Shown piece by piece: positions 1 through 64,000 of a stretch of 64,000 bases of DNA. The notes beneath the pieces were generated by a model. It did not search any database. It was not told the origin of the DNA and was given only the letters and a program-made list of their open reading frames with translations. Positions within the stretch are counted from its first letter, which is position 1, and every line of letters begins with the position of its first letter. The position numbers and the translations under genes are program-made. The stretch lies in contig CAWFCE010000002.1 in NCBI GenBank assembly GCA_963814275.1, positions 554,537 to 618,536 of the forward strand, in the 5' to 3' direction. Source of the stretch: Candidatus Parcubacteria bacterium (GTDB lineage Bacteria; Patescibacteriota; Patescibacteriia; Patescibacteriales; UBA12075).

Positions 1-1
1 C

Positions 2-805
<804 letters not shown>

Positions 806-853
806 AGCTTAACCTTAGATTAATTATAGCGATTAAATATTTTTTAAACTTAT

Positions 854-3800
854 ATGCTTAATCCAATAAAAACAACGGATTTTGACGCTATTAAACTGAA
901 GCTAGCGTCGCCCGACAATATTAGCTCCTGGTCGCATGGCGAGGTTACCCGGCCGGAAACCATTAATTACCGGACGCAAAAACCGGAGAAAGAAGGCCTT
1001 TTTTGCGAGCGCATATTCGGTCCTTCCAAGGACTGGGAATGTTATTGCGGAAAATATAAGAAGATCCGTTATAAGGGCATTGTCTGCGACAAATGCGGCG
1101 TTGAGGTTACGCGGTCGATCGTCCGCCGTGAACGGATGGGCCACATCCGGCTGGAATCACCCTGCACGCATATTTGGTTTTTACGCGGTTTGTCTTCCAA
1201 GGTCGGTCTGATCCTCGACCTCTCGATGCAGGCGCTGGAGAAAGTGGTGTATTTCGCCAGTTTTATCATTACTGATGTAAATGAAGATCTTAAGCAAGCC
1301 ACGATCGACCAGATCAAAAATGAGTATAAACAAAAAAAGAAATCTATCGATAATGATTTTTTGCGCCAAACGAACGAAATCAAGAACCGTAAGGGAAAAT
1401 TGATCGAGCAGGGCAAAAGCCGGCCCGAGGCGGACGATGAAATCAATGGTGAAATCGAATCTCTGGCGAAGGTCAAGGAAGAGAAGCTGGCCAATCTGCA
1501 GAATGCTTTCGACCAGGCTCAAAAAGAATTGAAAGACTTGAAGCCTCTCTTGATCATATCGGAAAATACTTATCAAAATTTAAGCTTGAAATACGGCCAT
1601 ATATTCGAGGCCGGTATTGGCGCGGAAGCGGTGCGGAAGCTTCTGGAAAGGATCGATTTGGGAAAGTCCATTGAATTGCTTGAGCAGGAACTTCTGCAAG
1701 CGATCGATTCGAAACGGGACAAGCTCACGAGGCGCCTTAAACTGTTCAAAAGCTTGCTGGCGAATAACTTGCGCCCGGAATGGATGATTTTGACCGTGGT
1801 GCCGGTAATTCCGCCGGATCTGCGCCCGATGGTCGCCCTTGACGGGGGGCGTTTTGCCACCTCCGACCTCAATGATCTGTACCGTCGCGTGATCAATCGC
1901 AATAACCGTTTGCGGCAGCTGGTAGATCTGAACGCGCCCGAGGTCATATGCCGCAACGAAAAACGCATGCTGCAGGAAGCGGTTGATGCCCTGATTGATA
2001 ATTCCGCCCGGCACGGCAAAACCGTAATCGCGTCTACCGGGCAGAAGCGCATGCTTAAATCGTTGGCCGACTCGCTTAAAGGCAAGCAGGGCCGTTTTCG
2101 CCAGAATTTATTGGGCAAACGCATTGATTATTCCGGCCGTAGTGTCATCGTGGTTAACCCCAAGCTGAACCTTGACCAGTGCGGTCTGCCGAAAGTGATG
2201 GCCTTGGAACTGTTCAAGCCCTTTATTATCAGCAAATTAATAGATAAAGAAGTCGTGCATAATGTCCGCAGCGCATCCCGGTTTATCGAATCCGGAGCTG
2301 ACGTGGTATGGGATATACTGGAAGAGATCATCCAGGGCGCCTATGTTCTCCTGAACCGCGCGCCAACGCTCCATCGGCTCGGCATACAGGCTTTTAGGCC
2401 GATCCTGATAGAGGGCAAGGCAATCCAGATCCATCCGCTGGTTTGTACCGCTTTTAACGCTGACTTTGACGGCGACCAGATGGCGGTTCATGTCCCCTTA
2501 ACGGCGGAAGCGGTGTCAGAGGCGCGGGATATTATGTTGTCTTCCCGCAACCTCTTAAAACCGGCTACCGGGGATCCGGTAGTAGCGCCAAACCAGGATA
2601 TCGTCTGGGGCGCTTTCTATATCACCAATATGGCTGAGGGCAGCAAGAAAGACGAGGAATTAAAAAGCTTCGCCGATGAAAACGAGGCTCGTTTGGCGTA
2701 TGATACCGAGAATATCAAGCTTCATGATGCAATACGAGTCGTTTTGCCCGGACTGGGATTGGTCCGGACATCGGTTGGGCGCATTATTTTCAACAATATC
2801 TTGCCGAACAAACTGCGCTACGTGAATGAAGTTGTCGGCAAGAGCAAGCTGAAGAACCTGGTTAAGCAATGTTTTCAATATTACGGGCCGGAACGCACCG
2901 TACATTTCCTTGATGACCTGAAAGCCCGTAGTTTCGCCTATATAACCCGAAGCGGATTATCCTGGGGAATGGGCGATCTGCCGTCATTTCCCGAAAAAGA
3001 TGAAATGATCGACAATGCGCAGACGGAAGTCGAAAACATACAAGAACAATATGAGGAAGGCTTATTGACCGATAGCGAGCGTTATACCAAGGTCATCGAA
3101 GTCTGGAGCGGCGTAAAAGAGCGGGTAACAGACATATGCCGGAAAGGACTGCCCGTGGAAGGCCCGGTTTATTCGATGATCGAATCCGGCGCCCGCGGCA
3201 GCTGGGCCCAGCTGACCCAGATATTGGGAATGAAGGGTTTGGTTACATCTCCTTCCGGTGATATTATCGAGCTGCCGGTAAAAGGAAATTTCAAAAAAGG
3301 TTTCGGAGTGTTGGAATATTTCATTTCCACCCATGGCGTGAGAAAAGGGCTATCCGATACCGCTCTCCGTACCGCCAACGCCGGATACCTGACGCGCCGT
3401 TTGGTGGATGTGTCGCAGGACGTAATCATCAGCGATGAAGATTGCGGTGATGATGAAGGACTGCTTGCTACCAGCGCAGAAAGCCAGCAATCTGGAGTTG
3501 ATTTGCTTTCCCGTATAATCGGGCGTTATTTGGCGCAGGATCTGCTCAATAGCAAGGGCAAAGTGTTGGCCAAAAAGGGAGAGATCGTCGATATGGATTT
3601 GGCCGAGAAGCTGGAAGGCGAAGATATCACGGAAGCAAGGATACGCAGCGTATTGTCATGCAAACTGCATCGGGGAGTGTGCGTTAAGTGCTACGGCTGG
3701 GATCTGGGCCATAATCGGTCGGTTAAATTGGGTACCGCCGTAGGCATTATCGCCGCCCAATCGATCGGTGAGCCGGGAACGCAGCTTACCATGAGGACGT

Positions 3801-4816
3801 TCCATACCGGCGGTATCGCCGGCGTCGAAGATATTACCCAGGGTTTGCCCCGCGTTGAAGAAATATTCGAAGCCCGGCCGCCGAAACGGAAAGCGTTTAT
3901 CGCCGACGTGTCGGGAACTGTCAAGATCGAAACCGCCCAGCGTACCATTGAGGATGAAACCGGCAAGGTGGTCGTCAGCAATCCCCAAGTAAAGATCCTG
4001 AAAATATATTATACCGGCGCCGCCAGTAAAAAATATTATTTTGCGGACGTTAACAAGATGTTCAGTGATAAATTAAAAACGCAAAAAACGCCGAAATTAC
4101 TGGTTAAAGACGGGGAGAAGGTCAAAACCGGCAAGCCGCTGTTCTCCTTCGGACGGAAAAAAATACTGGCTGAGCAGGATGGCGTTATCGCCGTAACCGA
4201 AAAATACGTAAAGCTGCAGGGTGAAGCCGAACGAGTCAAAGAGTTTATCGTGCCGAAAGGTATGACCATAATCCATAACGAAGGGGATAAGGTGGAAAAG
4301 GGCGACCAATTGACTGATGGCAGTCTTGACTTACAGCAATTATTCAAATTGCGGGGCAAACTGGATACCCAAAAATACATCATCAAGGAAATCCAGAGCG
4401 TATATTCTTCCCAGGGCCAGCCATTGAATGACAAACACATCGAGATTGTCGCCAAACAAATGTTTTCCCGCTTTTTTATCACTGAATCCGGCGGTACCGA
4501 GCTCTTACCGGGCGAGATCGCGGAAAGCGCGATGTTCAACCGCGCCAACCTGGAAGCGGAAACAAACGGCAAGAAATCGGCCAAAGGCGAACGTTTGCTC
4601 CTGGGAATTACCAAAGCGTCGCTGACTACGGATAGCTTCCTGTCCGCCGCGTCGTTCCAGGAAACCGCCAGAGTATTGATCGAATCCGCGGTAAGCGGCA
4701 AAATCGATTATTTGGAGGGGCTTAAAGAGAATGTTATTATCGGACGCCTGATACCGGCCGGTACAGGATATTACGGCAAAAAAGAAAGAGCGGATTACAG
4801 CCAGGACAAAGGTTAA
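854..4816 (+). CDS. rpoC: DNA-directed RNA polymerase beta-prime subunit
   Basis: 1320-aa ORF with an N-terminal zinc-binding CYCGKYKKIRYKGIVCDKCGVEV and the catalytic NADFDGDQMAVHVPL motif. Position after rpoB is the canonical order. Confidence 0.98.
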   Translation: MLNPIKTTDFDAIKLKLASPDNISSWSHGEVTRPETINYRTQKPEKEGLFCERIFGPSKDWECYCGKYKKIRYKGIVCDKCGVEVTRSIVRRERMGHIRLESPCTHIWFLRGLSSKVGLILDLSMQALEKVVYFASFIITDVNEDLKQATIDQIKNEYKQKKKSIDNDFLRQTNEIKNRKGKLIEQGKSRPEADDEINGEIESLAKVKEEKLANLQNAFDQAQKELKDLKPLLIISENTYQNLSLKYGHIFEAGIGAEAVRKLLERIDLGKSIELLEQELLQAIDSKRDKLTRRLKLFKSLLANNLRPEWMILTVVPVIPPDLRPMVALDGGRFATSDLNDLYRRVINRNNRLRQLVDLNAPEVICRNEKRMLQEAVDALIDNSARHGKTVIASTGQKRMLKSLADSLKGKQGRFRQNLLGKRIDYSGRSVIVVNPKLNLDQCGLPKVMALELFKPFIISKLIDKEVVHNVRSASRFIESGADVVWDILEEIIQGAYVLLNRAPTLHRLGIQAFRPILIEGKAIQIHPLVCTAFNADFDGDQMAVHVPLTAEAVSEARDIMLSSRNLLKPATGDPVVAPNQDIVWGAFYITNMAEGSKKDEELKSFADENEARLAYDTENIKLHDAIRVVLPGLGLVRTSVGRIIFNNILPNKLRYVNEVVGKSKLKNLVKQCFQYYGPERTVHFLDDLKARSFAYITRSGLSWGMGDLPSFPEKDEMIDNAQTEVENIQEQYEEGLLTDSERYTKVIEVWSGVKERVTDICRKGLPVEGPVYSMIESGARGSWAQLTQILGMKGLVTSPSGDIIELPVKGNFKKGFGVLEYFISTHGVRKGLSDTALRTANAGYLTRRLVDVSQDVIISDEDCGDDEGLLATSAESQQSGVDLLSRIIGRYLAQDLLNSKGKVLAKKGEIVDMDLAEKLEGEDITEARIRSVLSCKLHRGVCVKCYGWDLGHNRSVKLGTAVGIIAAQSIGEPGTQLTMRTFHTGGIAGVEDITQGLPRVEEIFEARPPKRKAFIADVSGTVKIETAQRTIEDETGKVVVSNPQVKILKIYYTGAASKKYYFADVNKMFSDKLKTQKTPKLLVKDGEKVKTGKPLFSFGRKKILAEQDGVIAVTEKYVKLQGEAERVKEFIVPKGMTIIHNEGDKVEKGDQLTDGSLDLQQLFKLRGKLDTQKYIIKEIQSVYSSQGQPLNDKHIEIVAKQMFSRFFITESGGTELLPGEIAESAMFNRANLEAETNGKKSAKGERLLLGITKASLTTDSFLSAASFQETARVLIESAVSGKIDYLEGLKENVIIGRLIPAGTGYYGKKERADYSQDKG

Positions 4817-4846
4817 TACCAGCTAGATTAGCTTTTGCGATATATA

Positions 4847-4885
4847 ATAAGACCGCCCCGGTTATACCGGGGCGGTCTTATTTGC
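4847..4885. terminator. Bidirectional rho-independent terminator between convergent rpoC and porB
   Basis: 15-bp perfect stem ATAAGACCGCCCCGG / CCGGGGCGGTCTTAT with loop TTATA, followed by TTATTTG on the + strand. Confidence 0.8.
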
Positions 4886-4898
4886 GAGGAATTTCTTA

Positions 4899-5858
4899 TT
4901 ACAGTCCGTAACGTTTGATGTTGCTATCGGCGATTTTTTGAATAAGCGCCAGCTGTTCCTTGCCGGCCGGGGTTTTGAAAAGATGGGAGAAACGCCCTTG
5001 CATTTCCAGGTAATCCTGGACTTTTGGCGTCGGTTTCGGCACGGGCAGGGCCTTTGACAGGGTGCCGTCGACGTACTCGAGTACGGGATAGAGGCCGGTT
5101 TGGGCTGCCAAGCGGGCTGCCTGCAAAGTTTGGTCCGGACGGATTCGCCAGCCGGGAACGCAAGGGGCCAATATCTGGATATACGCCGGGCCTTTGGCCG
5201 CAACTGCTTTGGCTACTTTTTGCTTAATGTCTTCGATATAGCCGGCAGTCGTTTGCGCCACATAGGGCAAGCCATGGGCCAAGGCGATGGCTATTATATC
5301 CTTTTTCCGCTGATGCGAGCCAATCGCGTCGATTGTTTGGCCGCTTCCGGAAGGAGTGGTGGTGGTATTCGCTCCCCAGGGAGTCGAGCCACTGGCTTGC
5401 ATACCGGTGTTGGAATAAGCCTCGTTGTCGTAGCAAATATACAGGATCGGTTCACCTCTTTCCCACATCCCGCTTATCAGCCCAAACCCGATATCGAAGG
5501 TGCTGCCGTCGCCGCCCTGGACAACGACTTTGATTTTATTGTCTTTCTTTTTCTGTTTGAGCGCGGCATAGACGCCCGAAGCGACCGCGGCGGCGTTCTC
5601 GAACAGGGAATGGATCCACGGTACGCCCCAAGCGCTTTGCGGATAGGGCGAAGTAGTTACTTCCAGACAGCCGGTGGCATTGGCGATTATTACGTTTTCG
5701 CCCAAAGCTCCGGAAACAGCCCGGGCAGCCAGCGATTGCCCGCAACCGGCGCACCCCCGATGTCCCGGGGAAAACAGCGGTTTTTTCGTCTGGGTTTTTA
5801 CCGCAGCGCTTGCTGTGTTGGTTTTAGTCGGCATAGTAGTAAGTGATATCGCGAACAC
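4899..5858 (-). CDS. porB: Pyruvate/2-oxoacid:ferredoxin oxidoreductase beta (TPP-binding) subunit
   Basis: 319-aa ORF with motifs GHRGCAGCG, GGDGSTFDIGF and CYDNEAYSNTG typical of PorB. An alternative start (MPTKTN) lies at 5834. Confidence 0.92.
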   Translation of the reverse strand: MFAISLTTMPTKTNTASAAVKTQTKKPLFSPGHRGCAGCGQSLAARAVSGALGENVIIANATGCLEVTTSPYPQSAWGVPWIHSLFENAAAVASGVYAALKQKKKDNKIKVVVQGGDGSTFDIGFGLISGMWERGEPILYICYDNEAYSNTGMQASGSTPWGANTTTTPSGSGQTIDAIGSHQRKKDIIAIALAHGLPYVAQTTAGYIEDIKQKVAKAVAAKGPAYIQILAPCVPGWRIRPDQTLQAARLAAQTGLYPVLEYVDGTLSKALPVPKPTPKVQDYLEMQGRFSHLFKTPAGKEQLALIQKIADSNIKRYGL

Positions 5859-5976
5859 TTTGTTTAAGCTGGCCGCAATCGGGCGGCCGGGAAGGAAAGT
5901 GTTCGAAATATTACGGAATTATTATTTGATTAAAATATTATCGTTTGTCTACATAAGGGAGATAAAAACCGAAGCA

Positions 5977-6186
5977 TCAGTTGGCCGGAGCGATGCTTTT
6001 CAAATCTTTCAAATTCTGGATTTTTTCGAATTGGCCGATGAATTTCGAAGCATCCAAAATTTCCACCAGGATCGGTTTTCCCGCCGAAGATACATGGATT
6101 ATGAAATTACCGACCTCGCGAACGTGGTCGATCTTGCCTTTGGCGATTTCCCAGCAAATTATATTGGCCTCTGGATCGTAGAGCAT
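5977..6186 (-). CDS. DUF2283-like small protein (putative antitoxin partner)
   Basis: 69 aa. MLYDPEANIICWEI...PILVEILDASKF matches the YDPEAD...GIEILDAS pattern of DUF2283. Lies 29 nt downstream of a DUF4258-like gene. Confidence 0.75.
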   Translation of the reverse strand: MLYDPEANIICWEIAKGKIDHVREVGNFIIHVSSAGKPILVEILDASKFIGQFEKIQNLKDLKSIAPAN

Positions 6187-6215
6187 ATTGATTATAGTAA
6201 TGTTAAAATATCTGA

Positions 6216-6434
6216 TTAAGGCTTTACCGGAAAAAAAGTGATGATTTTTATAATACCGTGGTCTTTCCGATAAACCACTTTAATGCCGTCTTTTTTTGCC
6301 GCCAAATAATTACCTTTCTTTTTTATTTGTTCGGGGACAGTAACGGCTTCCTCGATCTGCTCGCGGGTCAAATAGACTTTATATTTATGCAGAATATCGA
6401 ATTTTTCTTCCGCGTATTTGGTAAAGTGGATCAT
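6216..6434 (-). CDS. DUF4258-like small protein (putative toxin partner)
   Basis: 72 aa. FTKYAEEKF...REQIEEAVTVPEQI...KVVYRKDHGIIKIITFFP fits the DUF4258 pattern (F-T-x-H-A-x-E ... VVY ... VIT-x-YP). Confidence 0.7.
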   Translation of the reverse strand: MIHFTKYAEEKFDILHKYKVYLTREQIEEAVTVPEQIKKKGNYLAAKKDGIKVVYRKDHGIIKIITFFPVKP

Positions 6435-6474
6435 AGATTATATATGTTAGCATTATATTCATGAACGGTAAAAT

Positions 6475-9297
6475 TTACGGGCAGGTCGCATGGCATTCGT
6501 CGGGAAGCCAGGGTATATCGCAGCATTTAAGTCCGTTGCAGCAGGGCGTAAAGGTGCACCAGCCGCCTTCGTCCTGTTCGCAGGGCAGGCAATCGCCATC
6601 CGAGCATACCCTTTGGTCGCCGCAGGACAGGCCGTCGTTACCGGGAAGGGAACAGTTGACTGAAGGCGCCGACTGGCAATACCCCGCATAGCAGGTCAGG
6701 CCGGAGAAGCTGCAGCAGTCGATTCCATAGCCGCAGGCAGACCATTCGTTCTTGGCGCAAAGGTCGCAGGACAAGGTGCCGCTCCGGTCATAGCACATTT
6801 TGGCGTAATTCGGGTCACTGTACGAACCGCAGGAATCGCCGGCCGATTTGCTGTCGCATTCGGTTGCGTCCGAACAGATAGTGTCCATTGCCGGATCGGT
6901 ACAGGATAAGCCTTTAAAGAATTGCTGGTAAGGATAGCTGAAAAGATTTTCCGGGCAGGTAAATTCCGTTTTTGAGCTGCAACTGACCGAACCGGCATAT
7001 TGTGTAACCGCGCAGCAGCCGCTTATATCGCAATATCCTCCCAAACAGTCGCTTCCGCCGGCACAATCGCTCGCATCATCGCAGGTGTCGCCCAGTTCGC
7101 CGCCGGCGCATACGCCGGTGCTCTCACGGCATAATCCGGACGAACAATCGCCACCTGTACCGCAGGGACTGCCGATTGCGCCATCGGTACATAATTTTCC
7201 CTTGGTCGCGGTATCGACGCAAACCAAATCTTCCGCACAGATCAATTCCGTGTCATTGCAGGGCGTATCGTTAGTCTGGTAACCGGGGCAGACGGCATAG
7301 CATTTATTGACCAATAAAGATACGTGGCAGCATTCCAAATCCTGGCAGCACGGGGTAAGATTGCACCAATCGCCTTCGGTGTTTTCACAGGTTTTGCATA
7401 CTCCGCCCGCGCATACCTTCTTTCCGATATCCGCGCTACAGGATTTTTTGTCATTGTCTGGATCGGAGCAGTCTATGGTGGGTGCGGTGTCGCAAATACT
7501 GCCGGTATTGCAGGACAAGTCGGCATAAGCACAGCAATCTATGTCCCCCAAACAGGGGTTGCCGGCTTCTTTCCAGCAAAAGCCGCAGGTTTTTTGGCCG
7601 CTCCGCTCATAGCACATTTTGCCGTAAACCGGATCGACAAACGACGGTTCGCATTGGTCGCCGGCCGATTTTGAAACGCATTCCGGGGAGGTGCAGTCTG
7701 CCACGTCGTTGCATGCCAAATCGCGATAGTATAGCTGTACCAAGGGATCGCAAAGCGTTTCCTTGATATCATTCTGGCAGTTCTTGCTGCCATCCCAGAG
7801 ATCACGGACACAACAACCGGTGGTATCGCATTTATTGTCCAGACAATCCAGTTCGAATTGGCAATCATCCACGTTGTCGCAGCTGTCGCCCAGCTTGCCC
7901 TCGGAACATAAGCCGATAGTCTCCCGGCAAATTAGCCCGGCTTGGCACTGGCTGTCGCTGCCGCAAGGGCTTCCCGCTTGGCCGTCGGTGCAGAATTGGC
8001 CGTTTATCGTAGTGACGCAGGTCAGCTTATCCCCGCACAAAAGGTCGGTGGTATTGCATGTTTCGCCGTTTTTCCTGCCGCCGGGGCAGACGGCGTAGCA
8101 TTTGTCGAGCGCCCAGGGGATATCACAGCAAGTTATCCCTTCGCAACAAGGGGTAAGAGTGCACCAATCGCCTTCATCCTTTTCGCAAATTTTACAGCTG
8201 CCCTTCGAACAGACTTTGTCTTCGCCCCCCAGCCCGGTGCCGCAGAACAGTTTGTCATTAGCCGGATCAGCACAATCTTTTTCGGGAGCATCACTGCAGA
8301 CGCCAAAGCTGCATGACAATCCGGCATAAGCGCAGCAGGCGTAATCATTCGTACAAGGATTGCCTTTTGTGTCCACGCAAGGCCCGCAGGTTAATATGCC
8401 GCTTTTTTCATAGCACATATTTGCGCTGTCGGGATTTTCGACAGTGGGTCCGCATTGGTCACCTTTTGACTTGGCGGAACAAAGGGATGACGATTTACAG
8501 TCCGGTAAATCAGCCGACAGCTTGCCTTCTTTCCATATTTGGGCGGCAATCGCCCCGTTGATTATTGTCGGACAATTATCCTGGGTCGTATCGGCGCAGG
8601 TAACAGCTAGAGTTATTGGATTGGTCTTGACACAGGCGTATTTCAGGTTTCCTTCCGCATCAGCCGTTAAACACCGGTCAGCGCCGTATTTGACGGATCC
8701 GTCGCCGCCCCACTCGCCGCTTACGGTTTCACATTTTTTCTGGGTATACAGGTTATAGGATGAATTTTTAACGATACAACACCCTAAATTTTCGATTTTA
8801 TCGATCTTAAGCGGTTCGAATACGGTCAGGTTGGGGTTAACGAAATAAAGAAGCGTATATGATCCCAGGGCAAGGACCAGTCCGGTGAGAGCTGAAGCGA
8901 GCCAGCTTTTGGCGGTATCGATTCGGCTTTTATTGCCGGCGGCGGTCGCCCAGAGCAAGCCGCCGATCATCATCGCGACCGTGGCCAGGATACCGACCGT
9001 ACCGACCCCGTATTTGTATATCGTCTGGATATAGCGCCCCATGGTTTGGTCGTCGATCAGGATACCGCAGTTCTTGTTTTCGGGGTCGCATTTGGCGAAT
9101 TCGCCTCCGATCGTTACCTGAGGACGGAATAATATCCCAGTTTTTTCATCTTCTGCACGGCAAATTCCTGTCAAAAATAAATTGGCGAGAATAGCCAAAA
9201 AAAAGACAAAAATTAAATTACATTTTATAAATAATTTGAATGCGGAAAATTGCATTATTGTATATAATATTACTGCTTTCTTTTTCTGCTGTCTCAA
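6475..9297 (-). CDS. Secreted T4SS-pilin-like (TrbC/VirB2-type two-helix) N-module fused to a ~770-aa Cys-rich repeat region
   Basis: 940-aa ORF with a signal/TM segment, an FRPQVTIG motif and a hydrophobic hairpin GTVGILATVAMMIGGLLWATAAGN...LTGLVLALGSYTLLYFVNPNL. About 110 Cys follow (manual count) in ~2.5 repeats of ~270 aa. The start may instead be the internal Met at 9255. Confidence 0.85.
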   Translation of the reverse strand: MRQQKKKAVILYTIMQFSAFKLFIKCNLIFVFFLAILANLFLTGICRAEDEKTGILFRPQVTIGGEFAKCDPENKNCGILIDDQTMGRYIQTIYKYGVGTVGILATVAMMIGGLLWATAAGNKSRIDTAKSWLASALTGLVLALGSYTLLYFVNPNLTVFEPLKIDKIENLGCCIVKNSSYNLYTQKKCETVSGEWGGDGSVKYGADRCLTADAEGNLKYACVKTNPITLAVTCADTTQDNCPTIINGAIAAQIWKEGKLSADLPDCKSSSLCSAKSKGDQCGPTVENPDSANMCYEKSGILTCGPCVDTKGNPCTNDYACCAYAGLSCSFGVCSDAPEKDCADPANDKLFCGTGLGGEDKVCSKGSCKICEKDEGDWCTLTPCCEGITCCDIPWALDKCYAVCPGGRKNGETCNTTDLLCGDKLTCVTTINGQFCTDGQAGSPCGSDSQCQAGLICRETIGLCSEGKLGDSCDNVDDCQFELDCLDNKCDTTGCCVRDLWDGSKNCQNDIKETLCDPLVQLYYRDLACNDVADCTSPECVSKSAGDQCEPSFVDPVYGKMCYERSGQKTCGFCWKEAGNPCLGDIDCCAYADLSCNTGSICDTAPTIDCSDPDNDKKSCSADIGKKVCAGGVCKTCENTEGDWCNLTPCCQDLECCHVSLLVNKCYAVCPGYQTNDTPCNDTELICAEDLVCVDTATKGKLCTDGAIGSPCGTGGDCSSGLCRESTGVCAGGELGDTCDDASDCAGGSDCLGGYCDISGCCAVTQYAGSVSCSSKTEFTCPENLFSYPYQQFFKGLSCTDPAMDTICSDATECDSKSAGDSCGSYSDPNYAKMCYDRSGTLSCDLCAKNEWSACGYGIDCCSFSGLTCYAGYCQSAPSVNCSLPGNDGLSCGDQRVCSDGDCLPCEQDEGGWCTFTPCCNGLKCCDIPWLPDECHATCP

Positions 9298-9372
9298 ACC
9301 GTAATTAATAGAAAATCAATGTGTATATAAAAAGATTATCAAATAAAATCACCATGATTTAAATGTTTGAAA

Positions 9373-10281
9373 TTATTGCGGGCTGACATGAAAATGGGGA
9401 GCAGTTATATTTGTGTTCACTATGCATTTCGTTACTCCCTCCGCGATCAAAGGAGCGCAGCCGTCCGCGACATTGGTTTCGTATAATACGTTTAGTTTTT
9501 GGTCCATTAGCTTATTGTATATTATTCTCAGTTCCTGCGGCGCAGGTTTAGCCGTAGTGGTATTGACATCGGCGCAGGTTCCGATCGCGTGGCACTGGCT
9601 GGTGTGGTTGGGGGTTGTCGGCGGCCAGCCTTCGGTGAGTACGATGGTGTAAGCAGATAGCTTTATATCGTTTGATGCGGCTATTAATTTATCCGCCAAT
9701 ACCGCATTCAATTTCGTGCCGACGCCATCCTTGACTTTGAGGCCTAAATTTAAAAAATTGACTTCCGGAATGGTCATGCAATCGTAACAATCGCCGCATT
9801 TGTTCTGCGGGTAATCCTTGGGACAGCCTTCGGCTGTATAGGGATTGATTGTGCCGGTGTTGATAGATTTGAAGCTTACCAGGGAAGGATTGACGAAATA
9901 CAGGATCGTGTAGGACGACAGGGCCAGAAGCAGGCCGGTAAAGGCGGAATTGATCCAGCTTTGCGCCGTAGAGACCCGGTTTTGGTTGCCGGCGGCAGTC
10001 GCCCAGAGCAAGCCGCCGATCATCAGGGCGATCGTGGCCAGGATGCCGACTGTGCCGATCGCGTATTTGTAGATTTCGCTTATATACGTGCCCAGAGTGG
10101 AGGGATCGACCGGAATGCCGCAGGCCTTGTCGCGCGGATCGCATTTCGTATTAACGAAAATATTACCGATCGTGACTTGAGGCTGGAAGCGTATGGCATC
10201 TTCGGCTTTTACCGGTCCGGCCACGGTAAATCCGGAAATTAGGACACAGCCGGAAATTGCCAGCCAGCCAGCCAGGGTCAT
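9373..10281 (-). CDS. Secreted T4SS-pilin-like N-module fused to a possible M15/LAS-type zinc peptidase-like domain
   Basis: 302 aa. The N-module is nearly identical to its neighbours (IRFQPQVTIG, GTVGILATIALMIGGLLWATAAGN, YFVNPSL). The C-terminal part has LTEGW...SQCHAIGTCAD...APHFH, resembling the H-x6-D ... H zinc ligand pattern of M15/LAS cell-wall peptidases. Confidence 0.8.
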   Translation of the reverse strand: MTLAGWLAISGCVLISGFTVAGPVKAEDAIRFQPQVTIGNIFVNTKCDPRDKACGIPVDPSTLGTYISEIYKYAIGTVGILATIALMIGGLLWATAAGNQNRVSTAQSWINSAFTGLLLALSSYTILYFVNPSLVSFKSINTGTINPYTAEGCPKDYPQNKCGDCYDCMTIPEVNFLNLGLKVKDGVGTKLNAVLADKLIAASNDIKLSAYTIVLTEGWPPTTPNHTSQCHAIGTCADVNTTTAKPAPQELRIIYNKLMDQKLNVLYETNVADGCAPLIAEGVTKCIVNTNITAPHFHVSPQ

Positions 10282-10369
10282 GATTTTGATTATTTTTTCA
10301 CTTTTTATCCAAAAGATATTATTTAGAAAAACAGTAAAATGAAAAAAACATTACTATTTTTCGTTAAAT

Positions 10370-11233
10370 TTATTCGCAGCTATTGCTTTTACAGCTTTTT
10401 GAACAGCATTTGAAATATTCACCTGGAGTGCATGTTTTGCCCTTGGTAAAACAGGCGACGCATAGGGGTTGGGGCAGGCCGCCATTGCACCAGCCGGTAT
10501 TATCGAGGCAAGGCATACCAAAGGGCGCGCCCACGCATTCCTGGACGTTTACCGAAGCTTGAGAAGCGCAGGCATATTCCGTATTACCGTTACTACTCTT
10601 TACGCTGCGGCAATATTTATCTTTACTGCATTTCGCTACGTTGTTCGGGCAGGAATAAATCAAGGTTCCTTCGGAATTTTCATTAACGTCAAAATTTACC
10701 GGGCCCATTTGGGGGTCGCAACAGGTAAAATCGTGTTGGCCCGGATCGGTAATTTCAAGCGTTTTAAGTTCAATCAGTTGGGGATTGACTATATAGAGGA
10801 GAGAATAGGACGAAAGGGCCAGGATCAGGCCGGTAACGGCGCCGAAGATCCATTGTTTCGCATTGTCGACCCGGCCGGTGTTGCCGGCGGCGGTCGCCCA
10901 GAGCAAACCGCCGAACATCAGGATCAGGGTGGACAGTATACCGACCGTACCAATGGCAAAAGTGTATACCGCGCTAATATATTCCCCCATGGTTTTGGGC
11001 GTGATCGACAGTTTCCAGTCATTGGGTTCCATCGATAAGCTGTGCTGGAAGGTGGCTGAGCCGGGGATGCTTATCTGGGGGTTGAACTTAATGCCGGATT
11101 CGGATTTAAAACCGGAATCAATATTGTCTTCTGCTTTGGTTACGGCTGGGCACAGTAAAAAGATGCCGGCAGATAACAGACAGAACGTCGAGATCAAGCC
11201 GATTCGTAAATAGGGGATGCGCAATTGGCTCAT
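10370..11233 (-). CDS. Secreted T4SS-pilin-like N-module fused to a Cys-rich tail ending in a 10-Cys knot-like segment
   Basis: 287 aa with IKFNPQISIP, GTVGILSTLILMFGGLLWATAAGN and YIVNPQL. The last 55 aa contain 10 Cys (CVGAPFGMPC...CCSKSCKSNSCE). The start lies 9 nt after the porA stop. Confidence 0.85.
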   Translation of the reverse strand: MSQLRIPYLRIGLISTFCLLSAGIFLLCPAVTKAEDNIDSGFKSESGIKFNPQISIPGSATFQHSLSMEPNDWKLSITPKTMGEYISAVYTFAIGTVGILSTLILMFGGLLWATAAGNTGRVDNAKQWIFGAVTGLILALSSYSLLYIVNPQLIELKTLEITDPGQHDFTCCDPQMGPVNFDVNENSEGTLIYSCPNNVAKCSKDKYCRSVKSSNGNTEYACASQASVNVQECVGAPFGMPCLDNTGWCNGGLPQPLCVACFTKGKTCTPGEYFKCCSKSCKSNSCE

Positions 11234-11242
11234 ATTGATAGT

Positions 11243-12424
11243 TTATCCGATAAATTCCGTTTCGTTCTTTGCTTTATCGGTATGTTTAACGATTTTTTTG
11301 ATCATTTCTTTGGTGATATCGCGTCCGCCCAAACCGACGATAAAGCCCCGGATTTTGGTCTTAATCCTGTTTTTGGCGGCCGCTTTGACATCCAGAGCAA
11401 GGGGGCCGTCGGTCGCGCCCAAGGAAATGGCCTTTTCCAGCACCGCCGCCTGTTTGGCGCCAATAAGGATTTTTATTATCTCCTCCGCCGGAAATGGCCG
11501 ATAGCATTTGATCTTGAGGACACCGACCGAACCGGTCAATTTGCCCCGGTTGATCTCATCGACCGCGTCTTTGATAGTGCCGACAAGCGAACCCATGGCG
11601 ATCAGTACCGTTTTCGGATGGGCCGGCCCGTAGTATTCGATCAGTCCGTTATTTACGGTTGCTTGCTTTTCGGTTTTTTTGACCGCATTCGGCATATCAT
11701 CCCGAAGCTGTTCATAAGCCTCGAAGATCATGTTGGCCGCCTTATTCATATCATTGTGCAATTCCTGGCGTATTTCCATATAGTACGCGGGCGGCGCAAA
11801 GGCGCCGAAAGTTACCGGGTTGGCCGGGTCCAGAAATTCTCCTTTGGCCGGCTTGTAAGTAGGCAGGAAACGTTTGACCTCGGCGGCTGACGGCACATAT
11901 ACGTCTTCGTAGGTATGGGTCAGGACGAAACCGTCGATACAGACCATAGCCGGCAATTTCGACCGTTCCGCGACCAGGTAGGCGAGTAGATGCTGCTCGA
12001 CGGCTTCCTGGTGGTTCTCGGCATATAGCTGGATCCAGCCGGCGTCGCGGACAGTCATCGTATCCTGATGGTCGTTCCAGATAGTGATCGGGGCGGAGAT
12101 GCCGCGGTTGGCTACCGTCATTACTACCGGCAGGCGCATGCCGGCGATATTGAATATGACTTCCGTCATCAGAAGCAGGCCCTGGGAGCTGGTGGCGGTA
12201 TAGGTACGGACGCCGGCGGCGCTGGCGCCGGCCACGATCGAGGCGGCGGCAAATTCACTTTCCGCCCGAACATATTCGTAGTTAGCCGCACCGTCAGCCT
12301 TGAGCTTAGCCAGATCCTCGACGATATGGGTTTGCGGTGTGATCGGATAAGCCGAGACGACTTGTGGTTTGATATTATTGATCAATTGCGCGATGGCCTG
12401 CGATCCTTCTAATATTTGTCGCAT
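11243..12424 (-). CDS. porA: Pyruvate/2-oxoacid:ferredoxin oxidoreductase alpha subunit
   Basis: 393 aa. The N-terminus MRQILEGSQAIAQ...VVSAYPITPQTHIVE is typical of PorA. Follows porD. Confidence 0.93.
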   Translation of the reverse strand: MRQILEGSQAIAQLINNIKPQVVSAYPITPQTHIVEDLAKLKADGAANYEYVRAESEFAAASIVAGASAAGVRTYTATSSQGLLLMTEVIFNIAGMRLPVVMTVANRGISAPITIWNDHQDTMTVRDAGWIQLYAENHQEAVEQHLLAYLVAERSKLPAMVCIDGFVLTHTYEDVYVPSAAEVKRFLPTYKPAKGEFLDPANPVTFGAFAPPAYYMEIRQELHNDMNKAANMIFEAYEQLRDDMPNAVKKTEKQATVNNGLIEYYGPAHPKTVLIAMGSLVGTIKDAVDEINRGKLTGSVGVLKIKCYRPFPAEEIIKILIGAKQAAVLEKAISLGATDGPLALDVKAAAKNRIKTKIRGFIVGLGGRDITKEMIKKIVKHTDKAKNETEFIG

Positions 12425-12503
12425 ATATTCTTATTGGCCTTATCAGTCATTGCCACCGGATATCCGGTTTGGCAGGAGTGAATAAGGGCGGTTATTTATT
12501 AGA

Positions 12504-12800
12504 TTATTTGGCTTCAAGCTCCATTTTGATGCACTTGACCGGGCACTCGGTGGCGCACAGTCCGCACCCCTTGCAATAGTCATAATCGGTTTGCGGCCGC
12601 GGTTTGCCGTCCCGGTCGATCATTCGGATGGCAGATTCCGGGCAGATTTTGGCGCAGGTGCCGCAACCGATGCATTTGTCCAGATCGGTCCGCGGGATAA
12701 ATGTCCGCCAGCCGCCGGTTTTGTTATTGATCGTTGATCCTGGTTGTACGGTAAGTTCCATATATGATTGATTGAATGGAACAGAACAAGTTTTTGGCAC
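12504..12800 (-). CDS. porD: Pyruvate:ferredoxin oxidoreductase delta subunit (2x[4Fe-4S] ferredoxin)
   Basis: 98 aa with two CxxCxxCxxxCP clusters (CIGCGTCAKICP, CKGCGLCATECP). Lies between porG and porA. Confidence 0.92.
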   Translation of the reverse strand: MPKTCSVPFNQSYMELTVQPGSTINNKTGGWRTFIPRTDLDKCIGCGTCAKICPESAIRMIDRDGKPRPQTDYDYCKGCGLCATECPVKCIKMELEAK

Positions 12801-12847
12801 TTTGCAAAAGAGGCTGTATCTGCTCCATTGTGCTTATTTAATTTATA

Positions 12848-13384
12848 TTATAGGCCTTGGTAACGGCATTGATGTTCTTGGTAACCAGGTCCTTGTTTTT
12901 GCCGGCGAATTTTTGTTCGATCGCCTTTTTCAGGGAACTCAGGGTTACCAAGTCCGGTCGCCTTGGCAAAGGCGCCGAGGATCACGGTATTTACGATATT
13001 CCTGCCGATTTCCTCAAGGGCGATCTTGGTCGCATCGATAACGAAGAGATTTTCCTTGGGCACGGACAAGCCGATTTCCGCTTTTGTCTTGCTCGAATTC
13101 ACGATTACGAGCGTATTCGGTTTGGCGCCGTGAATCACGTCTACGGTGCCGATGAGCGAGGAATCCTGGATAATGAGCACATCCGGCTCATAAACGTGTT
13201 CCCGCGTACGGATCGGTTTTTCGTCGATGCGGGCAAAAGCCTCGATCGGAGCGCCGGTCCTCTCGACACCGAACGAAGGAAAAGCCTGGGCAAAACGGCC
13301 GTCATTAAAGGCGGCGATGGCAGTCAGTTCGGCTGCGGTAACGACGCCCTGTCCTCCCCGGCCATGAAAACGAAGTTGATGCAT
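12848..13384 (-). CDS. porG: Pyruvate:ferredoxin oxidoreductase gamma subunit, with an apparent 1-nt frameshift near 12950 (alternative-frame stop at 12838)
   Basis: 178-aa ORF starting MHQLRFHGRGGQGVVTAAE... (PorG-like). Its last ~34 aa look like junk. The neighbouring frame reads DLVTLSSLKKAIEQKFAGKNKDLVTKNINAVTKAYNIN* and ends at 12838-12840. Confidence 0.85.
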   Translation of the reverse strand: MHQLRFHGRGGQGVVTAAELTAIAAFNDGRFAQAFPSFGVERTGAPIEAFARIDEKPIRTREHVYEPDVLIIQDSSLIGTVDVIHGAKPNTLVIVNSSKTKAEIGLSVPKENLFVIDATKIALEEIGRNIVNTVILGAFAKATGLGNPEFPEKGDRTKIRRQKQGPGYQEHQCRYQGL

Positions 13385-13395
13385 AGAATGTTTAT

Positions 13396-13423
13396 AATTA
13401 GTAATTTGTAATTAGTAATTTGT
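13396..13423. repeat. Heptamer-periodic tract
   Basis: AATTAGT AATTTGT AATTAGT AATTTGT, 12 nt upstream of the porG start codon (minus strand). Followed by hairpin AGCGCGA-GGAATGG-TCGCGCT at 13425-13445. Confidence 0.8.
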
Positions 13424-13475
13424 AAGCGCGAGGAATGGTCGCGCTTTTATTTGCTGGATTGTAGGATATTGGTCG

Positions 13476-14168
13476 CTACCGGGGGGAGGATTGCAGCATT
13501 TCATCGATTATGTTCAGGAAGTAAGTACGCGGAACATCACCGCTCAGGCGACGGCCGTTAATGAACCAGGTTGGGGTTCCGGTGATTCCCAGCGCCTCGG
13601 CATCGGCGGCATCGGCGCTGATAAGGGGCAGGTAGGTTTGCGCGTCAAGGCAATCGATCAGTTCATTACGATCGACGCCGATCCGTTCGGCCAAAGCGAC
13701 AATATCTTCGCGGCTGGTAATTCCCTGGTAGAGGTAAAGGGCATCATGCATTTCCCAGAATTTGCCCTGCGCGCCGGCGCAATGGGCGGCCAGCGCCAAA
13801 TCGACCGAGTTTTCGGTAATCACCGGATAATTGCGGAATATAATTTTGACCCGGTCGCTGTATTTGGTCCCGATTTCCCGGATCGTAGAAAATGTCCGCG
13901 CGCAGATCGGGCAGCCGAAATCGGCGAATTCCACGATCGTAATTAGGGGGTCGCTCGGTCCGGTTGAAAAGTTTTGCCCCGAACCGAGTATCCTCGGATC
14001 GATTGCCACTGTAGTTTCGACTTTCGTTTGCGAAGAGCCAATTGTCGAGCGTAAATATGAAACCGTATAAACCGCTATTATTATCCCCAAAATCAATAGG
14101 ACAAATAATATCAGGCCGATAATTTTTACCCACCAGCGGCTAAGGAATGGCTTCGGTTGGTTCTCCAT
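13476..14168 (-). CDS. Membrane-anchored DsbA-like thiol:disulfide oxidoreductase (thioredoxin fold)
   Basis: 230 aa with an N-terminal TM helix and the active-site motif FADFGCPICA (CxxC). Also has the DsbA-family-like sequence GTPTWFINGRR. Confidence 0.85.
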   Translation of the reverse strand: MENQPKPFLSRWWVKIIGLILFVLLILGIIIAVYTVSYLRSTIGSSQTKVETTVAIDPRILGSGQNFSTGPSDPLITIVEFADFGCPICARTFSTIREIGTKYSDRVKIIFRNYPVITENSVDLALAAHCAGAQGKFWEMHDALYLYQGITSREDIVALAERIGVDRNELIDCLDAQTYLPLISADAADAEALGITGTPTWFINGRRLSGDVPRTYFLNIIDEMLQSSPR

Positions 14169-14243
14169 TGAGTAAATTGCTAAATCTAGCTATAATGAAA
14201 TAAAGCGCACCAGCGTGCCGTGAATATATTATAACATTTTTAT

Positions 14244-14387
14244 ATGAATAAACCAAACTTGGACGCCATTGAGGAACAGACCAGGAAGAAGGCGGCTAAA
14301 CGGACAGCGAAGAAGAAAGTAAAAATGAAAGTCAGCGGCGGGGGAGTCAAAAAATTGCAGCAGTTGATTAAAGAAAAATCCAAGTAA
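14244..14387 (+). CDS. Possible small basic protein (47 aa), unsupported by homology
   Basis: ATG at 14244 and TAA at 14385-14387; translation MNKPNLDAIEEQTRKKAAKRTAKKKVKMKVSGGGVKKLQQLIKEKSK. No obvious Shine-Dalgarno; below the ORF-track size cutoff. Confidence 0.25.
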   Translation: MNKPNLDAIEEQTRKKAAKRTAKKKVKMKVSGGGVKKLQQLIKEKSK

Positions 14388-14580
14388 TAACCATGGATAT
14401 GCCAAGTTAATGAATTATATAGTTTAACTCAAAATACAAAAAGATTTATTTTTACTTCCTTTTACGCCAAAGAATTAGCAGATTTCTACACTTAATATAA
14501 TTCAATGCTAATAATATAGTAAGGATATTGATGGTTGGCAGTCAGTTGCCGGTCCATATAATGAGTATAATTAATTTTTT

Positions 14581-14615
14581 ATTTTGATTTTTGATTTTAG
14601 CATTTTGATTTTATC
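14581..14615. repeat. Heptamer-periodic tract
   Basis: ATTTTGA TTTTTGA TTTTAGC ATTTTGA TTTTATC, 39 nt upstream of the 14654 start. Confidence 0.75.
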
Positions 14616-14653
14616 CCCTTAATATTAAATTTGTTATTAAAATAATTATTTTT

Positions 14654-16366
14654 ATGAAAAAAAAGCTTGCTATCATAATTTTTGTGACAATATTCATTTT
14701 GACCGGCAATATTGCCTTGGCTGAGGAAAAAATTGATGACTTCAGCAGCACTATCGAAATCAAGGAGGACGGCATGATGTTGGTAACGGAAAATATCCTA
14801 TATGATTTTGGCGATGCCGAGCGTCACGGCATTTACCGTGATATTCCCTACAAATATCAGGCGCGAGGCGGGTCGTTTCGTTTGCGGATCGGAGACATCG
14901 CGGTAACCGATGCTGCCGGTGAATCGTATCGCTTCGAAACCGGCACGGAAGGGGATAATTTCCGCATCAAGATCGGCGATCCCGATGCTTATGTCAGCGG
15001 AAAAAAAGAATATATAATTTCTTATACGGTCGGACGGGCGATCAATTTTTTCGATACTCAAGACGAATTATACTGGAACACCGCCGGCAACGAATGGACG
15101 GTGCCGATCGAGCAGGTCAAAACAACCGTGATATTGCCGGTTATTTTGCCGGAAAAGGATGTCAAAGCCGCTTGTTATGCCGGGCCATACGGCAGTTCGG
15201 ACCAATGTATTTCCACCCGTTATGAATACAGCGGACGGGACGTGAAGTCGATCGTTTTTACCGACGATTTTCAGGCGCCGGGAGAGGGCCTAAGCATCGT
15301 TGTCGGTATGCCCAAAGGGACAGTCAAAAAGCCGAGTATACTAGAAAATGCGAAAGAATTCGCCAAGGATAATTTTATCGTCTTATTGCCGGCGGCGATA
15401 TTTTTGCTGATGTATTACTTGTGGCGCAAAAAGGGCAAAGACCCCAAAGGCAGGGGCGTGGTAGTCGCCCAATATGATGCCCCCCAGGGGCTTAGCCCGG
15501 CGGAAGTGGGAACGATAATCGACGAGCATGTCGACCGCCGCGATATATCCGCCGAGATAATCTGTCTGGCGGTTAACGGTTATCTCAAGATCAGGCGGAT
15601 CGAAGGCAAGGGTATTTTCAATACCGCTGATTATGAACTTACAAAATTGAAAGATGCGGACGAAAAACTATTGCCCCACCAGCTGAAATTATTTAATGCG
15701 ATTTTCGATAAGGACGGCGCAACAAAGCTCTCAGACCTGAAAGATAAATTCTATAAAGACTGGGAGGAAGTACAAAAAGGAATATATGCCCGGATGGAAA
15801 AAATCGGCATGTTCAAGAAAAACCCCAATCGCGTACGGGTTTTTTATATGATCAGCGGGATAATGCTTTTGGTGCTTAGTTTCTGGTTCGGTCCGTTATT
15901 CGGTCCGGTAGGAATCGTCAGCATAGTGGTTTCGGCCGCCATTATCGTGGTTTTTTCCCGTTTTATGCCGGTGCGGACGAAAGCGGGGGCGATTATTCGC
16001 GAGGAGATCCTGGGTTTGAAGGACTATCTGGGCGTAGCTGAGGCCGACCGGCTGAAATTCCATAACGCGCCGGAAAAGAACCCGGAACATTTCGAACGTT
16101 TGCTTCCCTATGCCATGGCTCTCCGGGTTGAGGAGGAATGGGCCAAACAGTTCGAGGATATTTACCGCAAAAATCCGTCTTGGTACGAGGATTCGAGGTC
16201 AACGAATTTTTCCGCCCTGGCGCTTATGGGCAGTTTAAATAATTTCAGTACCAAGGCAAGTAATACCATGACATCCCACCCAAGCTCCGCCGCTTCGGGT
16301 GGAAGCGGATTTTCCGGAGGATTTTCCGGCGGCGGTTTCGGCGGCGGCGGCGGGGGAAGCTGGTAG
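14654..16366 (+). CDS. DUF2207-like membrane protein with Gly-rich C-terminus
   Basis: 570 aa with a signal peptide. IDDFSSTIEIKEDGMMLVTENILYDF...HGIYRDIP matches the DUF2207 N-domain pattern. Has internal TM helices and a GGSGFSGGFSGGGFGGGGGGSW tail. Confidence 0.85.
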   Translation: MKKKLAIIIFVTIFILTGNIALAEEKIDDFSSTIEIKEDGMMLVTENILYDFGDAERHGIYRDIPYKYQARGGSFRLRIGDIAVTDAAGESYRFETGTEGDNFRIKIGDPDAYVSGKKEYIISYTVGRAINFFDTQDELYWNTAGNEWTVPIEQVKTTVILPVILPEKDVKAACYAGPYGSSDQCISTRYEYSGRDVKSIVFTDDFQAPGEGLSIVVGMPKGTVKKPSILENAKEFAKDNFIVLLPAAIFLLMYYLWRKKGKDPKGRGVVVAQYDAPQGLSPAEVGTIIDEHVDRRDISAEIICLAVNGYLKIRRIEGKGIFNTADYELTKLKDADEKLLPHQLKLFNAIFDKDGATKLSDLKDKFYKDWEEVQKGIYARMEKIGMFKKNPNRVRVFYMISGIMLLVLSFWFGPLFGPVGIVSIVVSAAIIVVFSRFMPVRTKAGAIIREEILGLKDYLGVAEADRLKFHNAPEKNPEHFERLLPYAMALRVEEEWAKQFEDIYRKNPSWYEDSRSTNFSALALMGSLNNFSTKASNTMTSHPSSAASGGSGFSGGFSGGGFGGGGGGSW

Positions 16367-16394
16367 GGCGAATGGCGAATGGCGAATGGCGAAT
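16367..16394. repeat. (GGCGAAT)x4 heptanucleotide microsatellite
   Basis: Four perfect GGCGAAT units starting 1 nt after the DUF2207 stop codon. The same unit recurs inside recG at 49177-49190. Confidence 0.9.
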
Positions 16395-16407
16395 TTCGAA
16401 TAAGTTC

Positions 16408-16572
16408 TCCACTCAGTTTCAGCCGAAGGTTCGCCAGGCTTCCACTCAGTTTCAGCCGAAGGTTCGCCAGGCTTCCACTTGGCTTCAGCCGAAGGTTCGC
16501 CAGGCTTCCACTTGGCTTCAGCCGAAGGTTCGCCAGGCTTCCACTTGGCTTCAGCCGAAGGTTCGCCAGGCT
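16408..16572. repeat. 33-bp x 5 direct tandem repeat (no spacers)
   Basis: Unit TCCACTYRGYTTCAGCCGAAGGTTCGCCAGGCT. Units 1-2 carry CTCAGT and units 3-5 carry CTTGGC. The array ends in hairpin CCAGGCT-TT-AGCCTGG (16564-16579). It is open in several frames only because the unit lacks stops. Confidence 0.9.
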
Positions 16573-16621
16573 TTAGCCTGGTACATTTCGACGCCGATAA
16601 ATCGGCGAAAACCATATAAAT

Positions 16622-17374
16622 ATGACCATACTCTCCTGGAATGTTAATGGCGTTCGCGCCATGATCAAAAAAGGCTTTCTGGATTTTCTAAAGAATGAAA
16701 AACCGGATATATTATGTTTGCAGGAAACCAAGATCGACCAGGAAGCGATACACAAAGAAGCTTTTGATTTCCCCGGCTACCGTGAATATTGGAATCCGGC
16801 GGAGCGCAAGGGTTACAGCGGTACCGCCACCTTAGCCAGGGACGGCATAGACATTTCGGTCTTGCCGCGTTACGCCTGGGACGATGAAGGACGGGCACAG
16901 ATAATCGACGCGGGAAAATATTATCTGGCCAACATCTATTTTCCCAACGCCAACCACGAATTATCCCGGTTGGACTTCAAAATCGGTTTTAACGATCGGC
17001 TTTTGTCCGAATTGAAGAAGCTGGAACGCCAGAAACCGCTGCTGGTGGTTGGCGATTACAATGTCGCCCACGAAGAGATCGATCTGGCCCGGCCGAAGGA
17101 GAATGTCGGTAATCCGGGCTTTACTGCCGAAGAGCGGAACTGGATGACGAAGTTCATCAATGCCGGTTTCGTGGACACTTTCCGCCGCCTGTATCCGGAC
17201 AAAGTCCAATATAGCTGGTGGAGCTATCGGATGAATGCCCGGGCCAAGAATGTCGGCTGGCGGATCGATTATTTGTGCGTGTCGAATAGACTGATGGCCA
17301 AGGTAAAAAATTCTTTTATCCTGGACAATGTTTACGGCTCTGACCACGCCCCGGTCGGCGTTATAATCAAGTAA
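16622..17374 (+). CDS. xth: Exodeoxyribonuclease III (AP endonuclease)
   Basis: 250 aa. ILSWNVNGVRA, LCLQETK, GDYNVAH and SDHAP are motifs of the ExoIII/EEP family. Confidence 0.93.
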   Translation: MTILSWNVNGVRAMIKKGFLDFLKNEKPDILCLQETKIDQEAIHKEAFDFPGYREYWNPAERKGYSGTATLARDGIDISVLPRYAWDDEGRAQIIDAGKYYLANIYFPNANHELSRLDFKIGFNDRLLSELKKLERQKPLLVVGDYNVAHEEIDLARPKENVGNPGFTAEERNWMTKFINAGFVDTFRRLYPDKVQYSWWSYRMNARAKNVGWRIDYLCVSNRLMAKVKNSFILDNVYGSDHAPVGVIIK

Positions 17375-17403
17375 TTGCCGGGGGAAAAATAAATTGCTAT
17401 AAT
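17375..17403 (+). promoter_or_regulatory. Candidate sigma70-type promoter
   Basis: TTGCCG - 17 nt - TATAAT, immediately after the xth stop. Confidence 0.35.
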
Positions 17404-17520
17404 ATGTGCATGGAACAGAATGCAGCGAAAATATATCTGCTTATTTCCGGCAGCGGCTCATCAGCTGGCCCCCTGGGTTCAGCGTCTTGTCTTATGTAGT
17501 AAAAGCCTAACATAGACCGA

Positions 17521-17555
17521 GCTGGCCCCAGGCAATGGGGCCAGTTTTATTTTTC
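17521..17555 (+). terminator. Rho-independent terminator
   Basis: Stem CTGGCCCC / GGGGCCAG with loop AGGCAAT, followed by TTTTATTTTT. Confidence 0.7.
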
Positions 17556-17603
17556 TGCAGAATTCGAAGGAGAAAAGCCTGTTTAATTCATAATTAATTT
17601 ACA

Positions 17604-18266
17604 ATGTACAATAAATATTTAGTTATAGATTTCGACAGTACTTTCGTGGCGGCGGAAGGATTGGAGGAATTGGCGGGGATAGCTTTGAAGGAAAATCCCG
17701 ATAAAGAAAACATTTTAAATAAAATCCGCGATATCACAAGTTTGGGAATGGAAGGGAAAATCTCTTTTACCGAATCTTTGTTGCGCCGCCTGCCGTTGCT
17801 GCAGGCAGAAAAGCGGCATGTCAAGGAACTGGCCGAATTGCTGCGCTTCCGGGTAACCCCGTCAATTGCCCGTAATGTTAAGTTCTTCAGGGACAATATG
17901 GCCAGAATTTTGATCGTATCCGGCGGCTTCAAAGAATTTATGCTGCCGGTAATCGCTGATTTCGGCTTTGACCAGAAAAATATTTTCGGGAATACTTTCA
18001 AATATGACGGAAAAGACAGAATTATCGGGTTTGACCAGAATAATTGTCTGGCCCGGGAACACGGCAAAGCGTTGTTGCTTAAATCGCTCAAACTGACGGG
18101 CGACATAATCGCCATTGGGGATGGCTGGACCGATTACGAAATGAAACAGCTGGGACCGGCCAAATATTTCTACGCCATTACGGAGAATGTCAGAAGGGAA
18201 AAGGTACTGGCCGTCGCCGACCGAATAATGGAAAACTTCGATGAAGTTGCGGATTTGATTTTTTGA
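17604..18266 (+). CDS. HAD-superfamily hydrolase, phosphoserine-phosphatase-like
   Basis: 220 aa with the HAD motif I DFDST (LVIDFDSTF), a later SGGF and GDGWTDYEM (motif IV-like). Confidence 0.75.
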   Translation: MYNKYLVIDFDSTFVAAEGLEELAGIALKENPDKENILNKIRDITSLGMEGKISFTESLLRRLPLLQAEKRHVKELAELLRFRVTPSIARNVKFFRDNMARILIVSGGFKEFMLPVIADFGFDQKNIFGNTFKYDGKDRIIGFDQNNCLAREHGKALLLKSLKLTGDIIAIGDGWTDYEMKQLGPAKYFYAITENVRREKVLAVADRIMENFDEVADLIF

Positions 18267-18445
18267 TAGGATTGGGCTAGAATTATACTGTAATTTAAGC
18301 AGTATTATTTTTATTTATTATTAATAAACCGCACCCAGGTAAAAGCCGGAGTATCGATATATTTTATTGATATTAGCCAAAATAATCGCTTATACGAGGG
18401 TATAAAGAGAGAATAAAAATTAAGATTCTGCTTTGAGAATATTTT

Positions 18446-19456
18446 ATGGAATATATCATAATGTTTTGCCTGGTTTTTCTTTCCGCGATCTTTTCCGGGC
18501 TTACCCTGGGGTACTTCAGCCTTAACCGGGATGATCTGGAAAGAAAATCGGAACTTGGCGACTGGGCAGCGCAAAAAATATACGCGCTCCGCCAAAAAGG
18601 CAATTTGCTTTTGACTACCCTGCTTATCGGCAATGTTGCCGTCAATTCGGCTCTTTCCATTTTTTTGGGATCGATAATGCCGGGGCTGGTTGCCGGACTG
18701 GCTGCCACCGGAATGATCGTTTTGTTCGGCGAGATCCTGCCTCAGGCGATATTCGCCCGCTATGCCTTGAAATTCGGCTCGCGTTTGGCTTGGCTGGTGC
18801 GGATAATCCGGTTCATACTTATGCCGATAAGCTGGCCGATCGCCTGGCTCTTGGACCGGTTGTTGGGTGATGAAATGCCGACCGTCTACTCCAAGCATGA
18901 GTTGATCAAGATGATCGAAGACCATGAGGACCTGCAAAACAGCGAAATCGACGAAGATGAGGAAAGGATCATCAAAGGCGCCCTGTCATATTCCGACAAG
19001 CGGGTGCGGGATATCATGACGCCGCGCACGGAAATGTTCGCCTTACCGCACGATGAACCGATGAGCAGCCGGATCGTCAAAGATATAAGCCAAACCGGGC
19101 ATTCCCGCATTCCGGTATATAAAGAAAATCGCGACGAGATAGTCGGCGTGCTCTACACCAAGGACCTGATCAAGCATAATTGGCAGGACAAAACCGTAGG
19201 CGAAGTGGCCCGGAAGGACGTGATTTTCGTCGATAGCGACAAAAAACTGGACGAACTTCTGAACAGCTTCAAGCAGACCCGCCACCATCTGTTCGTGGTC
19301 ATGAACCAGTACGGCGGCGTATCCGGGATCGTAACGGTCGAGGACGTGATCGAAGAGATCATCGGCGAAGAGATCGTGGACGAATTCGACAAACATGAGG
19401 ATCTGCGCAAAGTGGCGGCGGATAAGATGAAGAAGAGGAATATCAATAAAATATGA
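18446..19456 (+). CDS. CNNM/DUF21 transmembrane domain + CBS-pair protein (hemolysin/CorC-like)
   Basis: 336 aa. N-terminal polytopic region with LLLTTLLIGN...FGEILPQ, then tandem CBS-like segments (VRDIMTPR..., GIVTVEDVIEEIIGEI). Confidence 0.85.
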   Translation: MEYIIMFCLVFLSAIFSGLTLGYFSLNRDDLERKSELGDWAAQKIYALRQKGNLLLTTLLIGNVAVNSALSIFLGSIMPGLVAGLAATGMIVLFGEILPQAIFARYALKFGSRLAWLVRIIRFILMPISWPIAWLLDRLLGDEMPTVYSKHELIKMIEDHEDLQNSEIDEDEERIIKGALSYSDKRVRDIMTPRTEMFALPHDEPMSSRIVKDISQTGHSRIPVYKENRDEIVGVLYTKDLIKHNWQDKTVGEVARKDVIFVDSDKKLDELLNSFKQTRHHLFVVMNQYGGVSGIVTVEDVIEEIIGEEIVDEFDKHEDLRKVAADKMKKRNINKI

Positions 19457-19460
19457 TCTT

Positions 19461-19495
19461 TAATGTCTAAATTATAATTTCTAATTTCTAACGTT
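19461..19495. repeat. Heptamer-periodic tract
   Basis: TAATGTC TAAATTA TAATTTC TAATTTC TAACGTT, between the CNNM stop and the leuS start. Confidence 0.7.
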
Positions 19496-19539
19496 GTAAT
19501 ACCACAGCCTGGCAGTGGCCGACTAACTACATTTTATAT

Positions 19540-21987
19540 ATGGAAAAATACGATCATAGTAAAATTGAGCATAAGTGGCAGGAGAAATGGGATAAAGAAG
19601 GTTTATATCGGACCGGAGAGGATAAAAACAAGCCTAAATATTATATTCTGGATATGTTCCCGTATCCGTCCGGCGCCGGTTTGCATGTGGGGCATCCGAA
19701 AGGGTACATCGCCACCGATATCTTCGCGCGGACGAAAAAGATGCAGGGTTATAATGTCCTGCATCCGATGGGCTGGGACGCTTTCGGCCTGCCGGCGGAG
19801 AATTACGCGATCAAGAACAAAGTCCATCCGCGCGCGGCCACGGAAAAGAATATCGCCACCTTCAAGTCCCAATTGGCCAAATTGGGCTTTTCTTATGACT
19901 GGGAGCGGGAAATAAACACCACTGATCCGAAATTCTACAAATGGACGCAGTGGATCTTCCTGCAGATGTTCAAAAAAGGCCTGGCCTATGAATCGAACGA
20001 GCCGATCATCTGGTGTCCGAGCTGCAAGACCGGGCTGGCCAACGAGGATCTGGAAGGCGGCCGCTGCGAGCGCTGCGGCTCGGAGGTGGAAAGGCGCCCG
20101 ATGCGGCAATGGGTATTAAAGATCACTGACTACGCCGACCGCCTGCTCTATGACCTGGACAAATTGCCGGACTGGGAAGCATCGATCAAAGAGATGCAGC
20201 GGCATTGGATAGGGAGATCGGAAGGAGCCAGGGTCAAATTTCGAATGACGACCTGTCTGCCGGCGAGGCAGGATGACGAATTGCGAATTAACGAAGAAAT
20301 TGATGTATTTACAACGAGACCTGATACATTATTTGGGTGTACGTATTTCGTATTGGCACCCGAACATACTTTGGTAGAAAAATTGAAAGACGAAATAAAG
20401 AATTGGAACGAGGTTAATGAATATATCAATAATGCGGCTAAAAAATCCGATTTGGACCGGACCGAGCTTAACAAAGAGAAAACCGGTGTGAAATTGGAAG
20501 GGATCATGGCCGTGAACCCGGTCAATAACGAGCAAATTCCGGTGTTCATTGCCGATTATGTGATGATGGGCTACGGTACGGGCGCGATCATGGCCGTGCC
20601 GGCGCATGACGAAAGGGATCATGAATTTGCAGAGAAGTATGGTTTGCCGATAAAAGAAGTCGTACAGAAAGCAGGAAATAATGATCCGCTATTTACCGGC
20701 GACGGAATAGCGGTGAATTCCGGGTTTTTGGATGGGCTGGAGACTATAGAAGCGAAGAAAGTGATGATCGAGTGGCTCAAGAAAAAGGGTTTGGGCGAGA
20801 AGGCGGTCAATTATAAGCTGAAAGACTGGGTGTTTTCGCGCCAGCGCTATTGGGGCGAGCCGATCCCGATCGTGCACTGCGGGAAATGCGGCCCGGTGGC
20901 GGTGCCGGAAGAGGAGCTGCCCCTGGCCCTGCCGGAAGTGGAACGCTACGAGCCGACCGGTACCGGCGAATCGCCCCTGGCCAATATCCATGAGTGGGTC
21001 AACACCAAGTGTCCGCGATGCGGCGGACCGGGCAAACGCGAAACCAACACCATGCCGCAATGGGCGGGATCGAGCTGGTATTATCTCCGTTTTATCGACC
21101 CGGATAACGATGAAGCCCTGGTCGATAAGGGCAAGGACAAATACTGGTCGCCGGTCGATTTCTACGTCGGCGGCGCCGAACATGCTACCCGGCATCTCAT
21201 ATATTCGCGCTTCTGGCACAAGTTCCTCTATGATATCGGCTCGGTTAATTATGAAGAGCCGTATACCCGCCTGCAGCATGTCGGATTGATCCTGGCCGAA
21301 GACGGGCGCAAAATGAGCAAGCGCTGGGGCAACGTGATCAATCCGGACGACGTGGTGCGTGATTACGGCGCTGACGCGATGCGCGTATACGAAATGTTCA
21401 TGGGGCCCTTTTCCCAGGCTTGCTCCTGGAGCACCAACGGCCTTTCCGGCGCGCGCAAATTCCTCGAACGGATCTGGAAGATGCGCGAACGCATTTCCGA
21501 AAAAGCCGGCGGCGTGGAAGACAAAAATATCGAATCGCTGCTCCATAAGACGGTCAAAAAAGTAGGCGAGGATATCGAAGGATTCAAGCTGAACACGGCG
21601 GTCAGCGCGATGATGATATTGGTCAACGAAATGGAAAAACAAGCCGGGATCAGCCGGGAATCATATGAAAAATTATTGTTGATCCTGTTCCCGTTCGCGC
21701 CGCACATCACGGAAGAATTATGGCATGCCCTGGGGCATAATAGCGGTATCTTCGGGGAATCCTGGCCGGAATATGACAAAAATAAAGTAGTGGACGAAAT
21801 CGTCAAACTGGTGGTCCAGGTGAACGGCAAATTGCGCGACATGATCGAAGTTCCGGCCGATATTTCCGAAGACGAAGCCAAAGAGAAAGCGATGAAATCG
21901 GATAAAGTCAAAAAATGGGTTGACGGCAAGAAAATAATAAAAATTATTTTTGTGAAAAGCAAGTTATTGAATATAGTCGTGAAATAA
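19540..21987 (+). CDS. leuS: Leucine--tRNA ligase
   Basis: 815 aa with the class I HIGH motif (HVGHPKGY) and KMSKS (KMSKRWGN). N-terminus is EKWQEKWDKEGLY. Confidence 0.97.
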   Translation: MEKYDHSKIEHKWQEKWDKEGLYRTGEDKNKPKYYILDMFPYPSGAGLHVGHPKGYIATDIFARTKKMQGYNVLHPMGWDAFGLPAENYAIKNKVHPRAATEKNIATFKSQLAKLGFSYDWEREINTTDPKFYKWTQWIFLQMFKKGLAYESNEPIIWCPSCKTGLANEDLEGGRCERCGSEVERRPMRQWVLKITDYADRLLYDLDKLPDWEASIKEMQRHWIGRSEGARVKFRMTTCLPARQDDELRINEEIDVFTTRPDTLFGCTYFVLAPEHTLVEKLKDEIKNWNEVNEYINNAAKKSDLDRTELNKEKTGVKLEGIMAVNPVNNEQIPVFIADYVMMGYGTGAIMAVPAHDERDHEFAEKYGLPIKEVVQKAGNNDPLFTGDGIAVNSGFLDGLETIEAKKVMIEWLKKKGLGEKAVNYKLKDWVFSRQRYWGEPIPIVHCGKCGPVAVPEEELPLALPEVERYEPTGTGESPLANIHEWVNTKCPRCGGPGKRETNTMPQWAGSSWYYLRFIDPDNDEALVDKGKDKYWSPVDFYVGGAEHATRHLIYSRFWHKFLYDIGSVNYEEPYTRLQHVGLILAEDGRKMSKRWGNVINPDDVVRDYGADAMRVYEMFMGPFSQACSWSTNGLSGARKFLERIWKMRERISEKAGGVEDKNIESLLHKTVKKVGEDIEGFKLNTAVSAMMILVNEMEKQAGISRESYEKLLLILFPFAPHITEELWHALGHNSGIFGESWPEYDKNKVVDEIVKLVVQVNGKLRDMIEVPADISEDEAKEKAMKSDKVKKWVDGKKIIKIIFVKSKLLNIVVK

Positions 21988-22013
21988 GGATCATATAGAA
22001 CATATAGCTCCCC

Positions 22014-23168
22014 ATGCCCAAGTATCACTACTTCAACAATAAATTGTCCGCCGGGTTCGTGTCTCTTTTTAGCGGGCGGATGATCCAATTCGCCGCCAAT
22101 GGTTTGGTTGGCTTGTTTTTGCCGGTATATCTTTTGATCCATTTCCAGCTGAACATCGTCTACGTTATGCTCTGGTATCTGGCCGGACATATATCGTATG
22201 CCTTGTTCTTGCCGATCGGCGCGCAATGGTTGAACAAATTCGGCTTGAGAAGAGCGCTCCGCGCCAGTGTATTTTTTGACGCCTTGTTCTATGTCTGTAT
22301 TATCCTGATGCCGCGGAACGTCTTGGCCTTCGCTTTGCTCGCCCTTGTCATCATTACTCTTGACCGTACGCTCTTTTGGCTGCCTTATCATGTCGATTTC
22401 GCGAAATTCACCGAACGGCATGACCGGGGAAAAGAAGTGGGTATAATCTGGGCGACAAAATCCCTGCTGGGCATCGTGTTGCCGGTCGTGTCCGGGCTAT
22501 TGATAACATATTTGGGCTTTAATTCGGTGTTTATTATTGTGATCATTCTGTTTTTACTGCCGATCATTCCTTTTATGGCTTTGCCGCGCACCCATGAGCG
22601 TTTCGAATGGAAGTATATACAAACTTTCAGGAATTTTTTCAAAAAAGAGAATCGGCCGCTGGTGCTGTCGAATATGGCCAATGGCGCGGAAAATTCCGTC
22701 GCGCTTATAATATGGCCGATTTTCATCTGGCGTCTGCTTAACGGCAATTATGTGGAAGTTGGCATCTTGTCTTCGCTTATCGTTTTTATCGGGGTGGTAA
22801 TACAGCTTCTGGCCGGTAAATTTACCGATTTGTTCAACAAAAGGCGGCTCTTGCGCTGGGGCAGTATTTTTTACGCTTTCGGCTGGCTGATGAAGATGTT
22901 CGTTCTGTCCGGACTGCAGATATTCCTGGTCGGGACTTACCACCAGTTTGCCCAAATTTTCAAAGATACGCCGTTCGATACTTTGAATTATGAATATTTA
23001 GCCGATCGCGGGCATTATGTGGATGAATATACGGTGTTGAAAGAGCTCGCGGTCCAGTCGGGCAAGGCGTCTATCCTGGCCCTGGCGATCGTGGTGGCGA
23101 TATATTTCGGCGTCAATTGGACGTTTCTCCTGGCCGCTATGGCGACGCTTTTTGTAAACGCGCTTTGA
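22014..23168 (+). CDS. MFS-type transporter (polytopic membrane protein)
   Basis: 384 aa with ~10-12 hydrophobic helices and an MFS-like loop (KFGLRRALRAS). Confidence 0.75.
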   Translation: MPKYHYFNNKLSAGFVSLFSGRMIQFAANGLVGLFLPVYLLIHFQLNIVYVMLWYLAGHISYALFLPIGAQWLNKFGLRRALRASVFFDALFYVCIILMPRNVLAFALLALVIITLDRTLFWLPYHVDFAKFTERHDRGKEVGIIWATKSLLGIVLPVVSGLLITYLGFNSVFIIVIILFLLPIIPFMALPRTHERFEWKYIQTFRNFFKKENRPLVLSNMANGAENSVALIIWPIFIWRLLNGNYVEVGILSSLIVFIGVVIQLLAGKFTDLFNKRRLLRWGSIFYAFGWLMKMFVLSGLQIFLVGTYHQFAQIFKDTPFDTLNYEYLADRGHYVDEYTVLKELAVQSGKASILALAIVVAIYFGVNWTFLLAAMATLFVNAL

Positions 23169-23201
23169 TGACATGCAGCATGCAGCACGCAACATGTAGC
23201 A
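23167..23201. repeat. Heptamer-periodic tract
   Basis: GATGACA TGCAGCA TGCAGCA CGCAACA TGTAGCA, overlapping the MFS stop codon. Confidence 0.7.
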
Positions 23202-23242
23202 ATAAATTTAATGATTCTTTGAAAAATTTTATGTGTTAAACC

Positions 23243-23448
23243 CCATCCTTTTCCTGTCATTTCGAACGAAGCGGAGCGGAGTGAGAAATCTATAATACGG
23301 CAATAACAGCATTACCGATGTATTGGCGTATTATAGATTTCTCACCCTTTCTACAGTGCTATATTCTCCGTATAATCATGTATGAGGTCAAATCATATTC
23401 CTGTGGCAATGCATGCAAGCCGGGTTCGAAATGACAGAAGGAGAATGG
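23243..23448. repeat. Nested inverted-repeat element (MITE-like or structured RNA)
   Basis: Outer arms CTGTCATTTCGAAC (23254-23267) / GTTCGAAATGACAG (23424-23437), with imperfect extensions. Inner perfect 19-bp arms GTGAGAAATCTATAATACG (23281-23299) / CGTATTATAGATTTCTCAC (23327-23345). No ORF. Confidence 0.7.
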
Positions 23449-23502
23449 TTTATGTTAGCCCGCAAAATTTTTTTAAAGAACCAATTTAATAATGTGGATT
23501 AG

Positions 23503-23533
23503 CAAAAAACAACCCCTGTTATCAGGGGTTGTT
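23503..23533 (-). terminator. Rho-independent terminator of the 23554-24522 gene
   Basis: Stem AACAACCCCTG / CAGGGGTTGTT with loop TTAT. On the minus strand it is followed by TTTTTT. Confidence 0.8.
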
Positions 23534-23553
23534 TAAATTATGTTTGAATTGAT

Positions 23554-24522
23554 TTATAAATTCGTTATCAGCCAAGTGCCGTCGTTTTGTTTTTCAACGA
23601 TGAATTGCAGGGGGACTTCGTATCCGCCTAAAGAAAAATAAGCTTTATTCGTATAAGTGCAGGTATCGGTACAGGAACCGCTTGAATTCGATCCCGACAG
23701 GATATTCCCCAGGGTCAGCCGGCCTTCATCGCCCAGGATATCGAGCGTATTTTCGAGCGCCATTCCCATTTCCGGCTTGAAAAAACCTTTCAAAGCCTCT
23801 TTGTCGTTTTTCCGGATAGCGTCTGCGGCGCCGGACATAGCCAGGTCGGCGCTGGTCCTATCCGCCGTATTGTCGCTTTGATCCTCCGGGACCGGCAGGG
23901 GCGGCATGAACGTGTCGATTTTGGCCAGGTCGGCATTGCTTATGCCCAGTCCCAATAGGCGCATGATGCCGAAGGCATCGTCGGGCCGGGCCAGAAAATA
24001 TCTTTTTTTGCTCACCGGGTCAAGATACCATGCTTCGCCCTGGTTTTCGACTTGAAGGAATATTTTCCCCGCGTTTTTATCCGTGAAAACAGGATCAAAT
24101 ACCGATTTGTCCGGGGTAAGGGGGTCATAACCGTTTTTGATCTCGACAAGATCGCCATAGCCGTCGCCGTCACTGTCGTCAAGCCGGGGATCGGTGCCGA
24201 GAGCGCTTTCCAGGCTGTCGGCCAGGCCGTCATTGTCCGTATCCTGGTATTGGCCGGGTTTAATATCGATAATGCCGGCCGGGATTTTTTGCAGATCCGC
24301 GTTGCTGATCCCTATTCCCTGGTTCCGCATCAGGGCAAATGCGTCCGCGGGGCGGCCCATATAATATTTTTTATGGTCGCCGGGGTTCACATACCAGGCT
24401 TCGCCGTGTTGCTCGACTTGCAGGAGTACCCGGCCGGCAAGACGCTCGGCCATCGTCTCGGTCTGAGCATACACCGGGGTTAATAGAAATAGCATTATAA
24501 CGAATACTAGCTTAAATGGCAT
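23554..24522 (-). CDS. Secreted protein with two LLQVExxGEAWYV-type domains and thrombospondin-type-3-like Ca-binding repeats
   Basis: 322 aa with a signal peptide. Repeats GRVLLQVEQHGEAWYVNPGDHKKYYMGRPADAF...GIGISNADLQKIP and GKIFLQVENQGEAWYLDPVSKKRYFLARPDDAF...GLGISNADLAKI. Also DTDNDGLADSLE...DDSDGDGYGD. Confidence 0.85.
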   Translation of the reverse strand: MPFKLVFVIMLFLLTPVYAQTETMAERLAGRVLLQVEQHGEAWYVNPGDHKKYYMGRPADAFALMRNQGIGISNADLQKIPAGIIDIKPGQYQDTDNDGLADSLESALGTDPRLDDSDGDGYGDLVEIKNGYDPLTPDKSVFDPVFTDKNAGKIFLQVENQGEAWYLDPVSKKRYFLARPDDAFGIMRLLGLGISNADLAKIDTFMPPLPVPEDQSDNTADRTSADLAMSGAADAIRKNDKEALKGFFKPEMGMALENTLDILGDEGRLTLGNILSGSNSSGSCTDTCTYTNKAYFSLGGYEVPLQFIVEKQNDGTWLITNL

Positions 24523-24570
24523 TTTTTTGCTATAATATATTTAGCTTATATTCATATTATAGCAAATATT

Positions 24571-25140
24571 ATGTTTACGAAAAAGCGGGTTATCATTATC
24601 GCTACGATCGTTTGCCTGGGTGTCTTTGGCTCGTTCGGATTGGTGCGTTTGAATAGCTTTTTGGAATGGAGATTGGCAGCCGAAGCGGCCGGCAATATGT
24701 CCATGCAGATCGGATTAGTGAACACTGTAATTTCCAAATGCATGCCGTCCTGCCAAACTCCGGCCGGAGTAGCGACTTGCTGCATACCCGTGACCGGAGC
24801 CGGCGGAATGTGTCCTTTGTATGTTCCCGGGGCTAACGGAACCTATGATATCGGATGTCCTTTATTCTCGGATGTTACCGGTATTATGGCTGGCGGAATG
24901 GCAAACTTGGCGCTTGTTTCAAATATTGCTCTGAGCCAGGCTGGACTCATGCCGGGCGGGCAGTTGATCTACGGCGGGACAACGAACAATATGTCGATGA
25001 TGCCGCCGGCCGCTCCCAACGTGGTATTAGCCTCAGCCGGTGGCTGTTATGGTTGTGCTACGATGGCGAAAGACACGCCGTTTTGGAAACAGAAACTGGC
25101 CATGCTTTATAAAGTGATAATCGCAGGGTTCAAGGACTGA
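24571..25140 (+). CDS. Membrane-anchored hypothetical protein (Gly/Met/Cys-containing ectodomain)
   Basis: 189 aa with an N-terminal TM helix. No recognisable family. Confidence 0.65.
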   Translation: MFTKKRVIIIATIVCLGVFGSFGLVRLNSFLEWRLAAEAAGNMSMQIGLVNTVISKCMPSCQTPAGVATCCIPVTGAGGMCPLYVPGANGTYDIGCPLFSDVTGIMAGGMANLALVSNIALSQAGLMPGGQLIYGGTTNNMSMMPPAAPNVVLASAGGCYGCATMAKDTPFWKQKLAMLYKVIIAGFKD

Positions 25141-25271
25141 TCCATGATAATTATTTTGAGTATTTCTTATATAATTTAAATGATTCGTGCCCGCTTAAAC
25201 GGGCATAACTTTTTTCCGGCAAATATACAGATCAAGCCAGGAAACGGACTACACATAAAAAAATAAAATAT

Positions 25272-26144
25272 ATGGATTTGTTAAACGAGACCAAGGAGCT
25301 ATGCAGTCGATATTTTATTAAGCCCAGCCGAAGCAAGGGGCAGAATTTTTTGGTTAATAGCGAAATATACGACCGGATCGTTGAAATTGCCGATCTTGAT
25401 AGTACCGACACAGTCCTTGAAGTCGGACCGGGATTCGGCTTTTTGACCGAAAGATTGGCCCGGAAGGCCAAAGAAGTGATCGCAGTTGAAATGGATGATC
25501 TGCTGGCAAAAGCCTTGCGTTTAAAAATAAAAAATACAGGACTGGATAATGTATGTTTGGTTAACGGCGATATACTGAAATTGGAAATTGGCAACTGGAA
25601 ATTGGAAGAAATCAATTCAAATTTCCAGTTACCAGTTACCAGTTACAAAATAGCCGCTAATTTGCCCTACAACATCACTTCGCTGTTCCTGCGCCAGTAT
25701 TTATCGGCTGAAAATAAGCCGCAATCAATGGTTTTGATGCTGCAAAAAGAAGTGGCTGAGCGGATCACTGCCCAGCCGCCCAAAATGAGCCTCTTGGCCG
25801 TATCGGTGCAGTTTTACGCGCAAGCGAGTATTGCTGAATATGTAGACAAAAATGAATTCTGGCCGGCGCCGGCGGTAGACAGCGCGATCACAAAGCTCAT
25901 TCTCCAACCCGTTCCCAAGACGGTCCTGGGGAAGGACAGAGATTTTTTTCGTCTGGTGAAAGTCGGCTTCAGCGCCCGGCGGAAAATGCTCAAAAACAAC
26001 CTGGCCGCCGGCTATCAGATAAAGACCGAAAAAGCGGCCGATTGGCTTAAGTTAGCCGGTTTGGCGGAAAATATCCGTGCTCAGGAGCTGAGTGTCAATG
26101 ATTGGTTGAAACTATTTGCCGGTATTGAACAAATTATGTTATAA
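25272..26144 (+). CDS. rsmA: 16S rRNA (adenine1518/1519-N6)-dimethyltransferase
   Basis: 290 aa. GQNFLVN, the SAM-binding VLEVGPGFGFLT, and ANLPYNITS are motifs of KsgA/RsmA. Confidence 0.93.
   Translation: MDLLNETKELCSRYFIKPSRSKGQNFLVNSEIYDRIVEIADLDSTDTVLEVGPGFGFLTERLARKAKEVIAVEMDDLLAKALRLKIKNTGLDNVCLVNGDILKLEIGNWKLEEINSNFQLPVTSYKIAANLPYNITSLFLRQYLSAENKPQSMVLMLQKEVAERITAQPPKMSLLAVSVQFYAQASIAEYVDKNEFWPAPAVDSAITKLILQPVPKTVLGKDRDFFRLVKVGFSARRKMLKNNLAAGYQIKTEKAADWLKLAGLAENIRAQELSVNDWLKLFAGIEQIML
25575..25651. repeat. 77-nt heptamer-periodic palindromic tract inside the rsmA ORF
   Basis: 11 heptamers CTGAAAT TGGAAAT TGGCAAC TGGAAAT TGGAAGA AATCAAT TCAAATT TCCAGTT ACCAGTT ACCAGTT ACAAAAT. 11-bp inverted repeat AACTGGAAATT (25593-25603) / AATTTCCAGTT (25620-25630). 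Related to the element at 45022-45098. Confidence 0.85.
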
Positions 26145-26227
26145 TTATATTAATATTGTGCATAAATAATAGCTAAATTTTTTAGCATTTTATTGTGTTT
26201 TAAATATTTTGATCTACCAAAGATAAT

Positions 26228-26262
26228 ATTCGACATTTGACATTCGTCATTTGTGATTTGTA
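26228..26262. repeat. Heptamer-periodic tract
   Basis: ATTCGAC ATTTGAC ATTCGTC ATTTGTG ATTTGTA, 11 nt upstream of the 26273 start. Confidence 0.8.
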
Positions 26263-26272
26263 AAGCATCCCC

Positions 26273-26950
26273 ATGCCCGAAAAAATCCCGTCGGAACAGT
26301 CCGAAATGGAGAATAAATCCATTCGGTCTCATTATATAGATTTACCCAAAAGCCAAAAGATCGCCGTGGCGGTATTGGCTTTTTTTGCTGTTGTCATTAT
26401 GTTCGTCTGGGTAGCCCAAACCAGGAGCAATATCTTCTCCCCGTTGGCTTATCCCGATAAAGCGTCAGATACCGGACAGGATAACGGGGCCAGCTGTGCC
26501 GACGGCAGCTGCCAGAACGATCTTCAGGCAGAGCTGGAGACCGAGGACACGGACGGCGACGGGCTGAATGACTGGGAAGAGCTGAGCGTCTACAAGACTT
26601 CCCCCTATCTGGCCGACAGCGACAGCGACGGCTATACGGACAAGGAAGAGATCGATACCGGCAACGATCCGGTGTGCGCGGAGGGTACCACTTGCGAATC
26701 TACCACGGGCGGACAATCAGTCGGAGAGGACCAGGCCGGCGGACAATCGCTTACTCCGGTATTGCCCGGAATCAATTCGACCAGCACGAGCGACCAGGAG
26801 CTTATTCTGCAACAGATCCTGGCGGGGCAGGCCGATCCGGCAGTTTTGCGCCAGCTTTTGGTAGAGGCCGGCATGGATTCCCGGATCTTGGAGCAGATCA
26901 GCGACGAAGACCTCTTGGGCAGCTACGAGAAAGTTTTGGGCGGAGAGTAA
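26273..26950 (+). CDS. Membrane-anchored protein with thrombospondin-type-3-like repeats (first gene of the T4SS-like block)
   Basis: 225 aa with TM helix IAVAVLAFFAVVIMFVWV. Contains DTDGDGLNDWEEL...DSDSDGYTDKEEIDTGNDP. Confidence 0.8.
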   Translation: MPEKIPSEQSEMENKSIRSHYIDLPKSQKIAVAVLAFFAVVIMFVWVAQTRSNIFSPLAYPDKASDTGQDNGASCADGSCQNDLQAELETEDTDGDGLNDWEELSVYKTSPYLADSDSDGYTDKEEIDTGNDPVCAEGTTCESTTGGQSVGEDQAGGQSLTPVLPGINSTSTSDQELILQQILAGQADPAVLRQLLVEAGMDSRILEQISDEDLLGSYEKVLGGE

Positions 26951-27013
26951 TTTTATTCGATAGTACGAATTTCACCAATAATTACAAATTTATATTTTTT
27001 TAATATCAAAACA

Positions 27014-27048
27014 ATTCGTGTATTCGTGATGCGATTTGTGAATTCGTA
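27014..27048. repeat. ATTYGTR motif cluster
   Basis: ATTCGTG (27014), ATTCGTG (27022), ATTTGTG (27034) and ATTCGTA (27042), upstream of the giant gene start at 27075. Spacing is 8/12/8 nt, so the period is not strict. Confidence 0.6.
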
Positions 27049-27074
27049 ATCCGCTTTATATTAAATTAAAATAC

Positions 27075-30000
27075 ATGTTCAAAAGCGATCCCCAAGCTCA
27101 TAAATCCAAAAGTCGATCTAAGTTTTTTATAACTGTTAAATTAGTTTTGCAATTATTTATAGCGGTTTTTTTTATTATATTATTTACGCATAACAGCTAT
27201 GTATCGGCCGATGAGATGGGCGGTTTAAGTGGTTATGAAGATTTAGCGTCAACCATGAACAGTATACAAGTTTTTGATTCTACCCTTAAATCAACGGTTC
27301 AGGGCATCGATATCAATAGAAGAATAGAAGAGGCAAAAAAGGCGGCCGAACAGCTTTCCGGATCGAGATTATTCCAGGCCACCCTGGGTCGGGCGTTAAA
27401 TACAATCGCTTATGATACTGCCACCTGGCTGGGGTCGGGCGGCGAGGGTCAGAAACCGCTTTTCATCACCGAAGGCTGGGGCGAGTATTTGTCCAATGTG
27501 GCGGATAATGCCGCCGGCGGCTTTATCGACGAAGTGAATAAGAATTGGGAAAACTTCGATATTTGCGAACCGGATCTTGCGACCAAGATAGTTATCAGCA
27601 GAGGATTGATCAGCCAGGCTAAGCCGGAAAAGCCGTCTTGTACGTTTACGGAAATGAAAAAGAATTGGGAAGAAGAGCTCAAAAATCCGAATTTCCTGTT
27701 CCGTTTCCAGGATATGTTCAATCCGCAATCGAATGATCTGGGAGTAGCCCTGACACTTCAGACCAAATTGCTGGAAGAAAAGGAAAAAGAACAGAATCAG
27801 GCCGAATTGCAGTTAAGCAGTAAAGGCGAATGGATCGACTTGCGCAATGTGGCCGGCTATCTGGAGGGAACCCCTGACTGGGCCAGACTGCAATCCGAAG
27901 ATATACTTAAGGGCAGTGTCGAGAATATCGGCCAGTGGACCGGTTCGATCCTGATCGATGCCGCCAACATTTTCCTCAACCAGCTGGCGATCACCGCGAT
28001 CGATACCCTGATGAGAAATCTGGCCGGGGGCAAATCCTATTCTTCTTCCGGAGGCAATTCCGGCGTTTACAATTATGAAGCCGGTCCGGTGACCGGCGGG
28101 ATCGAGGGCGCCAAGGACAGCTACCGCAAACTGATCGAGCCGCGTTTCAATGAACGGGGTGATTACAATATATTGACCGAACTCTCAGTCTGTCCCAACC
28201 CGACCAAGGCCGGTCCGACCAATTGCGTCCTGACCGACCGATTCCGCCAGGCGGTCGAAAACAAGCTGACCGTGGCTGAAGCGATAAGCGGCGGCTATCT
28301 CAACGCGAACGGAATCTTCGGCTTCACGGCCGACGGGCTGGAACCGCCCTACACGGAAGGCTATCCGTATCGGACGATCTTGATATTGAGAAAATTCCGC
28401 ATCGTGCCGGTGGGCTGGGAGGCAGCCGCCCAGGCAATCAAAGACGGCAAGACGGGAATCGACCGCGGCGCCGTAAGTCTCGGCGACCTCATGGCTTGTT
28501 TCGATCCCGGAGATGAATATACCGGTAATTCCGAGGGCTGGTGCGTCGGCTTGGTCGACCCCAACTGGGTCCTGAAGGCGCCGCAGAATTACTGCAAGCG
28601 CGAGGGGCCGGGCCCGGTCGTAGTCAGTGAACAGGTTATCGGCCAGGGCGAGGGCAGCCAGCTGGCGGTCAGCCGGAATACCAATTATTGCGCCGATGAA
28701 CAGTCCTGCATCCAGGAAAACCGCGACGGTTCCTGCAAGCTTTACGGCTATTGTTCCGAAGAACGGCGCACCTGGAATTTCGGCGATAATTATTGCGAAC
28801 CATTGTATAATACCTGCCAGACTTTCCGCGGGCCGGAGGGACAGTCCGTTTCTTATCTGGAGAATACGCTCGATTACGGAATATGCTCGCTGGACAACGC
28901 CGGGTGCGCGGGGTATTGCCGCGATTATAATGCCGCCACTGCCGACTTCTCCTGCTCTACGACTACCGGGCGGATGCTGGTTGCCGACCATGATATCGAA
29001 GAATGCGATAGCGATGTCGAAGGCTGCCACGAGTTCATCAGGACCAAAGCGGGATTGGGCGCGAATTTGCTTAAAAACGCCAGCTTCGAAAATATCGCCT
29101 TGACCGATACGATCGACGACGGCATTACCGATACTTTTGACGTATGGGGACCGTCCGGGCTGGCAGTCAGCGGCGGTTTCCAGAGCTCGGTCGGCCTGCA
29201 GCTGGCGGGCGGTTTATCCACTACTACCCGGGTCGGGCCGAACGGTTTTTCTCTGGCCGGGCAGATATTGACTTTGTCGCTGATGGCCAAGGATTGCAGC
29301 GAAGGCGACGATATCCGGCTGGGTAACGGCTCTGGTATTTCCAGCACCACAATAACGGCGGGTGACAGCTGGCGATCCTACCAGGTGTCCCATGATTTTC
29401 CGCCCAGTACCGCCGACAACCAGGTCAATATTGCGGTTACGGTCAGCGGCAGCTGCACGATAGACGCGATCAAGCTGGAATTCGGCGGGCAAGCGACGGC
29501 GTGGAGCGATTATCGGGAAGAGGGACTGGTCTATGAAAAACTGGCGCCGGCCTATCTGGGCTGCACCGGTAACAGCACCAGCCCCGAATGCCAGCCATTC
29601 GTGAGGGAATGCGGCCCGAATTGGTTCGGCTGCCAGCTGTTCACCTCCGGTACCGACGGGCTGTCGGTACCCGCCCAGGTGACGAATATGGATTATTGCC
29701 CCGAACAATGCGTCGGTTATGATACTTATATAATGAGCGACAGTAATTTCGATTCCCAGTCTTCGGCTAATTTCATTCCTGCTACTGCCCGCGGGTGCAG
29801 CGCCCAAACGGCCGGTTGCGATGAGTTCACCAATCTGGACAAGATCGGCGAAGGAGCGGAGGCGCGGGAATACTACAGCGACCTTAAGCAATGCACCGAC
29901 CCGAAAGCCCCCCTTGCCGGTACGACCTGCGAGGAGTTCTACACCTGGGAAGGCAGCGCCGAAACCGGCTATCAGCTGCGGGTTTTCCAGCTGGCCGCGA

Positions 30001-33000
30001 TTGCGGAAGGCAGCGGCTTTCGGCCATATGTCGTGACTAGCGGCACCTATGATGGCTTGGAATGCAATGCCTCCACCTATGACCTGGAAAATAATCCGAT
30101 GTGCCGGGAATTCTACGATAAGCGCGGTAACCAGCGTTACGCATTTTACCCTTATATCGTTACCTGCAGTTCGGACTGCCATCCTTACCGCCGCACCGAA
30201 AAAAATATCCTGCCGACGATTAGCGAGGCAGTCAGTCTTTGCCAGGCGGATTGCGGCGGCATCGCCGGCTGTTTAAGCACTTGCGTCAGCGCCAACTGCT
30301 CGTCCGACAGTAATGTCCGTACCTGCGACCTGGGCGACGATCGGGGAGCGGTTTATTGCAAGAACGGCGGATTGTGGCGCAGCGACCATCAGGCCTGTCT
30401 CTATATGGCGATCCCGAACGAGGGCGTCAAATGCAGCGCCGGACAGGCCGGCTGCCGCGAGTATTCCGGCAATACCGGCAATAATACGCGCATCGTTACC
30501 AAGGATAATTTCGAAGGCAGCTTGCAGGAGTGGCAGGGCGACGGCGGCACTACGCTCAGTCTCAGCAATAATGCCTTGATGGTCGGCGGCAATTCCCTTT
30601 ACGCAAGCGGCGGCACCCATAATGCTTATAAGACGGTCGGTACTCTGGTCCGGCCAAACCATACTTATGTAGTTACTTTCCTCGCCCAGGTAGAGGACGC
30701 CGGAGGCCAAATATCGGTTAGTCTCGGAGGCGTGCCATTCGGTTCGGTTTCCTTCACTACGGATGATACCTGGGAGATAAAAGAATTAAATCTGAATAAA
30801 TTCGATATCGAAGTGACCGATGACACCCGGCTTACTATTACCGGTACCGGTAATTTTTTCATTGATGACGTGAAATTGACCGAAGTCGTAGACCGTTATT
30901 TCCTGGTCAAAAATTCCTGGCAGACGCCGGATGTCTGCTACGAGGATGTTTTCGGCAATTACCAGGGCACCCTATTCAATCTGGGATGTGATATTTATAC
31001 CGACCGCGAGAGCAGTATCCATTATCTCCATTCTTTCAACCGACTTTGCCCCGAACCGGTGGTCGGCTGCGAATTGATGATCGATACCCAGAATTCGAGC
31101 GATTACCACATGTCCGGTAAGAACGGCGGTGAAGATGGCGACTGCAGTGCTGACGGGAGGGATTGCATCACTGTGCCGGCCGATAGCTACCGTTTCGTGG
31201 TCTATGATCCGGATAAATTGTGTAATTCGACCGATAAAGGCTGCGAACTGTTGGGCCGGCAGGAAGTATACGACAATCAATATGTTTTCCATAATCCGGT
31301 ATATCTGAAGAACGATCCGGATAAATATTCATCCATTCTTTGCCAGGACGAAGCGATCGGCTGCGAAGCCTGGAAAACGGGCGACTATACGGCTTATTTC
31401 AAGGATCCCGGCGACCAGACCTGTGAATGGCGCCAGGCGCAGGCAACCAGCACTCCCGCTTATGGCTGGTTCAAGAAGTCGGTCAAGCGCTGCGATGAGG
31501 ATATAAACGAGACTGACCCCGGGTATAATGTCATCGAGACCAACAATGCCGACCTATACCACCGCGTACCGCTGGAAGCGCAAGTCTGCCAGAGTAACAG
31601 CGACTGCCTGAGCAACCGCTGCATTCTCGACCGGAACGATTATCTTTGCGCGGACGATAATCCGCCCAAGACCATCGGCTACGGCAGTACCGGCCAGCGC
31701 ATATATCAGCCGATGTCGACTACTAATGATTATTGGGCCGGTCTCTGCCCGGCAAACCAGGCCGGCTGCACCGAATATATCGATCCGGTTTCCCGCTTCA
31801 TGCCCAATTTGCTTTTTAATCCTACTTTGGGCGATTTGGACGAGGATGGCAGCTTCGGCGATGATTGGGAAAATCCCAATTCCGCCCCTTCCCGGGAATT
31901 CGACGTCAAGCCGAATACCCTGTACCGCTTCGGCGGGCGCTTGAATAGCGTGACCGCATCCCTGGAATGCGGCAACAGCCTATATGAGCTGAACAGCGAA
32001 AACGAGCTGGTCGGTTTGGGTGTCGATACGGTAACGATCGACCTAAATCCTTTCACCACGGTAAGCCGGCTTATTTACAGCGGTTGGAACGACAAATGCC
32101 GCATCACGCTTAACCATCCCGCTCTCGCGCTATTCCTTGACCAAGTAGGTGTCGTCGAATTCCGTCCGGCGGCGGTGGACTATCAATTGCGCCAGGATAT
32201 CGACCGCAGCAGCTGTAACGGTACGGTAAATAACGAGGCCGGCTGCGTGCTATTCAATGAACGCGTCCGCCTTGACAATGACGGCTATCAGTCATTCGTC
32301 TGGGATGCCGACCTGACTTATGACGACGGTTCCGGGGTTTCCCCCAGCCGGGGCAGCGATGACGCGAACGATTCGAATGCCCTGATTTCCGTCCGGCCTG
32401 ACCGTGATTGCAGCGAATGGCTGGCTTGCCGCAGCTATATCAAGGACCAGGACGGGAACAACGTCTGTTTCGATCTGGCTGCCTGCAATAGCGTTGACGA
32501 TAACGGGTTATGTGATAATTATGTCTCCAAGCCGGTTGTCAACCAGACTTTGACACCCGTAAACAGCGGTACTTATCAGAATATGACCGGCTATTCCATG
32601 GTCGGCTATAACGGAAATTCGTTTAAGGCGGACTATCTGCCCCTGGGCGCCATGTCGCAGTACGGGGAAGCGGGAATCGTCCAGAACGGCAGTTTCGAAC
32701 TGGTTACGGCTACGGGCTATCCCCTGGGCTGGAAAGCCGAAGACTCAAGCGGCGTTTGGAACAAATCGATGTTTGTGGCCGTAGACAATCCGGCCGCGAT
32801 ACGGGAGGAATGCATCAGCCCGGATTGCGGTTACCGGGCGCCTGACGGCAAGAGCTTCCTCAAACTGGGCACAGAGTTCAGCGCCGTATCCGAATATATT
32901 GATATTTTCGGGGGTGAAACATACTCCATTACCGCTTATATGAATACCCTGGGCCTCAACAAGGCCAGTGCCACGCTATCTATACAGCAGTTCAATAACA

Positions 33001-35150
33001 CCGGCGATTTGATAATAGAAAATTTGATTTTCGAGCAGCAGCCGGGCAACGGGTGGCAGATGCATTTCGGTTCGATCACCGTGAATTCTTCCGCCATCCG
33101 CCTGCGGATAAAGCTCTCCGCTTCTTCGGCCGCCGCCTTGGGTAATTTCTACTACGATGACATTACGCTCAAGCCGTCTCTGCAGGTCCGGACCGATTGG
33201 CGCGTGCCCCAAAGCTGCCGCCTGTATCCTGATGCCAGTTCTTTGAGCTGCGACTATTATGATTCTTCGGGGATAAGGCACCGCGGCTGGTACGGCTATT
33301 GTCTGGAGTATGACCGCTATCCCGGGCAAAACGACGCCTGTATCATGTGGTGGCCGGTGGATAAGGTCAAGGGCGAGGGAATCGATGAAGGAGCCGGCTA
33401 CAGCGGACGCACGCCCCTTTATTATACGATCGGCACCCAGACGCTGAGTGAGCGTTCCAACCCGCCCCTGAACTACAACTTTTCAACCACCAATGATTTT
33501 GCCCATATATTCGTGCCGGCCAGTGATTTCAAATTCCAGAATAAACTGATCGAGAGCGTGCTCCAGTCCAATGCCGGCGCCTTGACCAGCCTTGAAATCC
33601 ATGCCACCTGCCGCAGCGGCAGCTTTACGGCCGACGCGAGCAATGATTACGCCGCCGGCTGCCATGGCACGCGCTGCAGTAATACCTCGGATAGTTTCGA
33701 ATATCTGTGGAATAACTGGTTCAGCCGCGACAATTGCGAAGATGGTGGTGATTCTGCCAACACTAGCCGTGTAGCCGGGATAAAAGCGGTATTTGAAGAC
33801 GTGGGCGGTTATGAGGTGTTTAAGGGAGTGGATGTTTACGTTTGCCATTCGGACCAAAACGAAGACGATGGATTGGTGCCACTTACCGGGCTTTATGTCG
33901 ATGCTTCTTTCGTCTATGCCAGCCGTATTGTCCAGACTGTCACTCCGGCCGGGCAGAACAAGTATTGGAGCGCCCGGGTCAATGAGGGCAGTAATTTCCA
34001 GTCGCCCTGCCAGGGTTATTCAAGCGCTGCCGGTTTAGTAAATTTTGATTGCGACTATACCTCGGACGCGACGCCGTTCGGTTCGATCGTACCGCCGCTG
34101 CCGGTGGAAAATCCGGAAGACTGGGACGGCATGAAATTTCCGGGCAAACAGCCGCTTTTCTATATGCCGGCCGAAAGCAATCTGGCGCGAATGGGCCAAA
34201 TCCACACCCAGGCCAATGTTCAGCGCTTGTTCGCCCAAAGCTACGGCGTATGGGAATGGGGGGTCAGTCCGGTCGGTGAATGCAACGGCGGGACCAACGA
34301 TCAGGCTAATTGCCTGGCACAAGACTGTCCGGGCGGTTCCTGCGTAGCAAACGGACCGACAGTCTGCACCAATTCCGCCAATAATGGTGATCCGTGCGAG
34401 GTATCAATCTGTGGAGCCGGTATATGCATGGATACTGCCACATCTTCACCTGAAGATGCAATGCGCTGCAATGGAACAGGAGAGCTTTGTTGTGGTTCTA
34501 CTGGTCCAAGCTTAATTCCGGTTTGCGCCAACCAGGGTATCTGCAGCGGCGGTACGGCAGCCGGCGCGGTCTGTAATGTCGCCAATAATGACTGTCCGGG
34601 GGGAGTATGCGGTTATGACGGCGTAGAGAGCTATGTCGCCACCAGTACGGACTGGGTGCCGCCGCAAAATCTCTGTACCGACCCTTCCCGTTCGAGCGGC
34701 AACGATCTATGCGGCAATCCGCCGGAGGTCAGGAATATCCAGGTCAACGGCCAGTCTGGCCATACGCTGGTATCGAGCGGCGATTATGTCCCCCTAACCT
34801 TTAATTCATTGGTTGATCCGCAACAGGAGCCGCTGGTCGCCTATACGGTTGAATGGGGCGATGACAGCGTGACGACGGTGAGCGGCGTGGAAATGCGCGG
34901 CCGCCCCCTGACCGGTCCGCCCCATACCCTTTACCATATCTATAGTTACTGGGAGCTTAAGGCGAGCGGCGTAGCGGATTGTTATGATGCCGGGGAATGT
35001 CCGGATTCGAGTATGGCTTGCTGTACAATCGTACCAAGCGTCAAGATCAAAGATAACTGGGGATGGTGCAACAACGGCAGCGACGGTATCCCTTGCCCGG
35101 CGAATACGTACGTTGATTATCCGGGGCTGGTAGTGGTGACGGAACGATGA
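27075..35150 (+). CDS. Giant (2691 aa) secreted/anchored Cys-rich surface protein with several jelly-roll (CBM4_9-like) segments and a PKD-like C-terminal region
   Basis: Single uninterrupted ORF with an N-terminal signal anchor FFITVKLVLQLFIAVFFIILF. Cys pairs occur throughout. Segments start NASFENI, DNFEGSLQEW, NGSFELV and end ...FFIDDVKL / FYYDDITL, as in carbohydrate-binding jelly rolls. C-terminal AYTVEWGDDS...PPHTLYHIY is PKD-like. Confidence 0.9.
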   Translation: MFKSDPQAHKSKSRSKFFITVKLVLQLFIAVFFIILFTHNSYVSADEMGGLSGYEDLASTMNSIQVFDSTLKSTVQGIDINRRIEEAKKAAEQLSGSRLFQATLGRALNTIAYDTATWLGSGGEGQKPLFITEGWGEYLSNVADNAAGGFIDEVNKNWENFDICEPDLATKIVISRGLISQAKPEKPSCTFTEMKKNWEEELKNPNFLFRFQDMFNPQSNDLGVALTLQTKLLEEKEKEQNQAELQLSSKGEWIDLRNVAGYLEGTPDWARLQSEDILKGSVENIGQWTGSILIDAANIFLNQLAITAIDTLMRNLAGGKSYSSSGGNSGVYNYEAGPVTGGIEGAKDSYRKLIEPRFNERGDYNILTELSVCPNPTKAGPTNCVLTDRFRQAVENKLTVAEAISGGYLNANGIFGFTADGLEPPYTEGYPYRTILILRKFRIVPVGWEAAAQAIKDGKTGIDRGAVSLGDLMACFDPGDEYTGNSEGWCVGLVDPNWVLKAPQNYCKREGPGPVVVSEQVIGQGEGSQLAVSRNTNYCADEQSCIQENRDGSCKLYGYCSEERRTWNFGDNYCEPLYNTCQTFRGPEGQSVSYLENTLDYGICSLDNAGCAGYCRDYNAATADFSCSTTTGRMLVADHDIEECDSDVEGCHEFIRTKAGLGANLLKNASFENIALTDTIDDGITDTFDVWGPSGLAVSGGFQSSVGLQLAGGLSTTTRVGPNGFSLAGQILTLSLMAKDCSEGDDIRLGNGSGISSTTITAGDSWRSYQVSHDFPPSTADNQVNIAVTVSGSCTIDAIKLEFGGQATAWSDYREEGLVYEKLAPAYLGCTGNSTSPECQPFVRECGPNWFGCQLFTSGTDGLSVPAQVTNMDYCPEQCVGYDTYIMSDSNFDSQSSANFIPATARGCSAQTAGCDEFTNLDKIGEGAEAREYYSDLKQCTDPKAPLAGTTCEEFYTWEGSAETGYQLRVFQLAAIAEGSGFRPYVVTSGTYDGLECNASTYDLENNPMCREFYDKRGNQRYAFYPYIVTCSSDCHPYRRTEKNILPTISEAVSLCQADCGGIAGCLSTCVSANCSSDSNVRTCDLGDDRGAVYCKNGGLWRSDHQACLYMAIPNEGVKCSAGQAGCREYSGNTGNNTRIVTKDNFEGSLQEWQGDGGTTLSLSNNALMVGGNSLYASGGTHNAYKTVGTLVRPNHTYVVTFLAQVEDAGGQISVSLGGVPFGSVSFTTDDTWEIKELNLNKFDIEVTDDTRLTITGTGNFFIDDVKLTEVVDRYFLVKNSWQTPDVCYEDVFGNYQGTLFNLGCDIYTDRESSIHYLHSFNRLCPEPVVGCELMIDTQNSSDYHMSGKNGGEDGDCSADGRDCITVPADSYRFVVYDPDKLCNSTDKGCELLGRQEVYDNQYVFHNPVYLKNDPDKYSSILCQDEAIGCEAWKTGDYTAYFKDPGDQTCEWRQAQATSTPAYGWFKKSVKRCDEDINETDPGYNVIETNNADLYHRVPLEAQVCQSNSDCLSNRCILDRNDYLCADDNPPKTIGYGSTGQRIYQPMSTTNDYWAGLCPANQAGCTEYIDPVSRFMPNLLFNPTLGDLDEDGSFGDDWENPNSAPSREFDVKPNTLYRFGGRLNSVTASLECGNSLYELNSENELVGLGVDTVTIDLNPFTTVSRLIYSGWNDKCRITLNHPALALFLDQVGVVEFRPAAVDYQLRQDIDRSSCNGTVNNEAGCVLFNERVRLDNDGYQSFVWDADLTYDDGSGVSPSRGSDDANDSNALISVRPDRDCSEWLACRSYIKDQDGNNVCFDLAACNSVDDNGLCDNYVSKPVVNQTLTPVNSGTYQNMTGYSMVGYNGNSFKADYLPLGAMSQYGEAGIVQNGSFELVTATGYPLGWKAEDSSGVWNKSMFVAVDNPAAIREECISPDCGYRAPDGKSFLKLGTEFSAVSEYIDIFGGETYSITAYMNTLGLNKASATLSIQQFNNTGDLIIENLIFEQQPGNGWQMHFGSITVNSSAIRLRIKLSASSAAALGNFYYDDITLKPSLQVRTDWRVPQSCRLYPDASSLSCDYYDSSGIRHRGWYGYCLEYDRYPGQNDACIMWWPVDKVKGEGIDEGAGYSGRTPLYYTIGTQTLSERSNPPLNYNFSTTNDFAHIFVPASDFKFQNKLIESVLQSNAGALTSLEIHATCRSGSFTADASNDYAAGCHGTRCSNTSDSFEYLWNNWFSRDNCEDGGDSANTSRVAGIKAVFEDVGGYEVFKGVDVYVCHSDQNEDDGLVPLTGLYVDASFVYASRIVQTVTPAGQNKYWSARVNEGSNFQSPCQGYSSAAGLVNFDCDYTSDATPFGSIVPPLPVENPEDWDGMKFPGKQPLFYMPAESNLARMGQIHTQANVQRLFAQSYGVWEWGVSPVGECNGGTNDQANCLAQDCPGGSCVANGPTVCTNSANNGDPCEVSICGAGICMDTATSSPEDAMRCNGTGELCCGSTGPSLIPVCANQGICSGGTAAGAVCNVANNDCPGGVCGYDGVESYVATSTDWVPPQNLCTDPSRSSGNDLCGNPPEVRNIQVNGQSGHTLVSSGDYVPLTFNSLVDPQQEPLVAYTVEWGDDSVTTVSGVEMRGRPLTGPPHTLYHIYSYWELKASGVADCYDAGECPDSSMACCTIVPSVKIKDNWGWCNNGSDGIPCPANTYVDYPGLVVVTER

Positions 35151-35152
35151 TG

Positions 35153-35180
35153 ATCGTAGATCATGGATCGTGGATCTGAG
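35153..35180. repeat. Heptamer-periodic tract
   Basis: ATCGTAG ATCATGG ATCGTGG ATCTGAG, directly after the giant-gene stop codon. Confidence 0.75.
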
Positions 35181-35244
35181 AGCGGATGCCAGAGGTAATA
35201 ATTTCATCGATAATATAATATAACCATAAAATAAAAAAATCTGT

Positions 35245-35742
35245 ATGGCCGGGGAAGTGAATAACAGTGAAGCCGGGGTGGACGATCCGCTGGATAATGA
35301 AGTCGAGCGGGAGCGGACGCTCAGGCGTGACCAGCAGGCTGATGCCGGAAAAAAGGCGGGCAAACCGGCCAAGCCCAAAACCGTTTCCGTGGCCGGCGCG
35401 AATGTCCGCCTGGATGGCGGAGTATTTTACGGCTTGTTGCTCCTGAGCGCGGTCAAGGATGCTTCTGATTTCTTTACACTGGGTACGGGCGGAACTTTCA
35501 TCAATATCGCGACCGTGATGGCTTACGCTATGATCATTATCAGCCAGCCGGTCGCCGCCCGCAGACTGATCTTCAAGCGCAATGTCGGTCCGGCGATATT
35601 GGAATTCATTCCTTTTGTAAGCGGCTTGCCGCTCTATACCATATCGATCATATATATGAAGATAAAAATGGACGCCCAGGCCAGTAGCAGCGCCTATGAT
35701 GAGGAATCGGCCGGGCAAGAGGACCTATCGGAGAAAGACTAA
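35245..35742 (+). CDS. Small polytopic membrane protein (acidic/basic N-tail, ~3 TM), unknown function
   Basis: 165 aa with hydrophobic segments VFYGLLLLSAV, FINIATVMAYAMIIISQ and ILEFIPFVSGLPLYTISIIYM. Sits between the giant gene and the VirB6-like gene. Confidence 0.75.
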   Translation: MAGEVNNSEAGVDDPLDNEVERERTLRRDQQADAGKKAGKPAKPKTVSVAGANVRLDGGVFYGLLLLSAVKDASDFFTLGTGGTFINIATVMAYAMIIISQPVAARRLIFKRNVGPAILEFIPFVSGLPLYTISIIYMKIKMDAQASSSAYDEESAGQEDLSEKD

Positions 35743-35757
35743 TTAAAAGCACAAAAC

Positions 35758-38166
35758 ATGGTTGATGAATTTCTAAAAGGCTCTATTATCGCGGCGGTTG
35801 GTTTGATCGTATCCATGATCGTTACGGTAATGGGGACGATTTTAACGGCAGCTATCAATGCCGTAATTAGCGTTGCCCAGTATAATAATTTCATCAATGA
35901 ACAGGCGATTATCCAGGCCTGGGGGATTATCCGGGATTTTTGCAATATGTTTTTTGTGCTGGTCCTGCTGGCGATCGCTTTTGCCACTATCCTGCGCTAC
36001 GAGAGTTATTCGATCAAACGGCTCCTGCCCAAGCTCCTGATCATGGCGGTGCTGATCAATTTTTCCCGCATGATCTGCGGCCTGATCATCGATGCCGCCC
36101 AGATCGTGATGCTGACCTTCGTCAGCACCTTCAAGGATAGCGCCGGCAATTTTGCGACTACTTTGCAAATTAAAGAAATGCTGGCCATGGTTCAAGAAAA
36201 CCAATGGACGGGCGACTTGAATTTATTGGGTACTATCGGCGCGATGGTGGGCGCCGCCATTTTTTTGGTTATTGCCGGAGTGGTCATGGTGGTATTATTG
36301 GCGGTATTGGTCATCCGTATCGTCATGCTCTGGATCTACGTGGCGCTTTCGCCCTTGGCTTATCTCCTGTCCGCCTTCCCGGGCGGGCAAAAATATTCTT
36401 CGCAGTGGTGGGATAGTTTCATTAATTACGTTATCTCCGGCCCGCTTCTGGCCTTTTTCATCTGGCTCGCCCTGGTAGCAGCCGGAAAAATCAGCCAGAT
36501 AGTTCCTGTCAGCTATGACGGAGAAGTGGAACAGTGTTTCGGCCCGACGCAAATACTTTGCCCCAGTAAGTTTATTAATTTCCTGATCGCTATCGGCACC
36601 CTGGTCGGCGGCCTGATCGCCACCTCCCGCCTGGGCGGCATGGTCGGCAGCGCGGCCGGCAAAGGGATGGGCGCGATCAATAAGGGCAAGGCTTTGGGCA
36701 TCAAGGGAGTCAGACGGGCAACCGGCTATGAGGCCGCCACAAACATCGGCAGCCGTTATATGGCGATGCGCAAGACGCAGCGGGAAGAGAAGTATCGCCT
36801 GGGAACCGAAAAACTTGCCCAAGGAGTTGGCGTAGCCAAACAAACTTTAATAGCGGCACCCGCCAATTTTATCACAAAGTCAGCTAGAAACGCTTTGGGA
36901 AAATTTACGGGTAGCAACAAAATACAAGAATTACAGAACCAGATTGAAACAGACAAGGTTAATCATGCGACCGCCAAGGATAATTTGGAAAACAAGAAAG
37001 ATTTTTCTTTTAAAGATATAAATAATAAAGTGAGAAGTTATGAGTGGAAAGGAACTGATTGGGAAGAAAAAATTGATGGAGCGGTTCAGCCAAACAGGAT
37101 ATCTCACGATAAGAGGCATGATATAGTTGGCGAAATGGAAAAATCTCATGAGTCAAATATTAAAAATAAAAACGAAAATATAGATAATACCAACAAAAGC
37201 CGAAAGATAAAAGAGGGAGCGTTAAAAGTCGGCATGGGCAGTGCCTTGACAATTCTAGGAGCCGCGACAGGCGGAGTGGGATGGCTGGGCGGAAGCGCCC
37301 TGTTTGCAACGGGGGCATTCGGCTTGCCCAAAGCAGGACGTGCGATTAAAAATGCCGGGAAAAGCGATTTGGCACTGGCTGAAAATTATAACGCCAGACA
37401 GACCCGGGAAAAACAGGAAGACTTTAAAAAAGAAAGCGACGCTAAAGTAGTCAACGCGATGGACGATCCGACCATGAACGTATATGAACGGACTGCCGCG
37501 GCCATGGAAGCAATGGACCGGCGTTTGATCGACCTTAATACGGCCATCCGCAAGCAGACCGAGATCGAGAAGTCGTTCAAAGGCGATAAGCGCATGAAAA
37601 GCATGCTGGACGCGGTAATGGAGAGGAAATACGTGGGCGCGACCAGCGATTTTGCCACTCTGCGCAATCCGAAAGCCAAGCCGGAAGACATCGCCACCGC
37701 CGACCGTAAGATCAGGGATGGCTATGCGAGCGGCAAATATACGATGAAAGATATGGACAACAAGTCTCTTGAATTGAGCATTAACCAATTGGCCAGCGGC
37801 ATGAAAACGGGCAAATTCGTGGCTCAATACAAAGACCTGGATACCAGCAAGCAAGCGGCTGTGACACGCGCCTTAAAAAGCGACCAGGCATATGAGGCGC
37901 GCGAAAAATTAGCCCACATCACCGATATCAATACGGCTTTCGAGGGTGCCGATCCGGTCGATATCAAGAAATTCACACAGAGCTTGAATCTCGAGCAGAT
38001 CAGGAAAATATTAAGCGATGGAACCGACGAGCAGATCAAACAACTAAAGATATATGTTGATGCCAGTACGAAAGGAACAAGCATGCTTTCTGACCAAGTA
38101 GGCAAGCTTATGAGTAATAGCAATAACAGGAACGCAAGCACCGCATTAAGCGATTTGATGACATAA
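35758..38166 (+). CDS. TrbL/VirB6-like polytopic membrane protein with long charged C-terminal extension
   Basis: 802 aa. The first ~330 aa hold ~6-7 TM helices, including RIVMLWIYVALSPLAYLLSAFPG...W, which resembles the TrbL/VirB6 core. The remaining ~450 aa are Lys/Glu/Asp-rich and predicted helical. Confidence 0.7.
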   Translation: MVDEFLKGSIIAAVGLIVSMIVTVMGTILTAAINAVISVAQYNNFINEQAIIQAWGIIRDFCNMFFVLVLLAIAFATILRYESYSIKRLLPKLLIMAVLINFSRMICGLIIDAAQIVMLTFVSTFKDSAGNFATTLQIKEMLAMVQENQWTGDLNLLGTIGAMVGAAIFLVIAGVVMVVLLAVLVIRIVMLWIYVALSPLAYLLSAFPGGQKYSSQWWDSFINYVISGPLLAFFIWLALVAAGKISQIVPVSYDGEVEQCFGPTQILCPSKFINFLIAIGTLVGGLIATSRLGGMVGSAAGKGMGAINKGKALGIKGVRRATGYEAATNIGSRYMAMRKTQREEKYRLGTEKLAQGVGVAKQTLIAAPANFITKSARNALGKFTGSNKIQELQNQIETDKVNHATAKDNLENKKDFSFKDINNKVRSYEWKGTDWEEKIDGAVQPNRISHDKRHDIVGEMEKSHESNIKNKNENIDNTNKSRKIKEGALKVGMGSALTILGAATGGVGWLGGSALFATGAFGLPKAGRAIKNAGKSDLALAENYNARQTREKQEDFKKESDAKVVNAMDDPTMNVYERTAAAMEAMDRRLIDLNTAIRKQTEIEKSFKGDKRMKSMLDAVMERKYVGATSDFATLRNPKAKPEDIATADRKIRDGYASGKYTMKDMDNKSLELSINQLASGMKTGKFVAQYKDLDTSKQAAVTRALKSDQAYEAREKLAHITDINTAFEGADPVDIKKFTQSLNLEQIRKILSDGTDEQIKQLKIYVDASTKGTSMLSDQVGKLMSNSNNRNASTALSDLMT

Positions 38167-38175
38167 TTTATATCC

Positions 38176-39318
38176 ATGAATAATCAGGCAAAACAATTCA
38201 TACGGGCAGTCAGCAATTTATCCGAAGAAGCGGAATATTATTTCGAGTCCAAATCCTTGTCGGACTCGCTTGATGAGCTGAACAGGAAATACCAATTGCA
38301 GACTAGTTTCTTTGCTGAGTTGATCGACCGAATCGTCGTGTCTGATTTTTCCTTTGCCGGACTCGAGGAAGCGATCATGGATGTGCTTGACGTAGATGAA
38401 ATCCAGGCCAGGAAAATCGCGGTTGATTATATCGGAATGGTGTTTTTACCCCTGGAAAGATATTTGGACAAGGTTGATATATCCCGTCAAATAACCGACA
38501 GAGAAGGGGATCCAAAAAATTACGAAAAATACAAAGATAAATTTATTGAGGAAATAGACGATAAGAATATCGAATTATTGGATGAATTGACCAAATTGCA
38601 CGAGCGGGAAGTGGATATAAATTACGAGGAAGAAGTTGCCAAGGATATGCTGGACACGAAAATCGCCGATATTTTGAAAGCCGGTACTCCCGGTCCGCTC
38701 GCGGTATTGAATGGCGGCTTAATAAATTTGCTGTTCAATAAAAAGAATTTCAAGGAAAGCGCCAAAAAAATATTATTAAACAGCGAAGCAGTATTGACCG
38801 TTAAGCCGATTATGGTAGACAATAAAACAGTGAGAGCGACGGTGGCTAATTGGCTTAAGGATTTTATCAAACAATACGGCACCGGCGTTTTCGACAATGT
38901 TACTTTGACTAACTATGTAATAAATTCTGCCAATTGCAAGCAGTTAACAGAAAATGAAAAAAAGGTATTGACCAAGCTTCTTTTGACATACCGTAATATA
39001 TATTTTTTTCCCGAAAGTTTACAAAATATATCACCAAATGACTGGGAAATAATTCCAAGCGGCCGCAAAATGGACGAACAAGGAAAGGCCCATAAAGTAA
39101 GCGGGCCGCCGAAGACGGTGGAGGAAAAGGAGATCGATGATCTGAAGAAAGAGGAAGAACAGTACCAGGAAGGCGGGCTGGAGCGCAGGGCGCTCGAGGA
39201 GGAAGTGGCGAGCAAAAAGAAAGTGGAAGAGCTTCTGGCTATGGCCGGCAAATACAAACCAGGCAGCCTGGAGCATAAAGCCTTGACCGAAGAGATCAAT
39301 AAGATAAAAAAACGCTGA
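38176..39318 (+). CDS. Hypothetical soluble protein (acidic, coiled-coil-like C-terminus)
   Basis: 380 aa. Its N-terminal ~95 aa resemble the N-terminus of the next gene product. C-terminus is KKEEEQYQEGGLERRALEEEVASKKKVEEL. Confidence 0.75.
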   Translation: MNNQAKQFIRAVSNLSEEAEYYFESKSLSDSLDELNRKYQLQTSFFAELIDRIVVSDFSFAGLEEAIMDVLDVDEIQARKIAVDYIGMVFLPLERYLDKVDISRQITDREGDPKNYEKYKDKFIEEIDDKNIELLDELTKLHEREVDINYEEEVAKDMLDTKIADILKAGTPGPLAVLNGGLINLLFNKKNFKESAKKILLNSEAVLTVKPIMVDNKTVRATVANWLKDFIKQYGTGVFDNVTLTNYVINSANCKQLTENEKKVLTKLLLTYRNIYFFPESLQNISPNDWEIIPSGRKMDEQGKAHKVSGPPKTVEEKEIDDLKKEEEQYQEGGLERRALEEEVASKKKVEELLAMAGKYKPGSLEHKALTEEINKIKKR

Positions 39319-39320
39319 TA

Positions 39321-39415
39321 CGCGAATGTATAAATCCACTACAAATCTACAAATTACAGATCATATAAAAAAATTAAATAATTTGTAGATTTATACTAAA
39401 ATTTGTACATTCGCG
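39321..39415. repeat. Long imperfect palindrome in the intergenic spacer
   Basis: Left arm CGCGAATGTATAAATCCACTACAAATCTACAAATTA (39321-39356) and right arm TAATTTGTAGATTTATACTAAAATTTGTACATTCGCG (39379-39415). The outer 10 bp and inner 14 bp are perfect. Confidence 0.8.
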
Positions 39416-39457
39416 TGAATTAATTGATTTTAGCGAAATTAAGTTTTTAGTCGAAGT

Positions 39458-41044
39458 ATGTTGTCATATCTCGAAAAATACAATAAACTGCCGGCAGAAA
39501 TGCGTAGCCGGATGTCCGCGCCGGAGATCGTCGATGCGATCGGACGACTGGAGAAGCAATACGGGATAAATCTGGCGACCGCTGTCATGCGCGTCATGGT
39601 CAAAGAGCTGTCGCTCGTCGACCTGCCGCAGTATTTCGCTTTTGAATATGAGCTTGGCCCGCACCAGGCGGAAGCGCTTGTGGAGGAGCTCAAAGATCAG
39701 GTTCTAGTGGATTTTGCCGGATATTTGGGCTATACGAGCAACAGGAAAGAACCAGCCGCTGAAACCGCCGTCTCCGGGGGAGGAAAGCCTAAAAACCGTC
39801 CGGATACAAGGGTAAGCGCGGCGCCGATACGCAGCTCGAACTTTTTCTTTTCCTCTGAAGATGAAGAAGAAGTGCGCGAGCTTACGGAAAAGCTTTATTC
39901 CGGCGGTATAGAACAGCGGGAAAAAAGCATGAAGAATGACCAGGAGCTTAATTCCCTGACGGATTCGATCGTAAACGAGCTCCATTTTAATTTCAGCTCC
40001 GAAGATTTGGCCCATCGTTTCCGGCAGGTGGTGTATACCTGCGTGAAGGGCGTGCGCAACCGGCTCGATACCAAGGAAACCCTTAAGAAGGCAATCGCCA
40101 CCGGCGGCTTGGGACTGAATGAACCGCTGTCAAATAAAACCATCGCCGTTGTAGACCGCATGATGATGGAACGGCATAATGACAGACACAAGGTAGACAA
40201 TGGTATGAAACCGGAAAATAACGATATGGGCAAACTAAAAGCTGCTGCCGGAAAGGCCGAACAGGTAAACAGCCATTTGAATATTATATCTAATACAAGA
40301 GAAAAAAGTGATATAGAAAAAACTTCGGCATCAGCCATTGAGCGGGACGCGCCTTACGATTTCAGTCGGTTGGCTGAGTCACCGCCGGCCGCCGGCAAGA
40401 CAAGTAAGGCAGCCGAATCTCCGCGGCCGGCAGAAAAGCATGTTTTGGATCTGGCCTCCGCCAAACAGCCGGCTTCAGACCACGGAAAACAGGCCGGCGC
40501 AAGCCCGTTAAAAAGCGACGTAATAGATTTGAGCCGCCGATCTTCGGCCGATAAGCGTGACGAAAAAACCGATCCTGAAAAAGGCATACTATTTGGCAAA
40601 GAGAAAGTAATCATTACCCAAGGAGCCGCCGCCGGGTCGGGCAAAGCGAAACAGTTCATCCGCCAAGCGCCGACACAATCAGGAAAAGTGCGCGTTGAAG
40701 ACGTTAAATATGTTCCGAAGCTGACCGGCCCGATTGACGAACTCAAAGAAATGGATTTGATCAATTTCCGCCGATTGAGCGCGGATGCGGACACAGCGAC
40801 CGGGAAGATAAAAGAAAAAATATCGTTTTTGGAAGAAGGCAGCTACCAAGAGCGTCTGGCCGGCATCAAGGCCTGGCGATTAAGCCCGGTAAATAAGCTG
40901 TATCTGGCCATCGGGCAGGAAAGCATCCATAGCCAGCGGCCGATCGATGAGATAATCCAGGATCGCAAAGAAAATGGCGGCGAGTATTTGACCAAGCCGG
41001 AATTTGCTGCCATTATGGAATTGAACAGGGGGTTGCGCTTTTAA
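39458..41044 (+). CDS. Hypothetical soluble protein (low-complexity middle region)
   Basis: 528 aa. N-terminal helical domain (LEKQYGINLATAVMRVMVKELSLVDL...) is similar in pattern to that of the 38176 product. No nucleotide-binding motif seen. Confidence 0.75.
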   Translation: MLSYLEKYNKLPAEMRSRMSAPEIVDAIGRLEKQYGINLATAVMRVMVKELSLVDLPQYFAFEYELGPHQAEALVEELKDQVLVDFAGYLGYTSNRKEPAAETAVSGGGKPKNRPDTRVSAAPIRSSNFFFSSEDEEEVRELTEKLYSGGIEQREKSMKNDQELNSLTDSIVNELHFNFSSEDLAHRFRQVVYTCVKGVRNRLDTKETLKKAIATGGLGLNEPLSNKTIAVVDRMMMERHNDRHKVDNGMKPENNDMGKLKAAAGKAEQVNSHLNIISNTREKSDIEKTSASAIERDAPYDFSRLAESPPAAGKTSKAAESPRPAEKHVLDLASAKQPASDHGKQAGASPLKSDVIDLSRRSSADKRDEKTDPEKGILFGKEKVIITQGAAAGSGKAKQFIRQAPTQSGKVRVEDVKYVPKLTGPIDELKEMDLINFRRLSADADTATGKIKEKISFLEEGSYQERLAGIKAWRLSPVNKLYLAIGQESIHSQRPIDEIIQDRKENGGEYLTKPEFAAIMELNRGLRF

Positions 41045-41091
41045 GATTAATCTAAATTATGATTTAATAAACTTTTAATTTTAATATAAAA

Positions 41092-41604
41092 ATGCAACAG
41101 TTTACCGTTCCGCAATTTATCGATGTTGAAGACAAGATCATCGGCCCGATTACTGCCAGGCAGTTTGTTATAATGCTGTCAGGTTTTATGCTGATGGCGC
41201 TTTGCTACCGCCTGTTCAAATTCACTTTCTTTCTCGTGGCTTGCGTATTGATATTCGGCGTATCCGGGGTTTTTGCCTTTTTAAAAATCAACGGAATGCC
41301 TTTTCATTTTTTTATTCTTAATTTTGTCCAAACTTCGAAACGGCCCTTTTTGCGGGTCTGGAACAGCCGTCTGCAAAAAGAATTGCCTGTGCAGGACGAA
41401 AAGGAGCAGGTTCCGGAGGAAATCCCTTACTTCAAACCAAAACCGCTTACTATTTCCCATTTGGCGGAATTAGCCCTGATCGTCGATACGCAGGGAAGCT
41501 TTAAAGGCGGGCAAGACATTAACATAAATAACGATTCAGACGCCGCGGCGGCTTCGGTACCCCCGGCCAGGGAAGAGGTTTTAAAAACCCTAGAACAAAC
41601 TTAA
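41092..41604 (+). CDS. PrgI-family / VirB3-like small membrane protein
   Basis: 170 aa. MQQFTVPQFIDVEDKIIGPITARQFVIMLSGFMLMAL followed by a second TM helix is the characteristic PrgI (Gram-positive VirB3 analogue) N-terminus. Confidence 0.75.
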   Translation: MQQFTVPQFIDVEDKIIGPITARQFVIMLSGFMLMALCYRLFKFTFFLVACVLIFGVSGVFAFLKINGMPFHFFILNFVQTSKRPFLRVWNSRLQKELPVQDEKEQVPEEIPYFKPKPLTISHLAELALIVDTQGSFKGGQDININNDSDAAAASVPPAREEVLKTLEQT

Positions 41605-41611
41605 CACCAAT

Positions 41612-42301
41612 ATGGCAAACACCAGTCCGGACAAATTAGCCAGGCACAAGATCGGCGTTACTACGCAGCAGTATTTGGATATTGCCGAAATCAAGGAGGA
41701 CACCGTTATTATGCGGGACGGGACCTTGCGTGCCGTACTTTTGGTTTCAAGCATCAATTTCGCCTTGAAGAGCGAGGATGAGCAGAACGCGATCATTGCC
41801 GCGTATGTCAGTTTTTTGAATAATATCGATTTTCCCCTGCAGATAGTTATCCAGTCGCGGGAACTGAATATCGAGGGATATATCGAGAACTTGAAGCAAA
41901 AAGCAAAGGAACAGGTCAATGAGCTTCTGAAGATGCAGACCAATGAATATATCCAGTATATCGGCGAATTGGTATCGATAAGCAAGATCATGAACAAGCG
42001 CTTTTTCGTCGTTGTGCCCTACAATCCGTTTTCCGATAAGCAAAAAGGTTTTTTTGCCCGTTTTTTCGACGTTTTCCGGCCGGCCATGCTTATCAGGATG
42101 AAGGAGGAAAAATTCCATCGCCGCCGGTCGGAACTGACCCGGCGGGTAGAAAATATCATGTCCGGACTGGGTTCGATCGGATTGAACGCCGTCCAGCTTG
42201 ACACCCAGGGCTTGATCGAGTTGTATTATAATTCTTATAATCCGGTAACTTCAGCCAATCAGCAGCTGACCGACGTGAACCAGCTGAGGGTTAAGCAATA
42301 G
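41612..42301 (+). CDS. VirB4 N-terminal-domain-like protein lacking an ATPase domain
   Basis: 229 aa. TQQYLDIAEIKEDTVIMRDGTLRAVLLVSSINFALKSEDEQNAIIAAYVSFLNNIDFPLQIVIQS follows the pattern of VirB4/TraC N-domains. No Walker motifs. Confidence 0.6.
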   Translation: MANTSPDKLARHKIGVTTQQYLDIAEIKEDTVIMRDGTLRAVLLVSSINFALKSEDEQNAIIAAYVSFLNNIDFPLQIVIQSRELNIEGYIENLKQKAKEQVNELLKMQTNEYIQYIGELVSISKIMNKRFFVVVPYNPFSDKQKGFFARFFDVFRPAMLIRMKEEKFHRRRSELTRRVENIMSGLGSIGLNAVQLDTQGLIELYYNSYNPVTSANQQLTDVNQLRVKQ

Positions 42302-42317
42302 TGAATTAAAATAATTT

Positions 42318-44252
42318 ATGAATATATTGCCAGTTTCCAAAAAAGACGATTTTTCCTCCGGGCAAACACGCTTAAACAGCAATAAAATGAAAGCGCCCGC
42401 AACCGATGATAAAGCGGAAATGATAAAAGAGTACATCGAGGAGGAAAAAGCTTATCGCCGCGGAGCCGTATCGATCAAAGATCTGATATCTCCCGCCAGT
42501 CTGAAAATAACCCCGAATCATTTGATACTTGGCGATAAGTTCCTCCGGACGATTTTTGTCATTAATTATCCGCGCTATATAAGTGTTGGCTGGTTTTCGC
42601 CTATCATAAACCTGAATTCCACTTTTGACGTTTCAATGTTCTTCTATCCGGTGTCAAGCGCGGTAATTTTGAAACAGCTTAAGAAAAAAGTCGGCGCGCT
42701 TGAAGCCCAGATAATTTCCGACGCGGAAAAAGGGGCGGCCCGCGATCCTTTGCGGGAAACCGCCCTGCGGGACATCGAGGCCTTAAGGGACGCCTTGACC
42801 CAGGGGATCGAGAAATTTTTCCAATTCGCCCTGTATGTGACGATCTACGCGGAAAGTAAGGATGAACTGGACAAAATGACGGCTTCGATCGAAAATATTT
42901 TCGGATCCCGCCTGGTATATTCGAAAAAAGTCTTTTATCAAGCGGAACAAGGATTCAATTCCACCCTGCCTATATGCAATGACGAATTGTATATTACGTT
43001 CAATATGAATTCATCGCCGATCGCATCGTCTTTTCCTTTCATATCCAGCGAACTGACGAGCGATAACGGGATCCTATACGGCATTAACCGGCACAATAAC
43101 AGCTTGATACTCTTTGACCGTTTCAGCCTGCAAAATGCCAATACGGTCGTATTCGCCACTTCCGGCGCAGGAAAAAGCTATGCCATCAAATTGGAAGTTC
43201 TCCGTTCACTGATGCTCGGGACCGATGTGATCATCATCGATCCGGAATACGAATACAAGCATTTGTCCGACGCGGTCGGCGGCACCTATATCAATGTGTC
43301 CTTGTCGAGCGAAAACAAGATAAACCCATTCGATCTGCCGCGTTCGATCGGCGGCGAATCCAAACCGGGCGATATCATCAGAAGCGCGGTAATTACGACT
43401 AAAGGCTTGATACGCCTGATGCTGGGTGAGTTGACACATGAAGAAGATTCGATCGTGGACCGCGCTTTGCTGGAAACATACGCCAAAAAAGATATTACCG
43501 CAGACAGCGACCTGACCAAGATCGAACCGCCGATTATGCAGGATTTTCAGGATATACTGGAGGGCATGGAGGGCGGAGCCGACCTGGCCCTGCGCCTGAA
43601 GAAATATACCCAGGGGACATTTTCCGGGCTGTTCAACAGTCCGACCAATGTCAGAATGGACAATATCCTGATCTGTTTTTCCGTGCGCGACCTGGAAGAC
43701 GAATTGCGGCCAATCGCGATCTATATGATCATCAATTATATCTGGAACGTTGTCCGCAGTGAAATGAAAAAGCGCATATTGGTTATCGATGAAGCTTGGT
43801 GGCTGATGCAGCACGAAGACAGCGCCAAATTCATATACGCGCTCGTTAAACGCTGCCGAAAATATTACCTGGGAGTAACTACGATCACCCAGGATGTCAA
43901 CGATTTTTTGGTTTCTCCGTATGGACAGGCGATCGTAACGAACTCTTCATTGCAGCTGCTTTTGAAGCAATCCAGCGCCGCAATCGACCTGATCCAAAAA
44001 ATCTTCGTATTGACGGAAGGGGAAAAATACCTTTTGCTCGAATGCGGCGTCGGCGAGGGGATATTTTTTGCCGGCAGCAAGCACGCGGCTATCAAGATCG
44101 TCGCCTCCTATACCGAGGACCAGCTTATTACCTCCGATCCGCGCCAGTTGCTTGAGATCGAAGAGGCTAAAAGGGAGTTTAACGAAAGCGCCGACAGCCA
44201 ATCGGGCGGCAAAGACGAGAAAGGCGATAATATAGAAGATATGGAAATATAA
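42318..44252 (+). CDS. VirB4/TraC/CagE-type T4SS ATPase
   Basis: 644 aa with Walker A VVFATSGAGKSYAIK and Walker B RILVIDEAWWLM. The N-domain has IKDLISPASLKITPNHLILGDKFLRTIFVINYPRYISVGW, typical of VirB4. Confidence 0.85.
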   Translation: MNILPVSKKDDFSSGQTRLNSNKMKAPATDDKAEMIKEYIEEEKAYRRGAVSIKDLISPASLKITPNHLILGDKFLRTIFVINYPRYISVGWFSPIINLNSTFDVSMFFYPVSSAVILKQLKKKVGALEAQIISDAEKGAARDPLRETALRDIEALRDALTQGIEKFFQFALYVTIYAESKDELDKMTASIENIFGSRLVYSKKVFYQAEQGFNSTLPICNDELYITFNMNSSPIASSFPFISSELTSDNGILYGINRHNNSLILFDRFSLQNANTVVFATSGAGKSYAIKLEVLRSLMLGTDVIIIDPEYEYKHLSDAVGGTYINVSLSSENKINPFDLPRSIGGESKPGDIIRSAVITTKGLIRLMLGELTHEEDSIVDRALLETYAKKDITADSDLTKIEPPIMQDFQDILEGMEGGADLALRLKKYTQGTFSGLFNSPTNVRMDNILICFSVRDLEDELRPIAIYMIINYIWNVVRSEMKKRILVIDEAWWLMQHEDSAKFIYALVKRCRKYYLGVTTITQDVNDFLVSPYGQAIVTNSSLQLLLKQSSAAIDLIQKIFVLTEGEKYLLLECGVGEGIFFAGSKHAAIKIVASYTEDQLITSDPRQLLEIEEAKREFNESADSQSGGKDEKGDNIEDMEI

Positions 44253-44330
44253 AATTCATAAAAGCATATTTTTAGTTTAAAGCTGTCAGCTTACCCATCT
44301 GCCAGCGGCAGGTATTATGCCACATAACAT

Positions 44331-45008
44331 ATGAAGCGAAAATTTATTGGTATTCTAATATTGCTTTTGGGTGCGGTTTTGATGGCTGGCATTGTTTATG
44401 TGATATTGTTCGGCCAGAGCCCGATCAATGATTTCCTGAACAGGTTCAAAGATGAACAGACGATCACGATACCACCGGCTGAAAATACGCCATCGTCAAG
44501 CGATAATTCAGCCATTGTTCCGGCCGTACCGGATGCCGCCAAACCAGCGAGGGTAATTACCGTCGATGATACCGATTTGAGCGGTGATAAAATAAGTCCG
44601 CAAATTCCGGCAAAAAACAACTTCGACAAAAACGACCTGATGCGTCTGGCCGCTTCATTTGCCGAGCGTTTCGGCAGCTATTCCAACCAGTCCAATTTCA
44701 GCAATATCCTCGATCTGAAGCTTTTCATGAGCCAGCGAATGAAAGGTTGGGCCGACAATTATGTACGGGAACAGCGCAGCCGGCCGGCCGAGCAAGAAAT
44801 TTATTACGGAATAACAACCAAGGCCATTGCGGAAGAAATATTGGCCTATGACGATGATCTCGGGCAGGCGGTGGTCTCGGTCAGTGCCAGGCGGCGGGAA
44901 TCGACCGGAACAACCGGCAATACGTCCGATACATTTACCCAGGATATAAAAATCGAATTTATAAAAGAGGGCGGTTCCTGGAAAGCGGATGCCGCGTTCT
45001 GGCAATGA
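44331..45008 (+). CDS. Bitopic membrane protein; possible VirB8/PrgL-like (NTF2-like) component
   Basis: 225 aa: one N-terminal TM helix, a Pro/Ser-rich linker, then a ~130-aa domain with helices followed by strands (FAERFGSY...AVVSVSARRRE...IKIEFIKEGGSWKADAAFW). The assignment rests on architecture and gene position only. Confidence 0.35.
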   Translation: MKRKFIGILILLLGAVLMAGIVYVILFGQSPINDFLNRFKDEQTITIPPAENTPSSSDNSAIVPAVPDAAKPARVITVDDTDLSGDKISPQIPAKNNFDKNDLMRLAASFAERFGSYSNQSNFSNILDLKLFMSQRMKGWADNYVREQRSRPAEQEIYYGITTKAIAEEILAYDDDLGQAVVSVSARRRESTGTTGNTSDTFTQDIKIEFIKEGGSWKADAAFWQ

Positions 45009-45021
45009 CGGTTTCGGTAAC

Positions 45022-45098
45022 TTGAAATTTGCAACTGGAAATTCGGACAATGAAGCAATGGATTAATATCAAATTTCCAGTTGCTAGTTTCAGATTTC
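45022..45098. repeat. 77-nt heptamer-periodic palindromic element (intergenic twin of the rsmA tract)
   Basis: TTGAAAT TTGCAAC TGGAAAT TCGGACA ATGAAGC AATGGAT TAATATC AAATTTC CAGTTGC TAGTTTC AGATTTC. 13-bp inverted repeat GCAACTGGAAATT (45031-45043) / AATTTCCAGTTGC (45072-45084). Confidence 0.85.
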
Positions 45099-45169
45099 TT
45101 GGGAGATAAATACCCAATGCTAACTAAGCGAATTTGCTGATAAATTTCATAAATTGTTTTCAAATCCAG

Positions 45170-45931
45170 ATGAAATCACTTATTAAGCACAAAAATTTTC
45201 CGATAGTGTTGTATGTCATCGCGGCATTGGCGGCCTTTTTGCTGGTATTCGCTTTGGCCTTAATGGCATTTTTTAACACCTGGTTTTCGGCGCCGATATC
45301 CAGCTATGTAGCGCCGGACGATAAATATTACATTAACGACCAATACGGCGTTGATGATCCGTACATGACATATAATCCGGGACTGGAAGACATCCTGGCC
45401 GGTCCGATATTAAGCGACCGCGATCCGATGGCGGGGAACACGTCCGCGCCGGTTACTATTGTGGAATATGCCGATTTCCAATGCCAATATTGCCAAAAGC
45501 AGGAGAAACTGCTTAAAGAGATAATGGATAATTACCAAAACAAGGTTCGCGTAATATGGAAGGATTATCCGGAGGCGGACACTGCATCGATCTCTTATCA
45601 GGCCGCCCGGGCCGGCCGCTGTGCTTCGGCCCAAGGCGCATTTTGGCCTTACCACGATTTGCTATTCGAAAATAGCAGCCGTTTATCCTCGGATATTTTT
45701 AGCGAATTGGCAGTTTCATTGGATTTGGATGAGCGGGAATTCGGAAATTGTTTAGCAGGCAATGAAGTTGACGCGATGATAAACGACAACATTGAGGAGG
45801 CAAATGCCCTGGATATAAATGGCGTGCCTTTTTATTATATTAACGACCAGGAACTCTTGGGAGAGGCTGATTATGAAGATTTTGATCGGTTGGTGAAGAT
45901 CGAGCTGAGTAAGGCGGAAAACAAAGAATAA
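45170..45931 (+). CDS. Membrane-anchored DsbA-like thiol:disulfide oxidoreductase
   Basis: ORF opens at 45134 (TTG), but the ATG at 45170 (MKSLIKHKNFPIVLYVIAALAAFLL) is the likely start. Active site is YADFQCQYCQ, and GVPFYYIND is DsbA-like. Confidence 0.85.
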   Translation: MKSLIKHKNFPIVLYVIAALAAFLLVFALALMAFFNTWFSAPISSYVAPDDKYYINDQYGVDDPYMTYNPGLEDILAGPILSDRDPMAGNTSAPVTIVEYADFQCQYCQKQEKLLKEIMDNYQNKVRVIWKDYPEADTASISYQAARAGRCASAQGAFWPYHDLLFENSSRLSSDIFSELAVSLDLDEREFGNCLAGNEVDAMINDNIEEANALDINGVPFYYINDQELLGEADYEDFDRLVKIELSKAENKE

Positions 45932-45996
45932 ACTGTTGAAAATGCGATAAAATAACCAGAAGGTTGTTTTTTATTTGTTAAAGTCTTGTTTTGTGG

Positions 45997-46087
45997 GTAG
46001 GGGCATTGCGCGCAATACCCCAAACGGTGGTGAAATGCACGAATTTTCCATCAAACACGGCCGGGGCATAGCACGCTACGCCCCTAC
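45997..46087. repeat. GC-rich paired-hairpin (REP-like) element in an AT-rich spacer
   Basis: Hairpin GGGGCATTGCG/CGCAATACCCC (46000-46021) and near-palindrome GGGGCATAGCACGCTACGCCCC (46063-46084). Outer pairing GTAGGGGC (45997-46004) / GCCCCTAC (46080-46087). Confidence 0.6.
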
Positions 46088-46176
46088 GCTTTATTATTTA
46101 CGAAATAACTAAATATTAATGAAATATAATTTTATAAACGTTTGCCAATTTATGCTACCCGTTGTAATATAAATGC

Positions 46177-47523
46177 ATGGTTAATAAAATAACAACTATA
46201 TATGCCTGCTCTAAATGCGGCGCCCAGAGCAGTAAGTGGCAGGGCCGCTGCCTGGAATGCGGCGCCTGGGGAACATTTGCGGAGGAAACCGTAGACAAGC
46301 ACGCTGGCCAGACGCGGTTAGCGAACACGGTTCCGGCCGAAATTATCGATCTGGCGACCGTTAAATCCGATAGCGGTAAACGCCTAAATACCGGAATTTC
46401 CGAAATAGACCGCGTTTTCGGCGGCGGTATCGTACCCGGGTCAGTAACACTCGTATCCGGCGATCCGGGCATAGGCAAGTCTACGCTCCTGGCCCAAATC
46501 GCCAGTACTGTTTCGGCCGAAACGGTACTGTATGTTTCGGGTGAAGAATCCGCGCCGCAGATCAAGGACCGGCTGGAGCGGCTCTCCTGCGATTTCGCGA
46601 AAATAAAAATCGCGACCGAAACAAATATCGAGAAAGTATTGTCGGCGGTCGAGCAATTGAAGCCCGCTCTCGTGATTATCGATTCCATCCAGACCGTGTA
46701 TTCACCGTTGAATGACAGTGAAGCGGGCGGCATTAACCAGATCCGATTGAGTGCCCTGCGCTGCCTCGAATTAGCCAAGTGTGATAATATCGCCTTTATT
46801 TTGGTCGGACACATTACCAAGGGCGGCGATGTGGCCGGTCCGAAAACACTCGAACATATCGTCGATGCCGTACTATATTTAACGAGCGAACGGCCGCATC
46901 ATTACCGTATCCTGAGGGCGACCAAGAACCGCTTCGGTTCGATAAACGAGATCGGAATTTTCGAGATGACCGGACATGGCTTCAAAGAAGTAGCCAATCC
47001 TGCCGGGGTTTTTCTGGATGAGCGCCAGGAAGCTTTGCCCGGAACGGTCGTTAGCGTGATCATGGAGGGCACCCGGCCGTTTTTAGTCGAGCTTCAGGCG
47101 CTGGCAACCAAGACGGTGTTCGGCTATCCCCAGCGGAAAGCGAGCGGCTTTGACCTGAATCGCCTGCAGGTGATCGCCGCAGTACTCCAGAAGCGGGCCG
47201 GCATCAATCTGGCCAACCAGGATATAATCCTGAATGTCGTCGGCGGCCTTAGGGTTAGTGATCCGTCATTGGATCTGGCGGTATGTCTGGCAATAATATC
47301 TTCATTGTTGAATCAGACGCTTGACCGTCGGACGGTCGTAGTCGGCGAGGTCGGATTGGGCGGCGAAGTACGCGCTGGCGGGCGGCTCAAAGAACGCCTG
47401 GATGAGGCGTCAAAACTGGGATTTACTTCTGCCTGGGCACCGCCCCTGAAAGACGTTCCGAAAGCCATCAGACTGGAACCGATCAAGCGGTTGGCCGACT
47501 TGGTCGAACTGGTAAAGAAATAA
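46177..47523 (+). CDS. radA: DNA repair protein RadA/Sms
   Basis: 448 aa with zinc ribbon CSKCGAQSSKWQGRCLECGAWGT and Walker A GDPGIGKSTLL. KNRFG motif and a Lon-like C-domain are present. Confidence 0.95.
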   Translation: MVNKITTIYACSKCGAQSSKWQGRCLECGAWGTFAEETVDKHAGQTRLANTVPAEIIDLATVKSDSGKRLNTGISEIDRVFGGGIVPGSVTLVSGDPGIGKSTLLAQIASTVSAETVLYVSGEESAPQIKDRLERLSCDFAKIKIATETNIEKVLSAVEQLKPALVIIDSIQTVYSPLNDSEAGGINQIRLSALRCLELAKCDNIAFILVGHITKGGDVAGPKTLEHIVDAVLYLTSERPHHYRILRATKNRFGSINEIGIFEMTGHGFKEVANPAGVFLDERQEALPGTVVSVIMEGTRPFLVELQALATKTVFGYPQRKASGFDLNRLQVIAAVLQKRAGINLANQDIILNVVGGLRVSDPSLDLAVCLAIISSLLNQTLDRRTVVVGEVGLGGEVRAGGRLKERLDEASKLGFTSAWAPPLKDVPKAIRLEPIKRLADLVELVKK

Positions 47524-48146
47524 TGAGTATTTTACCCCAATCATTTTATGACCGCGACACGCGCATCGTAGCCCAAGATCTCTTGGGCTGTTTTTTGGTT
47601 ATTGATGGCAAAAATCCGCAAAACCACAAAGCTTGGCCGAAGCCCGGACCGGTATCGGCGAAGAGCGGGTTAAAACGATATTTTCTTATTACCGAAACCG
47701 AGGCATATTGCGGCCCCGGGGACAAGGCCAGCCATGCCCATCGCGGCATGACAGCGCGAAATAAAGCAATGTTCGGGCCGCCCGGTAATGCCTATATTTA
47801 TTTCGTCTACGGCATGCACTGGATGCTTAATATCGTTACCGAACGTGATGGTTATCCTGCTGCGGTTCTATTGCGGGGAGCAATAGCGGTAAACAAGCCG
47901 GTTCACGAAAATAATTACGATTTTGCTTTGTTAAAAAAGCTAAACGGCCCGGCCGTATTAACCAAAATTCTGGGCATCGATAAACGTTATAACGGACTGC
48001 CCGTTTTCACTAAAAAACACGGTTTCTGGATAGAAAGCCGTGTTGAACCGATAAAATCCGCAAGAATAATCCGGACACCGCGGATCGGCATCCCATATGC
48101 CGAAGAGTATCGGGATAAGAAATGGCGGTATAATTTTGCCTTTTGA
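47523..48146 (+). CDS. mpg: 3-methyladenine DNA glycosylase (AAG/MPG family)
   Basis: 207 aa. FYDRDTRIVAQDLLG, ITETEAYCG..DKASHA and PGNAYIYFVYGMHWMLNIV are family motifs. The start overlaps the radA stop. Confidence 0.9.
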   Translation: MSILPQSFYDRDTRIVAQDLLGCFLVIDGKNPQNHKAWPKPGPVSAKSGLKRYFLITETEAYCGPGDKASHAHRGMTARNKAMFGPPGNAYIYFVYGMHWMLNIVTERDGYPAAVLLRGAIAVNKPVHENNYDFALLKKLNGPAVLTKILGIDKRYNGLPVFTKKHGFWIESRVEPIKSARIIRTPRIGIPYAEEYRDKKWRYNFAF

Positions 48147-48185
48147 TTTATTTATTTTCCGTATAAATCACATAGTATAATGGCA

Positions 48186-50282
48186 TTAATCCTGTAAAAG
48201 GATTTTTTTGCTTTTCAGCTGGTTTTGGACAAGCGGATGTTTTTCCAGGTCTTTGTCTTTTTTCAATAGCTTCTCCGCTTCATCGCGGGCCGTTTTCATC
48301 AGCTCATAGTCAAATAAGGTCGCCACCTTGAGCTCGGGAAAGCCTTTCTGAGCCGTGCCGTATACCTCGCCCGGGCCGCGCAACTCCAGGTCGATCTTGG
48401 CCAGTTCGAAACCGCTGTGGTGTTGGGATAGCGCTTCGAGGCGCTGTATGGTCACGGGTGAATCGCTGTCGGTAAAAAGGAAACAATAGGATTGATGGGC
48501 GCCGCGGCCGACACGGCCGCGGAATTGGTGGAGCTGGGCCAGGCCGAAGCGATCGGCCCCTTCGATCATCATAATGGTGGCATTGGGTACATCCACGCCG
48601 ACTTCGACCACCGAAGTTGATACTAAAATGCTGATCTTGTTATCCAGGAAATCCTGCATGACCCTTTCTTTCTCCTTTGGTTTTAATCGTCCATGGAGGA
48701 AGCCGATCGGCAGGTCGGGAAATATCGTTTCATCCAGTTTTTTATACTCTTCTTTTACGGATTTTACCCCAGTCTTGTCGGAGATATCGATCAGGGGGCA
48801 AATAACGAATACTTGCCGGCCGTGCCCGATCTCTTTGCGGATGAAGCGGTAACCATCCACTCTCTTATGTTCGGGTACGATATGGGTACTTATCGGTTTT
48901 CGACCAGCCGGCATTTCGTCGATAATCGACAATTTGAGGTCGCCGTATAGTGCCAAAGCCAGTGAGCGGGGAATGGGGGTAGCGGTCATAGTAAGAAGAT
49001 GCGGGATCGGCAGTTCTTTGTTGGCCGCTTTTTTATTATCCGATAATAAGTTAGATTTAGCCATCAAGGCCAGTCTTTGTTCGACGCCGAAGCGGTGCTG
49101 CTCATCGATTATTGCCAGAGCCAAATTGGTGAATTCGATTTTTTCCTGGATGAGCGCATGAGTACCGATGACAATTGGCGAATGGCGAATGACGAATGAC
49201 GAATTCATTTTTTCATTATTCGGATTATTGCTAATGGCGATTTTGCTCCGGGTAACCAAACCGATAGTTAAGCCGAAAGACTTTAAAAGCTTAAGTATGT
49301 TTTCATAATGCTGGTAAGCGAGGATTTCCGTCGGGACCATTAAAGCGGCCTGGTAGCCATTCAAGGCCGTATTGAGCATCGCCATGACCGCAACCACGGT
49401 TTTGCCGCTGCCGACATCACCTTCCAAAAGGCGGGACATGGGGCGATCATTTTGCATGTTTGTTATAATCTCCCAGGCCGCCTTTTTTTGTGCTAATGTC
49501 AAAGTAAATGATAAGTTTTTTACAAAAGCTTTAATTTCATTTTCTCTGAATTTTATTTTCGGCGAAGGGCTGGATTCGAGTTTTTGCCTGGCCAATATGG
49601 TTTGTATTTGGACAAGAAAAAGCTCCTCGAAACCCAGGCGCTTGCGGGCATTATCGATATCGGAGAAGCTGGACGGAAAATGTATCTTTTCTATCGCCCG
49701 CGGCAGGGAAAATAACTTTTGCCGCTTGACGATTTCCGGCGGAAGCCAATCTTCCAGCTGGCCGGCCATCGGCAAAATTTGTTTGACGAGAAAACGGATT
49801 TGTTTCTGGGTAAGATTTGACGTGAGATGATAGATCGGCACCAAACCGCTGGTATGGGTGGTTTGTCCGGAAATTATTTTTTCGTAAACAGGGGATTTGA
49901 GGACTATCGTATTGAAGTTGTCTTCCTCGACTTTCCCGGCCAGCGATACCCGGTCGCCGACATTCAGGTTTTTTGCGATAAAGGGCTGATTGAACCAGAT
50001 GACCTTTGCCTGATCGGTCGTGTCGCTAACGATGGCTTCGGTTATATAGAAACGCTTTCGGTGGCTGCGTTTGTTGCTTATCAGTTCGATTTGCCCGACG
50101 ATATTGGCGCTCGTATTAGGTTGTAAATCTTTTATCGCCGTGATCTTGCGGTAATCTTCATAACGAAAAGGGAAAAAAAACATCAAGTCGCGAACAGTGT
50201 TTATTCCCATTCGCTCCAAACGCGCGGCCGTAGCCTTGCCAACGCTGTACAATTTATCGATTGTGGTATCCAATGTAACCAT
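48186..50282 (-). CDS. recG: ATP-dependent DNA helicase RecG
   Basis: Helicase motifs GDVGSGKT, DEQHRFG and TATPIPR, plus an N-terminal wedge domain. The ORF is open to 50354, but a tRNA terminator occupies 50301-50326. The likely start is MVTLDTTIDKLYSVG at 50282 (alternatives 50288 and 50300). Confidence 0.93.
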   Translation of the reverse strand: MVTLDTTIDKLYSVGKATAARLERMGINTVRDLMFFFPFRYEDYRKITAIKDLQPNTSANIVGQIELISNKRSHRKRFYITEAIVSDTTDQAKVIWFNQPFIAKNLNVGDRVSLAGKVEEDNFNTIVLKSPVYEKIISGQTTHTSGLVPIYHLTSNLTQKQIRFLVKQILPMAGQLEDWLPPEIVKRQKLFSLPRAIEKIHFPSSFSDIDNARKRLGFEELFLVQIQTILARQKLESSPSPKIKFRENEIKAFVKNLSFTLTLAQKKAAWEIITNMQNDRPMSRLLEGDVGSGKTVVAVMAMLNTALNGYQAALMVPTEILAYQHYENILKLLKSFGLTIGLVTRSKIAISNNPNNEKMNSSFVIRHSPIVIGTHALIQEKIEFTNLALAIIDEQHRFGVEQRLALMAKSNLLSDNKKAANKELPIPHLLTMTATPIPRSLALALYGDLKLSIIDEMPAGRKPISTHIVPEHKRVDGYRFIRKEIGHGRQVFVICPLIDISDKTGVKSVKEEYKKLDETIFPDLPIGFLHGRLKPKEKERVMQDFLDNKISILVSTSVVEVGVDVPNATIMMIEGADRFGLAQLHQFRGRVGRGAHQSYCFLFTDSDSPVTIQRLEALSQHHSGFELAKIDLELRGPGEVYGTAQKGFPELKVATLFDYELMKTARDEAEKLLKKDKDLEKHPLVQNQLKSKKILLQD
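49177..49204. repeat. Heptamer tract inside the recG ORF
   Basis: GGCGAAT GGCGAAT GACGAAT GACGAAT. It encodes (minus strand) ...SSFVIRHSPI... in the variable segment before the conserved IVIGTHAL motif. Confidence 0.85.
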
Positions 50283-50300
50283 AAACATATTGTACCACAT

Positions 50301-50326
50301 AAAAAACCCGGCTGTCAGCAGCCGGG
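50301..50326 (-). terminator. Rho-independent terminator after the tRNA cluster
   Basis: Minus strand: CCCGGCTG-CTGA-CAGCCGGG followed by TTTTTT. Confidence 0.8.
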
Positions 50327-50375
50327 AATATTGCGCCGTCTTCCGTAAATGCAAGTAAACTCAGTAAATAGGACG

Positions 50376-50462
50376 CGGTGGGGGTGAGATTCGAACTCAC
50401 GGTTCCCGTTAAGGAACAGCGGTTTTCAAGACCGCCCGATTAAACCGCTCTCGCACCCCACC
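50376..50462 (-). tRNA. tRNA-Ser (anticodon UGA)
   Basis: Manual fold: acceptor GGTGGGG/CCCCACC, anticodon stem GCGGT/ACCGC with loop CU-UGA-AA. Long variable arm and T-arm GTGAG-TTCGAAT-CTCAC. No encoded CCA. Confidence 0.9.
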
Positions 50463-50489
50463 CTGTTTAATTTTTGATTTTCGATTTTG

Positions 50490-50576
50490 CGGAGAGGGAG
50501 GGATTCGAACCCTCGGTACCCGTTAAGATACAACACCTTAGCAGGGTGCCCCTTTCAGCCACTCAGGCACCTCTCC
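50490..50576 (-). tRNA. tRNA-Ser (anticodon GCU), intact copy
   Basis: Manual fold: acceptor GGAGAGG/CCTCTCC, anticodon stem GCACC/GGTGT with loop CU-GCU-AA. Long variable arm GTATC..GGTAC and T-arm GAGGG-TTCGAAT-CCCTC. Confidence 0.9.
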
Positions 50577-50583
50577 CCGGATA

Positions 50584-50841
50584 TTATTCAATTGTATTTA
50601 AAAAATCTTTGATTTGTTGTTTTAAAAAATATCTCCCTTCGGTCGTTTTTAAATATTTTTCTCTTCTTTCAGCGTCACTTTTTAATACGTAGCATTCATA
50701 ATGGATCAATTTCAATGGTCTTTTGTGTCTCGTAGATTTTACTTTTCCATTTTTATGTTCCGCTATTCTTATCTTCAAATCGTGCGCACTGCCTTTGTAT
50801 AATTTTTTATCTTTTAATAATAAAATGTACACATAATACAT
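50584..50841 (-). CDS. Small GIY-YIG nuclease family protein (copy 1)
   Basis: MYYVYILLLKDKKLYKGSAHDLKIRIAEHKNG...KLIHYECY...AERREKYLK has GIY...YIG-type N-terminal motifs (YVYIL / LYKGS), a conserved Arg and a Glu. The track ORF extends to a GTG at 50859. The stop lies 8 nt upstream of the tRNA 5' end. Confidence 0.85.
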   Translation of the reverse strand: MYYVYILLLKDKKLYKGSAHDLKIRIAEHKNGKVKSTRHKRPLKLIHYECYVLKSDAERREKYLKTTEGRYFLKQQIKDFLNTIE

Positions 50842-50861
50842 AAGATTATTATTTCTCACAC

Positions 50862-50978
50862 GGGATTCGCCCAGTCATCCGACTGGGCGCCGGGTCGGAT
50901 GACCCGGCGAACCCTCGGTACCCGTTAAGATACAACACCTTAGCAGGGTGCCCCTTTCAGCCACTCAGGCACCTCTCC
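50862..50978 (-). pseudogene. Truncated tRNA-Ser(GCU) copy: nt 1-~57 intact, T-loop split by a 40-nt insert, 3' acceptor strand missing
   Basis: 50910-50978 is identical to 50508-50576. GGGATTCG (50862-50869) matches the T-arm, but what follows on the minus strand is GTGTGAG rather than TCCCTCTCCG. Confidence 0.85.
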
Positions 50979-50985
50979 CCGGATA

Positions 50986-51243
50986 TTATTCAATTGTATT
51001 TAAAAAATCTTTGATTTGTTGTTTTAAAAAATATCTCCCTTCGGTCGTTTTTAAATATTTTTCTCTTCTTTCAGCGTCACTTTTTAATACGTAGCATTCA
51101 TAATGGATCAATTTCAATGGTCTTTTGTGTCTCGTAGATTTTACTTTTCCATTTTTATGTTCCGCTATTCTTATCTTCAAATCGTGCGCACTGCCTTTGT
51201 ATAATTTTTTATCTTTTAATAATAAAATGTACACATAATACAT
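50986..51243 (-). CDS. Small GIY-YIG nuclease family protein (copy 2, identical)
   Basis: Same translation as copy 1, 402 bp offset. Confidence 0.85.
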   Translation of the reverse strand: MYYVYILLLKDKKLYKGSAHDLKIRIAEHKNGKVKSTRHKRPLKLIHYECYVLKSDAERREKYLKTTEGRYFLKQQIKDFLNTIE

Positions 51244-51263
51244 AAGATTATTATTTCTCACAC

Positions 51264-51380
51264 GGGATTCGCCCAGTCATCCGACTGGGCGCCGGGTCGG
51301 ATGACCCGGCGAACCCTCGGTACCCGTTAAGATACAACACCTTAGCAGGGTGCCCCTTTCAGCCACTCAGGCACCTCTCC
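51264..51380 (-). pseudogene. Truncated tRNA-Ser(GCU) copy carrying the native upstream flank
   Basis: Same structure as 50862-50978. Sequence beyond 51380 (AAAATAAATAAC...) differs from the CCGG-ORF junction of the other copies, so this is the original 5' end of the locus. Confidence 0.85.
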
Positions 51381-51458
51381 AAAATAAATAACTAGCAAAT
51401 AAACTATTTACTAGTTAGCAAAAAAATGCTATAATTACTATACAAAATATAATATCCA

Positions 51459-51971
51459 TTGTCAAACCTTATGGAGGATAAAAAGCCGAAAACCGCATAT
51501 GGCAATATATATGCCCAGTGGCAAGTCGAGGAATTCGACAAGCACGAACGCAGCAAAAATTGGTATATTGCCGCGATTACCGTTGCTTTTGTTCTGATGC
51601 TATTTGCTTTTTTAACCGGAAATTTCTTGTTTGCCGTAATTATAATAATCGCGTCGCTGATCATAATTCTTCATGACGGGCAGACTCCGGACCAAGTGCG
51701 GTTTTTTATAGCGGATGACGGCGTCAATATCGGTAGAAGGTTCTATGAATGGGATGAAATCAAGAATTTTTCCATTGTTTACAAACCGCGCCAAAAAATC
51801 AAAAAGCTTTATTTCGAATTCAAGAGTTTTTTAATTCACCGATTATCCGTAGATTTGCACGACCAGGACCCGGTTTCTATCCGGAAACACCTGGTCCAGT
51901 ATTTGCCGGAAGATACGGAACGCACTGACCTGCCTTTGTCCGAGGTACTTGCCAAAATTTTTAAAATATAG
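51459..51971 (+). CDS. Hypothetical membrane protein (two adjacent TM helices, C-terminal soluble domain)
   Basis: 170 aa with WYIAAITVAFVLMLFAFLTGNFLFAVIIIIASLIIIL. No family recognised. Confidence 0.7.
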   Translation: MSNLMEDKKPKTAYGNIYAQWQVEEFDKHERSKNWYIAAITVAFVLMLFAFLTGNFLFAVIIIIASLIIILHDGQTPDQVRFFIADDGVNIGRRFYEWDEIKNFSIVYKPRQKIKKLYFEFKSFLIHRLSVDLHDQDPVSIRKHLVQYLPEDTERTDLPLSEVLAKIFKI

Positions 51972-52055
51972 TATGTTTCAGAAGGATAAATACCGCATAT
52001 TTGGCGTATTTATCCTGTTTTATTTATAGACTGGGCGTATTTTAAAGCGCTTATA

Positions 52056-52090
52056 ATTCGACATTCGAAAATCGTAAATCGAAAATTCCC
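52056..52090. repeat. Heptamer-periodic tract abutting tRNA-Arg
   Basis: ATTCGAC ATTCGAA AATCGTA AATCGAA AATTCCC, ending 1 nt before the tRNA 5' end. Confidence 0.8.
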
Positions 52091-52091
52091 G

Positions 52092-52163
52092 CACCCGTCG
52101 TTCAACGGATAGGACACAAGATTGCGGATCTTGTAATCTAGGTTCGATTCCTAGCGGGTGCAC
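52092..52163 (+). tRNA. tRNA-Arg (anticodon GCG)
   Basis: Manual fold: acceptor GCACCCG/CGGGTGC, D-stem GTTC/GGAC, anticodon stem CAAGA/TCTTG with loop UU-GCG-GA. T-arm CTAGG-TTCGATT-CCTAG, discriminator A, no encoded CCA. Confidence 0.85.
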
Positions 52164-52177
52164 ATCATAATAAATCC

Positions 52178-52205
52178 CGCCCCGGTTTACCGGGGCGGTT
52201 TTTAT
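52178..52205 (+). terminator. Rho-independent terminator after tRNA-Arg
   Basis: CCGCCCCGG-TTTA-CCGGGGCGG followed by TTTTTAT. Confidence 0.8.
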
Positions 52206-52429
52206 TGTGCATTTGCCGGGCAGAGAATCTAGCTTGACCCAAGGCGACAGGACGAACAAAGAAAAATAATATTAAAATTATTTATTACAAAATAGTCAAA
52301 TTAGCAGCAAATTTATTATTTATTATTAGATAAAATATTTTTGGTAATATTATGGCTTCTCGCGTGTATATATATATGAAGCATTTTTTAATTTATTTTA
52401 TATATCCTTAAAATTTAAAAATGTGAAAA

Positions 52430-54067
52430 ATGCGTATGTTCAGTAAAAAACAATTATTATTAAACGTAATTTTGGTCTTGGCGTCGGTAATAATCACTAC
52501 CGGAGTGGTGGTGGCGGTTCGGGCGGATGAACCCGATACCAACTGCGCGGTCTTGAACCCGTATTATCCGGACGCGGACGGCGATGGCTTCGGCAGCTCG
52601 ACTGCGATCGCGGTAATGGCCTGCAGCGCGCCTGGTGATTTGGTGGACAACAACGATGATTGCGATGATAGTGTCCAGGCAATAAATCCGGACGCGGCAG
52701 AGGTCTGTGATTTGATCGACAATAATTGCGATGGCCAAGTAAATGAAAATTTGGCGACTTCGACTTATTACCGCGACTTTGACAATGACGGCTACGGCGA
52801 TGCTTCCACTACTAATGTTTGGTGTTCTCTCCCCCAGGGATACGTGGTCAATAGCGCTGATTGCGATGATCAGAATGCGCTGGTTAACCCGGCCGCGTTT
52901 GACGGCTGCGGCGGGATCGACAATAATTGCGACGGAGTCGTGGACGATCAGTGTTCAACCAGCACAAAAACATTCTATCGCGACAGCGATAACGATGGTT
53001 ACGGAGATTTGAACCATGCCACCAGTTCCGAGGGCCAGCCGGCCGGTTATGTGTATAACAGCCAGGACTGCGACGACAATAATTCTGCTGTGCATCCGGG
53101 CGCAACTGAAATTTGCAACAGCATTGATGACGATTGCGACGCTAGTACGGATGAAGGACTTAAAAGTTGGTACTATTTTGACGGTGACAGCGATTTGTAC
53201 GGCAATCCGGCCGTGGCCGTCAGCGCTTGCACACAGCCAAGCAATTATGTCGTAAACGACGATGATTGCGATGATAGTCGGGCGGCAATCCACCCGGGAG
53301 CGGCGGAAGGCTGCGGCGGGATTGACAATAATTGTGATGGCGTTACCGATGAAGGTTGCGCGACTTCGACCTGGTACCGCGACAGCGATGGCGACGGTTA
53401 TGGCAATCCGGCGGTTACCAAGATAGCGGAAAGTCGGCCCGAGGGATATGCCGACAATAGCCAAGATTGCAACGATAGCAATGCTTCGATCCATCCCGGT
53501 GCGGCCGAAATCTGCAATAATATTGATGATGATTGCGACGAAAGTGTCGATGAAGGGCTAAAGAGCTGGTATTATTTTGATGCCGATAATGATACCTATG
53601 GGGATCCGAAAAAAGCCACCAGCACATGTTCGCTCCCCGTTGATTATGTATCGAACAATGACGATTGCAAAGATAATAACGCCTCTGTCCATCCTGGCGC
53701 GGCTGAGGTTTGCAATAACATAGACGATGATTGCGACGGTGTCACGGATGAGGGTTGTGCAGCTAACGATAACGATAATGAGGATGGCAATGGCTGCGAT
53801 TGCGAATGCCAGTGCCAGTGCAGCTGCAATTGCGGCTGTAACAACAGTATTTGTCCGTTGTCTGCGTTGCAAAATATTAATCACGGCCAGTTTGTGAGTT
53901 CAATGGCGCACTTATTGAATCAGATGAAAAAAGAGGGAGAAATTGCCGGCAAAATAAAAGGACAGTTGACCAGCCAGGCCGCCAAATTAAAAGATACGAT
54001 CAAGAGCAAGGTTCAGGACAGGATAGAGAATAGGATGGATGACAGGTTCAAAAGCAGGGAAAACTAA
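52430..54067 (+). CDS. Secreted protein with ~8 tandem 'putative metal-binding motif' (MopE-like DCDD...PGA.E.C...D.DCDG..DE) repeats and a poly-Cys patch
   Basis: 545 aa with a signal peptide. Repeats such as DCDDSVQAINPDAAEVCDLIDNNCDGQVNE recur about every 65 aa. Contains CDCECQCQCSCNCGC and a Lys-rich helical tail. Confidence 0.85.
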   Translation: MRMFSKKQLLLNVILVLASVIITTGVVVAVRADEPDTNCAVLNPYYPDADGDGFGSSTAIAVMACSAPGDLVDNNDDCDDSVQAINPDAAEVCDLIDNNCDGQVNENLATSTYYRDFDNDGYGDASTTNVWCSLPQGYVVNSADCDDQNALVNPAAFDGCGGIDNNCDGVVDDQCSTSTKTFYRDSDNDGYGDLNHATSSEGQPAGYVYNSQDCDDNNSAVHPGATEICNSIDDDCDASTDEGLKSWYYFDGDSDLYGNPAVAVSACTQPSNYVVNDDDCDDSRAAIHPGAAEGCGGIDNNCDGVTDEGCATSTWYRDSDGDGYGNPAVTKIAESRPEGYADNSQDCNDSNASIHPGAAEICNNIDDDCDESVDEGLKSWYYFDADNDTYGDPKKATSTCSLPVDYVSNNDDCKDNNASVHPGAAEVCNNIDDDCDGVTDEGCAANDNDNEDGNGCDCECQCQCSCNCGCNNSICPLSALQNINHGQFVSSMAHLLNQMKKEGEIAGKIKGQLTSQAAKLKDTIKSKVQDRIENRMDDRFKSREN

Positions 54068-54073
54068 CGCATA

Positions 54074-54117
54074 CTCCTTCCGCCCGGGCCTTTAATAGAC
54101 CCGGGCGGAGGGATGAG
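54074..54117 (+). terminator. GC-rich hairpin after the 52430 gene (no clear T-run)
   Basis: TCCGCCCGGG (54079-54088) / CCCGGGCGGA (54100-54109), with further flanking pairs. Confidence 0.4.
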
Positions 54118-54221
54118 CGATATAGTATTTATATATAGGATCAAAATTAATGATAGTTATTGCCAAAAAGCGGGAAATAAGGTAAAGTATGGTCGTTAAT
54201 CGTTAGTGAAAAATACAAATT

Positions 54222-54713
54222 ATGAGAATTCGGAACGCTTATATTCTCGTCCATTATCTTAAATACCGGCATAAAATATATAATTTTTTTTGGTATCGGG
54301 TTGGCTGTAATAATGCGATTGCCGAAGATTTGACCGCGGAAGCCTTCCTCAAGGCTTTGGCGAAATTCGAAACTTTTGACCGCAACCAGCCTTTCATCCC
54401 CTGGCTGTATGCGATCGCCCGTAATCTGCTTAAAAATCATTATCGCAAAAATGGACGAGAAGTGCCGATCGATATGGCGGAGTTATTGCCGGATAATTGC
54501 ACCGACCAGACCCAGGCGAAGATCGATACGCAGTATCTTTTGAAAGTGGTCGACGGCATGGATGAATACCACCGCGAGGTGTTGTTTCTTAAATACATCG
54601 ACGGTCTCACCAATAATGAGATCGCGCAAATATTGGAGAAAGACGAAGGAGCGGTCAGGACCCAGCTGTCACGGGCGCATTCCGTCCTTAGAAATCATTT
54701 CGAGGCCATATGA
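54222..54713 (+). CDS. ECF-type RNA polymerase sigma factor
   Basis: 163 aa. Region 2 is AEDLTAEAFLKALAKFETFDRNQPFIPWLYAIARNLLKNHYRK. Region 4 is REVLFLKYIDGLTNNEIAQILEKDEGAVRTQLSRA. Confidence 0.88.
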   Translation: MRIRNAYILVHYLKYRHKIYNFFWYRVGCNNAIAEDLTAEAFLKALAKFETFDRNQPFIPWLYAIARNLLKNHYRKNGREVPIDMAELLPDNCTDQTQAKIDTQYLLKVVDGMDEYHREVLFLKYIDGLTNNEIAQILEKDEGAVRTQLSRAHSVLRNHFEAI

Positions 54714-55822
54714 ACAATACGGACAGACAATTGAAAAAATTTTTTCCGCGGAAAAAGCTGACGATCAAAGCGCAGGCCAGGATTTTTGCCAGATTGCTCA
54801 ACAGCCTGGCAAAAGAGCCAGTGTCCGGACAAAGCCCGTCTTATCCGCCGATACGCTGGCGGCCGCTTGCGGCTGCTTTGGCGTCATTGGTAATCGCCGT
54901 CATTATACCCGGTTATGCCTATGCCAATCCGCAAGTGACGATAAACCATCCCTTGTATCCGGTAAAATTGGGGGTGGAAAAAATCGAGCTGGCCCTGGCA
55001 AGCAGCCCGACCGATAAAGCGGAGAAACTGGCCAAATTCAGCGAACAGCGTTTGGCGGAAGCGGATGTCCTACAGAAAGAAAAGCCGTCATCGGAAACCA
55101 ATATTGGGATAAAAGAAACGGTCAAGGCAGCTGCGGTGCTTCATGAAGAAGCGCAGCTAGAATCCGCCGATTCCGAAAAAGCCTCACGGCAAAACCAAAA
55201 ATACGAGCAATCCCTGCATGAGCTGGCCCAGACGATCGGGATTAATGCTGCCGAGGATGTGGTCGATACCATTGCAGAGGCTTTGGAGAAGACCAAATAT
55301 CCGTCGATGCCGGCAAGACAAGCCATATCAAACTCAAGAAAATATAAAATAGCGACCGGTAGCAGAGAATTAATAAAGGCGAGCAGTACGGATGAAATAT
55401 CCGACGGGATGTATCCTTCGGCCACTACGACCGCGCGATCCGGCATCATTTCCGATGAGCTGTATATGGCAAGGGATCGCGTGGAATCGCTCAAAAAATC
55501 CTTGCCAGCCGATGATTATGAGCCCCAGGAGGTAGATGCGCTGTTCAGGCGCCTGGATAAAAAGCTCGAGCAATCGGCGGCAGCCCTGGAAGACGGCAAG
55601 TCGCAGGCTGCGACCGGCCTTCTTCGGTCAACCGAAGCATTGACCAATAATGCCAAACATTTTATCAAATCAAAGGATAACCAGCCGGCAGAAGATTCGA
55701 TCGGCAACGATGGCATAAAACATACGAATAACGGCAACGATAGTAATGATGCCCGCGAAAAAAGCCGAGTCAACGAAAGCATAAGGCAGGGCAATGGACG
55801 AAGTAATAATAGAAATCAATAG
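54710..55822 (+). CDS. Putative anti-sigma factor / single-pass membrane protein
   Basis: 370 aa. The start overlaps the sigma stop (ATGA). One TM helix (LAAALASLVIAVIIPGYAYA) follows a short cytoplasmic N-domain. The ectodomain is helical and Ala/Glu/Lys-rich. Confidence 0.6.
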   Translation: MNNTDRQLKKFFPRKKLTIKAQARIFARLLNSLAKEPVSGQSPSYPPIRWRPLAAALASLVIAVIIPGYAYANPQVTINHPLYPVKLGVEKIELALASSPTDKAEKLAKFSEQRLAEADVLQKEKPSSETNIGIKETVKAAAVLHEEAQLESADSEKASRQNQKYEQSLHELAQTIGINAAEDVVDTIAEALEKTKYPSMPARQAISNSRKYKIATGSRELIKASSTDEISDGMYPSATTTARSGIISDELYMARDRVESLKKSLPADDYEPQEVDALFRRLDKKLEQSAAALEDGKSQAATGLLRSTEALTNNAKHFIKSKDNQPAEDSIGNDGIKHTNNGNDSNDAREKSRVNESIRQGNGRSNNRNQ

Positions 55823-55880
55823 TTGCAGCAGACCTGGAAAAATGTTATAATAGAGACAGCTAGAACCTAAATTTCCATCT

Positions 55881-56480
55881 ATGAAGGGCGGCAATCCTTT
55901 GTTAAAAAAGATTATATTGATCACGGCGGTGGCGGTTATTTATCTTATATTGACCAGCACGATAATCCAACTCCATAATGACCGCAAAGTGTACCAAATC
56001 ATTTTTGATTCCCTGATCGAGCGGAGCACGAAACGTTTCAGCGACTATCAGCAGGTGATTGACCGGGAACGGGGATTGTTTGCGGGCGCCAATCCGGCTT
56101 TGGTTGACCGCTTCAAAGGCTCTGTATTGTTGCAAGTGGAATCTAAGGGCGAAGCTTGGTATGTCGGAACCGACGACGGAATGCGTTATTTTCTGGGGCG
56201 GCCAAGCGACCTGGTAAGGGTAATTAAAGCCTTAGGTACGCCGCTTGACAATGAAACGATAATAAATTACCTGTATTTCGATAAGGTTTTCCCCGAAAAC
56301 CTGGCCGGTAAATTCATAATCGATCGGGACAATCCTACCGACTATTATTACATCCATCCGGAGACTCTTATCGGCTATCCCCTGAAACAACCGGAAGAAG
56401 CTTTAAAAACGGTAACCGGCCTGGGTACCGGAATAACCGATGACAATATCAGGGAGATACCGGTCGGGGAGATAAATTGA
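55881..56480 (+). CDS. Membrane-anchored protein with one LLQVExxGEAWYV-type domain
   Basis: 199 aa with an N-terminal TM helix. Contains GSVLLQVESKGEAWYVGTDDGMRYFLGRPSDLVRVIKALG. Confidence 0.75.
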   Translation: MKGGNPLLKKIILITAVAVIYLILTSTIIQLHNDRKVYQIIFDSLIERSTKRFSDYQQVIDRERGLFAGANPALVDRFKGSVLLQVESKGEAWYVGTDDGMRYFLGRPSDLVRVIKALGTPLDNETIINYLYFDKVFPENLAGKFIIDRDNPTDYYYIHPETLIGYPLKQPEEALKTVTGLGTGITDDNIREIPVGEIN

Positions 56481-56618
56481 AGAAATTTAATATTTTTATA
56501 ATAATATACCGATATCATCGTATAGTCATGGGCCGGGGCTAATGCCGTCGGCTTTATTTTTATTTAATGCAAATTTTGAATATTATTTAAAACGCGAAAC
56601 TAATTATCTTTTGATGAT

Positions 56619-57149
56619 ATGAAACATGAAAAAGAAATTGCGGTATTCGGCGGAGGGTGCTTCTGGTGCACGGAAGCGATCTTCCAGGCTGTTCCCGGCG
56701 TTAACTCGGTCGTGCCCGGCTATGCCGGCGGGACCAAAGAAAACCCCACGTACGAAGAAGTATGCTCCGGCGCGACCGGCCACGCGGAAGCGGTAAAAAT
56801 TGCCTATGACGCGGCCATAACCGACTATCGGAAACTCTTGGAGATATTTTTTACCATGCACGACTCCACAACAGTTGACCGCCAGGGGAATGATATCGGC
56901 AGCCAATACCGTTCGGTTATTTTCTTTACCACTGAAAAACAGCGCAGCCAGGCTGTCGGTTACATCAAGGATCTGACCGATCGGTCCGTATACGATAAAC
57001 CGGTGGTAACCACGGTCGAACCGCTTGAGCGGTTTTATGAGGCGGAGGATTATCATCACGATTATTTCCACAATCATTCCGAACAGCCGTATTGCCGGAT
57101 CGTGATCGGGCCGAAATTGGAAAAGTTCAGGCGAAAATTCGCCAAATAA
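56619..57149 (+). CDS. msrA: Peptide-methionine (S)-S-oxide reductase
   Basis: 176 aa. GGGCFWCTEAIF active site, GHAEAV and DYHHDYF are MsrA motifs. Confidence 0.95.
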   Translation: MKHEKEIAVFGGGCFWCTEAIFQAVPGVNSVVPGYAGGTKENPTYEEVCSGATGHAEAVKIAYDAAITDYRKLLEIFFTMHDSTTVDRQGNDIGSQYRSVIFFTTEKQRSQAVGYIKDLTDRSVYDKPVVTTVEPLERFYEAEDYHHDYFHNHSEQPYCRIVIGPKLEKFRRKFAK

Positions 57150-57172
57150 AAATTACAAATTGAATTATTATT

Positions 57173-58186
57173 ATGGCATTAGCGATCAAAAGCATTATAA
57201 ACGCGCTCGGCAGCGAACCGAAATACCGGATCAAGCAGGCCCTGGCCGCCGTTTATCAACAGGCTGCCGAAAATTGGGATGAAGCGACCGTATTGCCCAA
57301 GGCTTTACGCGACCGTTTAAACCTGGAAACTCCTCTTGGCCTTGAAGCAAAATCGGTCGAATCCGATGACCAGGCGACCATCAAAGCCGCTTTCGATTTC
57401 GATAAACAGCCAATCGAGTCGGTCTTGATGCGCCACCATGATCGGAATACGGTTTGCGTGTCGGTCCAAGCCGGTTGCGCTATGGCTTGCGATTTTTGCC
57501 TGACCGGCACCCTTGGTTTTTCACGGAATCTGACCAGTGACGAAATTATCGACCAGGTATTGTATTTTTCCCGTTGGTTGAAACCCCGGGAGGAGCGGGT
57601 CACCAATGTCGTGTTTATGGGGATGGGGGAGCCGTTTATGAATTATGACGCGGTTATTGAGGCGGCCAGGCGTTTGAATGACTCCGATTTGTTCAATATC
57701 GGCGCCCGGCATATTTCGATTTCGACCGTTGGCGTTATTCCCGGCATCAAACGGTTTGCCAAAGAACCCATGCAGATGAATTTGTCGGTATCCCTGCACG
57801 CGCCGGATGATGATCTGCGCAGCCGGCTCATGCCCGTAAATCGGACATATCCTATGCCGGCGTTGCTTTCGGCGGTCCAGGGCTATATCGAGACGACCCG
57901 GCGGCGGGTAATGATCGAATACGTACTTCTAAAAGGAATAAATGACAGTCCGGCGCATGCCGGCCGTCTGGCGGATTTATTGCGCCAAGGATTGGACGGA
58001 TTATTTGTCGTCAATCTTATAAAATATAATCCAACCGGCCGATTCCAGCCATCCGATGCCGACACCACCGCGGTATTCAAACGGATATTGGTAAAGGAAA
58101 GGATTAATGTTGTCGAACGTTATCGTTTCGGCGGAGATATAAAAGCCGCTTGCGGACAATTGGCCGGTATAACCAAACAGGATTAG
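57173..58186 (+). CDS. rlmN: 23S rRNA/tRNA adenine-C2 methyltransferase (radical SAM)
   Basis: 337 aa. Radical-SAM cluster CAMACDFCLTG, with GMGEPFMNYD, LSVSLHAP and the C-terminal GGDIKAACGQL typical of RlmN. Confidence 0.93.
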   Translation: MALAIKSIINALGSEPKYRIKQALAAVYQQAAENWDEATVLPKALRDRLNLETPLGLEAKSVESDDQATIKAAFDFDKQPIESVLMRHHDRNTVCVSVQAGCAMACDFCLTGTLGFSRNLTSDEIIDQVLYFSRWLKPREERVTNVVFMGMGEPFMNYDAVIEAARRLNDSDLFNIGARHISISTVGVIPGIKRFAKEPMQMNLSVSLHAPDDDLRSRLMPVNRTYPMPALLSAVQGYIETTRRRVMIEYVLLKGINDSPAHAGRLADLLRQGLDGLFVVNLIKYNPTGRFQPSDADTTAVFKRILVKERINVVERYRFGGDIKAACGQLAGITKQD

Positions 58187-58233
58187 TAAAATTTTTGATT
58201 TTGGTTATTGCAAAATTTAATATTAGCAAACTT

Positions 58234-58935
58234 ATGAATAAGAATCTGCCACTGAGGGTTGCCCTGGCCGTATTGGCAATTGTACCTTTGATTTATTGGC
58301 GGCAATTTTACGAACATTTTTATACCTATCTTACCGGCACAATAATTACCGAGGTGGTGAAAAACCAATGGCATTTGGTTTTGTTTTATATTCTGTTGTT
58401 CTCCGCCTTTATAGTGCCCTTGACCTACCGCAAACGGGCCAAGTGGCTCGATTACGGGTTGGTGGGGGCCTTTTTCGTTTCTTTATTCGTCGAAATGTAC
58501 GGCATACCCCTGACTATTCTGTTCGCCTCGAAGTATATGTTCGCCCCGGGAACTGTTTTGCCGCCCAATCTGCTGGAGTTTGAATTTTTGGGTGTTGGGC
58601 TGGGTATGGATCATGCGATGGTTTACGGAGCAGTCCTCATGCTTTTGGGTTTTTTTCTTATCCTTATCGGCTGGTGGTCGCTTTACCGCCAAACCAAGAA
58701 CGGCGGTTTCGCCCGGGAGGGTTTATATGCCGCTTCACGCAATCCGCAGTATATCGGCTTCATTCTTCTGATTCTCGGCTGGTTCTTCGGCTGGCCAACC
58801 ATATTGACCTTGGTTTTCAGTCCGATCCTAATATACAAATATATCCGTGCCGCCCGCTCCGAGGAAAAAGAAATGATAGTTCAATTCGGAGATAATTATG
58901 AACAGTATCAGAAAAGCGTTCCCTTTCTGATATAG
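58234..58935 (+). CDS. Isoprenylcysteine carboxyl / phospholipid methyltransferase-family membrane protein
   Basis: The track ORF opens at 58150 (overlapping rlmN); the likely start is MNKNLPLRV at 58234. C-terminal GLYAASRNPQYIGFILLILGW...RSEEKEMIVQFGDNYEQYQKSVP is the ICMT/PEMT-type signature. Confidence 0.8.
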   Translation: MNKNLPLRVALAVLAIVPLIYWRQFYEHFYTYLTGTIITEVVKNQWHLVLFYILLFSAFIVPLTYRKRAKWLDYGLVGAFFVSLFVEMYGIPLTILFASKYMFAPGTVLPPNLLEFEFLGVGLGMDHAMVYGAVLMLLGFFLILIGWWSLYRQTKNGGFAREGLYAASRNPQYIGFILLILGWFFGWPTILTLVFSPILIYKYIRAARSEEKEMIVQFGDNYEQYQKSVPFLI

Positions 58936-59039
58936 GTTATTCTTAGCGGTTATAATGAATTCGCGCTTTTAAGCGCTTTTTTTGTCCAAGAATCGCTAAC
59001 TATGGTACAATGGAAAGGTAAAACTATAATCTATCAATA

Positions 59040-60104
59040 ATGCGTCCTACAATCGTCATCTTCGCTTGCTTCGTCCTGATCGGGCTGGGTTTGGCCGGAT
59101 ATACGCTGTATCAAGCCAATATCGTGGATAAACAACCGGCCGGCGCCGGGGGCTTCGGCATCTCCCCGCCGTTTGTCCGCGCCGGCACATTGAAGCCCGG
59201 TGAAACGTACAAAAAGACCATAACTATCCAACGCAGCGATTCCGAAGAACCGCAGGCCATCCTCATTTCGGTTGACGCGCCCTTAATATCAGATTGGATC
59301 GCTATTCTGCCTACCAGCAAGCCGCTTTTTGCCGTCGGCCGGACACAGGTGAAAGTTACGGTTGGCTTAACCGTACCGGACGATGCCTACAACGGCTCGT
59401 ATGAGGGTTATATCTATATCTCTTTGCCCGGAACGGTCGGTTCCGGCGTCGGCATCGGCCTGGGAGCGCGGGTGGATGTCGCAGTGACGGTTGCCGGCGG
59501 CCGGGACAGGGCGGGCGCCATTGCCCCGAAAGTCGATCAGGATTTTGTCCGGCTTTCCTCTGGCAATTTAGTCCGGCGCCTGCGCGGCCGGATAATTCTC
59601 AGGGTATATAACCACGGCGAAATTTGGTATATCAACGGGGATAATACCTATGCTTATTTCCTGCCCGTGACAGCTTCCGGGCCGGAGATCGTTCGCATGA
59701 TCGCCACCTCGACCATTCGGTCGTTTCTGGATAAGATTCCGATCGCCACGGGCAGAGGCGAATCACCGGACAGCGACCGGGACGGACTTAGCGACCGCCT
59801 GGAACTGGCGATCGGCACCGATCCGGCCGATGCCGACAGTGATAATGACGGTTTTGGGGACTATGACGAGGTAGCGGCCGGCTATTCTCCTCTCAGGACC
59901 GGCCAGTCACTATTATCCATAAACGGATATGAAGAAATTTTGGGAATGTTCGTATCAACGGAACCGGGAAATACTGTCTGGTATATAGATCCGGAGAGCC
60001 GGCGCCGGTATTTGGTTGACCGCCCGGAAGACATTCTATATCTGGCCAAACAAAGCGCTCTCGGCATTAATGAGGATAATTGGCGCAATATGTTAGTGGA
60101 ATAG
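59040..60104 (+). CDS. Membrane-anchored surface protein: beta-sandwich-like N-domain, thrombospondin-type-3 repeats and two degenerate GEAWYV-type domains
   Basis: 354 aa. GRIILRVYNHGEIWYINGDNTYAYFL, SPDSDRDGLSDRLE...DADSDNDGFGDYDE and GNTVWYIDPESRRRYLVDRPEDILYL. Confidence 0.8.
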   Translation: MRPTIVIFACFVLIGLGLAGYTLYQANIVDKQPAGAGGFGISPPFVRAGTLKPGETYKKTITIQRSDSEEPQAILISVDAPLISDWIAILPTSKPLFAVGRTQVKVTVGLTVPDDAYNGSYEGYIYISLPGTVGSGVGIGLGARVDVAVTVAGGRDRAGAIAPKVDQDFVRLSSGNLVRRLRGRIILRVYNHGEIWYINGDNTYAYFLPVTASGPEIVRMIATSTIRSFLDKIPIATGRGESPDSDRDGLSDRLELAIGTDPADADSDNDGFGDYDEVAAGYSPLRTGQSLLSINGYEEILGMFVSTEPGNTVWYIDPESRRRYLVDRPEDILYLAKQSALGINEDNWRNMLVE

Positions 60105-60158
60105 AAGATCGTAAAAAATCACCGGTTTTTTCGTTTTACTTTAGGGTAATAAATATTT

Positions 60159-60187
60159 TTGTCGGCTCGGCCAGAATATGCTATAAT
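60159..60187 (+). promoter_or_regulatory. Candidate sigma70-type promoter in a non-coding region
   Basis: TTGTCG - 17 nt - TATAAT. Confidence 0.3.
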
Positions 60188-60240
60188 GTGAATAACAAGA
60201 TAAAAATAAATTTGTGTTGACAGTTAACTACAATACAACA

Positions 60241-60288
60241 AATACAAAAGGCCGTTTTTCGGTTCGCCGAAAAACGGCCTTTTGTATT
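60241..60288. terminator. 22-bp perfect palindrome (bidirectional terminator-like)
   Basis: AATACAAAAGGCCGTTTTTCGG-TTCG-CCGAAAAACGGCCTTTTGTATT. Followed by a second small hairpin CCGCC-CTTTTA-GGCGG + TTTTATT at 60289-60312. Confidence 0.7.
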
Positions 60289-60502
60289 CCGCCCTTTTAG
60301 GCGGTTTTATTATTAAGAGAGCCAGCTTATGCGTACCCAACATCTCGTTGCCGTTTGGAGAGCATATCGGATGATGAGGTCGCGTAGTAACATTTTATCC
60401 GGTTGGTTTCCCTGATAATAATGCCTTACACAGTAAGGCAAGTTGGAATTACTTTAATTATTAAACTTTATTATCTTGTTACGACTTCACTTTTTTGTCC
60501 TG

Positions 60503-60535
60503 AGAACGGTTCATCATTGAACCGTTCTTTTTTTT
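60503..60535 (+). terminator. Rho-independent terminator (plus strand) with no upstream CDS
   Basis: GAACGGTTCA-TCAT-TGAACCGTTC followed by TTTTTTTT. Confidence 0.75.
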
Positions 60536-60546
60536 AAAAAAGATAT

Positions 60547-60586
60547 TGAAAAAAGAAAAAAGGTGCGAATCCAGTGATTCGCACCT
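60547..60586 (-). terminator. Rho-independent terminator (minus strand)
   Basis: Minus strand: AGGTGCGAATC-ACTG-GATTCGCACCT followed by TTTTTTCTTTTTT. Confidence 0.75.
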
Positions 60587-60681
60587 ATGCAAAAGAAGCC
60601 GGGGGCCATCAGAAAAATTATTCAAAGAGCATTATCCTTATCAGTATTAAAAAATAGAACTGGCCCCCAATGGATGTTATT

Positions 60682-60710
60682 ATTTTATTACTTGGCTGAA
60701 AAAATGTCAA
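60682..60710 (-). promoter_or_regulatory. Candidate sigma70-type promoter (minus strand) downstream of the DUF4105 gene
   Basis: Minus strand: TTGACA - 17 nt - TAAAAT. It would drive a ~125-nt transcript ending at the 60547-60586 terminator. Confidence 0.3.
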
Positions 60711-60755
60711 GAGGTGTTTTCAAGTATTTTCAAGAAAAATAAAATAATGAAATTT

Positions 60756-61604
60756 TTATCTGATTTTAAGGGAAAAATTCGTATCAAAACGGTGAATTTT
60801 CGCTTTGTCATTGATTTGGAACCGTTTTCTCGATTGGGCGGGATCCATCCCAGGATCAATCAAGCCGAAAGAAAAAAGCAGACGGTCGAAATAAGCGGGA
60901 AACAGGATGCGCCAATCGAAGCCGTATTCAAGCCCGAAGGCCGGTTTCATACATTTGAGGAGGTTGTTGGAGCAAGTATTGGTGACGGTATGGTAGAATT
61001 CCGGCTTTGAGCTTAGCTTGACCGCCCGTTTGCAAATTATCAGGAATAGTTTTTGGATCTGTATTTTATCCGCCTTAAGCGGGTAGATGAACACCTTATC
61101 GCCGTGGTATATCGCCCTGTTCACGAGGATATCACGTTCGTCGGCAAAAATATAAATGAGCTCGAAGAAGCGAAACAAGCCCTTAATGGCCGAGAAACGC
61201 CGGTTGCGTTTGCGGCGGGCCTCGACCGATATTGCCAGACGGGTACCATCTTCCCAGCCGAAGGAAAGGAAAGTGTGGGCTGCCATCGGCCAGTTATGGA
61301 AAGGCTGATGGATGTAATCGAGCGTACATAAGCCCCCAAGATCAAAAGTCCGATCATAATAAATTGTATCGCAATCGATTTCGGAGCGCCAATTGAAGCA
61401 GCGGATATTTTTTATGGTTACAAAGCTGCCATTCATACTGATCTGCGGCAAACGTAGCATTTCCGGGCGCCAGTCCCGGTCATGGCGGGGCCGGCGGCCA
61501 TACCAAAAGACCAGAAAAGCCGAAACGGCCAGCAGGATTAGTATATAGAGAAGATCGATCATGGCAAAATTGCGATTAACCCAGTTAAGACCGGGCGTGG
61601 GCAC
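60756..61604 (-). CDS. DUF4105-like (Lnb N-terminal domain-like) membrane-anchored protein
   Basis: 282 aa. HDRDWRPEMLRLP...IKNIRCFNW...AHTFLSFGWEDGTRLAISVEARRKRNRRFS...YIFADERD...PEFYHTVTNTCSNN matches the DUF4105 pattern. Confidence 0.8.
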   Translation of the reverse strand: MPTPGLNWVNRNFAMIDLLYILILLAVSAFLVFWYGRRPRHDRDWRPEMLRLPQISMNGSFVTIKNIRCFNWRSEIDCDTIYYDRTFDLGGLCTLDYIHQPFHNWPMAAHTFLSFGWEDGTRLAISVEARRKRNRRFSAIKGLFRFFELIYIFADERDILVNRAIYHGDKVFIYPLKADKIQIQKLFLIICKRAVKLSSKPEFYHTVTNTCSNNLLKCMKPAFGLEYGFDWRILFPAYFDRLLFSFGLIDPGMDPAQSRKRFQINDKAKIHRFDTNFSLKIR

Positions 61605-61683
61605 CCGTGACAGTATCGGGCCTATTATTAATAAATTATTATTATTTTATCATAACTATTGAAAATATAAAGAGTATATCAAT

Positions 61684-61714
61684 AAAAAACCATTGCGCCG
61701 GGCAATGGTTTTTG
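61684..61714 (-). terminator. Rho-independent terminator of the 61736-61987 gene
   Basis: AACCATTGC-GCCGG-GCAATGGTT flanked by an A-run and a T-run. On the minus strand it is followed by TTTTTT. Confidence 0.75.
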
Positions 61715-61735
61715 CTAAGGAACTGGTTGGTATTA

Positions 61736-61987
61736 TCAATTTTCTAATTCGCTGGCGAATTCCGAGAGGAATTCCCGGTAGGCGATTTCCGTTTCGGGAC
61801 CAAGCGGTGTTTCCGGCGGTATGGCCAAGGCTTGGCTCAGGCTAAATCCGGTTTCTTTCTTAAACACGGAGGCGATTAGTTCCAATGAAGTGCGGAGGCG
61901 AATGCCGTAGTCTTTTTCGTAGCCGGTCATTTCAGCCAGAAATAATAGGTCGCCGATACGGTTTTTCAATTCTCTATAGGTAGCCAT
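61736..61987 (-). CDS. Hypothetical small protein
   Basis: 83 aa. A strong Shine-Dalgarno (AGGAGGAATGAAAA) precedes the ATG. No family recognised. Confidence 0.7.
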   Translation of the reverse strand: MATYRELKNRIGDLLFLAEMTGYEKDYGIRLRTSLELIASVFKKETGFSLSQALAIPPETPLGPETEIAYREFLSEFASELEN

Positions 61988-62121
61988 TTTTCATTCCTCC
62001 TTCCGAATAGCAAAGATCATATTTGGCCACATCATACATTATATATTAACTTATTAAAATATTAATTAAAAATCCGCCCATCTGCGAGTGGTTTTTTAAC
62101 GGTAAATATTATAATCCTTTA

Positions 62122-63375
62122 TTATAAATTCAGCATATCCTGCCACTTGTCTATTTCCGTGAAGAAGCGGTCGCGGTTTTCTTCCAGGATCGGTTTGCCG
62201 GGCGGCTGGATTTCGGTCAGGGGATTGATCTTCGCGCCGTTTTTGACCATTTCGAAGTGGACATGCGGGCCGGTGGAATAACCGGTCGAACCGACATAGC
62301 CGATAATGTCGCCCTGCTTGACCTTTTGGCCGACTTTGACGATGATCTTCGATTGGTGGGCGTAATTGGTGGAATAGGTGGCATTATGGCGGATCGAGGT
62401 CAGGTTGCCGTAGCCGTGGGAATTCCAGCCGGCGAACGTCACCGTACCGTCGCCGACCGCCCGGATCGGTGTTCCCAGAGGGGCGGCATAATCGATCGCC
62501 CGATGCGGCCCCGAGAGGCCGATTTCCATAACAACCCGGTTACCGGTTGTATAGCCGGAAGAAATATAGCGGAATTCGACCGGGGCTTTCAAAAACATCT
62601 TTTGCACCGAATTGCCATCCTCGTCAAAATAGCCGGTATTGTCGGCCGATTCCTCGAAATAGTAGGCCTCGAAAGGCGTGCCGTTATTCACATAACGGCC
62701 AGCCAAGATTCGTCCCGGCATGACGTATTCGCCGTTCAAGTAACGTTTTTCATAGACAAAAGAGAAAGTATCGCCCTGGCGGGGGTCCATGGCGAAATCG
62801 ATTGACCACTGGAAAACGTTTGCCAGGTCGATGATCGCCCGGATATCGATATCCTTTTCGATCGCTGCCTCGTACATGCTGGTTTCGACCGTACCGGTAG
62901 CGGTAACGACTTCAACTACATAAGGGATTGGTTTGATCGCCGCCTGCCAATCCGGCGCGGACACCGGCGATGATGAAGCGGTGGTGGTCGCTACCGATTT
63001 CGTTATGAACAGTTCATCTTCCGTATCCACCTTGTACCGGAGTTCTTTGAAATCGTCCGTATCTTTGTCGAACACCAATTCTATTATCCGGCCGACGCGG
63101 ATCTTTACCAGATCATAAACATCACGGGCGGCGTCATAAATGTCCATAGCTTCAGCATAGGGTATGCCGGAAGTGGCCATCAGCGCCCCGAAAGTATCGC
63201 CATCGGATATGGTAACCTGTTCGATCCTGTCGGTCGGTTCCGGGGGCGGAATTACCGCTTCGACGGCCAGCGGTTCGGCCTGGGTAAGCTTCGATACGAA
63301 ATAATCGGTATAGATATAGTAGCCGGCGACAAGTAAAGCTAGCAAAAAAAGAGTGGTAATAAGTATTTTTTTCAT
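62122..63375 (-). CDS. M23-family (LytM-type) peptidoglycan metalloendopeptidase, membrane-anchored
   Basis: 417 aa with an N-terminal TM helix. HRAIDYAAPLGTPIRAVGDGTV and GYVGSTGYSTGPHVHFE are the zinc-site motifs of M23. Confidence 0.9.
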   Translation of the reverse strand: MKKILITTLFLLALLVAGYYIYTDYFVSKLTQAEPLAVEAVIPPPEPTDRIEQVTISDGDTFGALMATSGIPYAEAMDIYDAARDVYDLVKIRVGRIIELVFDKDTDDFKELRYKVDTEDELFITKSVATTTASSSPVSAPDWQAAIKPIPYVVEVVTATGTVETSMYEAAIEKDIDIRAIIDLANVFQWSIDFAMDPRQGDTFSFVYEKRYLNGEYVMPGRILAGRYVNNGTPFEAYYFEESADNTGYFDEDGNSVQKMFLKAPVEFRYISSGYTTGNRVVMEIGLSGPHRAIDYAAPLGTPIRAVGDGTVTFAGWNSHGYGNLTSIRHNATYSTNYAHQSKIIVKVGQKVKQGDIIGYVGSTGYSTGPHVHFEMVKNGAKINPLTEIQPPGKPILEENRDRFFTEIDKWQDMLNL

Positions 63376-63696
63376 ACAACCACCCTATTATAACACAGCG
63401 ATATTAAAAATCCAGGGTATTATTTTAATAAGCAGACAGAAGAAATATTATATATGTGATTTACGCGTTTGGCGGGAGTAAAACCGTTATGATCCTTATT
63501 TGCGCGATACTTTTAAAATAGTAATAAGCAATAAGACATAAGCTTTAATTAATATTAATGGTCTTGAATACGAGCTTGTTACTTATTTCATATGTCTTAT
63601 TATTTCTCTTGAAAAATCTTAGTGGGCCGTATCCACTATCTTTTTAAAACCGGCATATGCGCCAGTCCTAAAATAATTGTTTTTTAGCGTCAGTAC

Positions 63697-64000
63697 TTAT
63701 TTATAATAATAACCCGAAGTGGTAACGATCTCTTTCCAGGGCCCGGCGGGCACTTCGTTTGCGGCGACAAAACGCCAACTGACTGTTCCGTTATCTGCCA
63801 TGCCCAGACAGTCGCGCAGAGCGGGGGACAGGTCAATTCCCGCCTTGGAGTCGATTCGATTTTTCGGGGGAGCACTGCCGAAAACATAATCGAAATCATC
63901 GGATTCGTAGGGACCGACATCCTCCCACTGGCCATAGCAGGTCTTGTTTCCGAAAGTGATCTGCGTCCACCGGTTTTTCAGAAGCGGAATTGGGGCGCCG
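63697..64000 (-). CDS. C-terminal part of a protein with an RlpA/expansin-like (double-psi beta-barrel-like) domain; 5' end beyond the window
   Basis: A frame not in the ORF track (no Met in window) reads ...ITFGNKTCYGQWEDVGPYESDDFDYVFGSAPPKNRIDSKAGIDLSPALRDCLGMADNGTVSWRFVAANEVPAGPWKEIVTTSGYYYK*, with stop TAA at 63697-63699. The pattern resembles DPBB cell-wall-binding domains. Confidence 0.55.
   Translation of the reverse strand, partial: GAPIPLLKNRWTQITFGNKTCYGQWEDVGPYESDDFDYVFGSAPPKNRIDSKAGIDLSPALRDCLGMADNGTVSWRFVAANEVPAGPWKEIVTTSGYYYK

Follow-up and report, generated by a model that had tools for sequence, protein, structure and literature searches.

VirB2-like pilin-domain genes between porA and porB in the pyruvate:ferredoxin oxidoreductase cluster of a Patescibacteria genome and its relatives

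Background

Why should the alpha and beta subunit genes of a central metabolic enzyme lie 5,384 nt apart, separated by genes of unrelated families? Canonical four-subunit pyruvate:ferredoxin oxidoreductase (POR) operons, known from archaea, Thermotoga and Helicobacter, have the order porGDAB or porCDAB. The stretch of DNA analysed here (the window, 64,000 nt, to which all positions refer) belongs to Candidatus Parcubacteria bacterium, an ultra-small bacterium of the Patescibacteria, Falkowbacteria/Parcubacteria-like (GCA_963814275.1, contig CAWFCE010000002.1). Its POR subunits are the same four, encoded in that order and orientation and with intact cofactor motifs (TPP GDG...N in beta, two [4Fe-4S] in delta), but alpha and beta are held apart by three VirB2-like (PF18895) membrane-anchor fusions, followed by a RelE-fold/DUF4258-like gene and a DUF2283 gene, and dsbA heads the cluster. 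A sequence-only reading of this locus had proposed that an accessory cassette inserted into the operon and is probably co-transcribed with it.

Results

The por cluster and its interruption

Gene order on the minus strand is porG, porD, porA, five co-oriented genes and porB (Table 1); that all four por genes share this strand, with porA and porB five genes apart, had been noticed earlier and was confirmed by ORF layout and family matches. The subunits were recognised by Pfam and NCBIfam families (POR, Fer4, POR_N with PFOR_II, and TPP_enzyme_C), the top NCBIfam models being PorA, PorB, PorC and PorD, and the translations contain the GDG...N motif and CxGC cysteines in porB and two CxxCxxCxxxCP motifs in porD. 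A separate Logan assembly (L001) shows the same arrangement and differs at one of 10,266 bases, so the layout is not a mis-assembly. Relative to this otherwise identical assembly, the window has one additional T at 12950, a probable indel error that shifts the porG frame; the canonical frame of 181 aa would end at 12838, and the NCBIfam gamma-subunit models cover residues 1-145 only. Independent gene calling in L001 also makes ATG 12761 the likely start of porD (85 aa) and ATG 5834 that of porB (311 aa), and points to ATG 9255 as the more likely start of pil3 (926 aa).

Table 1 Features of the por cluster and associated loci in the window
Feature	Position	Strand	Evidence or remark
Perfect 17-bp hairpin (I3)	4846..4882	.	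between convergent porB and rpoC; candidate transcription unit end; -33.1 kcal/mol, z = -6.3
porB (beta, TPP-binding)	4899..5858	-	TPP_enzyme_C 5e-22; PorB 7e-100
porB-leader stem-loop (inverted repeat I4)	5843..5914	-	-30.2 kcal/mol, z = -3.6
DUF2283 protein, 69 aa, putative antitoxin partner	5977..6186	-	PF10049 26.0 bits (cut-off 23 bits)
orf72, 72 aa, RelE/ParE-fold, DUF4258-related toxin-like protein	6216..6434	-	AF2, Foldseek, homologues
pil3 (940 aa)	6475..9297	-	PF18895 21.3 bits; clade HMM 1.8e-42
pil2 (302 aa)	9373..10281	-	PF18895 23.7 bits
pil1 (287 aa)	10370..11233	-	PF18895 25.8 bits; clade HMM 1.5e-43
porA (alpha)	11243..12424	-	POR_N 4e-72; PFOR_II 2e-23; PorA_Arch 4e-134
porD (delta, 2x[4Fe-4S] ferredoxin-like)	12504..12800	-	Fer4 families; PorD_Arch 1.8e-29
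porG (gamma)	12848..13384	-	POR domain 2.7e-31
dsbA-porG spacer	13385..13475	-	8-bp GC hairpin and 14-nt tandem repeat; fold z = -4.2
dsbA-like membrane-anchored thiol-disulfide oxidoreductase (cluster head)	13476..14168	-	Thioredoxin_4 2.6e-26; DSBA 2.9e-17
Type IV secretion core (PrgI/VirB3-like, TraC-like, VirB4-like ATPase)	41092..44252	+	31 kb from the por-embedded pilin-like genes

Content of the insert

The three large ORFs between porA and porB match PF18895 (T4SS_pilin), each just under its gathering score of 26.6 bits, which bears out their earlier description as pilin fusions; a clade pilin HMM run over the window found no pilin-domain ORFs beyond these three. The product of pil1 combines a signal peptide, a VirB2-like two-helix anchor, a CC motif and a Cys-rich C-terminal domain (hydrophobic segments 8-34, 86-117 and 128-149; 18 Cys). 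The gene starts 9 nt past the porA stop, in the position held by the post-porA pilin (pilX type) of relatives, and its nearest match, the L082 pilin, is 43% identical across 70% of its length. The same anchor recurs in pil2 (helical hairpin 60-130 in the AF2 model, pLDDT 78-91), which is of the pilY type found after porB in relatives and ends in a Hedgehog/DD-peptidase (LAS zinc-peptidase)-like domain; a profile of this domain hits the Sonic hedgehog N-domain (E = 0.0017) and has H, D and HxH invariant. Given this E value, no Pfam match and a low-confidence model, the DD-peptidase assignment is borderline. In pil3, which has 114 Cys altogether, a ~270-aa module containing 40 Cys is repeated 2.5 times behind the anchor and CC motif; the modules, which correspond to direct-repeat families D2-D4, are ~49% identical to one another.

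Anchors of the window paralogues are mutually 50-61% identical, and those of pil2 and pil3 are each other's closest relatives (61% amino acid and 74% DNA identity); on sequence similarity, both genes look like local duplications of the anchor domain. The variable domains (Cys-rich or wall hydrolase) are placed after the second transmembrane helix, the inter-helix loop being a few residues long, and are consequently predicted to be extracellular. CxxCH or Fe-S motifs were not found in the pilin-like proteins. As these proteins are far larger than genuine VirB2 and are not encoded beside virB4, a role in a pilus is unproven.

The two small genes ahead of porB had been read as a toxin-antitoxin-like pair, a description upheld by a predicted RelE-like fold and a DUF2283 match, with the toxin and antitoxin roles themselves putative. 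Top Foldseek matches to the orf72 AF2 model (pLDDT 77.6) were nearly all RelE, YoeB, ParE and YafQ toxins (TM 0.55-0.71, E 7e-3 to 0.2), and DUF4258 was matched by 7 of 46 orf72 homologues (best 1.7e-7). The family is small: a set of 1.84 billion proteins contains 50 representative clusters of it. Same-slot identity in relatives is 54-72% for orf72 and 61-77% for DUF2283, versus 59-78% for PorA; by this measure the pair is conserved as well as the Por subunits, at housekeeping rates.

Spacers and transcription signals

Re-measurement of the spacers from porA to the DUF2283 gene returned exactly the lengths reported earlier (9, 88, 75, 40 and 29 nt, the last of these separating orf72 from its partner). 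A sixth, between the DUF2283 gene and porB, is 118 nt long, or 142 nt with porB starting at ATG 5834, and the pil2-pil3 spacer is 117 nt if pil3 starts at ATG 9255. Insert spacers are AT-rich, as described (GC 0.17-0.23 vs 0.33-0.42 in por-internal spacers), and unstructured by folding. The reported absence of terminators also held: a minus-strand scan found no terminator-like site, and no such hairpin with a U-tract, in any spacer of the gene run.

A weak hairpin at 5871-5888 had been regarded as the only one preceding the strong hairpin downstream of porB. It exists (6 bp) but is only the tip of the longer porB-leader stem (Table 1) and not a lone structure. This stem-loop is not conserved in the relatives' leaders, and since stem-loops of equal stability lie between porG and porD and between porD and porA, it is not evidence of termination. 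The strong hairpin was confirmed, with its boundaries slightly shifted from the earlier 4847-4885. The dsbA-porG spacer, in which a porG promoter could reside, contains its GC hairpin at 13424-13446, with no U-tract on the minus strand, and 2.5 copies of the tandem repeat at 13391-13425, adjoining the porG start.

Two minimal promoter-like matches fall in the pil1-pil2 (10345-10318) and pil2-pil3 (9363-9335) spacers; across the region such matches numbered 17, with no excess over shuffled sequence (15.1 ± 4.5). Nearly all start codons in the window have AT-rich sequence ahead of them, with no Shine-Dalgarno motifs seen there, so AT-richness is not specific to promoters. Spacing and the arrangement in relatives make it likely that the por and pilin-like genes of the window are co-transcribed.

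Distribution among relatives

The sample of relatives consisted of the 80 best PorA loci, and statements on breadth across Patescibacteria apply to these loci. A PF18895 gene directly follows porA in 29 of 32 informative Patescibacteria loci, window included, and porB lies beyond it in all 22 that reach far enough; many relatives have a second PF18895 gene just after porB. Outside the Patescibacteria, porA and porB are adjacent in 49 of 51 informative loci, in line with the earlier statement that adjacency is the norm. The sequence-only reading had allowed that routinely dispersed por genes in close relatives would make the split unremarkable; the genes are not dispersed and share the same specific interruption, so the split is unremarkable in a formal sense only.

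The porA-porB gap of Patescibacteria relatives is 0.9-3.8 kb, shorter than in the window. Packing is tight (-4 nt from porA to pilin, 2-15 nt from pilin to porB, -4 to 5 nt from porB to the next pilin, 1 nt from dsbA to porG), and ATGA stop/start overlaps occur at the porA-pilin and porB-pilin junctions of many relatives, as read directly in L015, which makes the pilin-like genes true operon members there. The window subclade contains seven other loci (PorA 59-78% identical); six have one pilin, orf72 and DUF2283 before porB, and the seventh also has the orf72/DUF2283 pair. In all Patescibacteria loci with upstream sequence, except L018 and L026, dsbA lies on the same strand directly upstream of porG, often at 0-2 nt; it was absent from the sampled non-Patescibacteria loci. 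In the two exceptions dsbA-porG-porD is inverted relative to porA (only apparently in L018, where the contig stops ~200 nt past porA), so porA-pilin-porB in L026 must have its own promoter. Two pilin-less loci (L020, L023) have adjacent porA and porB and retain the dsbA-porG linkage.

A neighbour-joining tree of PorA groups the Patescibacteria in a single clade, with the pilin state extending to its basal branches. Pilins diverge fast, with 40-58% identity in their best-conserved domain versus 59-78% for PorA. In relatives, 3D and NlpC/P60 domains occur in the pilY proteins, and further homologues of the pil2 anchor in the databases are fused to SLT or 3D domains.

Discussion

Judged by sequence comparison, the core of the porA-porB split is an old, inherited, clade-wide feature and not a recent insertion. 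That a mobile cassette of pilin fusions plus a toxin-antitoxin module entered an intact porGDAB operon, either in the window genome or in a very recent ancestor of it, might be suspected from the slot content, which differs among close relatives (HigBA, GIY-YIG and extra pilins gained or lost), from the confinement of pil2 and pil3 to the window genome, from the lower GC of orf72 (0.37) and from the mobility that is the rule for toxin-antitoxin modules. For the core, this is largely refuted by the pilin, orf72 and DUF2283 genes occupying the same slot in relatives with only 59-78% PorA identity, and the clade-wide pilin gene in the slot and the housekeeping rates of the small pair also argue against it. 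A k-mer and GC comparison, suggested earlier as a check, found the insert to be compositionally native (tetranucleotide distance to the window 0.162 vs a null of 0.157 ± 0.031; GC3 0.58-0.61, like the rest of the window), and neither an integrase or transposase nor flanking direct or inverted repeats were found at the insert or its boundaries. We consider a recent insertion very unlikely; what stands of the proposed cassette is the window-specific part, pil2 and pil3 only (~3.9 kb), whereas the core is shared. Mis-joining of 5.4 kb into the por operon, a concern in a metagenome-derived genome with a probable indel error at 12950, is refuted by L001, in which the entire 10.3-kb region differs at a single base, and by the same kind of interruption in 28 other genomes, and its probability is negligible.

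It is possible, though we doubt it, that the pilin-like genes, the small pair and porB are conserved neighbours with their own promoters in the AT-rich spacers, in which case surface-protein and POR expression would be uncoupled in the window genome. Spacers of 75-142 nt with GC 0.17-0.39, the promoter-like hexamers between the pilin-like genes, the structured 142-nt porB leader with its stable stem-loop and the inversion in L026 (apparently also L018) are consistent with this; the porA-pil1 gap of only 9 nt, spacers free of U-tract terminator hairpins, a chance-level count of promoter-like matches, AT-richness that is not promoter-specific and the stop/start overlaps in relatives are not. A POR-accessory role for the pilin-like membrane proteins and DsbA, maybe as membrane tether or redox partner, would explain the interleaving and translational coupling with subunit genes, and agrees with the conserved interleaved order, the overlaps between POR and pilin-like genes and the dsbA-porG linkage even in pilin-less loci. 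However, those loci have porA and porB adjacent, the variable domains are predicted to be extracellular with only a few residues between the helices, CxxCH and Fe-S motifs are absent, and the fast divergence of the pilins is unlike that of a core enzyme partner. To our knowledge, POR functions without such partners in every other lineage, and we regard this role as highly improbable.

The reading we favour, at a probability of about 0.65, is an inherited composite operon, dsbA-porG-porD-porA-[VirB2-like surface protein gene(s)]-porB. The ancestor of the Patescibacteria PorA clade would already have had a PF18895 gene between porA and porB, and in the window genome the slot may have grown from ~1.5 kb to 5.4 kb through local duplication of the anchor domain, yielding pil2 with its wall-hydrolase-like domain and pil3 with its Cys-rich modules. 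A single transcript would start at a promoter ahead of dsbA or porG and extend to the hairpin at 4846-4882, with POR and surface proteins made together; as the POR subunits would assemble after translation, separating their genes should cost nothing. The pilin-like products would use their signal peptides for export and the two-helix hairpin as an anchor, with Cys-rich or hydrolase domains facing outward and oxidised by the co-encoded DsbA. Their probable site of action would be the cell surface, alongside the type IV secretion system whose genes lie at a distance of 31 kb.

Arrays of divergent VirB2-like pilins have been described in Patescibacteria, and in Southlakia they are essential (PMC12102498, PMC12857230). 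The arrays of Southlakia epibionticum and Nanosynbacter lyticus TM7x share with the window PF18895, tandem divergent paralogues, a signal peptide and a helical hairpin, and the window genome also has a VirB4-type system. Its genes, however, lie inside a central-metabolism operon distant from virB4, encode proteins of 287-940 aa with large Cys-rich or hydrolase C-termini and not ~100-aa pilins, and score just under the Pfam threshold. No mention of POR linkage was found in the paper on Patescibacteria VirB2-like pilins, and our literature search for POR-pilin linkage found no paper describing one. The small pair resembles RelE/ParE type II toxin-antitoxin systems (DUF4258 with DUF2283) in being small, adjacent and co-oriented, in the predicted fold and DUF4258-matching homologues of orf72 and in its DUF2283 partner, but its position is fixed, at 54-77% identity, and not patchy or mobile. 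The C-terminus of pil2 shares the H...D...HxH ligands and profile match with LAS peptidases, and the fusion of its anchor to 3D, NlpC/P60 and SLT domains in relatives and homologues recalls VirB1-type wall hydrolases associated with type IV secretion; unlike these, the domain is fused to a VirB2-like anchor and not a free enzyme, and the match is borderline.

A slot between two essential co-transcribed genes may act both as a trap and as a safe harbour, in which genes would gain strong expression and be hard to delete cleanly. This idea fits the por spacers of relatives, where paralogues have built up together with small selfish genes (HigBA, GIY-YIG, PDDEXK_3, 23S_rRNA_IVP). A separate pilin duplication, with two copies 81% identical, is present in L084, and a second DsbA is encoded elsewhere in the window.

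Layout of the por locus

The four subunit genes of a 2-oxoacid:ferredoxin oxidoreductase, putatively specific for pyruvate (POR), were identified by Pfam and NCBIfam searches in the order gamma-delta-alpha-beta (porG, porD, porA and porB), all on the minus strand. The best NCBIfam models were the Por equivalogs PorA, PorB, PorC and PorD, with every score under the model cut-off. The PorB translation contained the TPP motif GGDGSTFDIG...DNEAYSNTG and the cluster cysteines CAGCG, while PorD carried two CxxCxxCxxxCP motifs (CIGCGTCAKICP and CKGCGLCATECP). Adjacency of porA and porB is absent in the window, where 5,384 nt and five genes intervene: three encoding fusions with a two-helix VirB2-like anchor domain (PF18895; pil1, pil2 and pil3), the small ORF orf72 and a DUF2283 gene. 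Gene layout and family matches thus confirmed the split described by a sequence-only reading of this DNA, although its interpretation as an accessory cassette inserted into the por operon was supported only in part, the architecture being clade-wide and inherited as opposed to a one-off insertion.

Coordinates of the por locus, its spacer elements and the type IV secretion system (T4SS) genes in the window
Feature	Position	Strand	Description
rpoC	854-4816	plus	convergent to porB
perfect hairpin, 17 bp	4846-4882		between porB and convergent rpoC
porB	4899-5858	minus	POR beta; independent gene caller starts at ATG 5834
DUF2283 gene	5977-6186	minus	69 aa
orf72	6216-6434	minus	small ORF
pil3	6475-9297	minus	PF18895 match, 940 aa; independent gene caller: ATG 9255, 926 aa
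pil2	9373-10281	minus	PF18895 match, 302 aa
pil1	10370-11233	minus	PF18895 match, 287 aa
porA	11243-12424	minus	POR alpha
porD-porA spacer with stem-loop	12425-12503	minus	fold z = -3.65
porD	12504-12800	minus	POR delta; independent gene caller starts at ATG 12761
porG-porD spacer with stem-loop	12762-12847	minus	fold z = -2.7
porG	12848-13384	minus	POR gamma
dsbA	13476-14168	minus	cluster head
PrgI/VirB3-like	41092-41604	plus	T4SS core
TraC-like fragment	41612-42301	plus	T4SS core
VirB4-like ATPase	42318-44252	plus	T4SS core
second DsbA paralogue	45134-45931	plus	after T4SS core

An independent Logan assembly of a sequencing run (L001, 10,266 bp) reproduced the porG-to-rpoC region with a single differing base, and mis-assembly as the source of the split was therefore rejected. 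The differing base is an extra T at position 12950 of the window, which frameshifts and replaces the last 33 codons of porG; the canonical 181-aa frame of L001 would end at window position 12838. The extra base probably arose as an indel during sequencing or assembly, and the frameshift is then not a real one.

The porA-porB gap in Patescibacteria and other phyla

POR operons are textbook compact operons for the subunits of one enzyme. The comparison set comprised the best 80 PorA loci from species-representative genomes and seven loci of the closest metagenomic homologues (one of which, L083, duplicates L082). PorA of the window, whose source contig measures 1.27 Mb, is a patescibacterial protein: the nearest homologues with a name were those of Falkowbacteria, Parcubacteria and 'Patescibacteria group' bacteria. 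Fifty-three loci represented Omnitrophota, Planctomycetota, Deltaproteobacteria, methanogens and others, two of them ending too early to score. Alpha-beta adjacency, taken as the norm by the sequence-only reading, held for 49 of the 51 informative non-Patescibacteria loci; one of the exceptions had a 2.1-kb porA-porB gap and the other had no porB within 10 kb.

Among Patescibacteria, a PF18895-domain gene lay directly 3' of porA in 29 of 32 informative loci (the window included), and porB was found beyond the pilin gene in all such loci long enough to show it (22/22). The exceptions were the sister pair L020 and L023, with porA and porB adjacent, and L009 (10001-12700), in which a glycogen-synthase-like gene directly follows porA and neither porB nor a pilin gene occurs within 10 kb, so that its por genes are either truly dispersed or porB has been lost. 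In a neighbour-joining PorA tree Patescibacteria formed one clade, with the pilin state extending to the basal branches L028 and L024. The simplest reading of this distribution would be a single ancient gain of the pilin gene in the porA-porB gap, with rare loss.

At the other end of the cluster, wherever a Patescibacteria locus included upstream sequence, dsbA immediately preceded porG on the same strand (exceptions: L018 and L026); it was never found there in the sampled loci of other phyla. In L026 (7567-13134) the dsbA-porG-porD segment is inverted relative to porA-pilin-porB-pilin, meaning that the porA-pilin-porB block stays intact while the link between gamma/delta and alpha is broken. 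The same segment is likewise inverted relative to porA in L018 (5824-9444), whose contig ends ~200 nt past porA.

Packing of these genes in relatives was tight. Across L012-L027 the spacing was -4 nt from porA to the pilin gene, 2-15 nt from there to porB, -4 to 5 nt from porB to a second pilin gene and 0-2 nt from dsbA to porG. In L015, for instance, the stop codon overlaps the next start codon at both the porA/pilin (...tATGAaa...) and the porB/second-pilin (...ttATGAaa...) junctions, and the pilin-to-porB junction reads TAAtttATG, leaving no space for promoters or terminators. Stop/start overlaps like these typify translational coupling. By every sequence criterion, then, the pilin-like genes of relatives are operon members. 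An ultra-small bacterial clade thus keeps genes for predicted secreted, fast-evolving surface proteins between the alpha and beta genes, with stop/start overlap in many members, and porA-porB adjacency is unusable as an annotation rule in Patescibacteria. Literature searches turned up no description of a POR-pilin linkage, and the architecture appears to be an undescribed variant.

Origin of the intervening genes

Six of the seven other loci in the window's subclade (listed as L084-L088, L005 and L008; PorA 59-78% identical) contained one pilin-like gene, an orf72 homologue of 71-72 aa and a DUF2283 gene, followed by porB and then convergent rpoC. The seventh, L082, had the orf72 homologue and a DUF2283-like ORF, its contig ending inside porB. 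Identity to the window copies was 54-72% for orf72 and 61-77% for the DUF2283 gene, a level of conservation equal to that of the Por subunits, and just 40-58% for the pilin anchor domain. This shared content implies that ~1.5 kb of the supposed insert was inherited. The genome-specific part consists of pil2 and pil3 (~3.9 kb), whose anchor domains are mutually closest (61% aa and 74% DNA identity), which points to local duplication. An independent pilin duplication was present in L084, with copies 81% identical.

Neither composition nor synteny favoured the cassette proposed by the sequence-only reading. The insert is compositionally native: its tetranucleotide L1 distance to the window was 0.162 (random blocks of the same size gave 0.157 ± 0.031), and its GC3 (0.58-0.61) was as elsewhere, the sole AT-richer gene being orf72. 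Pfam searches detected no integrase or transposase domains in the insert, nor were boundary repeats or att-like sites found at 5859 and 11242. With the core of the split common to the subclade and a pilin gene after porA clade-wide, the case for a recent mobile insertion of that core is largely refuted and retains very little probability. Judging from these comparisons, the split is genuine and, set against POR operons in general, unusual, yet clade-wide and vertically inherited, not a one-off insertion; this genome is accordingly ordinary among its relatives.

Other small genes were seen in por spacers of the subclade: HigB/HigA-like pairs in L085 (11244-11746) and L082 (12024-12532), a GIY-YIG gene in L084 (11312-11680) and, specifically in the porD-porA spacer, a 23S_rRNA_IVP gene in L087 (6529-6897) and a PDDEXK_3 gene in L088 (6449-6856). 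Small selfish-type genes seem to land repeatedly in the gaps between por genes.

Pilin-like proteins

PF18895 scores of pil1, pil2 and pil3 were 25.8, 23.7 and 21.3 bits, all a little short of the 26.6-bit gathering score, which por-embedded genes of relatives exceeded (36.9, 38.9, 32.6 and 28.3 bits); pil1 is annotated as PF18895 by the source database. At the N-terminus of all three proteins, a signal peptide (end motif (K/R)A|ED) precedes a conserved F-x-P-Q-(I/V) motif, and hydropathy analysis placed two hydrophobic helices after the signal peptide. In an AF2 model of pil2, helices 60-95 and 100-130 form a hairpin (pLDDT 78-91). At 287, 302 and 926-940 aa the proteins are too large for a bare pilin domain and possess variable C-terminal domains of ~140-770 aa.

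A CC dipeptide directly follows the second helix in pil1 and most porA-proximal relatives, mostly with 8-28 more cysteines. In pil3, a 940-residue protein with 114 cysteines and no match to a known domain, a tandem ~270-aa module with 40 cysteines is present in 2.5 copies (6475-8481; ~49% aa and ~61% DNA identity). The Cys-rich regions of pil1 and pil3 and the C-terminus of pil2 returned no Pfam or NCBIfam matches, and pil1 had four matches in a word-indexed protein database, too few for a useful alignment. On the model of VirB2 topology, the variable C-terminal domain should face outward, which would fit the many cysteines and the co-encoded DsbA; folding of the domain may depend on DsbA.

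The pil2 protein resembles the second pilin found after porB in relatives (pilY type). An alignment of six C-termini of this kind showed invariant H, D and HxH columns, and the derived profile gave a borderline match to the Sonic hedgehog N-domain (E = 0.0017), a domain of the LAS/DD-peptidase fold. Mean pLDDT of the pil2 model was 63.5, with a poorly resolved C-terminal domain (35-81), and Foldseek against PDB returned generic helical hairpins alone; no fold is consequently claimed for that domain from the model. Post-porB pilins of other relatives carry 3D or NlpC/P60 domains, that of L022 has a VanY-like motif spotted by eye, and SLT or 3D domains occur in database proteins homologous to the anchor. 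Together with the hedgehog match, these domains argue for pilY-type proteins as putative membrane-anchored or pilus-borne wall hydrolases, an assignment that is borderline for pil2 itself.

The orf72/DUF2283 pair

The DUF2283 gene scored 26.0 bits (cut-off 23 bits) and is co-oriented with orf72 across a 29-nt spacer. No Pfam match was obtained for orf72 itself, while 7 of its 46 homologues matched DUF4258 (best 1.7e-7) and single homologues matched the BrnT or PBECR families. Foldseek matches of its single-sequence AF2 model (pLDDT 77.6) were nearly all RelE, YoeB, ParE and YafQ toxins, at TM 0.55-0.71 and E values of 7e-3 to 0.2 (all >0.001); a sequence profile of orf72 gave no meaningful match in PDB. 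Among 1.84 billion proteins this small family accounted for 50 representative clusters. Given the RelE-type fold matches, the DUF4258 homologues and the DUF2283 partner, the earlier description of a toxin-antitoxin-like pair is a fair one for the predicted products, although fixed position and slow evolution here are unusual for such a module.

Spacers and transcription signals

On remeasuring, the five spacers from porA to the DUF2283 gene were exactly 9, 88, 75, 40 and 29 nt long, as previously noted; their AT-richness was borne out (GC 0.17-0.23), and a terminator scan of the minus strand returned no terminator-like site in any spacer. The sixth spacer, from the DUF2283 gene to porB, spans 118-142 nt. 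A weak hairpin reported at 5871-5888 does exist, but as the tip of a longer stem at 5843-5914 (z = -3.6). Since the porG-porD, porD-porA and dsbA-porG (z = -4.2) spacers fold equally stably, the stem in the porB leader reflects a general operon feature and gives no indication of termination. The stem-loops in the porD-porA and porG-porD spacers may be intercistronic stability or processing elements. Alignment of DUF2283-porB leaders from six genomes revealed no conserved element and an Rfam scan of the region found no riboswitches or other RNA families, for which reason a conserved regulatory RNA in the porB leader was dropped.

In the dsbA-porG spacer a 14-nt tandem repeat (TTTGTAATTAGTAA, plus strand; 2.5 copies, 13391-13425) is flanked by a GC hairpin (13424-13446) on one side and the start codon of porG on the other, and this region could be a promoter or operator for porG. 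Promoter and terminator scans produced counts equal to shuffled expectation, so single matches carry little weight. Boxes resembling -10 elements before start codons were considered as a sign of leaderless gene-by-gene transcription and were not decisive, with inconsistent spacing and AT-rich upstream sequence general in the window. Upstream of ~39 start codons in the window no Shine-Dalgarno-like motifs were seen, and A/T-rich sequence precedes nearly all of them, so that AT-richness is of limited use for inferring promoters in this genome.

Interpretation of the split operon

We consider it reasonably probable (roughly 65%) that the locus represents an inherited composite operon, dsbA-porGDA-[VirB2-like gene(s)]-porB, enlarged by local duplication and probably forming one transcription unit that ends at the hairpin between porB and rpoC. 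The pil genes of this genome would then be co-transcribed with the por genes. The main rival is a conserved neighbourhood in which AT-rich spacers hold independent promoters; two minimal promoter-like matches do lie inside spacers, with the total promoter-like count at chance, and we regard this rival as distinctly less likely. A direct functional partnership between the pilin-like proteins and POR is highly improbable, as the variable domains are predicted to be extracellular and porA and porB are adjacent in L020 and L023.

Within a composite operon, genes and small selfish elements would find a trap or safe harbour in the gap between essential co-transcribed genes, and the locus looks like a clean natural example of such a harbour, with paralogues and small selfish genes accumulating in por spacers. 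A bolder proposal starts from the fact that a clade of Patescibacteria conserves the interleaved order together with its translational coupling: the dsbA/POR/VirB2-like order may have been selected, not accidental, host-dependent cells hard-wiring production of a host-contact/T4SS surface apparatus to pyruvate oxidation. We hold this to be unlikely. In a stronger version, the polycistronic por mRNA would be processed or tuned by the conserved RelE-fold/DUF2283 pair, domesticated for this role. If true, regulation would couple central metabolism to an episymbiotic attachment system in a way that is new in kind. The comparative pattern is moderately surprising and, as far as genome comparison goes, well supported; locked expression of POR and the surface apparatus is put forward as a concrete hypothesis, testable in metatranscriptomes.

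Relation to the T4SS genes

Divergent VirB2-like arrays are known in Patescibacteria, usually near virB4, and are essential in Southlakia (PMC12102498, PMC12857230). Here the pil genes do not adjoin T4SS genes and lie 31 kb from the VirB4-like gene. A clade pilin-domain HMM detected no further pilin-domain ORFs in the 64-kb window, and the presence of its sole VirB2-like genes in the por operon, with DsbA encoded beside them, suggests a surface module that depends on disulfides, bears wall-hydrolase heads and may act jointly with the T4SS.

Upstream of the T4SS core, ORFs of 802, 380 and 528 aa (35758-41044) matched no Pfam family and may belong to the T4SS as well. A giant 2,691-aa ORF (27075-35150, plus strand) gave a weak CBM_4_9 carbohydrate-binding domain as its sole Pfam match, and a similar giant gene was observed near the por locus in L085.

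Follow-up and report, generated by a model that had tools for sequence, protein, structure and literature searches.

We identified a tandem array at a tRNA-Ser(GCU) locus on the minus strand of the window, that is, the whole 64-kb stretch of DNA that was analysed. The array spans positions 50506-51380 and consists of a 402-bp unit in 2.18 tandem copies, namely two complete units of 402 bp and a third copy of a 71-nt tRNA 5' part. The segment 50506-50978 matches 50908-51380 without a single difference over its 473 nt, and the identity ceases sharply at either end, which bears out the original prediction of two perfect 402-bp copies. Each unit contains, in order, positions 1-71 of tRNA-Ser(GCU), a 40-nt double hairpin, the hexamer AATCCC, a leader, an 85-aa GIY-YIG open reading frame (ORF) and 7 nt.

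The first tRNA 5' fragment (positions 1-71 of the tRNA, at 51310-51380) keeps the native upstream flank and is 100% identical to 50506-50576, and the second lies at 50908-50978. Both of these upstream 71-nt fragments stop at GGTTCG in the T-loop, where the hairpin insert begins (51270-51309 in the first copy and 50868-50907 in the second). The 40-nt insert reads CCGGGTCATCCGACCCGG CG CCCAGTCGGATGACTGGG CG, in which CCGGGTC and GACCCGG pair around the loop ATCC and CCCAGTC and GACTGGG pair around the loop GGAT. Its position is exactly CG/A in the T-loop of the displaced resident 5' fragment (here and below, a slash marks the breakpoint). Past the hairpin the tRNA sequence resumes for 6 nt (AATCCC, at 51264-51269 and 50862-50867), representing the 3' half of the T-loop and the first bases of the T-stem, and then diverges (GTGTGAG...); this interruption and departure from the tRNA had been described correctly. 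A 20-nt leader (GTGTGAGAAATAATAATCTT) precedes the GIY-YIG ORF, whose ATG start was set by family alignment. The two ORFs (85 aa plus stop, at 50986-51243 and 50584-50841) are identical, also as originally described. A 7-nt spacer, TATCCGG (50979-50985), lies between the stop of the first ORF and position +1 of the following tRNA fragment, rather than the 8 nt counted previously, and the second ORF likewise stops 7 nt ahead of the intact tRNA.

The intact tRNA-Ser(GCU) (50489-50576; Rfam RF00005, 57.3 bits) has an uninterrupted TTCGAA T-loop and supplies, with its first 71 nt, the third copy of the 5' part. As expected from the first reading of the locus, which placed a single complete tRNA after two 5' portions, ARAGORN and Rfam both recover one copy only, at the downstream end of the array. 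A direct repeat of 71 nt (positions 1-71 of the tRNA) bounds the element and the gene is restored downstream, and the carried 5' part, joined to the resident 3' part, would have rebuilt the intact tRNA. An unoccupied tRNA-Ser(UGA) (50375-50462; ARAGORN, Rfam) follows in the same direction of transcription.

A promoter-like site, TTGACA-17-TATAGT (51437-51465, minus strand), with 11 of 12 consensus matches, lies 57 nt upstream of the first tRNA fragment. Judged by consensus match alone, it is the sole good site on the minus strand between 50200 and 51700 and is a candidate promoter for the whole array. Since no other good site was seen and the gap between ORF and tRNA is just 7 nt, it is plausible that the ORF is co-transcribed with the tRNA. 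A terminator-like hairpin with a T-run after tRNA-Ser(UGA) (50307-50326, minus strand) is possibly the end of the transcription unit. The double hairpin within the unit was also considered as a terminator, a reading that we rejected because no T-run stands behind it. An Rfam scan of 49500-52500 at E up to 1 returned the tRNAs and sub-threshold noise, with no intron family; with the intact tRNA contiguous in the DNA, an intron or another known RNA was rejected as well. The ORF has a GC content of 26.7%, as against 63% in the tRNA fragment and hairpin and approximately 48% in the surrounding region, in agreement with the AT-richness noted at the outset. The genes next to the array encode RecG, a DUF5673 protein and a protein with MopE repeats, and no recombinase was found nearby.

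The encoded protein matches PF01541 over residues 1-70, with a score of 50.3 bits where the cut-off is 22.6 (E = 2.9e-13). Y3, Y15, G17, H29 and E61 are invariant in 33 relatives, in which conservation is at least 90% at Y5 and R25. Residues Y15, G17, R25 and H29 align with Y17, G19, R27 and H31 of I-TevI. Profile searches place the protein with the UPF0213 proteins 1zg2 (BH0048, E = 6.4e-11) and 1ywl (EF2693, E = 8.1e-10), which are also its best structural matches; for the predicted structure (pLDDT 91) the nearest solved structures are UPF0213 proteins and then the structure-specific nuclease Slx1. Beyond residue 70 there is one helix, and neither Pfam nor the model points to a linked DNA-binding domain. 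SegB and I-TevI carry a DNA-binding module. The protein described here is the catalytic domain alone, which leaves its choice of site without explanation. The UPF0213/COG2827 family is widespread, a threshold of E up to 0.001 yielding 16,675 cluster representatives, and an exact look-up of the ORF on contigs gave no match. A phage origin was rejected, as 2.9 million viral contigs contained one weak relative of the family.

The window hairpin was not found elsewhere in the 64 kb, and none of 100 shuffles matched. As DNA, this copy folds as one long 20-bp palindrome. We compared 57 doublets picked regardless of pairing. The conserved form is 38 nt long and consists of two 7-bp hairpins with both stems covarying: 98.1% of positions are paired and double-sided changes occur in all 14 pairs, a result that none of 500 shuffles reached. 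As a conserved structure the single 20-bp palindrome was rejected, since the family is 82.6% paired in that fold, with weak covariation.

The same architecture recurs widely. In 80 genomes with relatives, a tRNA on the same strand lies no more than 60 nt from 67 ORFs, covering approximately 20 anticodons, and for 56 ORFs (80 genome loci) a duplicated tRNA fragment contains the hairpin doublet where it is expected. The architecture is also seen in more than 100 metagenome contigs, and the family is found mainly in Patescibacteria. The same type of ORF, which the original prediction proposed to look for beside other tRNAs in relatives, is present there many times over, and the description of the locus as an integrase-less mini-element made of a nuclease gene, hairpins and a tRNA 5' copy is borne out by these comparisons. 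In 34 of 57 ORF-tRNA pairs the 5' part of the same tRNA is copied upstream (score of at least 25; shuffles never exceeded 13), and of these 34 fragments 21 stop within the T-loop and 9 within the anticodon loop. In either loop the tRNA fragments break at CG/R. CG flanks the insert to the left and to the right in 63 of 69 doublets, and the left flank of these 69 is TTCG in 44, CTCG in 11 and TCCG in 4. There is also a mirror form, ordered tRNA, ORF, hairpin and tRNA 3' fragment. In both configurations the ORF is always co-directional with the tRNA, and the ORF-side arm measures 3-8 nt in related loci, as against a long arm on the other side. Copies that have decayed to remnants or carry frameshifts are common, fragments of pseudo-tRNAs are scattered over tRNA loci, and gene callers run ORFs on through the hairpin and tRNA fragment.

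Not every hairpin doublet belongs to such a unit. Among the 81 doublets with enough flanking sequence, 17 have an ORF within 100 nt and 64 do not, an approximately 4:1 excess of ORF-less units. In a hairpin-first sample, about a quarter of the doublets lie in contexts without a recognisable intact tRNA or ORF nearby, which counts against the element model. Doublets and single hairpins of the same core also occur in D-arm and anticodon-stem parts of pseudo-tRNAs and in some non-tRNA contexts, mostly with CG on either flank. In L004 the doublet is present in both orientations. These observations would suit a REP/REPIN-like or MITE-like explanation, in which it is the 38-nt doublet itself that transposes, entering at CG and duplicating 2 nt, the GIY-YIG protein serves as a trans-acting enzyme or is a mere neighbour, and the partial tRNA duplications are by-products of survivorship, insertions being viable only in a tRNA duplicated during break repair. 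We consider this possible but on the unlikely side. T-loop halves flank 65 of the 81 doublets, the ORF-tRNA junctions are tight and stereotyped, and the constant asymmetry between a long arm and a short one on the side of the ORF would be left without explanation. In addition, the fragment beside the hairpin fits the acceptor stem of the neighbouring tRNA far above chance, with 35 of 76 pairing at 7 of 7 positions. Approximately 28 of the 76 fit poorly, and for this third or so of the 3' fragments, which counts against the element model, decay or import of a whole tRNA must be invoked. With results this mixed, acceptor-stem fit failed as a test of native against foreign origin and does not tell which half of a rebuilt tRNA was imported.

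Comparison of relatives points to mobility. The syntenic DUF5673/tRNA-Ser(GCU) site is unoccupied in L204 and L205 and contains a remnant in L202, a single copy in L203 and in L004, and two copies in the window, so the empty sites that had been proposed as a check do exist. This is the opposite of a fixed single-copy neighbour lacking tRNA fragments and insertion polymorphism, the situation that would have spoken against the original prediction. The best relative's flank protein is merely 61% identical to that of the window, and presence and absence are therefore shown solely among more distant syntenic relatives. In three occupied genomes the tRNA-Ser(GCU) genes are 98-100% identical and the flank proteins 52-60% identical, on the basis of one marker gene; by the same single marker, L004 and its closest flank relative L205 (79%) have tRNAs that are only about 68% identical. 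In L068, L018 and L098 the fragment is a functional allele that differs from the intact tRNA. ORFs more than approximately 80% identical share a target, and at greater distances the tRNA is a different one; nearest neighbours have a common target in 15 of 36 cases, compared with 5.1 expected. Strict target specialisation of ORF lineages was rejected on these grounds, the specialisation being partial only.

Tandem arrays occur in other assemblies, with units 71-98.5% identical and periods of 309-391 nt, and two arrays are ORF-less, one of 5 units and one of at least 3. Arrays of diverged units argue that tandem stacking is a real feature of the family, in line with the amplification in tandem first proposed for this locus. 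Not one base distinguishes the two units in the window (100% identity across 402 bp), and a mis-assembly that expanded a single copy or stitched together two haplotypes would give the same picture. We regard such an artefact as quite unlikely, given that the source genome appears to be 1.27 Mb and probably complete and that arrays of 2-5 units with diverged copies are seen in independent assemblies. Even if it were true, the copy number alone would change and the nature of the element would stand.

Taken together, the locus probably represents two tandem copies of a selfish, integrase-less, homing-type element that nests in tRNA genes. Its mechanism is inferred from comparative evidence throughout, drawn mostly from metagenome-assembled genomes. 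In the mechanism that we propose, the nuclease would cut loop-coding DNA at its CG, with a stagger of 2 nt (TTCG/AA in the T-loop, YCG/R in the anticodon loop). The break would be repaired by copying the occupied allele, with the long tRNA arm supplying homology on one side, and the hairpin with its short arm would become fixed to the other broken end. The rebuilt tRNA retains TTCGAA and would therefore be recuttable, and misaligned repair from a sister copy could add another unit. Recutting followed by misaligned repair would account for the perfect 402-bp tandem in the window and for the arrays elsewhere. The intact tRNA keeps its presumed target, yet most loci are single-copy, which suggests that cutting is rare, regulated or in need of something else. 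The ORF would be transcribed from the resident tRNA promoter through the fragment and hairpin, and RNase P would free the tRNA from the transcript. The hairpin doublet may act in cis, either as a structure for binding or recognition or as a patch protecting the displaced junction from being cut, and ORF-less units of hairpin and fragment may be mobilised in trans. Colonisation of a new tRNA species with matching arms is not explained by this model in one step, which counts against it.

Integration without a targeted cut was also considered. A circular or otherwise incoming molecule of tRNA part, hairpin, tRNA part and ORF could recombine homologously in the manner of Campbell, with tandem copies arising by unequal crossing-over between the 71-nt repeats; a single-crossover route of this kind was suggested in the original prediction, next to entry by nuclease-triggered repair. 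A crossover to the left of the hairpin would yield the layout of the window and one to the right the mirror layout, and the two mirror configurations with an always co-directional ORF are exactly both expected products. The complete hairpin-interrupted tRNA copy kept in L010 agrees with this route too. Nonetheless, we judge it unlikely. The mirror form would need to rely on approximately 19 nt of homology only, and in L068 the differences between fragment and intact tRNA run from position 7 almost to the hairpin, placing the exchange at the hairpin or loop. Moreover, the nuclease would be left without a role although its catalytic residues are invariant, and constant CG/R breakpoints in two different loops would be unaccounted for.

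The element could alternatively be a domesticated module of benefit to the host, which would profit from having its tRNA genes amplified or repaired through the action of the nuclease, for instance when toxins target tRNAs. Conservation of the family protein is strong, some ORFs in high-GC hosts have the base composition of the host (L020, L032), and there is a precedent in phage T6, where tRNA amplification driven by SegB is adaptive (PMC13096335). However, the amplified material consists mostly of broken tRNA fragments and never of extra intact tRNAs, presence among close relatives is patchy, and decay and frameshifts are frequent. An ORF of 27% GC in a region of approximately 48% GC is also as expected of a recent arrival. 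A host-beneficial role therefore seems highly unlikely to us.

Returning to the homing-type element, its closest known system by analogy appears to be SegB, a GIY-YIG enzyme that targets a T-loop motif. SegB is a free-standing GIY-YIG homing endonuclease in the tRNA cluster of phages T4 and T6, where it is associated with many tRNA isotypes (PMC2330249; PMC13096335). Its recognition site includes RAWTSGAAC, a conserved motif of the TpsiC stem-loop in tRNA genes that is complementary to GTTCSAWTY, and cleavage leaves 2-nt 3' overhangs (PMC2330249). SegB drives recombination-dependent tandem amplification of a unit of tRNA and segB, in which the 3' end of segB is joined to the 5' end of the tRNA (PMC13096335). 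A C-terminal extension past the catalytic domain matters for its activity, and truncation of 28 C-terminal residues renders it non-toxic (PMC2330249; PMC13096335). The element described here shares with SegB a GIY-YIG gene among or against tRNA genes, a tandem unit, a junction of ORF 3' end and tRNA 5' end, and a range of isotypes. Unlike it, SegB is phage-borne and has no hairpin, no stable partial tRNA duplication that rebuilds the gene and no ORF-less derivatives, whereas the 85-aa protein reported here, of UPF0213 type, is encoded on chromosomes of Patescibacteria and hardly occurs in viral contigs. Presence and absence at the same locus, a trait of Seg-type elements, is seen at the syntenic DUF5673/tRNA-Ser site. 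Cleavage of the unoccupied allele is suggested indirectly by the constant CG/R breakpoints, the CG on both sides of the insert and the SegB precedent.

Genomic islands and prophages that integrate in tRNA genes use a tyrosine or serine recombinase, usually carry the 3' part of the tRNA and are kilobases long. Anticodon-loop and T-loop sublocations for integration in tRNA genes were reportedly distinguished by Williams in 2002. Like these, the element inserts in the anticodon-loop or T-loop region, a partial tRNA copy restores the gene and the displaced fragment forms a direct repeat; unlike them, it has no recombinase, measures 402 bp, carries the 5' part (in the window) or the 3' part (in the mirror form) and has a hairpin at the junction. 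Short GC-rich hairpins in inverted doublets, with covarying stems, a conserved core, many non-autonomous copies and a protein gene flanked by hairpins, recall REP/REPIN sequences and MITEs. REPs lie dispersed outside genes and are marked by a GTAG or CGTC tag (PMC3733652). They differ from the hairpins found here in that they do not lie inside tRNA-derived fragments and regenerate no target gene, and RAYTs are HUH/Y1 transposases, whereas the sole ORF of our element is a GIY-YIG nuclease.

Group I introns with homing endonuclease genes are likewise nuclease-bearing selfish inserts in tRNA genes of the same phylum, and they also use the anticodon loop. In Patescibacteria tRNA genes they prefer that loop, and the report describing them mentions neither GIY-YIG genes nor hairpins (PMC13011429). 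Unlike such introns, the element has no ribozyme, the functional tRNA is uninterrupted in the DNA, and integrity is preserved by duplication rather than by splicing. With UPF0213/COG2827 proteins (1zg2 BH0048, 1ywl EF2693) it shares sequence family, fold and a stand-alone GIY-YIG catalytic domain of approximately 85-100 aa. To our knowledge, no link of this family to tRNA genes or hairpins has been reported. In keeping with the initial impression that the layout was undescribed, we found no description of the architecture in the literature searched on GIY-YIG or UPF0213 genes at tRNA genes with hairpins, which included few subscription journals.

More tentatively, and with somewhat less conviction than we attach to the locus itself, these loci may belong to an unrecognised class of mobile element. 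Such a class would combine a nuclease with a 38-nt polar hairpin doublet, spread by cut-and-copy at the CG of tRNA loops, stack in tandem because a carried tRNA arm rebuilds the target, mobilise ORF-less units in trans and ferry tRNA alleles among Patescibacteria and into other phyla. In a more remote variant, the site specificity missing from so small a protein could come from the hairpin together with the tRNA arm beside it, in the form of either DNA or RNA.

In conclusion, our analyses suggest how a selfish element may persist in very small genomes. Patescibacteria have genomes of approximately 1 Mb in which tRNA genes are mostly single-copy. An element that sits inside essential tRNA genes and leaves them working would represent a new route for selfish DNA, with neither an integrase nor a ribozyme. 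If this reading is true, it would provide the first biological context for the widespread orphan nucleases of UPF0213/COG2827, and the SegB principle of T-loop cutting followed by tandem amplification would extend from phages to cellular chromosomes. It would also offer a very small pair of nuclease and hairpin with a defined DNA target. Finally, tRNA alleles in these bacteria may be replaced horizontally.

Read along the minus strand, the tRNA-Ser(GCU) locus of the window is a tandem array. An AT-rich native flank leads into positions 1-71 of the tRNA (51380-51310), a first fragment copy that ends ..GGTTCG in the T-loop, and this is followed by a GC-rich 40-nt insert of the form CCGGGTCATCCGACCCGG CG CCCAGTCGGATGACTGGG CG (51309-51270), six further tRNA bases (AATCCC), a 20-nt leader, an 85-aa GIY-YIG ORF (51243-50986) and the spacer TATCCGG. 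The series from fragment to ORF then runs a second time (50978-50584), and an intact tRNA-Ser(GCU) (50576-50489) and a tRNA-Ser(UGA) (50462-50375) come after it, all on the minus strand. Only the last Ser(GCU) copy was called as a tRNA by ARAGORN and Rfam. Since 50506-50978 and 50908-51380 are identical at 473/473 positions, and the identity ends abruptly on both sides, the array consists of two 402-bp units and a third 71-nt tRNA 5' part. This bears out the two identical units of the original prediction, with the two-copy number resting on the assembly; the sole correction is that the spacer between ORF and tRNA measures 7 nt rather than 8. The ORF has the AT-rich character described for it: its GC content is 26.7%, compared with 63% in the fragment and hairpin together and about 47-48% in the neighbourhood. 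The hairpin 40-mer occurs at two sites only in the 64 kb (0 in 100 shuffles). Neighbours of the array encode RecG, a DUF5673 protein and a MopE-repeat protein, and no recombinase gene was found among them. The MopE-type protein adjoining the tRNA cluster (52430-54067, plus strand; 545 aa) carries at least six putative metal-binding motifs (PF11617, E = 3.6e-63). Directly 3' of tRNA-Arg(GCG) there is also a strong terminator-like inverted repeat with a T-run (52166-52209, plus strand; CCGCCCCGGT..ACCGGGGCGG), which is unrelated to the hairpin family.

Relatives were searched in one genome per species, giving at least 569 loci, 80 of which were kept for analysis. The layout recurs at other tRNAs, where the original prediction had proposed to look for it: a same-strand tRNA lies within 60 nt of 67/80 ORFs, just downstream in 54 and just upstream in 15. 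These tRNAs comprise all four Ser anticodons (GCU, GGA, CGA, UGA), four Arg, and Gln, Lys, Asn, Ala, Tyr, Leu, Thr, Gly, Glu, Ile and Pro. When each downstream tRNA was aligned to the 400 nt preceding its ORF, with shuffled tRNAs as the control, a copy of its own 5' part was found 50-75 nt before the start codon in 34 of 57 cases (scores 25-72; shuffles at most 13). Twenty-one copies end in the T-loop (..GGTTCG/A, the slash marking the break) and nine in the anticodon loop (..YCG/R, positions 35-37), and a relative of the window insert is present at every such breakpoint. After the insert, 3-8 nt of tRNA sequence resume before an AT-rich leader; at locus L010 the tRNA sequence continues to its very 3' end, which makes that copy a complete tRNA interrupted in the T-loop by a 40-nt insert.

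A mirror form, with the tRNA upstream of the ORF, occurs at L006, L018, L019, L020, L022, L032, L041, L044 and L046; here an intact tRNA is followed, after 0-10 nt, by the ORF, then by a few T-stem bases with TTCG, the hairpin doublet, and AATCC with the tRNA 3' end. In both forms the ORF is co-directional with the tRNA and the hairpin lies within the tRNA fragment, the long arm of that fragment being directed away from the ORF. Because the first-form doublet in L004 is the exact reverse complement of the mirror-form doublets, it is the same member of the hairpin pair that is turned towards the long tRNA arm in either form. Loop context is not strictly needed, since a tRNA-Gln CUG copy in L027 (2440-2490) is broken at position 41 (..GGCG/AGT), at the end of the anticodon stem.

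On comparative evidence, the conserved feature of the insert is a pair of separate 7-bp stem-loops whose core is fixed (consensus CCNNGTC-ATYC-GACNNGG CG CCNNGTC-GRAT-GACNNGG CG). Doublets were selected by the two loop patterns and position near an ORF only, ignoring pairing; at least 6/7 pairs in both stems were found in 56/58 of these, against 2/65 pattern matches elsewhere. Folded as two hairpins, 57 distinct doublets are 98.1% paired; all 14 pairs have changed on both sides, there are 145 compensatory cells, and none of 500 shuffles comes up to this. A single long palindrome, into which the window copy alone can fold as DNA, is 82.6% paired with weak covariation and was rejected as the conserved structure. 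The doublet being quasi-palindromic, both DNA strands and the RNA show the same hairpin pair. CG stands on both flanks of the insert in 63/69 cases, the left flank (n = 69) reading TTCG in 44, CTCG in 11 and TCCG in 4; such flanks would be expected if TTCGAA were cleaved at its CG with a 2-nt stagger. Single 18-22-nt hairpins that have the GTC-loop-GAC core of the doublets in the D-arm and anticodon-stem parts of internal pseudo-tRNA copies (L061, 2010-2050 and 2380-2440; L002, about 2400-2420; L058, 2410-2470) indicate that hairpin units also insert singly, away from the two main sites. A minority of doublets are without tRNA-like flanks (L083, 2363-2400; L118, 129-166; L096, 353-390; L135, 8991-9028), some having longer near-repeats on either side (GGAAAATCGG; GAATTTACG / CGAATTTA). 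GC-rich palindromic inserts that are unlike the doublet in sequence type (GCCTAGC..GCTAGGC GTCCCGAC..GTCGGGAC then CTCCCTCTCCGCA; CTTCGCC..GGCGAAG repeats) abut tRNA-Ser 3' ends or 3' fragments in L202 (about 2440-2510, reverse strand), L011 (about 2855-2950) and L041 (2805-2900), and may represent a second family of hairpins that behaves in the same way.

Many doublets stand without the nuclease gene. Scanning metagenome contigs for the doublet core alone gave at least 129 doublets on at least 120 contigs. Among the matches listed, 81 had at least 450 nt on both sides; 17 of these have a family ORF within 100 nt, 47 an intact tRNA within 100 nt, and 65 T-loop-half flanks. The typical ORF-less unit consists of an intact tRNA of almost any identity, a 1-50-nt spacer, GGTTCG, the doublet, and AATCC plus the 3' end. 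Stacks of these occur: L150 has five units of 70 nt 3' of tRNA-Asp, and L004 has at least three of 76 nt 3' of tRNA-Ser(GCU).

The DUF5673 gene served as the marker of the syntenic tRNA-Ser(GCU) site in other genomes. Empty sites, which the original prediction had named as a check, do occur: L205 and L204 have compact tRNA-Ser(GCU)/Ser(UGA) sites, and in L016 Ser(GCU) is empty and a mirror-form copy follows Ser(UGA). In L202 the tRNA is intact, and what is left of a decayed hairpin lies about 60 nt upstream of it; L004 has one copy plus ORF-less units, and the window two copies as assembled. L203 has one copy, with a tRNA identical to that of the window over 88 nt, a hairpin differing by 1 nt and an ORF 72% identical. 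In tandem arrays at other loci the identity between units ranges over 71-98.5% and the period over 309-391 nt; therefore such arrays are real and can be old, and the window array has either arisen very recently or been homogenised. Above about 80% identity, ORFs always have a common target and configuration, more distant ORFs lie in other tRNAs, and nearest neighbours have a common target in 15/36 cases (5.1 +/- 2.4 expected), so lineages keep to one tRNA and switch occasionally. Fragment and intact tRNA are different functional alleles in L068, L018, L098, L117 and L151; in L068 the two alleles differ in a compensatory manner in the anticodon and variable arms, and the shared 3' strand forms a better pair with A7 of the fragment than with G7 of the rebuilt tRNA. 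The tRNA-Ser(GCU) is 98-100% identical in three occupied genomes whose flank proteins are just 52-60% identical, and L004 and its nearest flank relative, the empty L205, are 79% identical in the flank and about 68% in the tRNA. This suggests, from one marker gene, that the tRNA allele travels with the element, and hints that whole tRNA alleles are replaced horizontally together with it.

The window ORF matched the GIY-YIG catalytic domain (E = 2.9e-13), as had been proposed. Its homologues bear Patescibacteria names; there were 1,341 word-limited matches at 60-78% identity, and an exhaustive search gave 16,675 cluster representatives at E <= 0.001, including 2,833 at E <= 1e-10. Y3, Y15, G17, H29, E49, R59, R60 and E61 are invariant in 33 relatives, and Y5 and R25 nearly so; Y15, G17, R25 and H29 align with catalytic Y17, G19, R27 and H31 of I-TevI. 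Profile searches matched the solved UPF0213 proteins 1zg2 and 1ywl, which also rank first among the structural matches of a confident predicted model (pLDDT 91.2); Slx1, a structure-specific nuclease, comes next, and I-TevI ranks lower. Apart from a single additional helix at the C-terminus, the protein consists of the catalytic domain alone and has no DNA-binding module. Gene callers carry family ORFs too far upstream, through hairpin and tRNA fragment, in many cluster representatives and in P0003, the 121-aa protein at L001, whose N-terminus '..GAQSDDWANPTRLLM' is translated hairpin; many 105-140-aa family proteins matching from residue 25-60 are probably such start-call artefacts. Family ORFs are GC-rich in high-GC hosts (L020, L032 and L046, from Kiritimatiellae, Verrucomicrobiota and Pontiella MAGs); some copies look long resident, and the window copy, with its 27% GC ORF, looks recently acquired. 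The family is almost absent from viral contigs and is also found in Lentisphaerae, Kiritimatiellae, Cloacimonadota and others, which fits the reported donation of GIY-YIG genes by Patescibacteria to other bacteria (PMC12455944).

We infer that the element most likely works by cutting, repair-by-copying and tRNA rebuilding. The nuclease would cleave the CG step in loop-coding DNA, and repair of the break would copy the occupied allele, with the long tRNA arm as homology on one side and, on the other, hairpin and short arm joined to the displaced resident fragment. Insertion would be tolerated even with single-copy tRNAs because the carried arm restores the tRNA. The rebuilt tRNA could be cut again, since TTCGAA is still present, and repair from a misaligned sister copy would add one more unit; recutting with misaligned repair would thus predict exactly a 402-bp tandem bounded at tRNA position 71. 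The ORF is probably expressed by read-through: the first fragment is preceded by the best promoter-like site on the strand (TTGACA-17-TATAGT, 51465-51437, minus strand), the window double hairpin has no T-run after it, the ORF-tRNA gap is 7 nt, and a terminator-like hairpin lies after tRNA-Ser(UGA). RNase P would free the tRNA from the transcript. The hairpin may serve as the structure that the enzyme binds, may act as a patch by which the old junction can no longer be cut, or may do both. As a guess, new tRNA species would be reached by template switching at microhomology in the acceptor 5' strand, which would explain the tight junction of ORF stop and tRNA +1.

Among known systems the closest parallel is SegB, a phage homing endonuclease of the free-standing GIY-YIG type from the T4/T6 tRNA cluster (PMC2330249; PMC13096335). 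Its 27-bp site includes the conserved TpsiC stem-loop motif, cleavage leaves 2-nt 3' overhangs (PMC2330249), and the cleavage motif RAWTSGAAC is the complement of T-loop sequence (PMC2330249; PMC13096335). SegB is found with many tRNA isotypes and drives the tandem amplification, dependent on UvsX/UvsY, of a 718-bp unit made up of tRNA-Tyr and segB, which is joined through microhomology of the tRNA 5' end with the segB 3' end (PMC13096335). The element is alike in target and outcome, yet is not a member: its protein is of UPF0213 type without a DNA-binding extension, and the element is chromosomal, has a conserved hairpin doublet, keeps a stable part-duplication that rebuilds the interrupted gene, and has numerous ORF-less derivatives. 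It resembles tRNA-integrating islands in that a carried tRNA part restores the gene, but is without a recombinase, and shares hairpin doublets and non-autonomous copies with REP/RAYT and MITE systems, but is without an HUH or DDE enzyme. An intron was ruled out by the Rfam search of the window locus; a recent paper that surveyed the tRNA introns of Patescibacteria says nothing of GIY-YIG genes or of hairpins (PMC13011429). As the original prediction supposed, no description of this architecture was found in the full-text literature searched, the coverage of which is incomplete, so an earlier one may exist. With no recombinase nearby and the same layout at many tRNAs, the reading as an integrase-less mini-element is upheld in substance. 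The element would be filed with the homing-endonuclease kind of selfish elements, as a variant not earlier described, with a substantial probability that a separate class is warranted.
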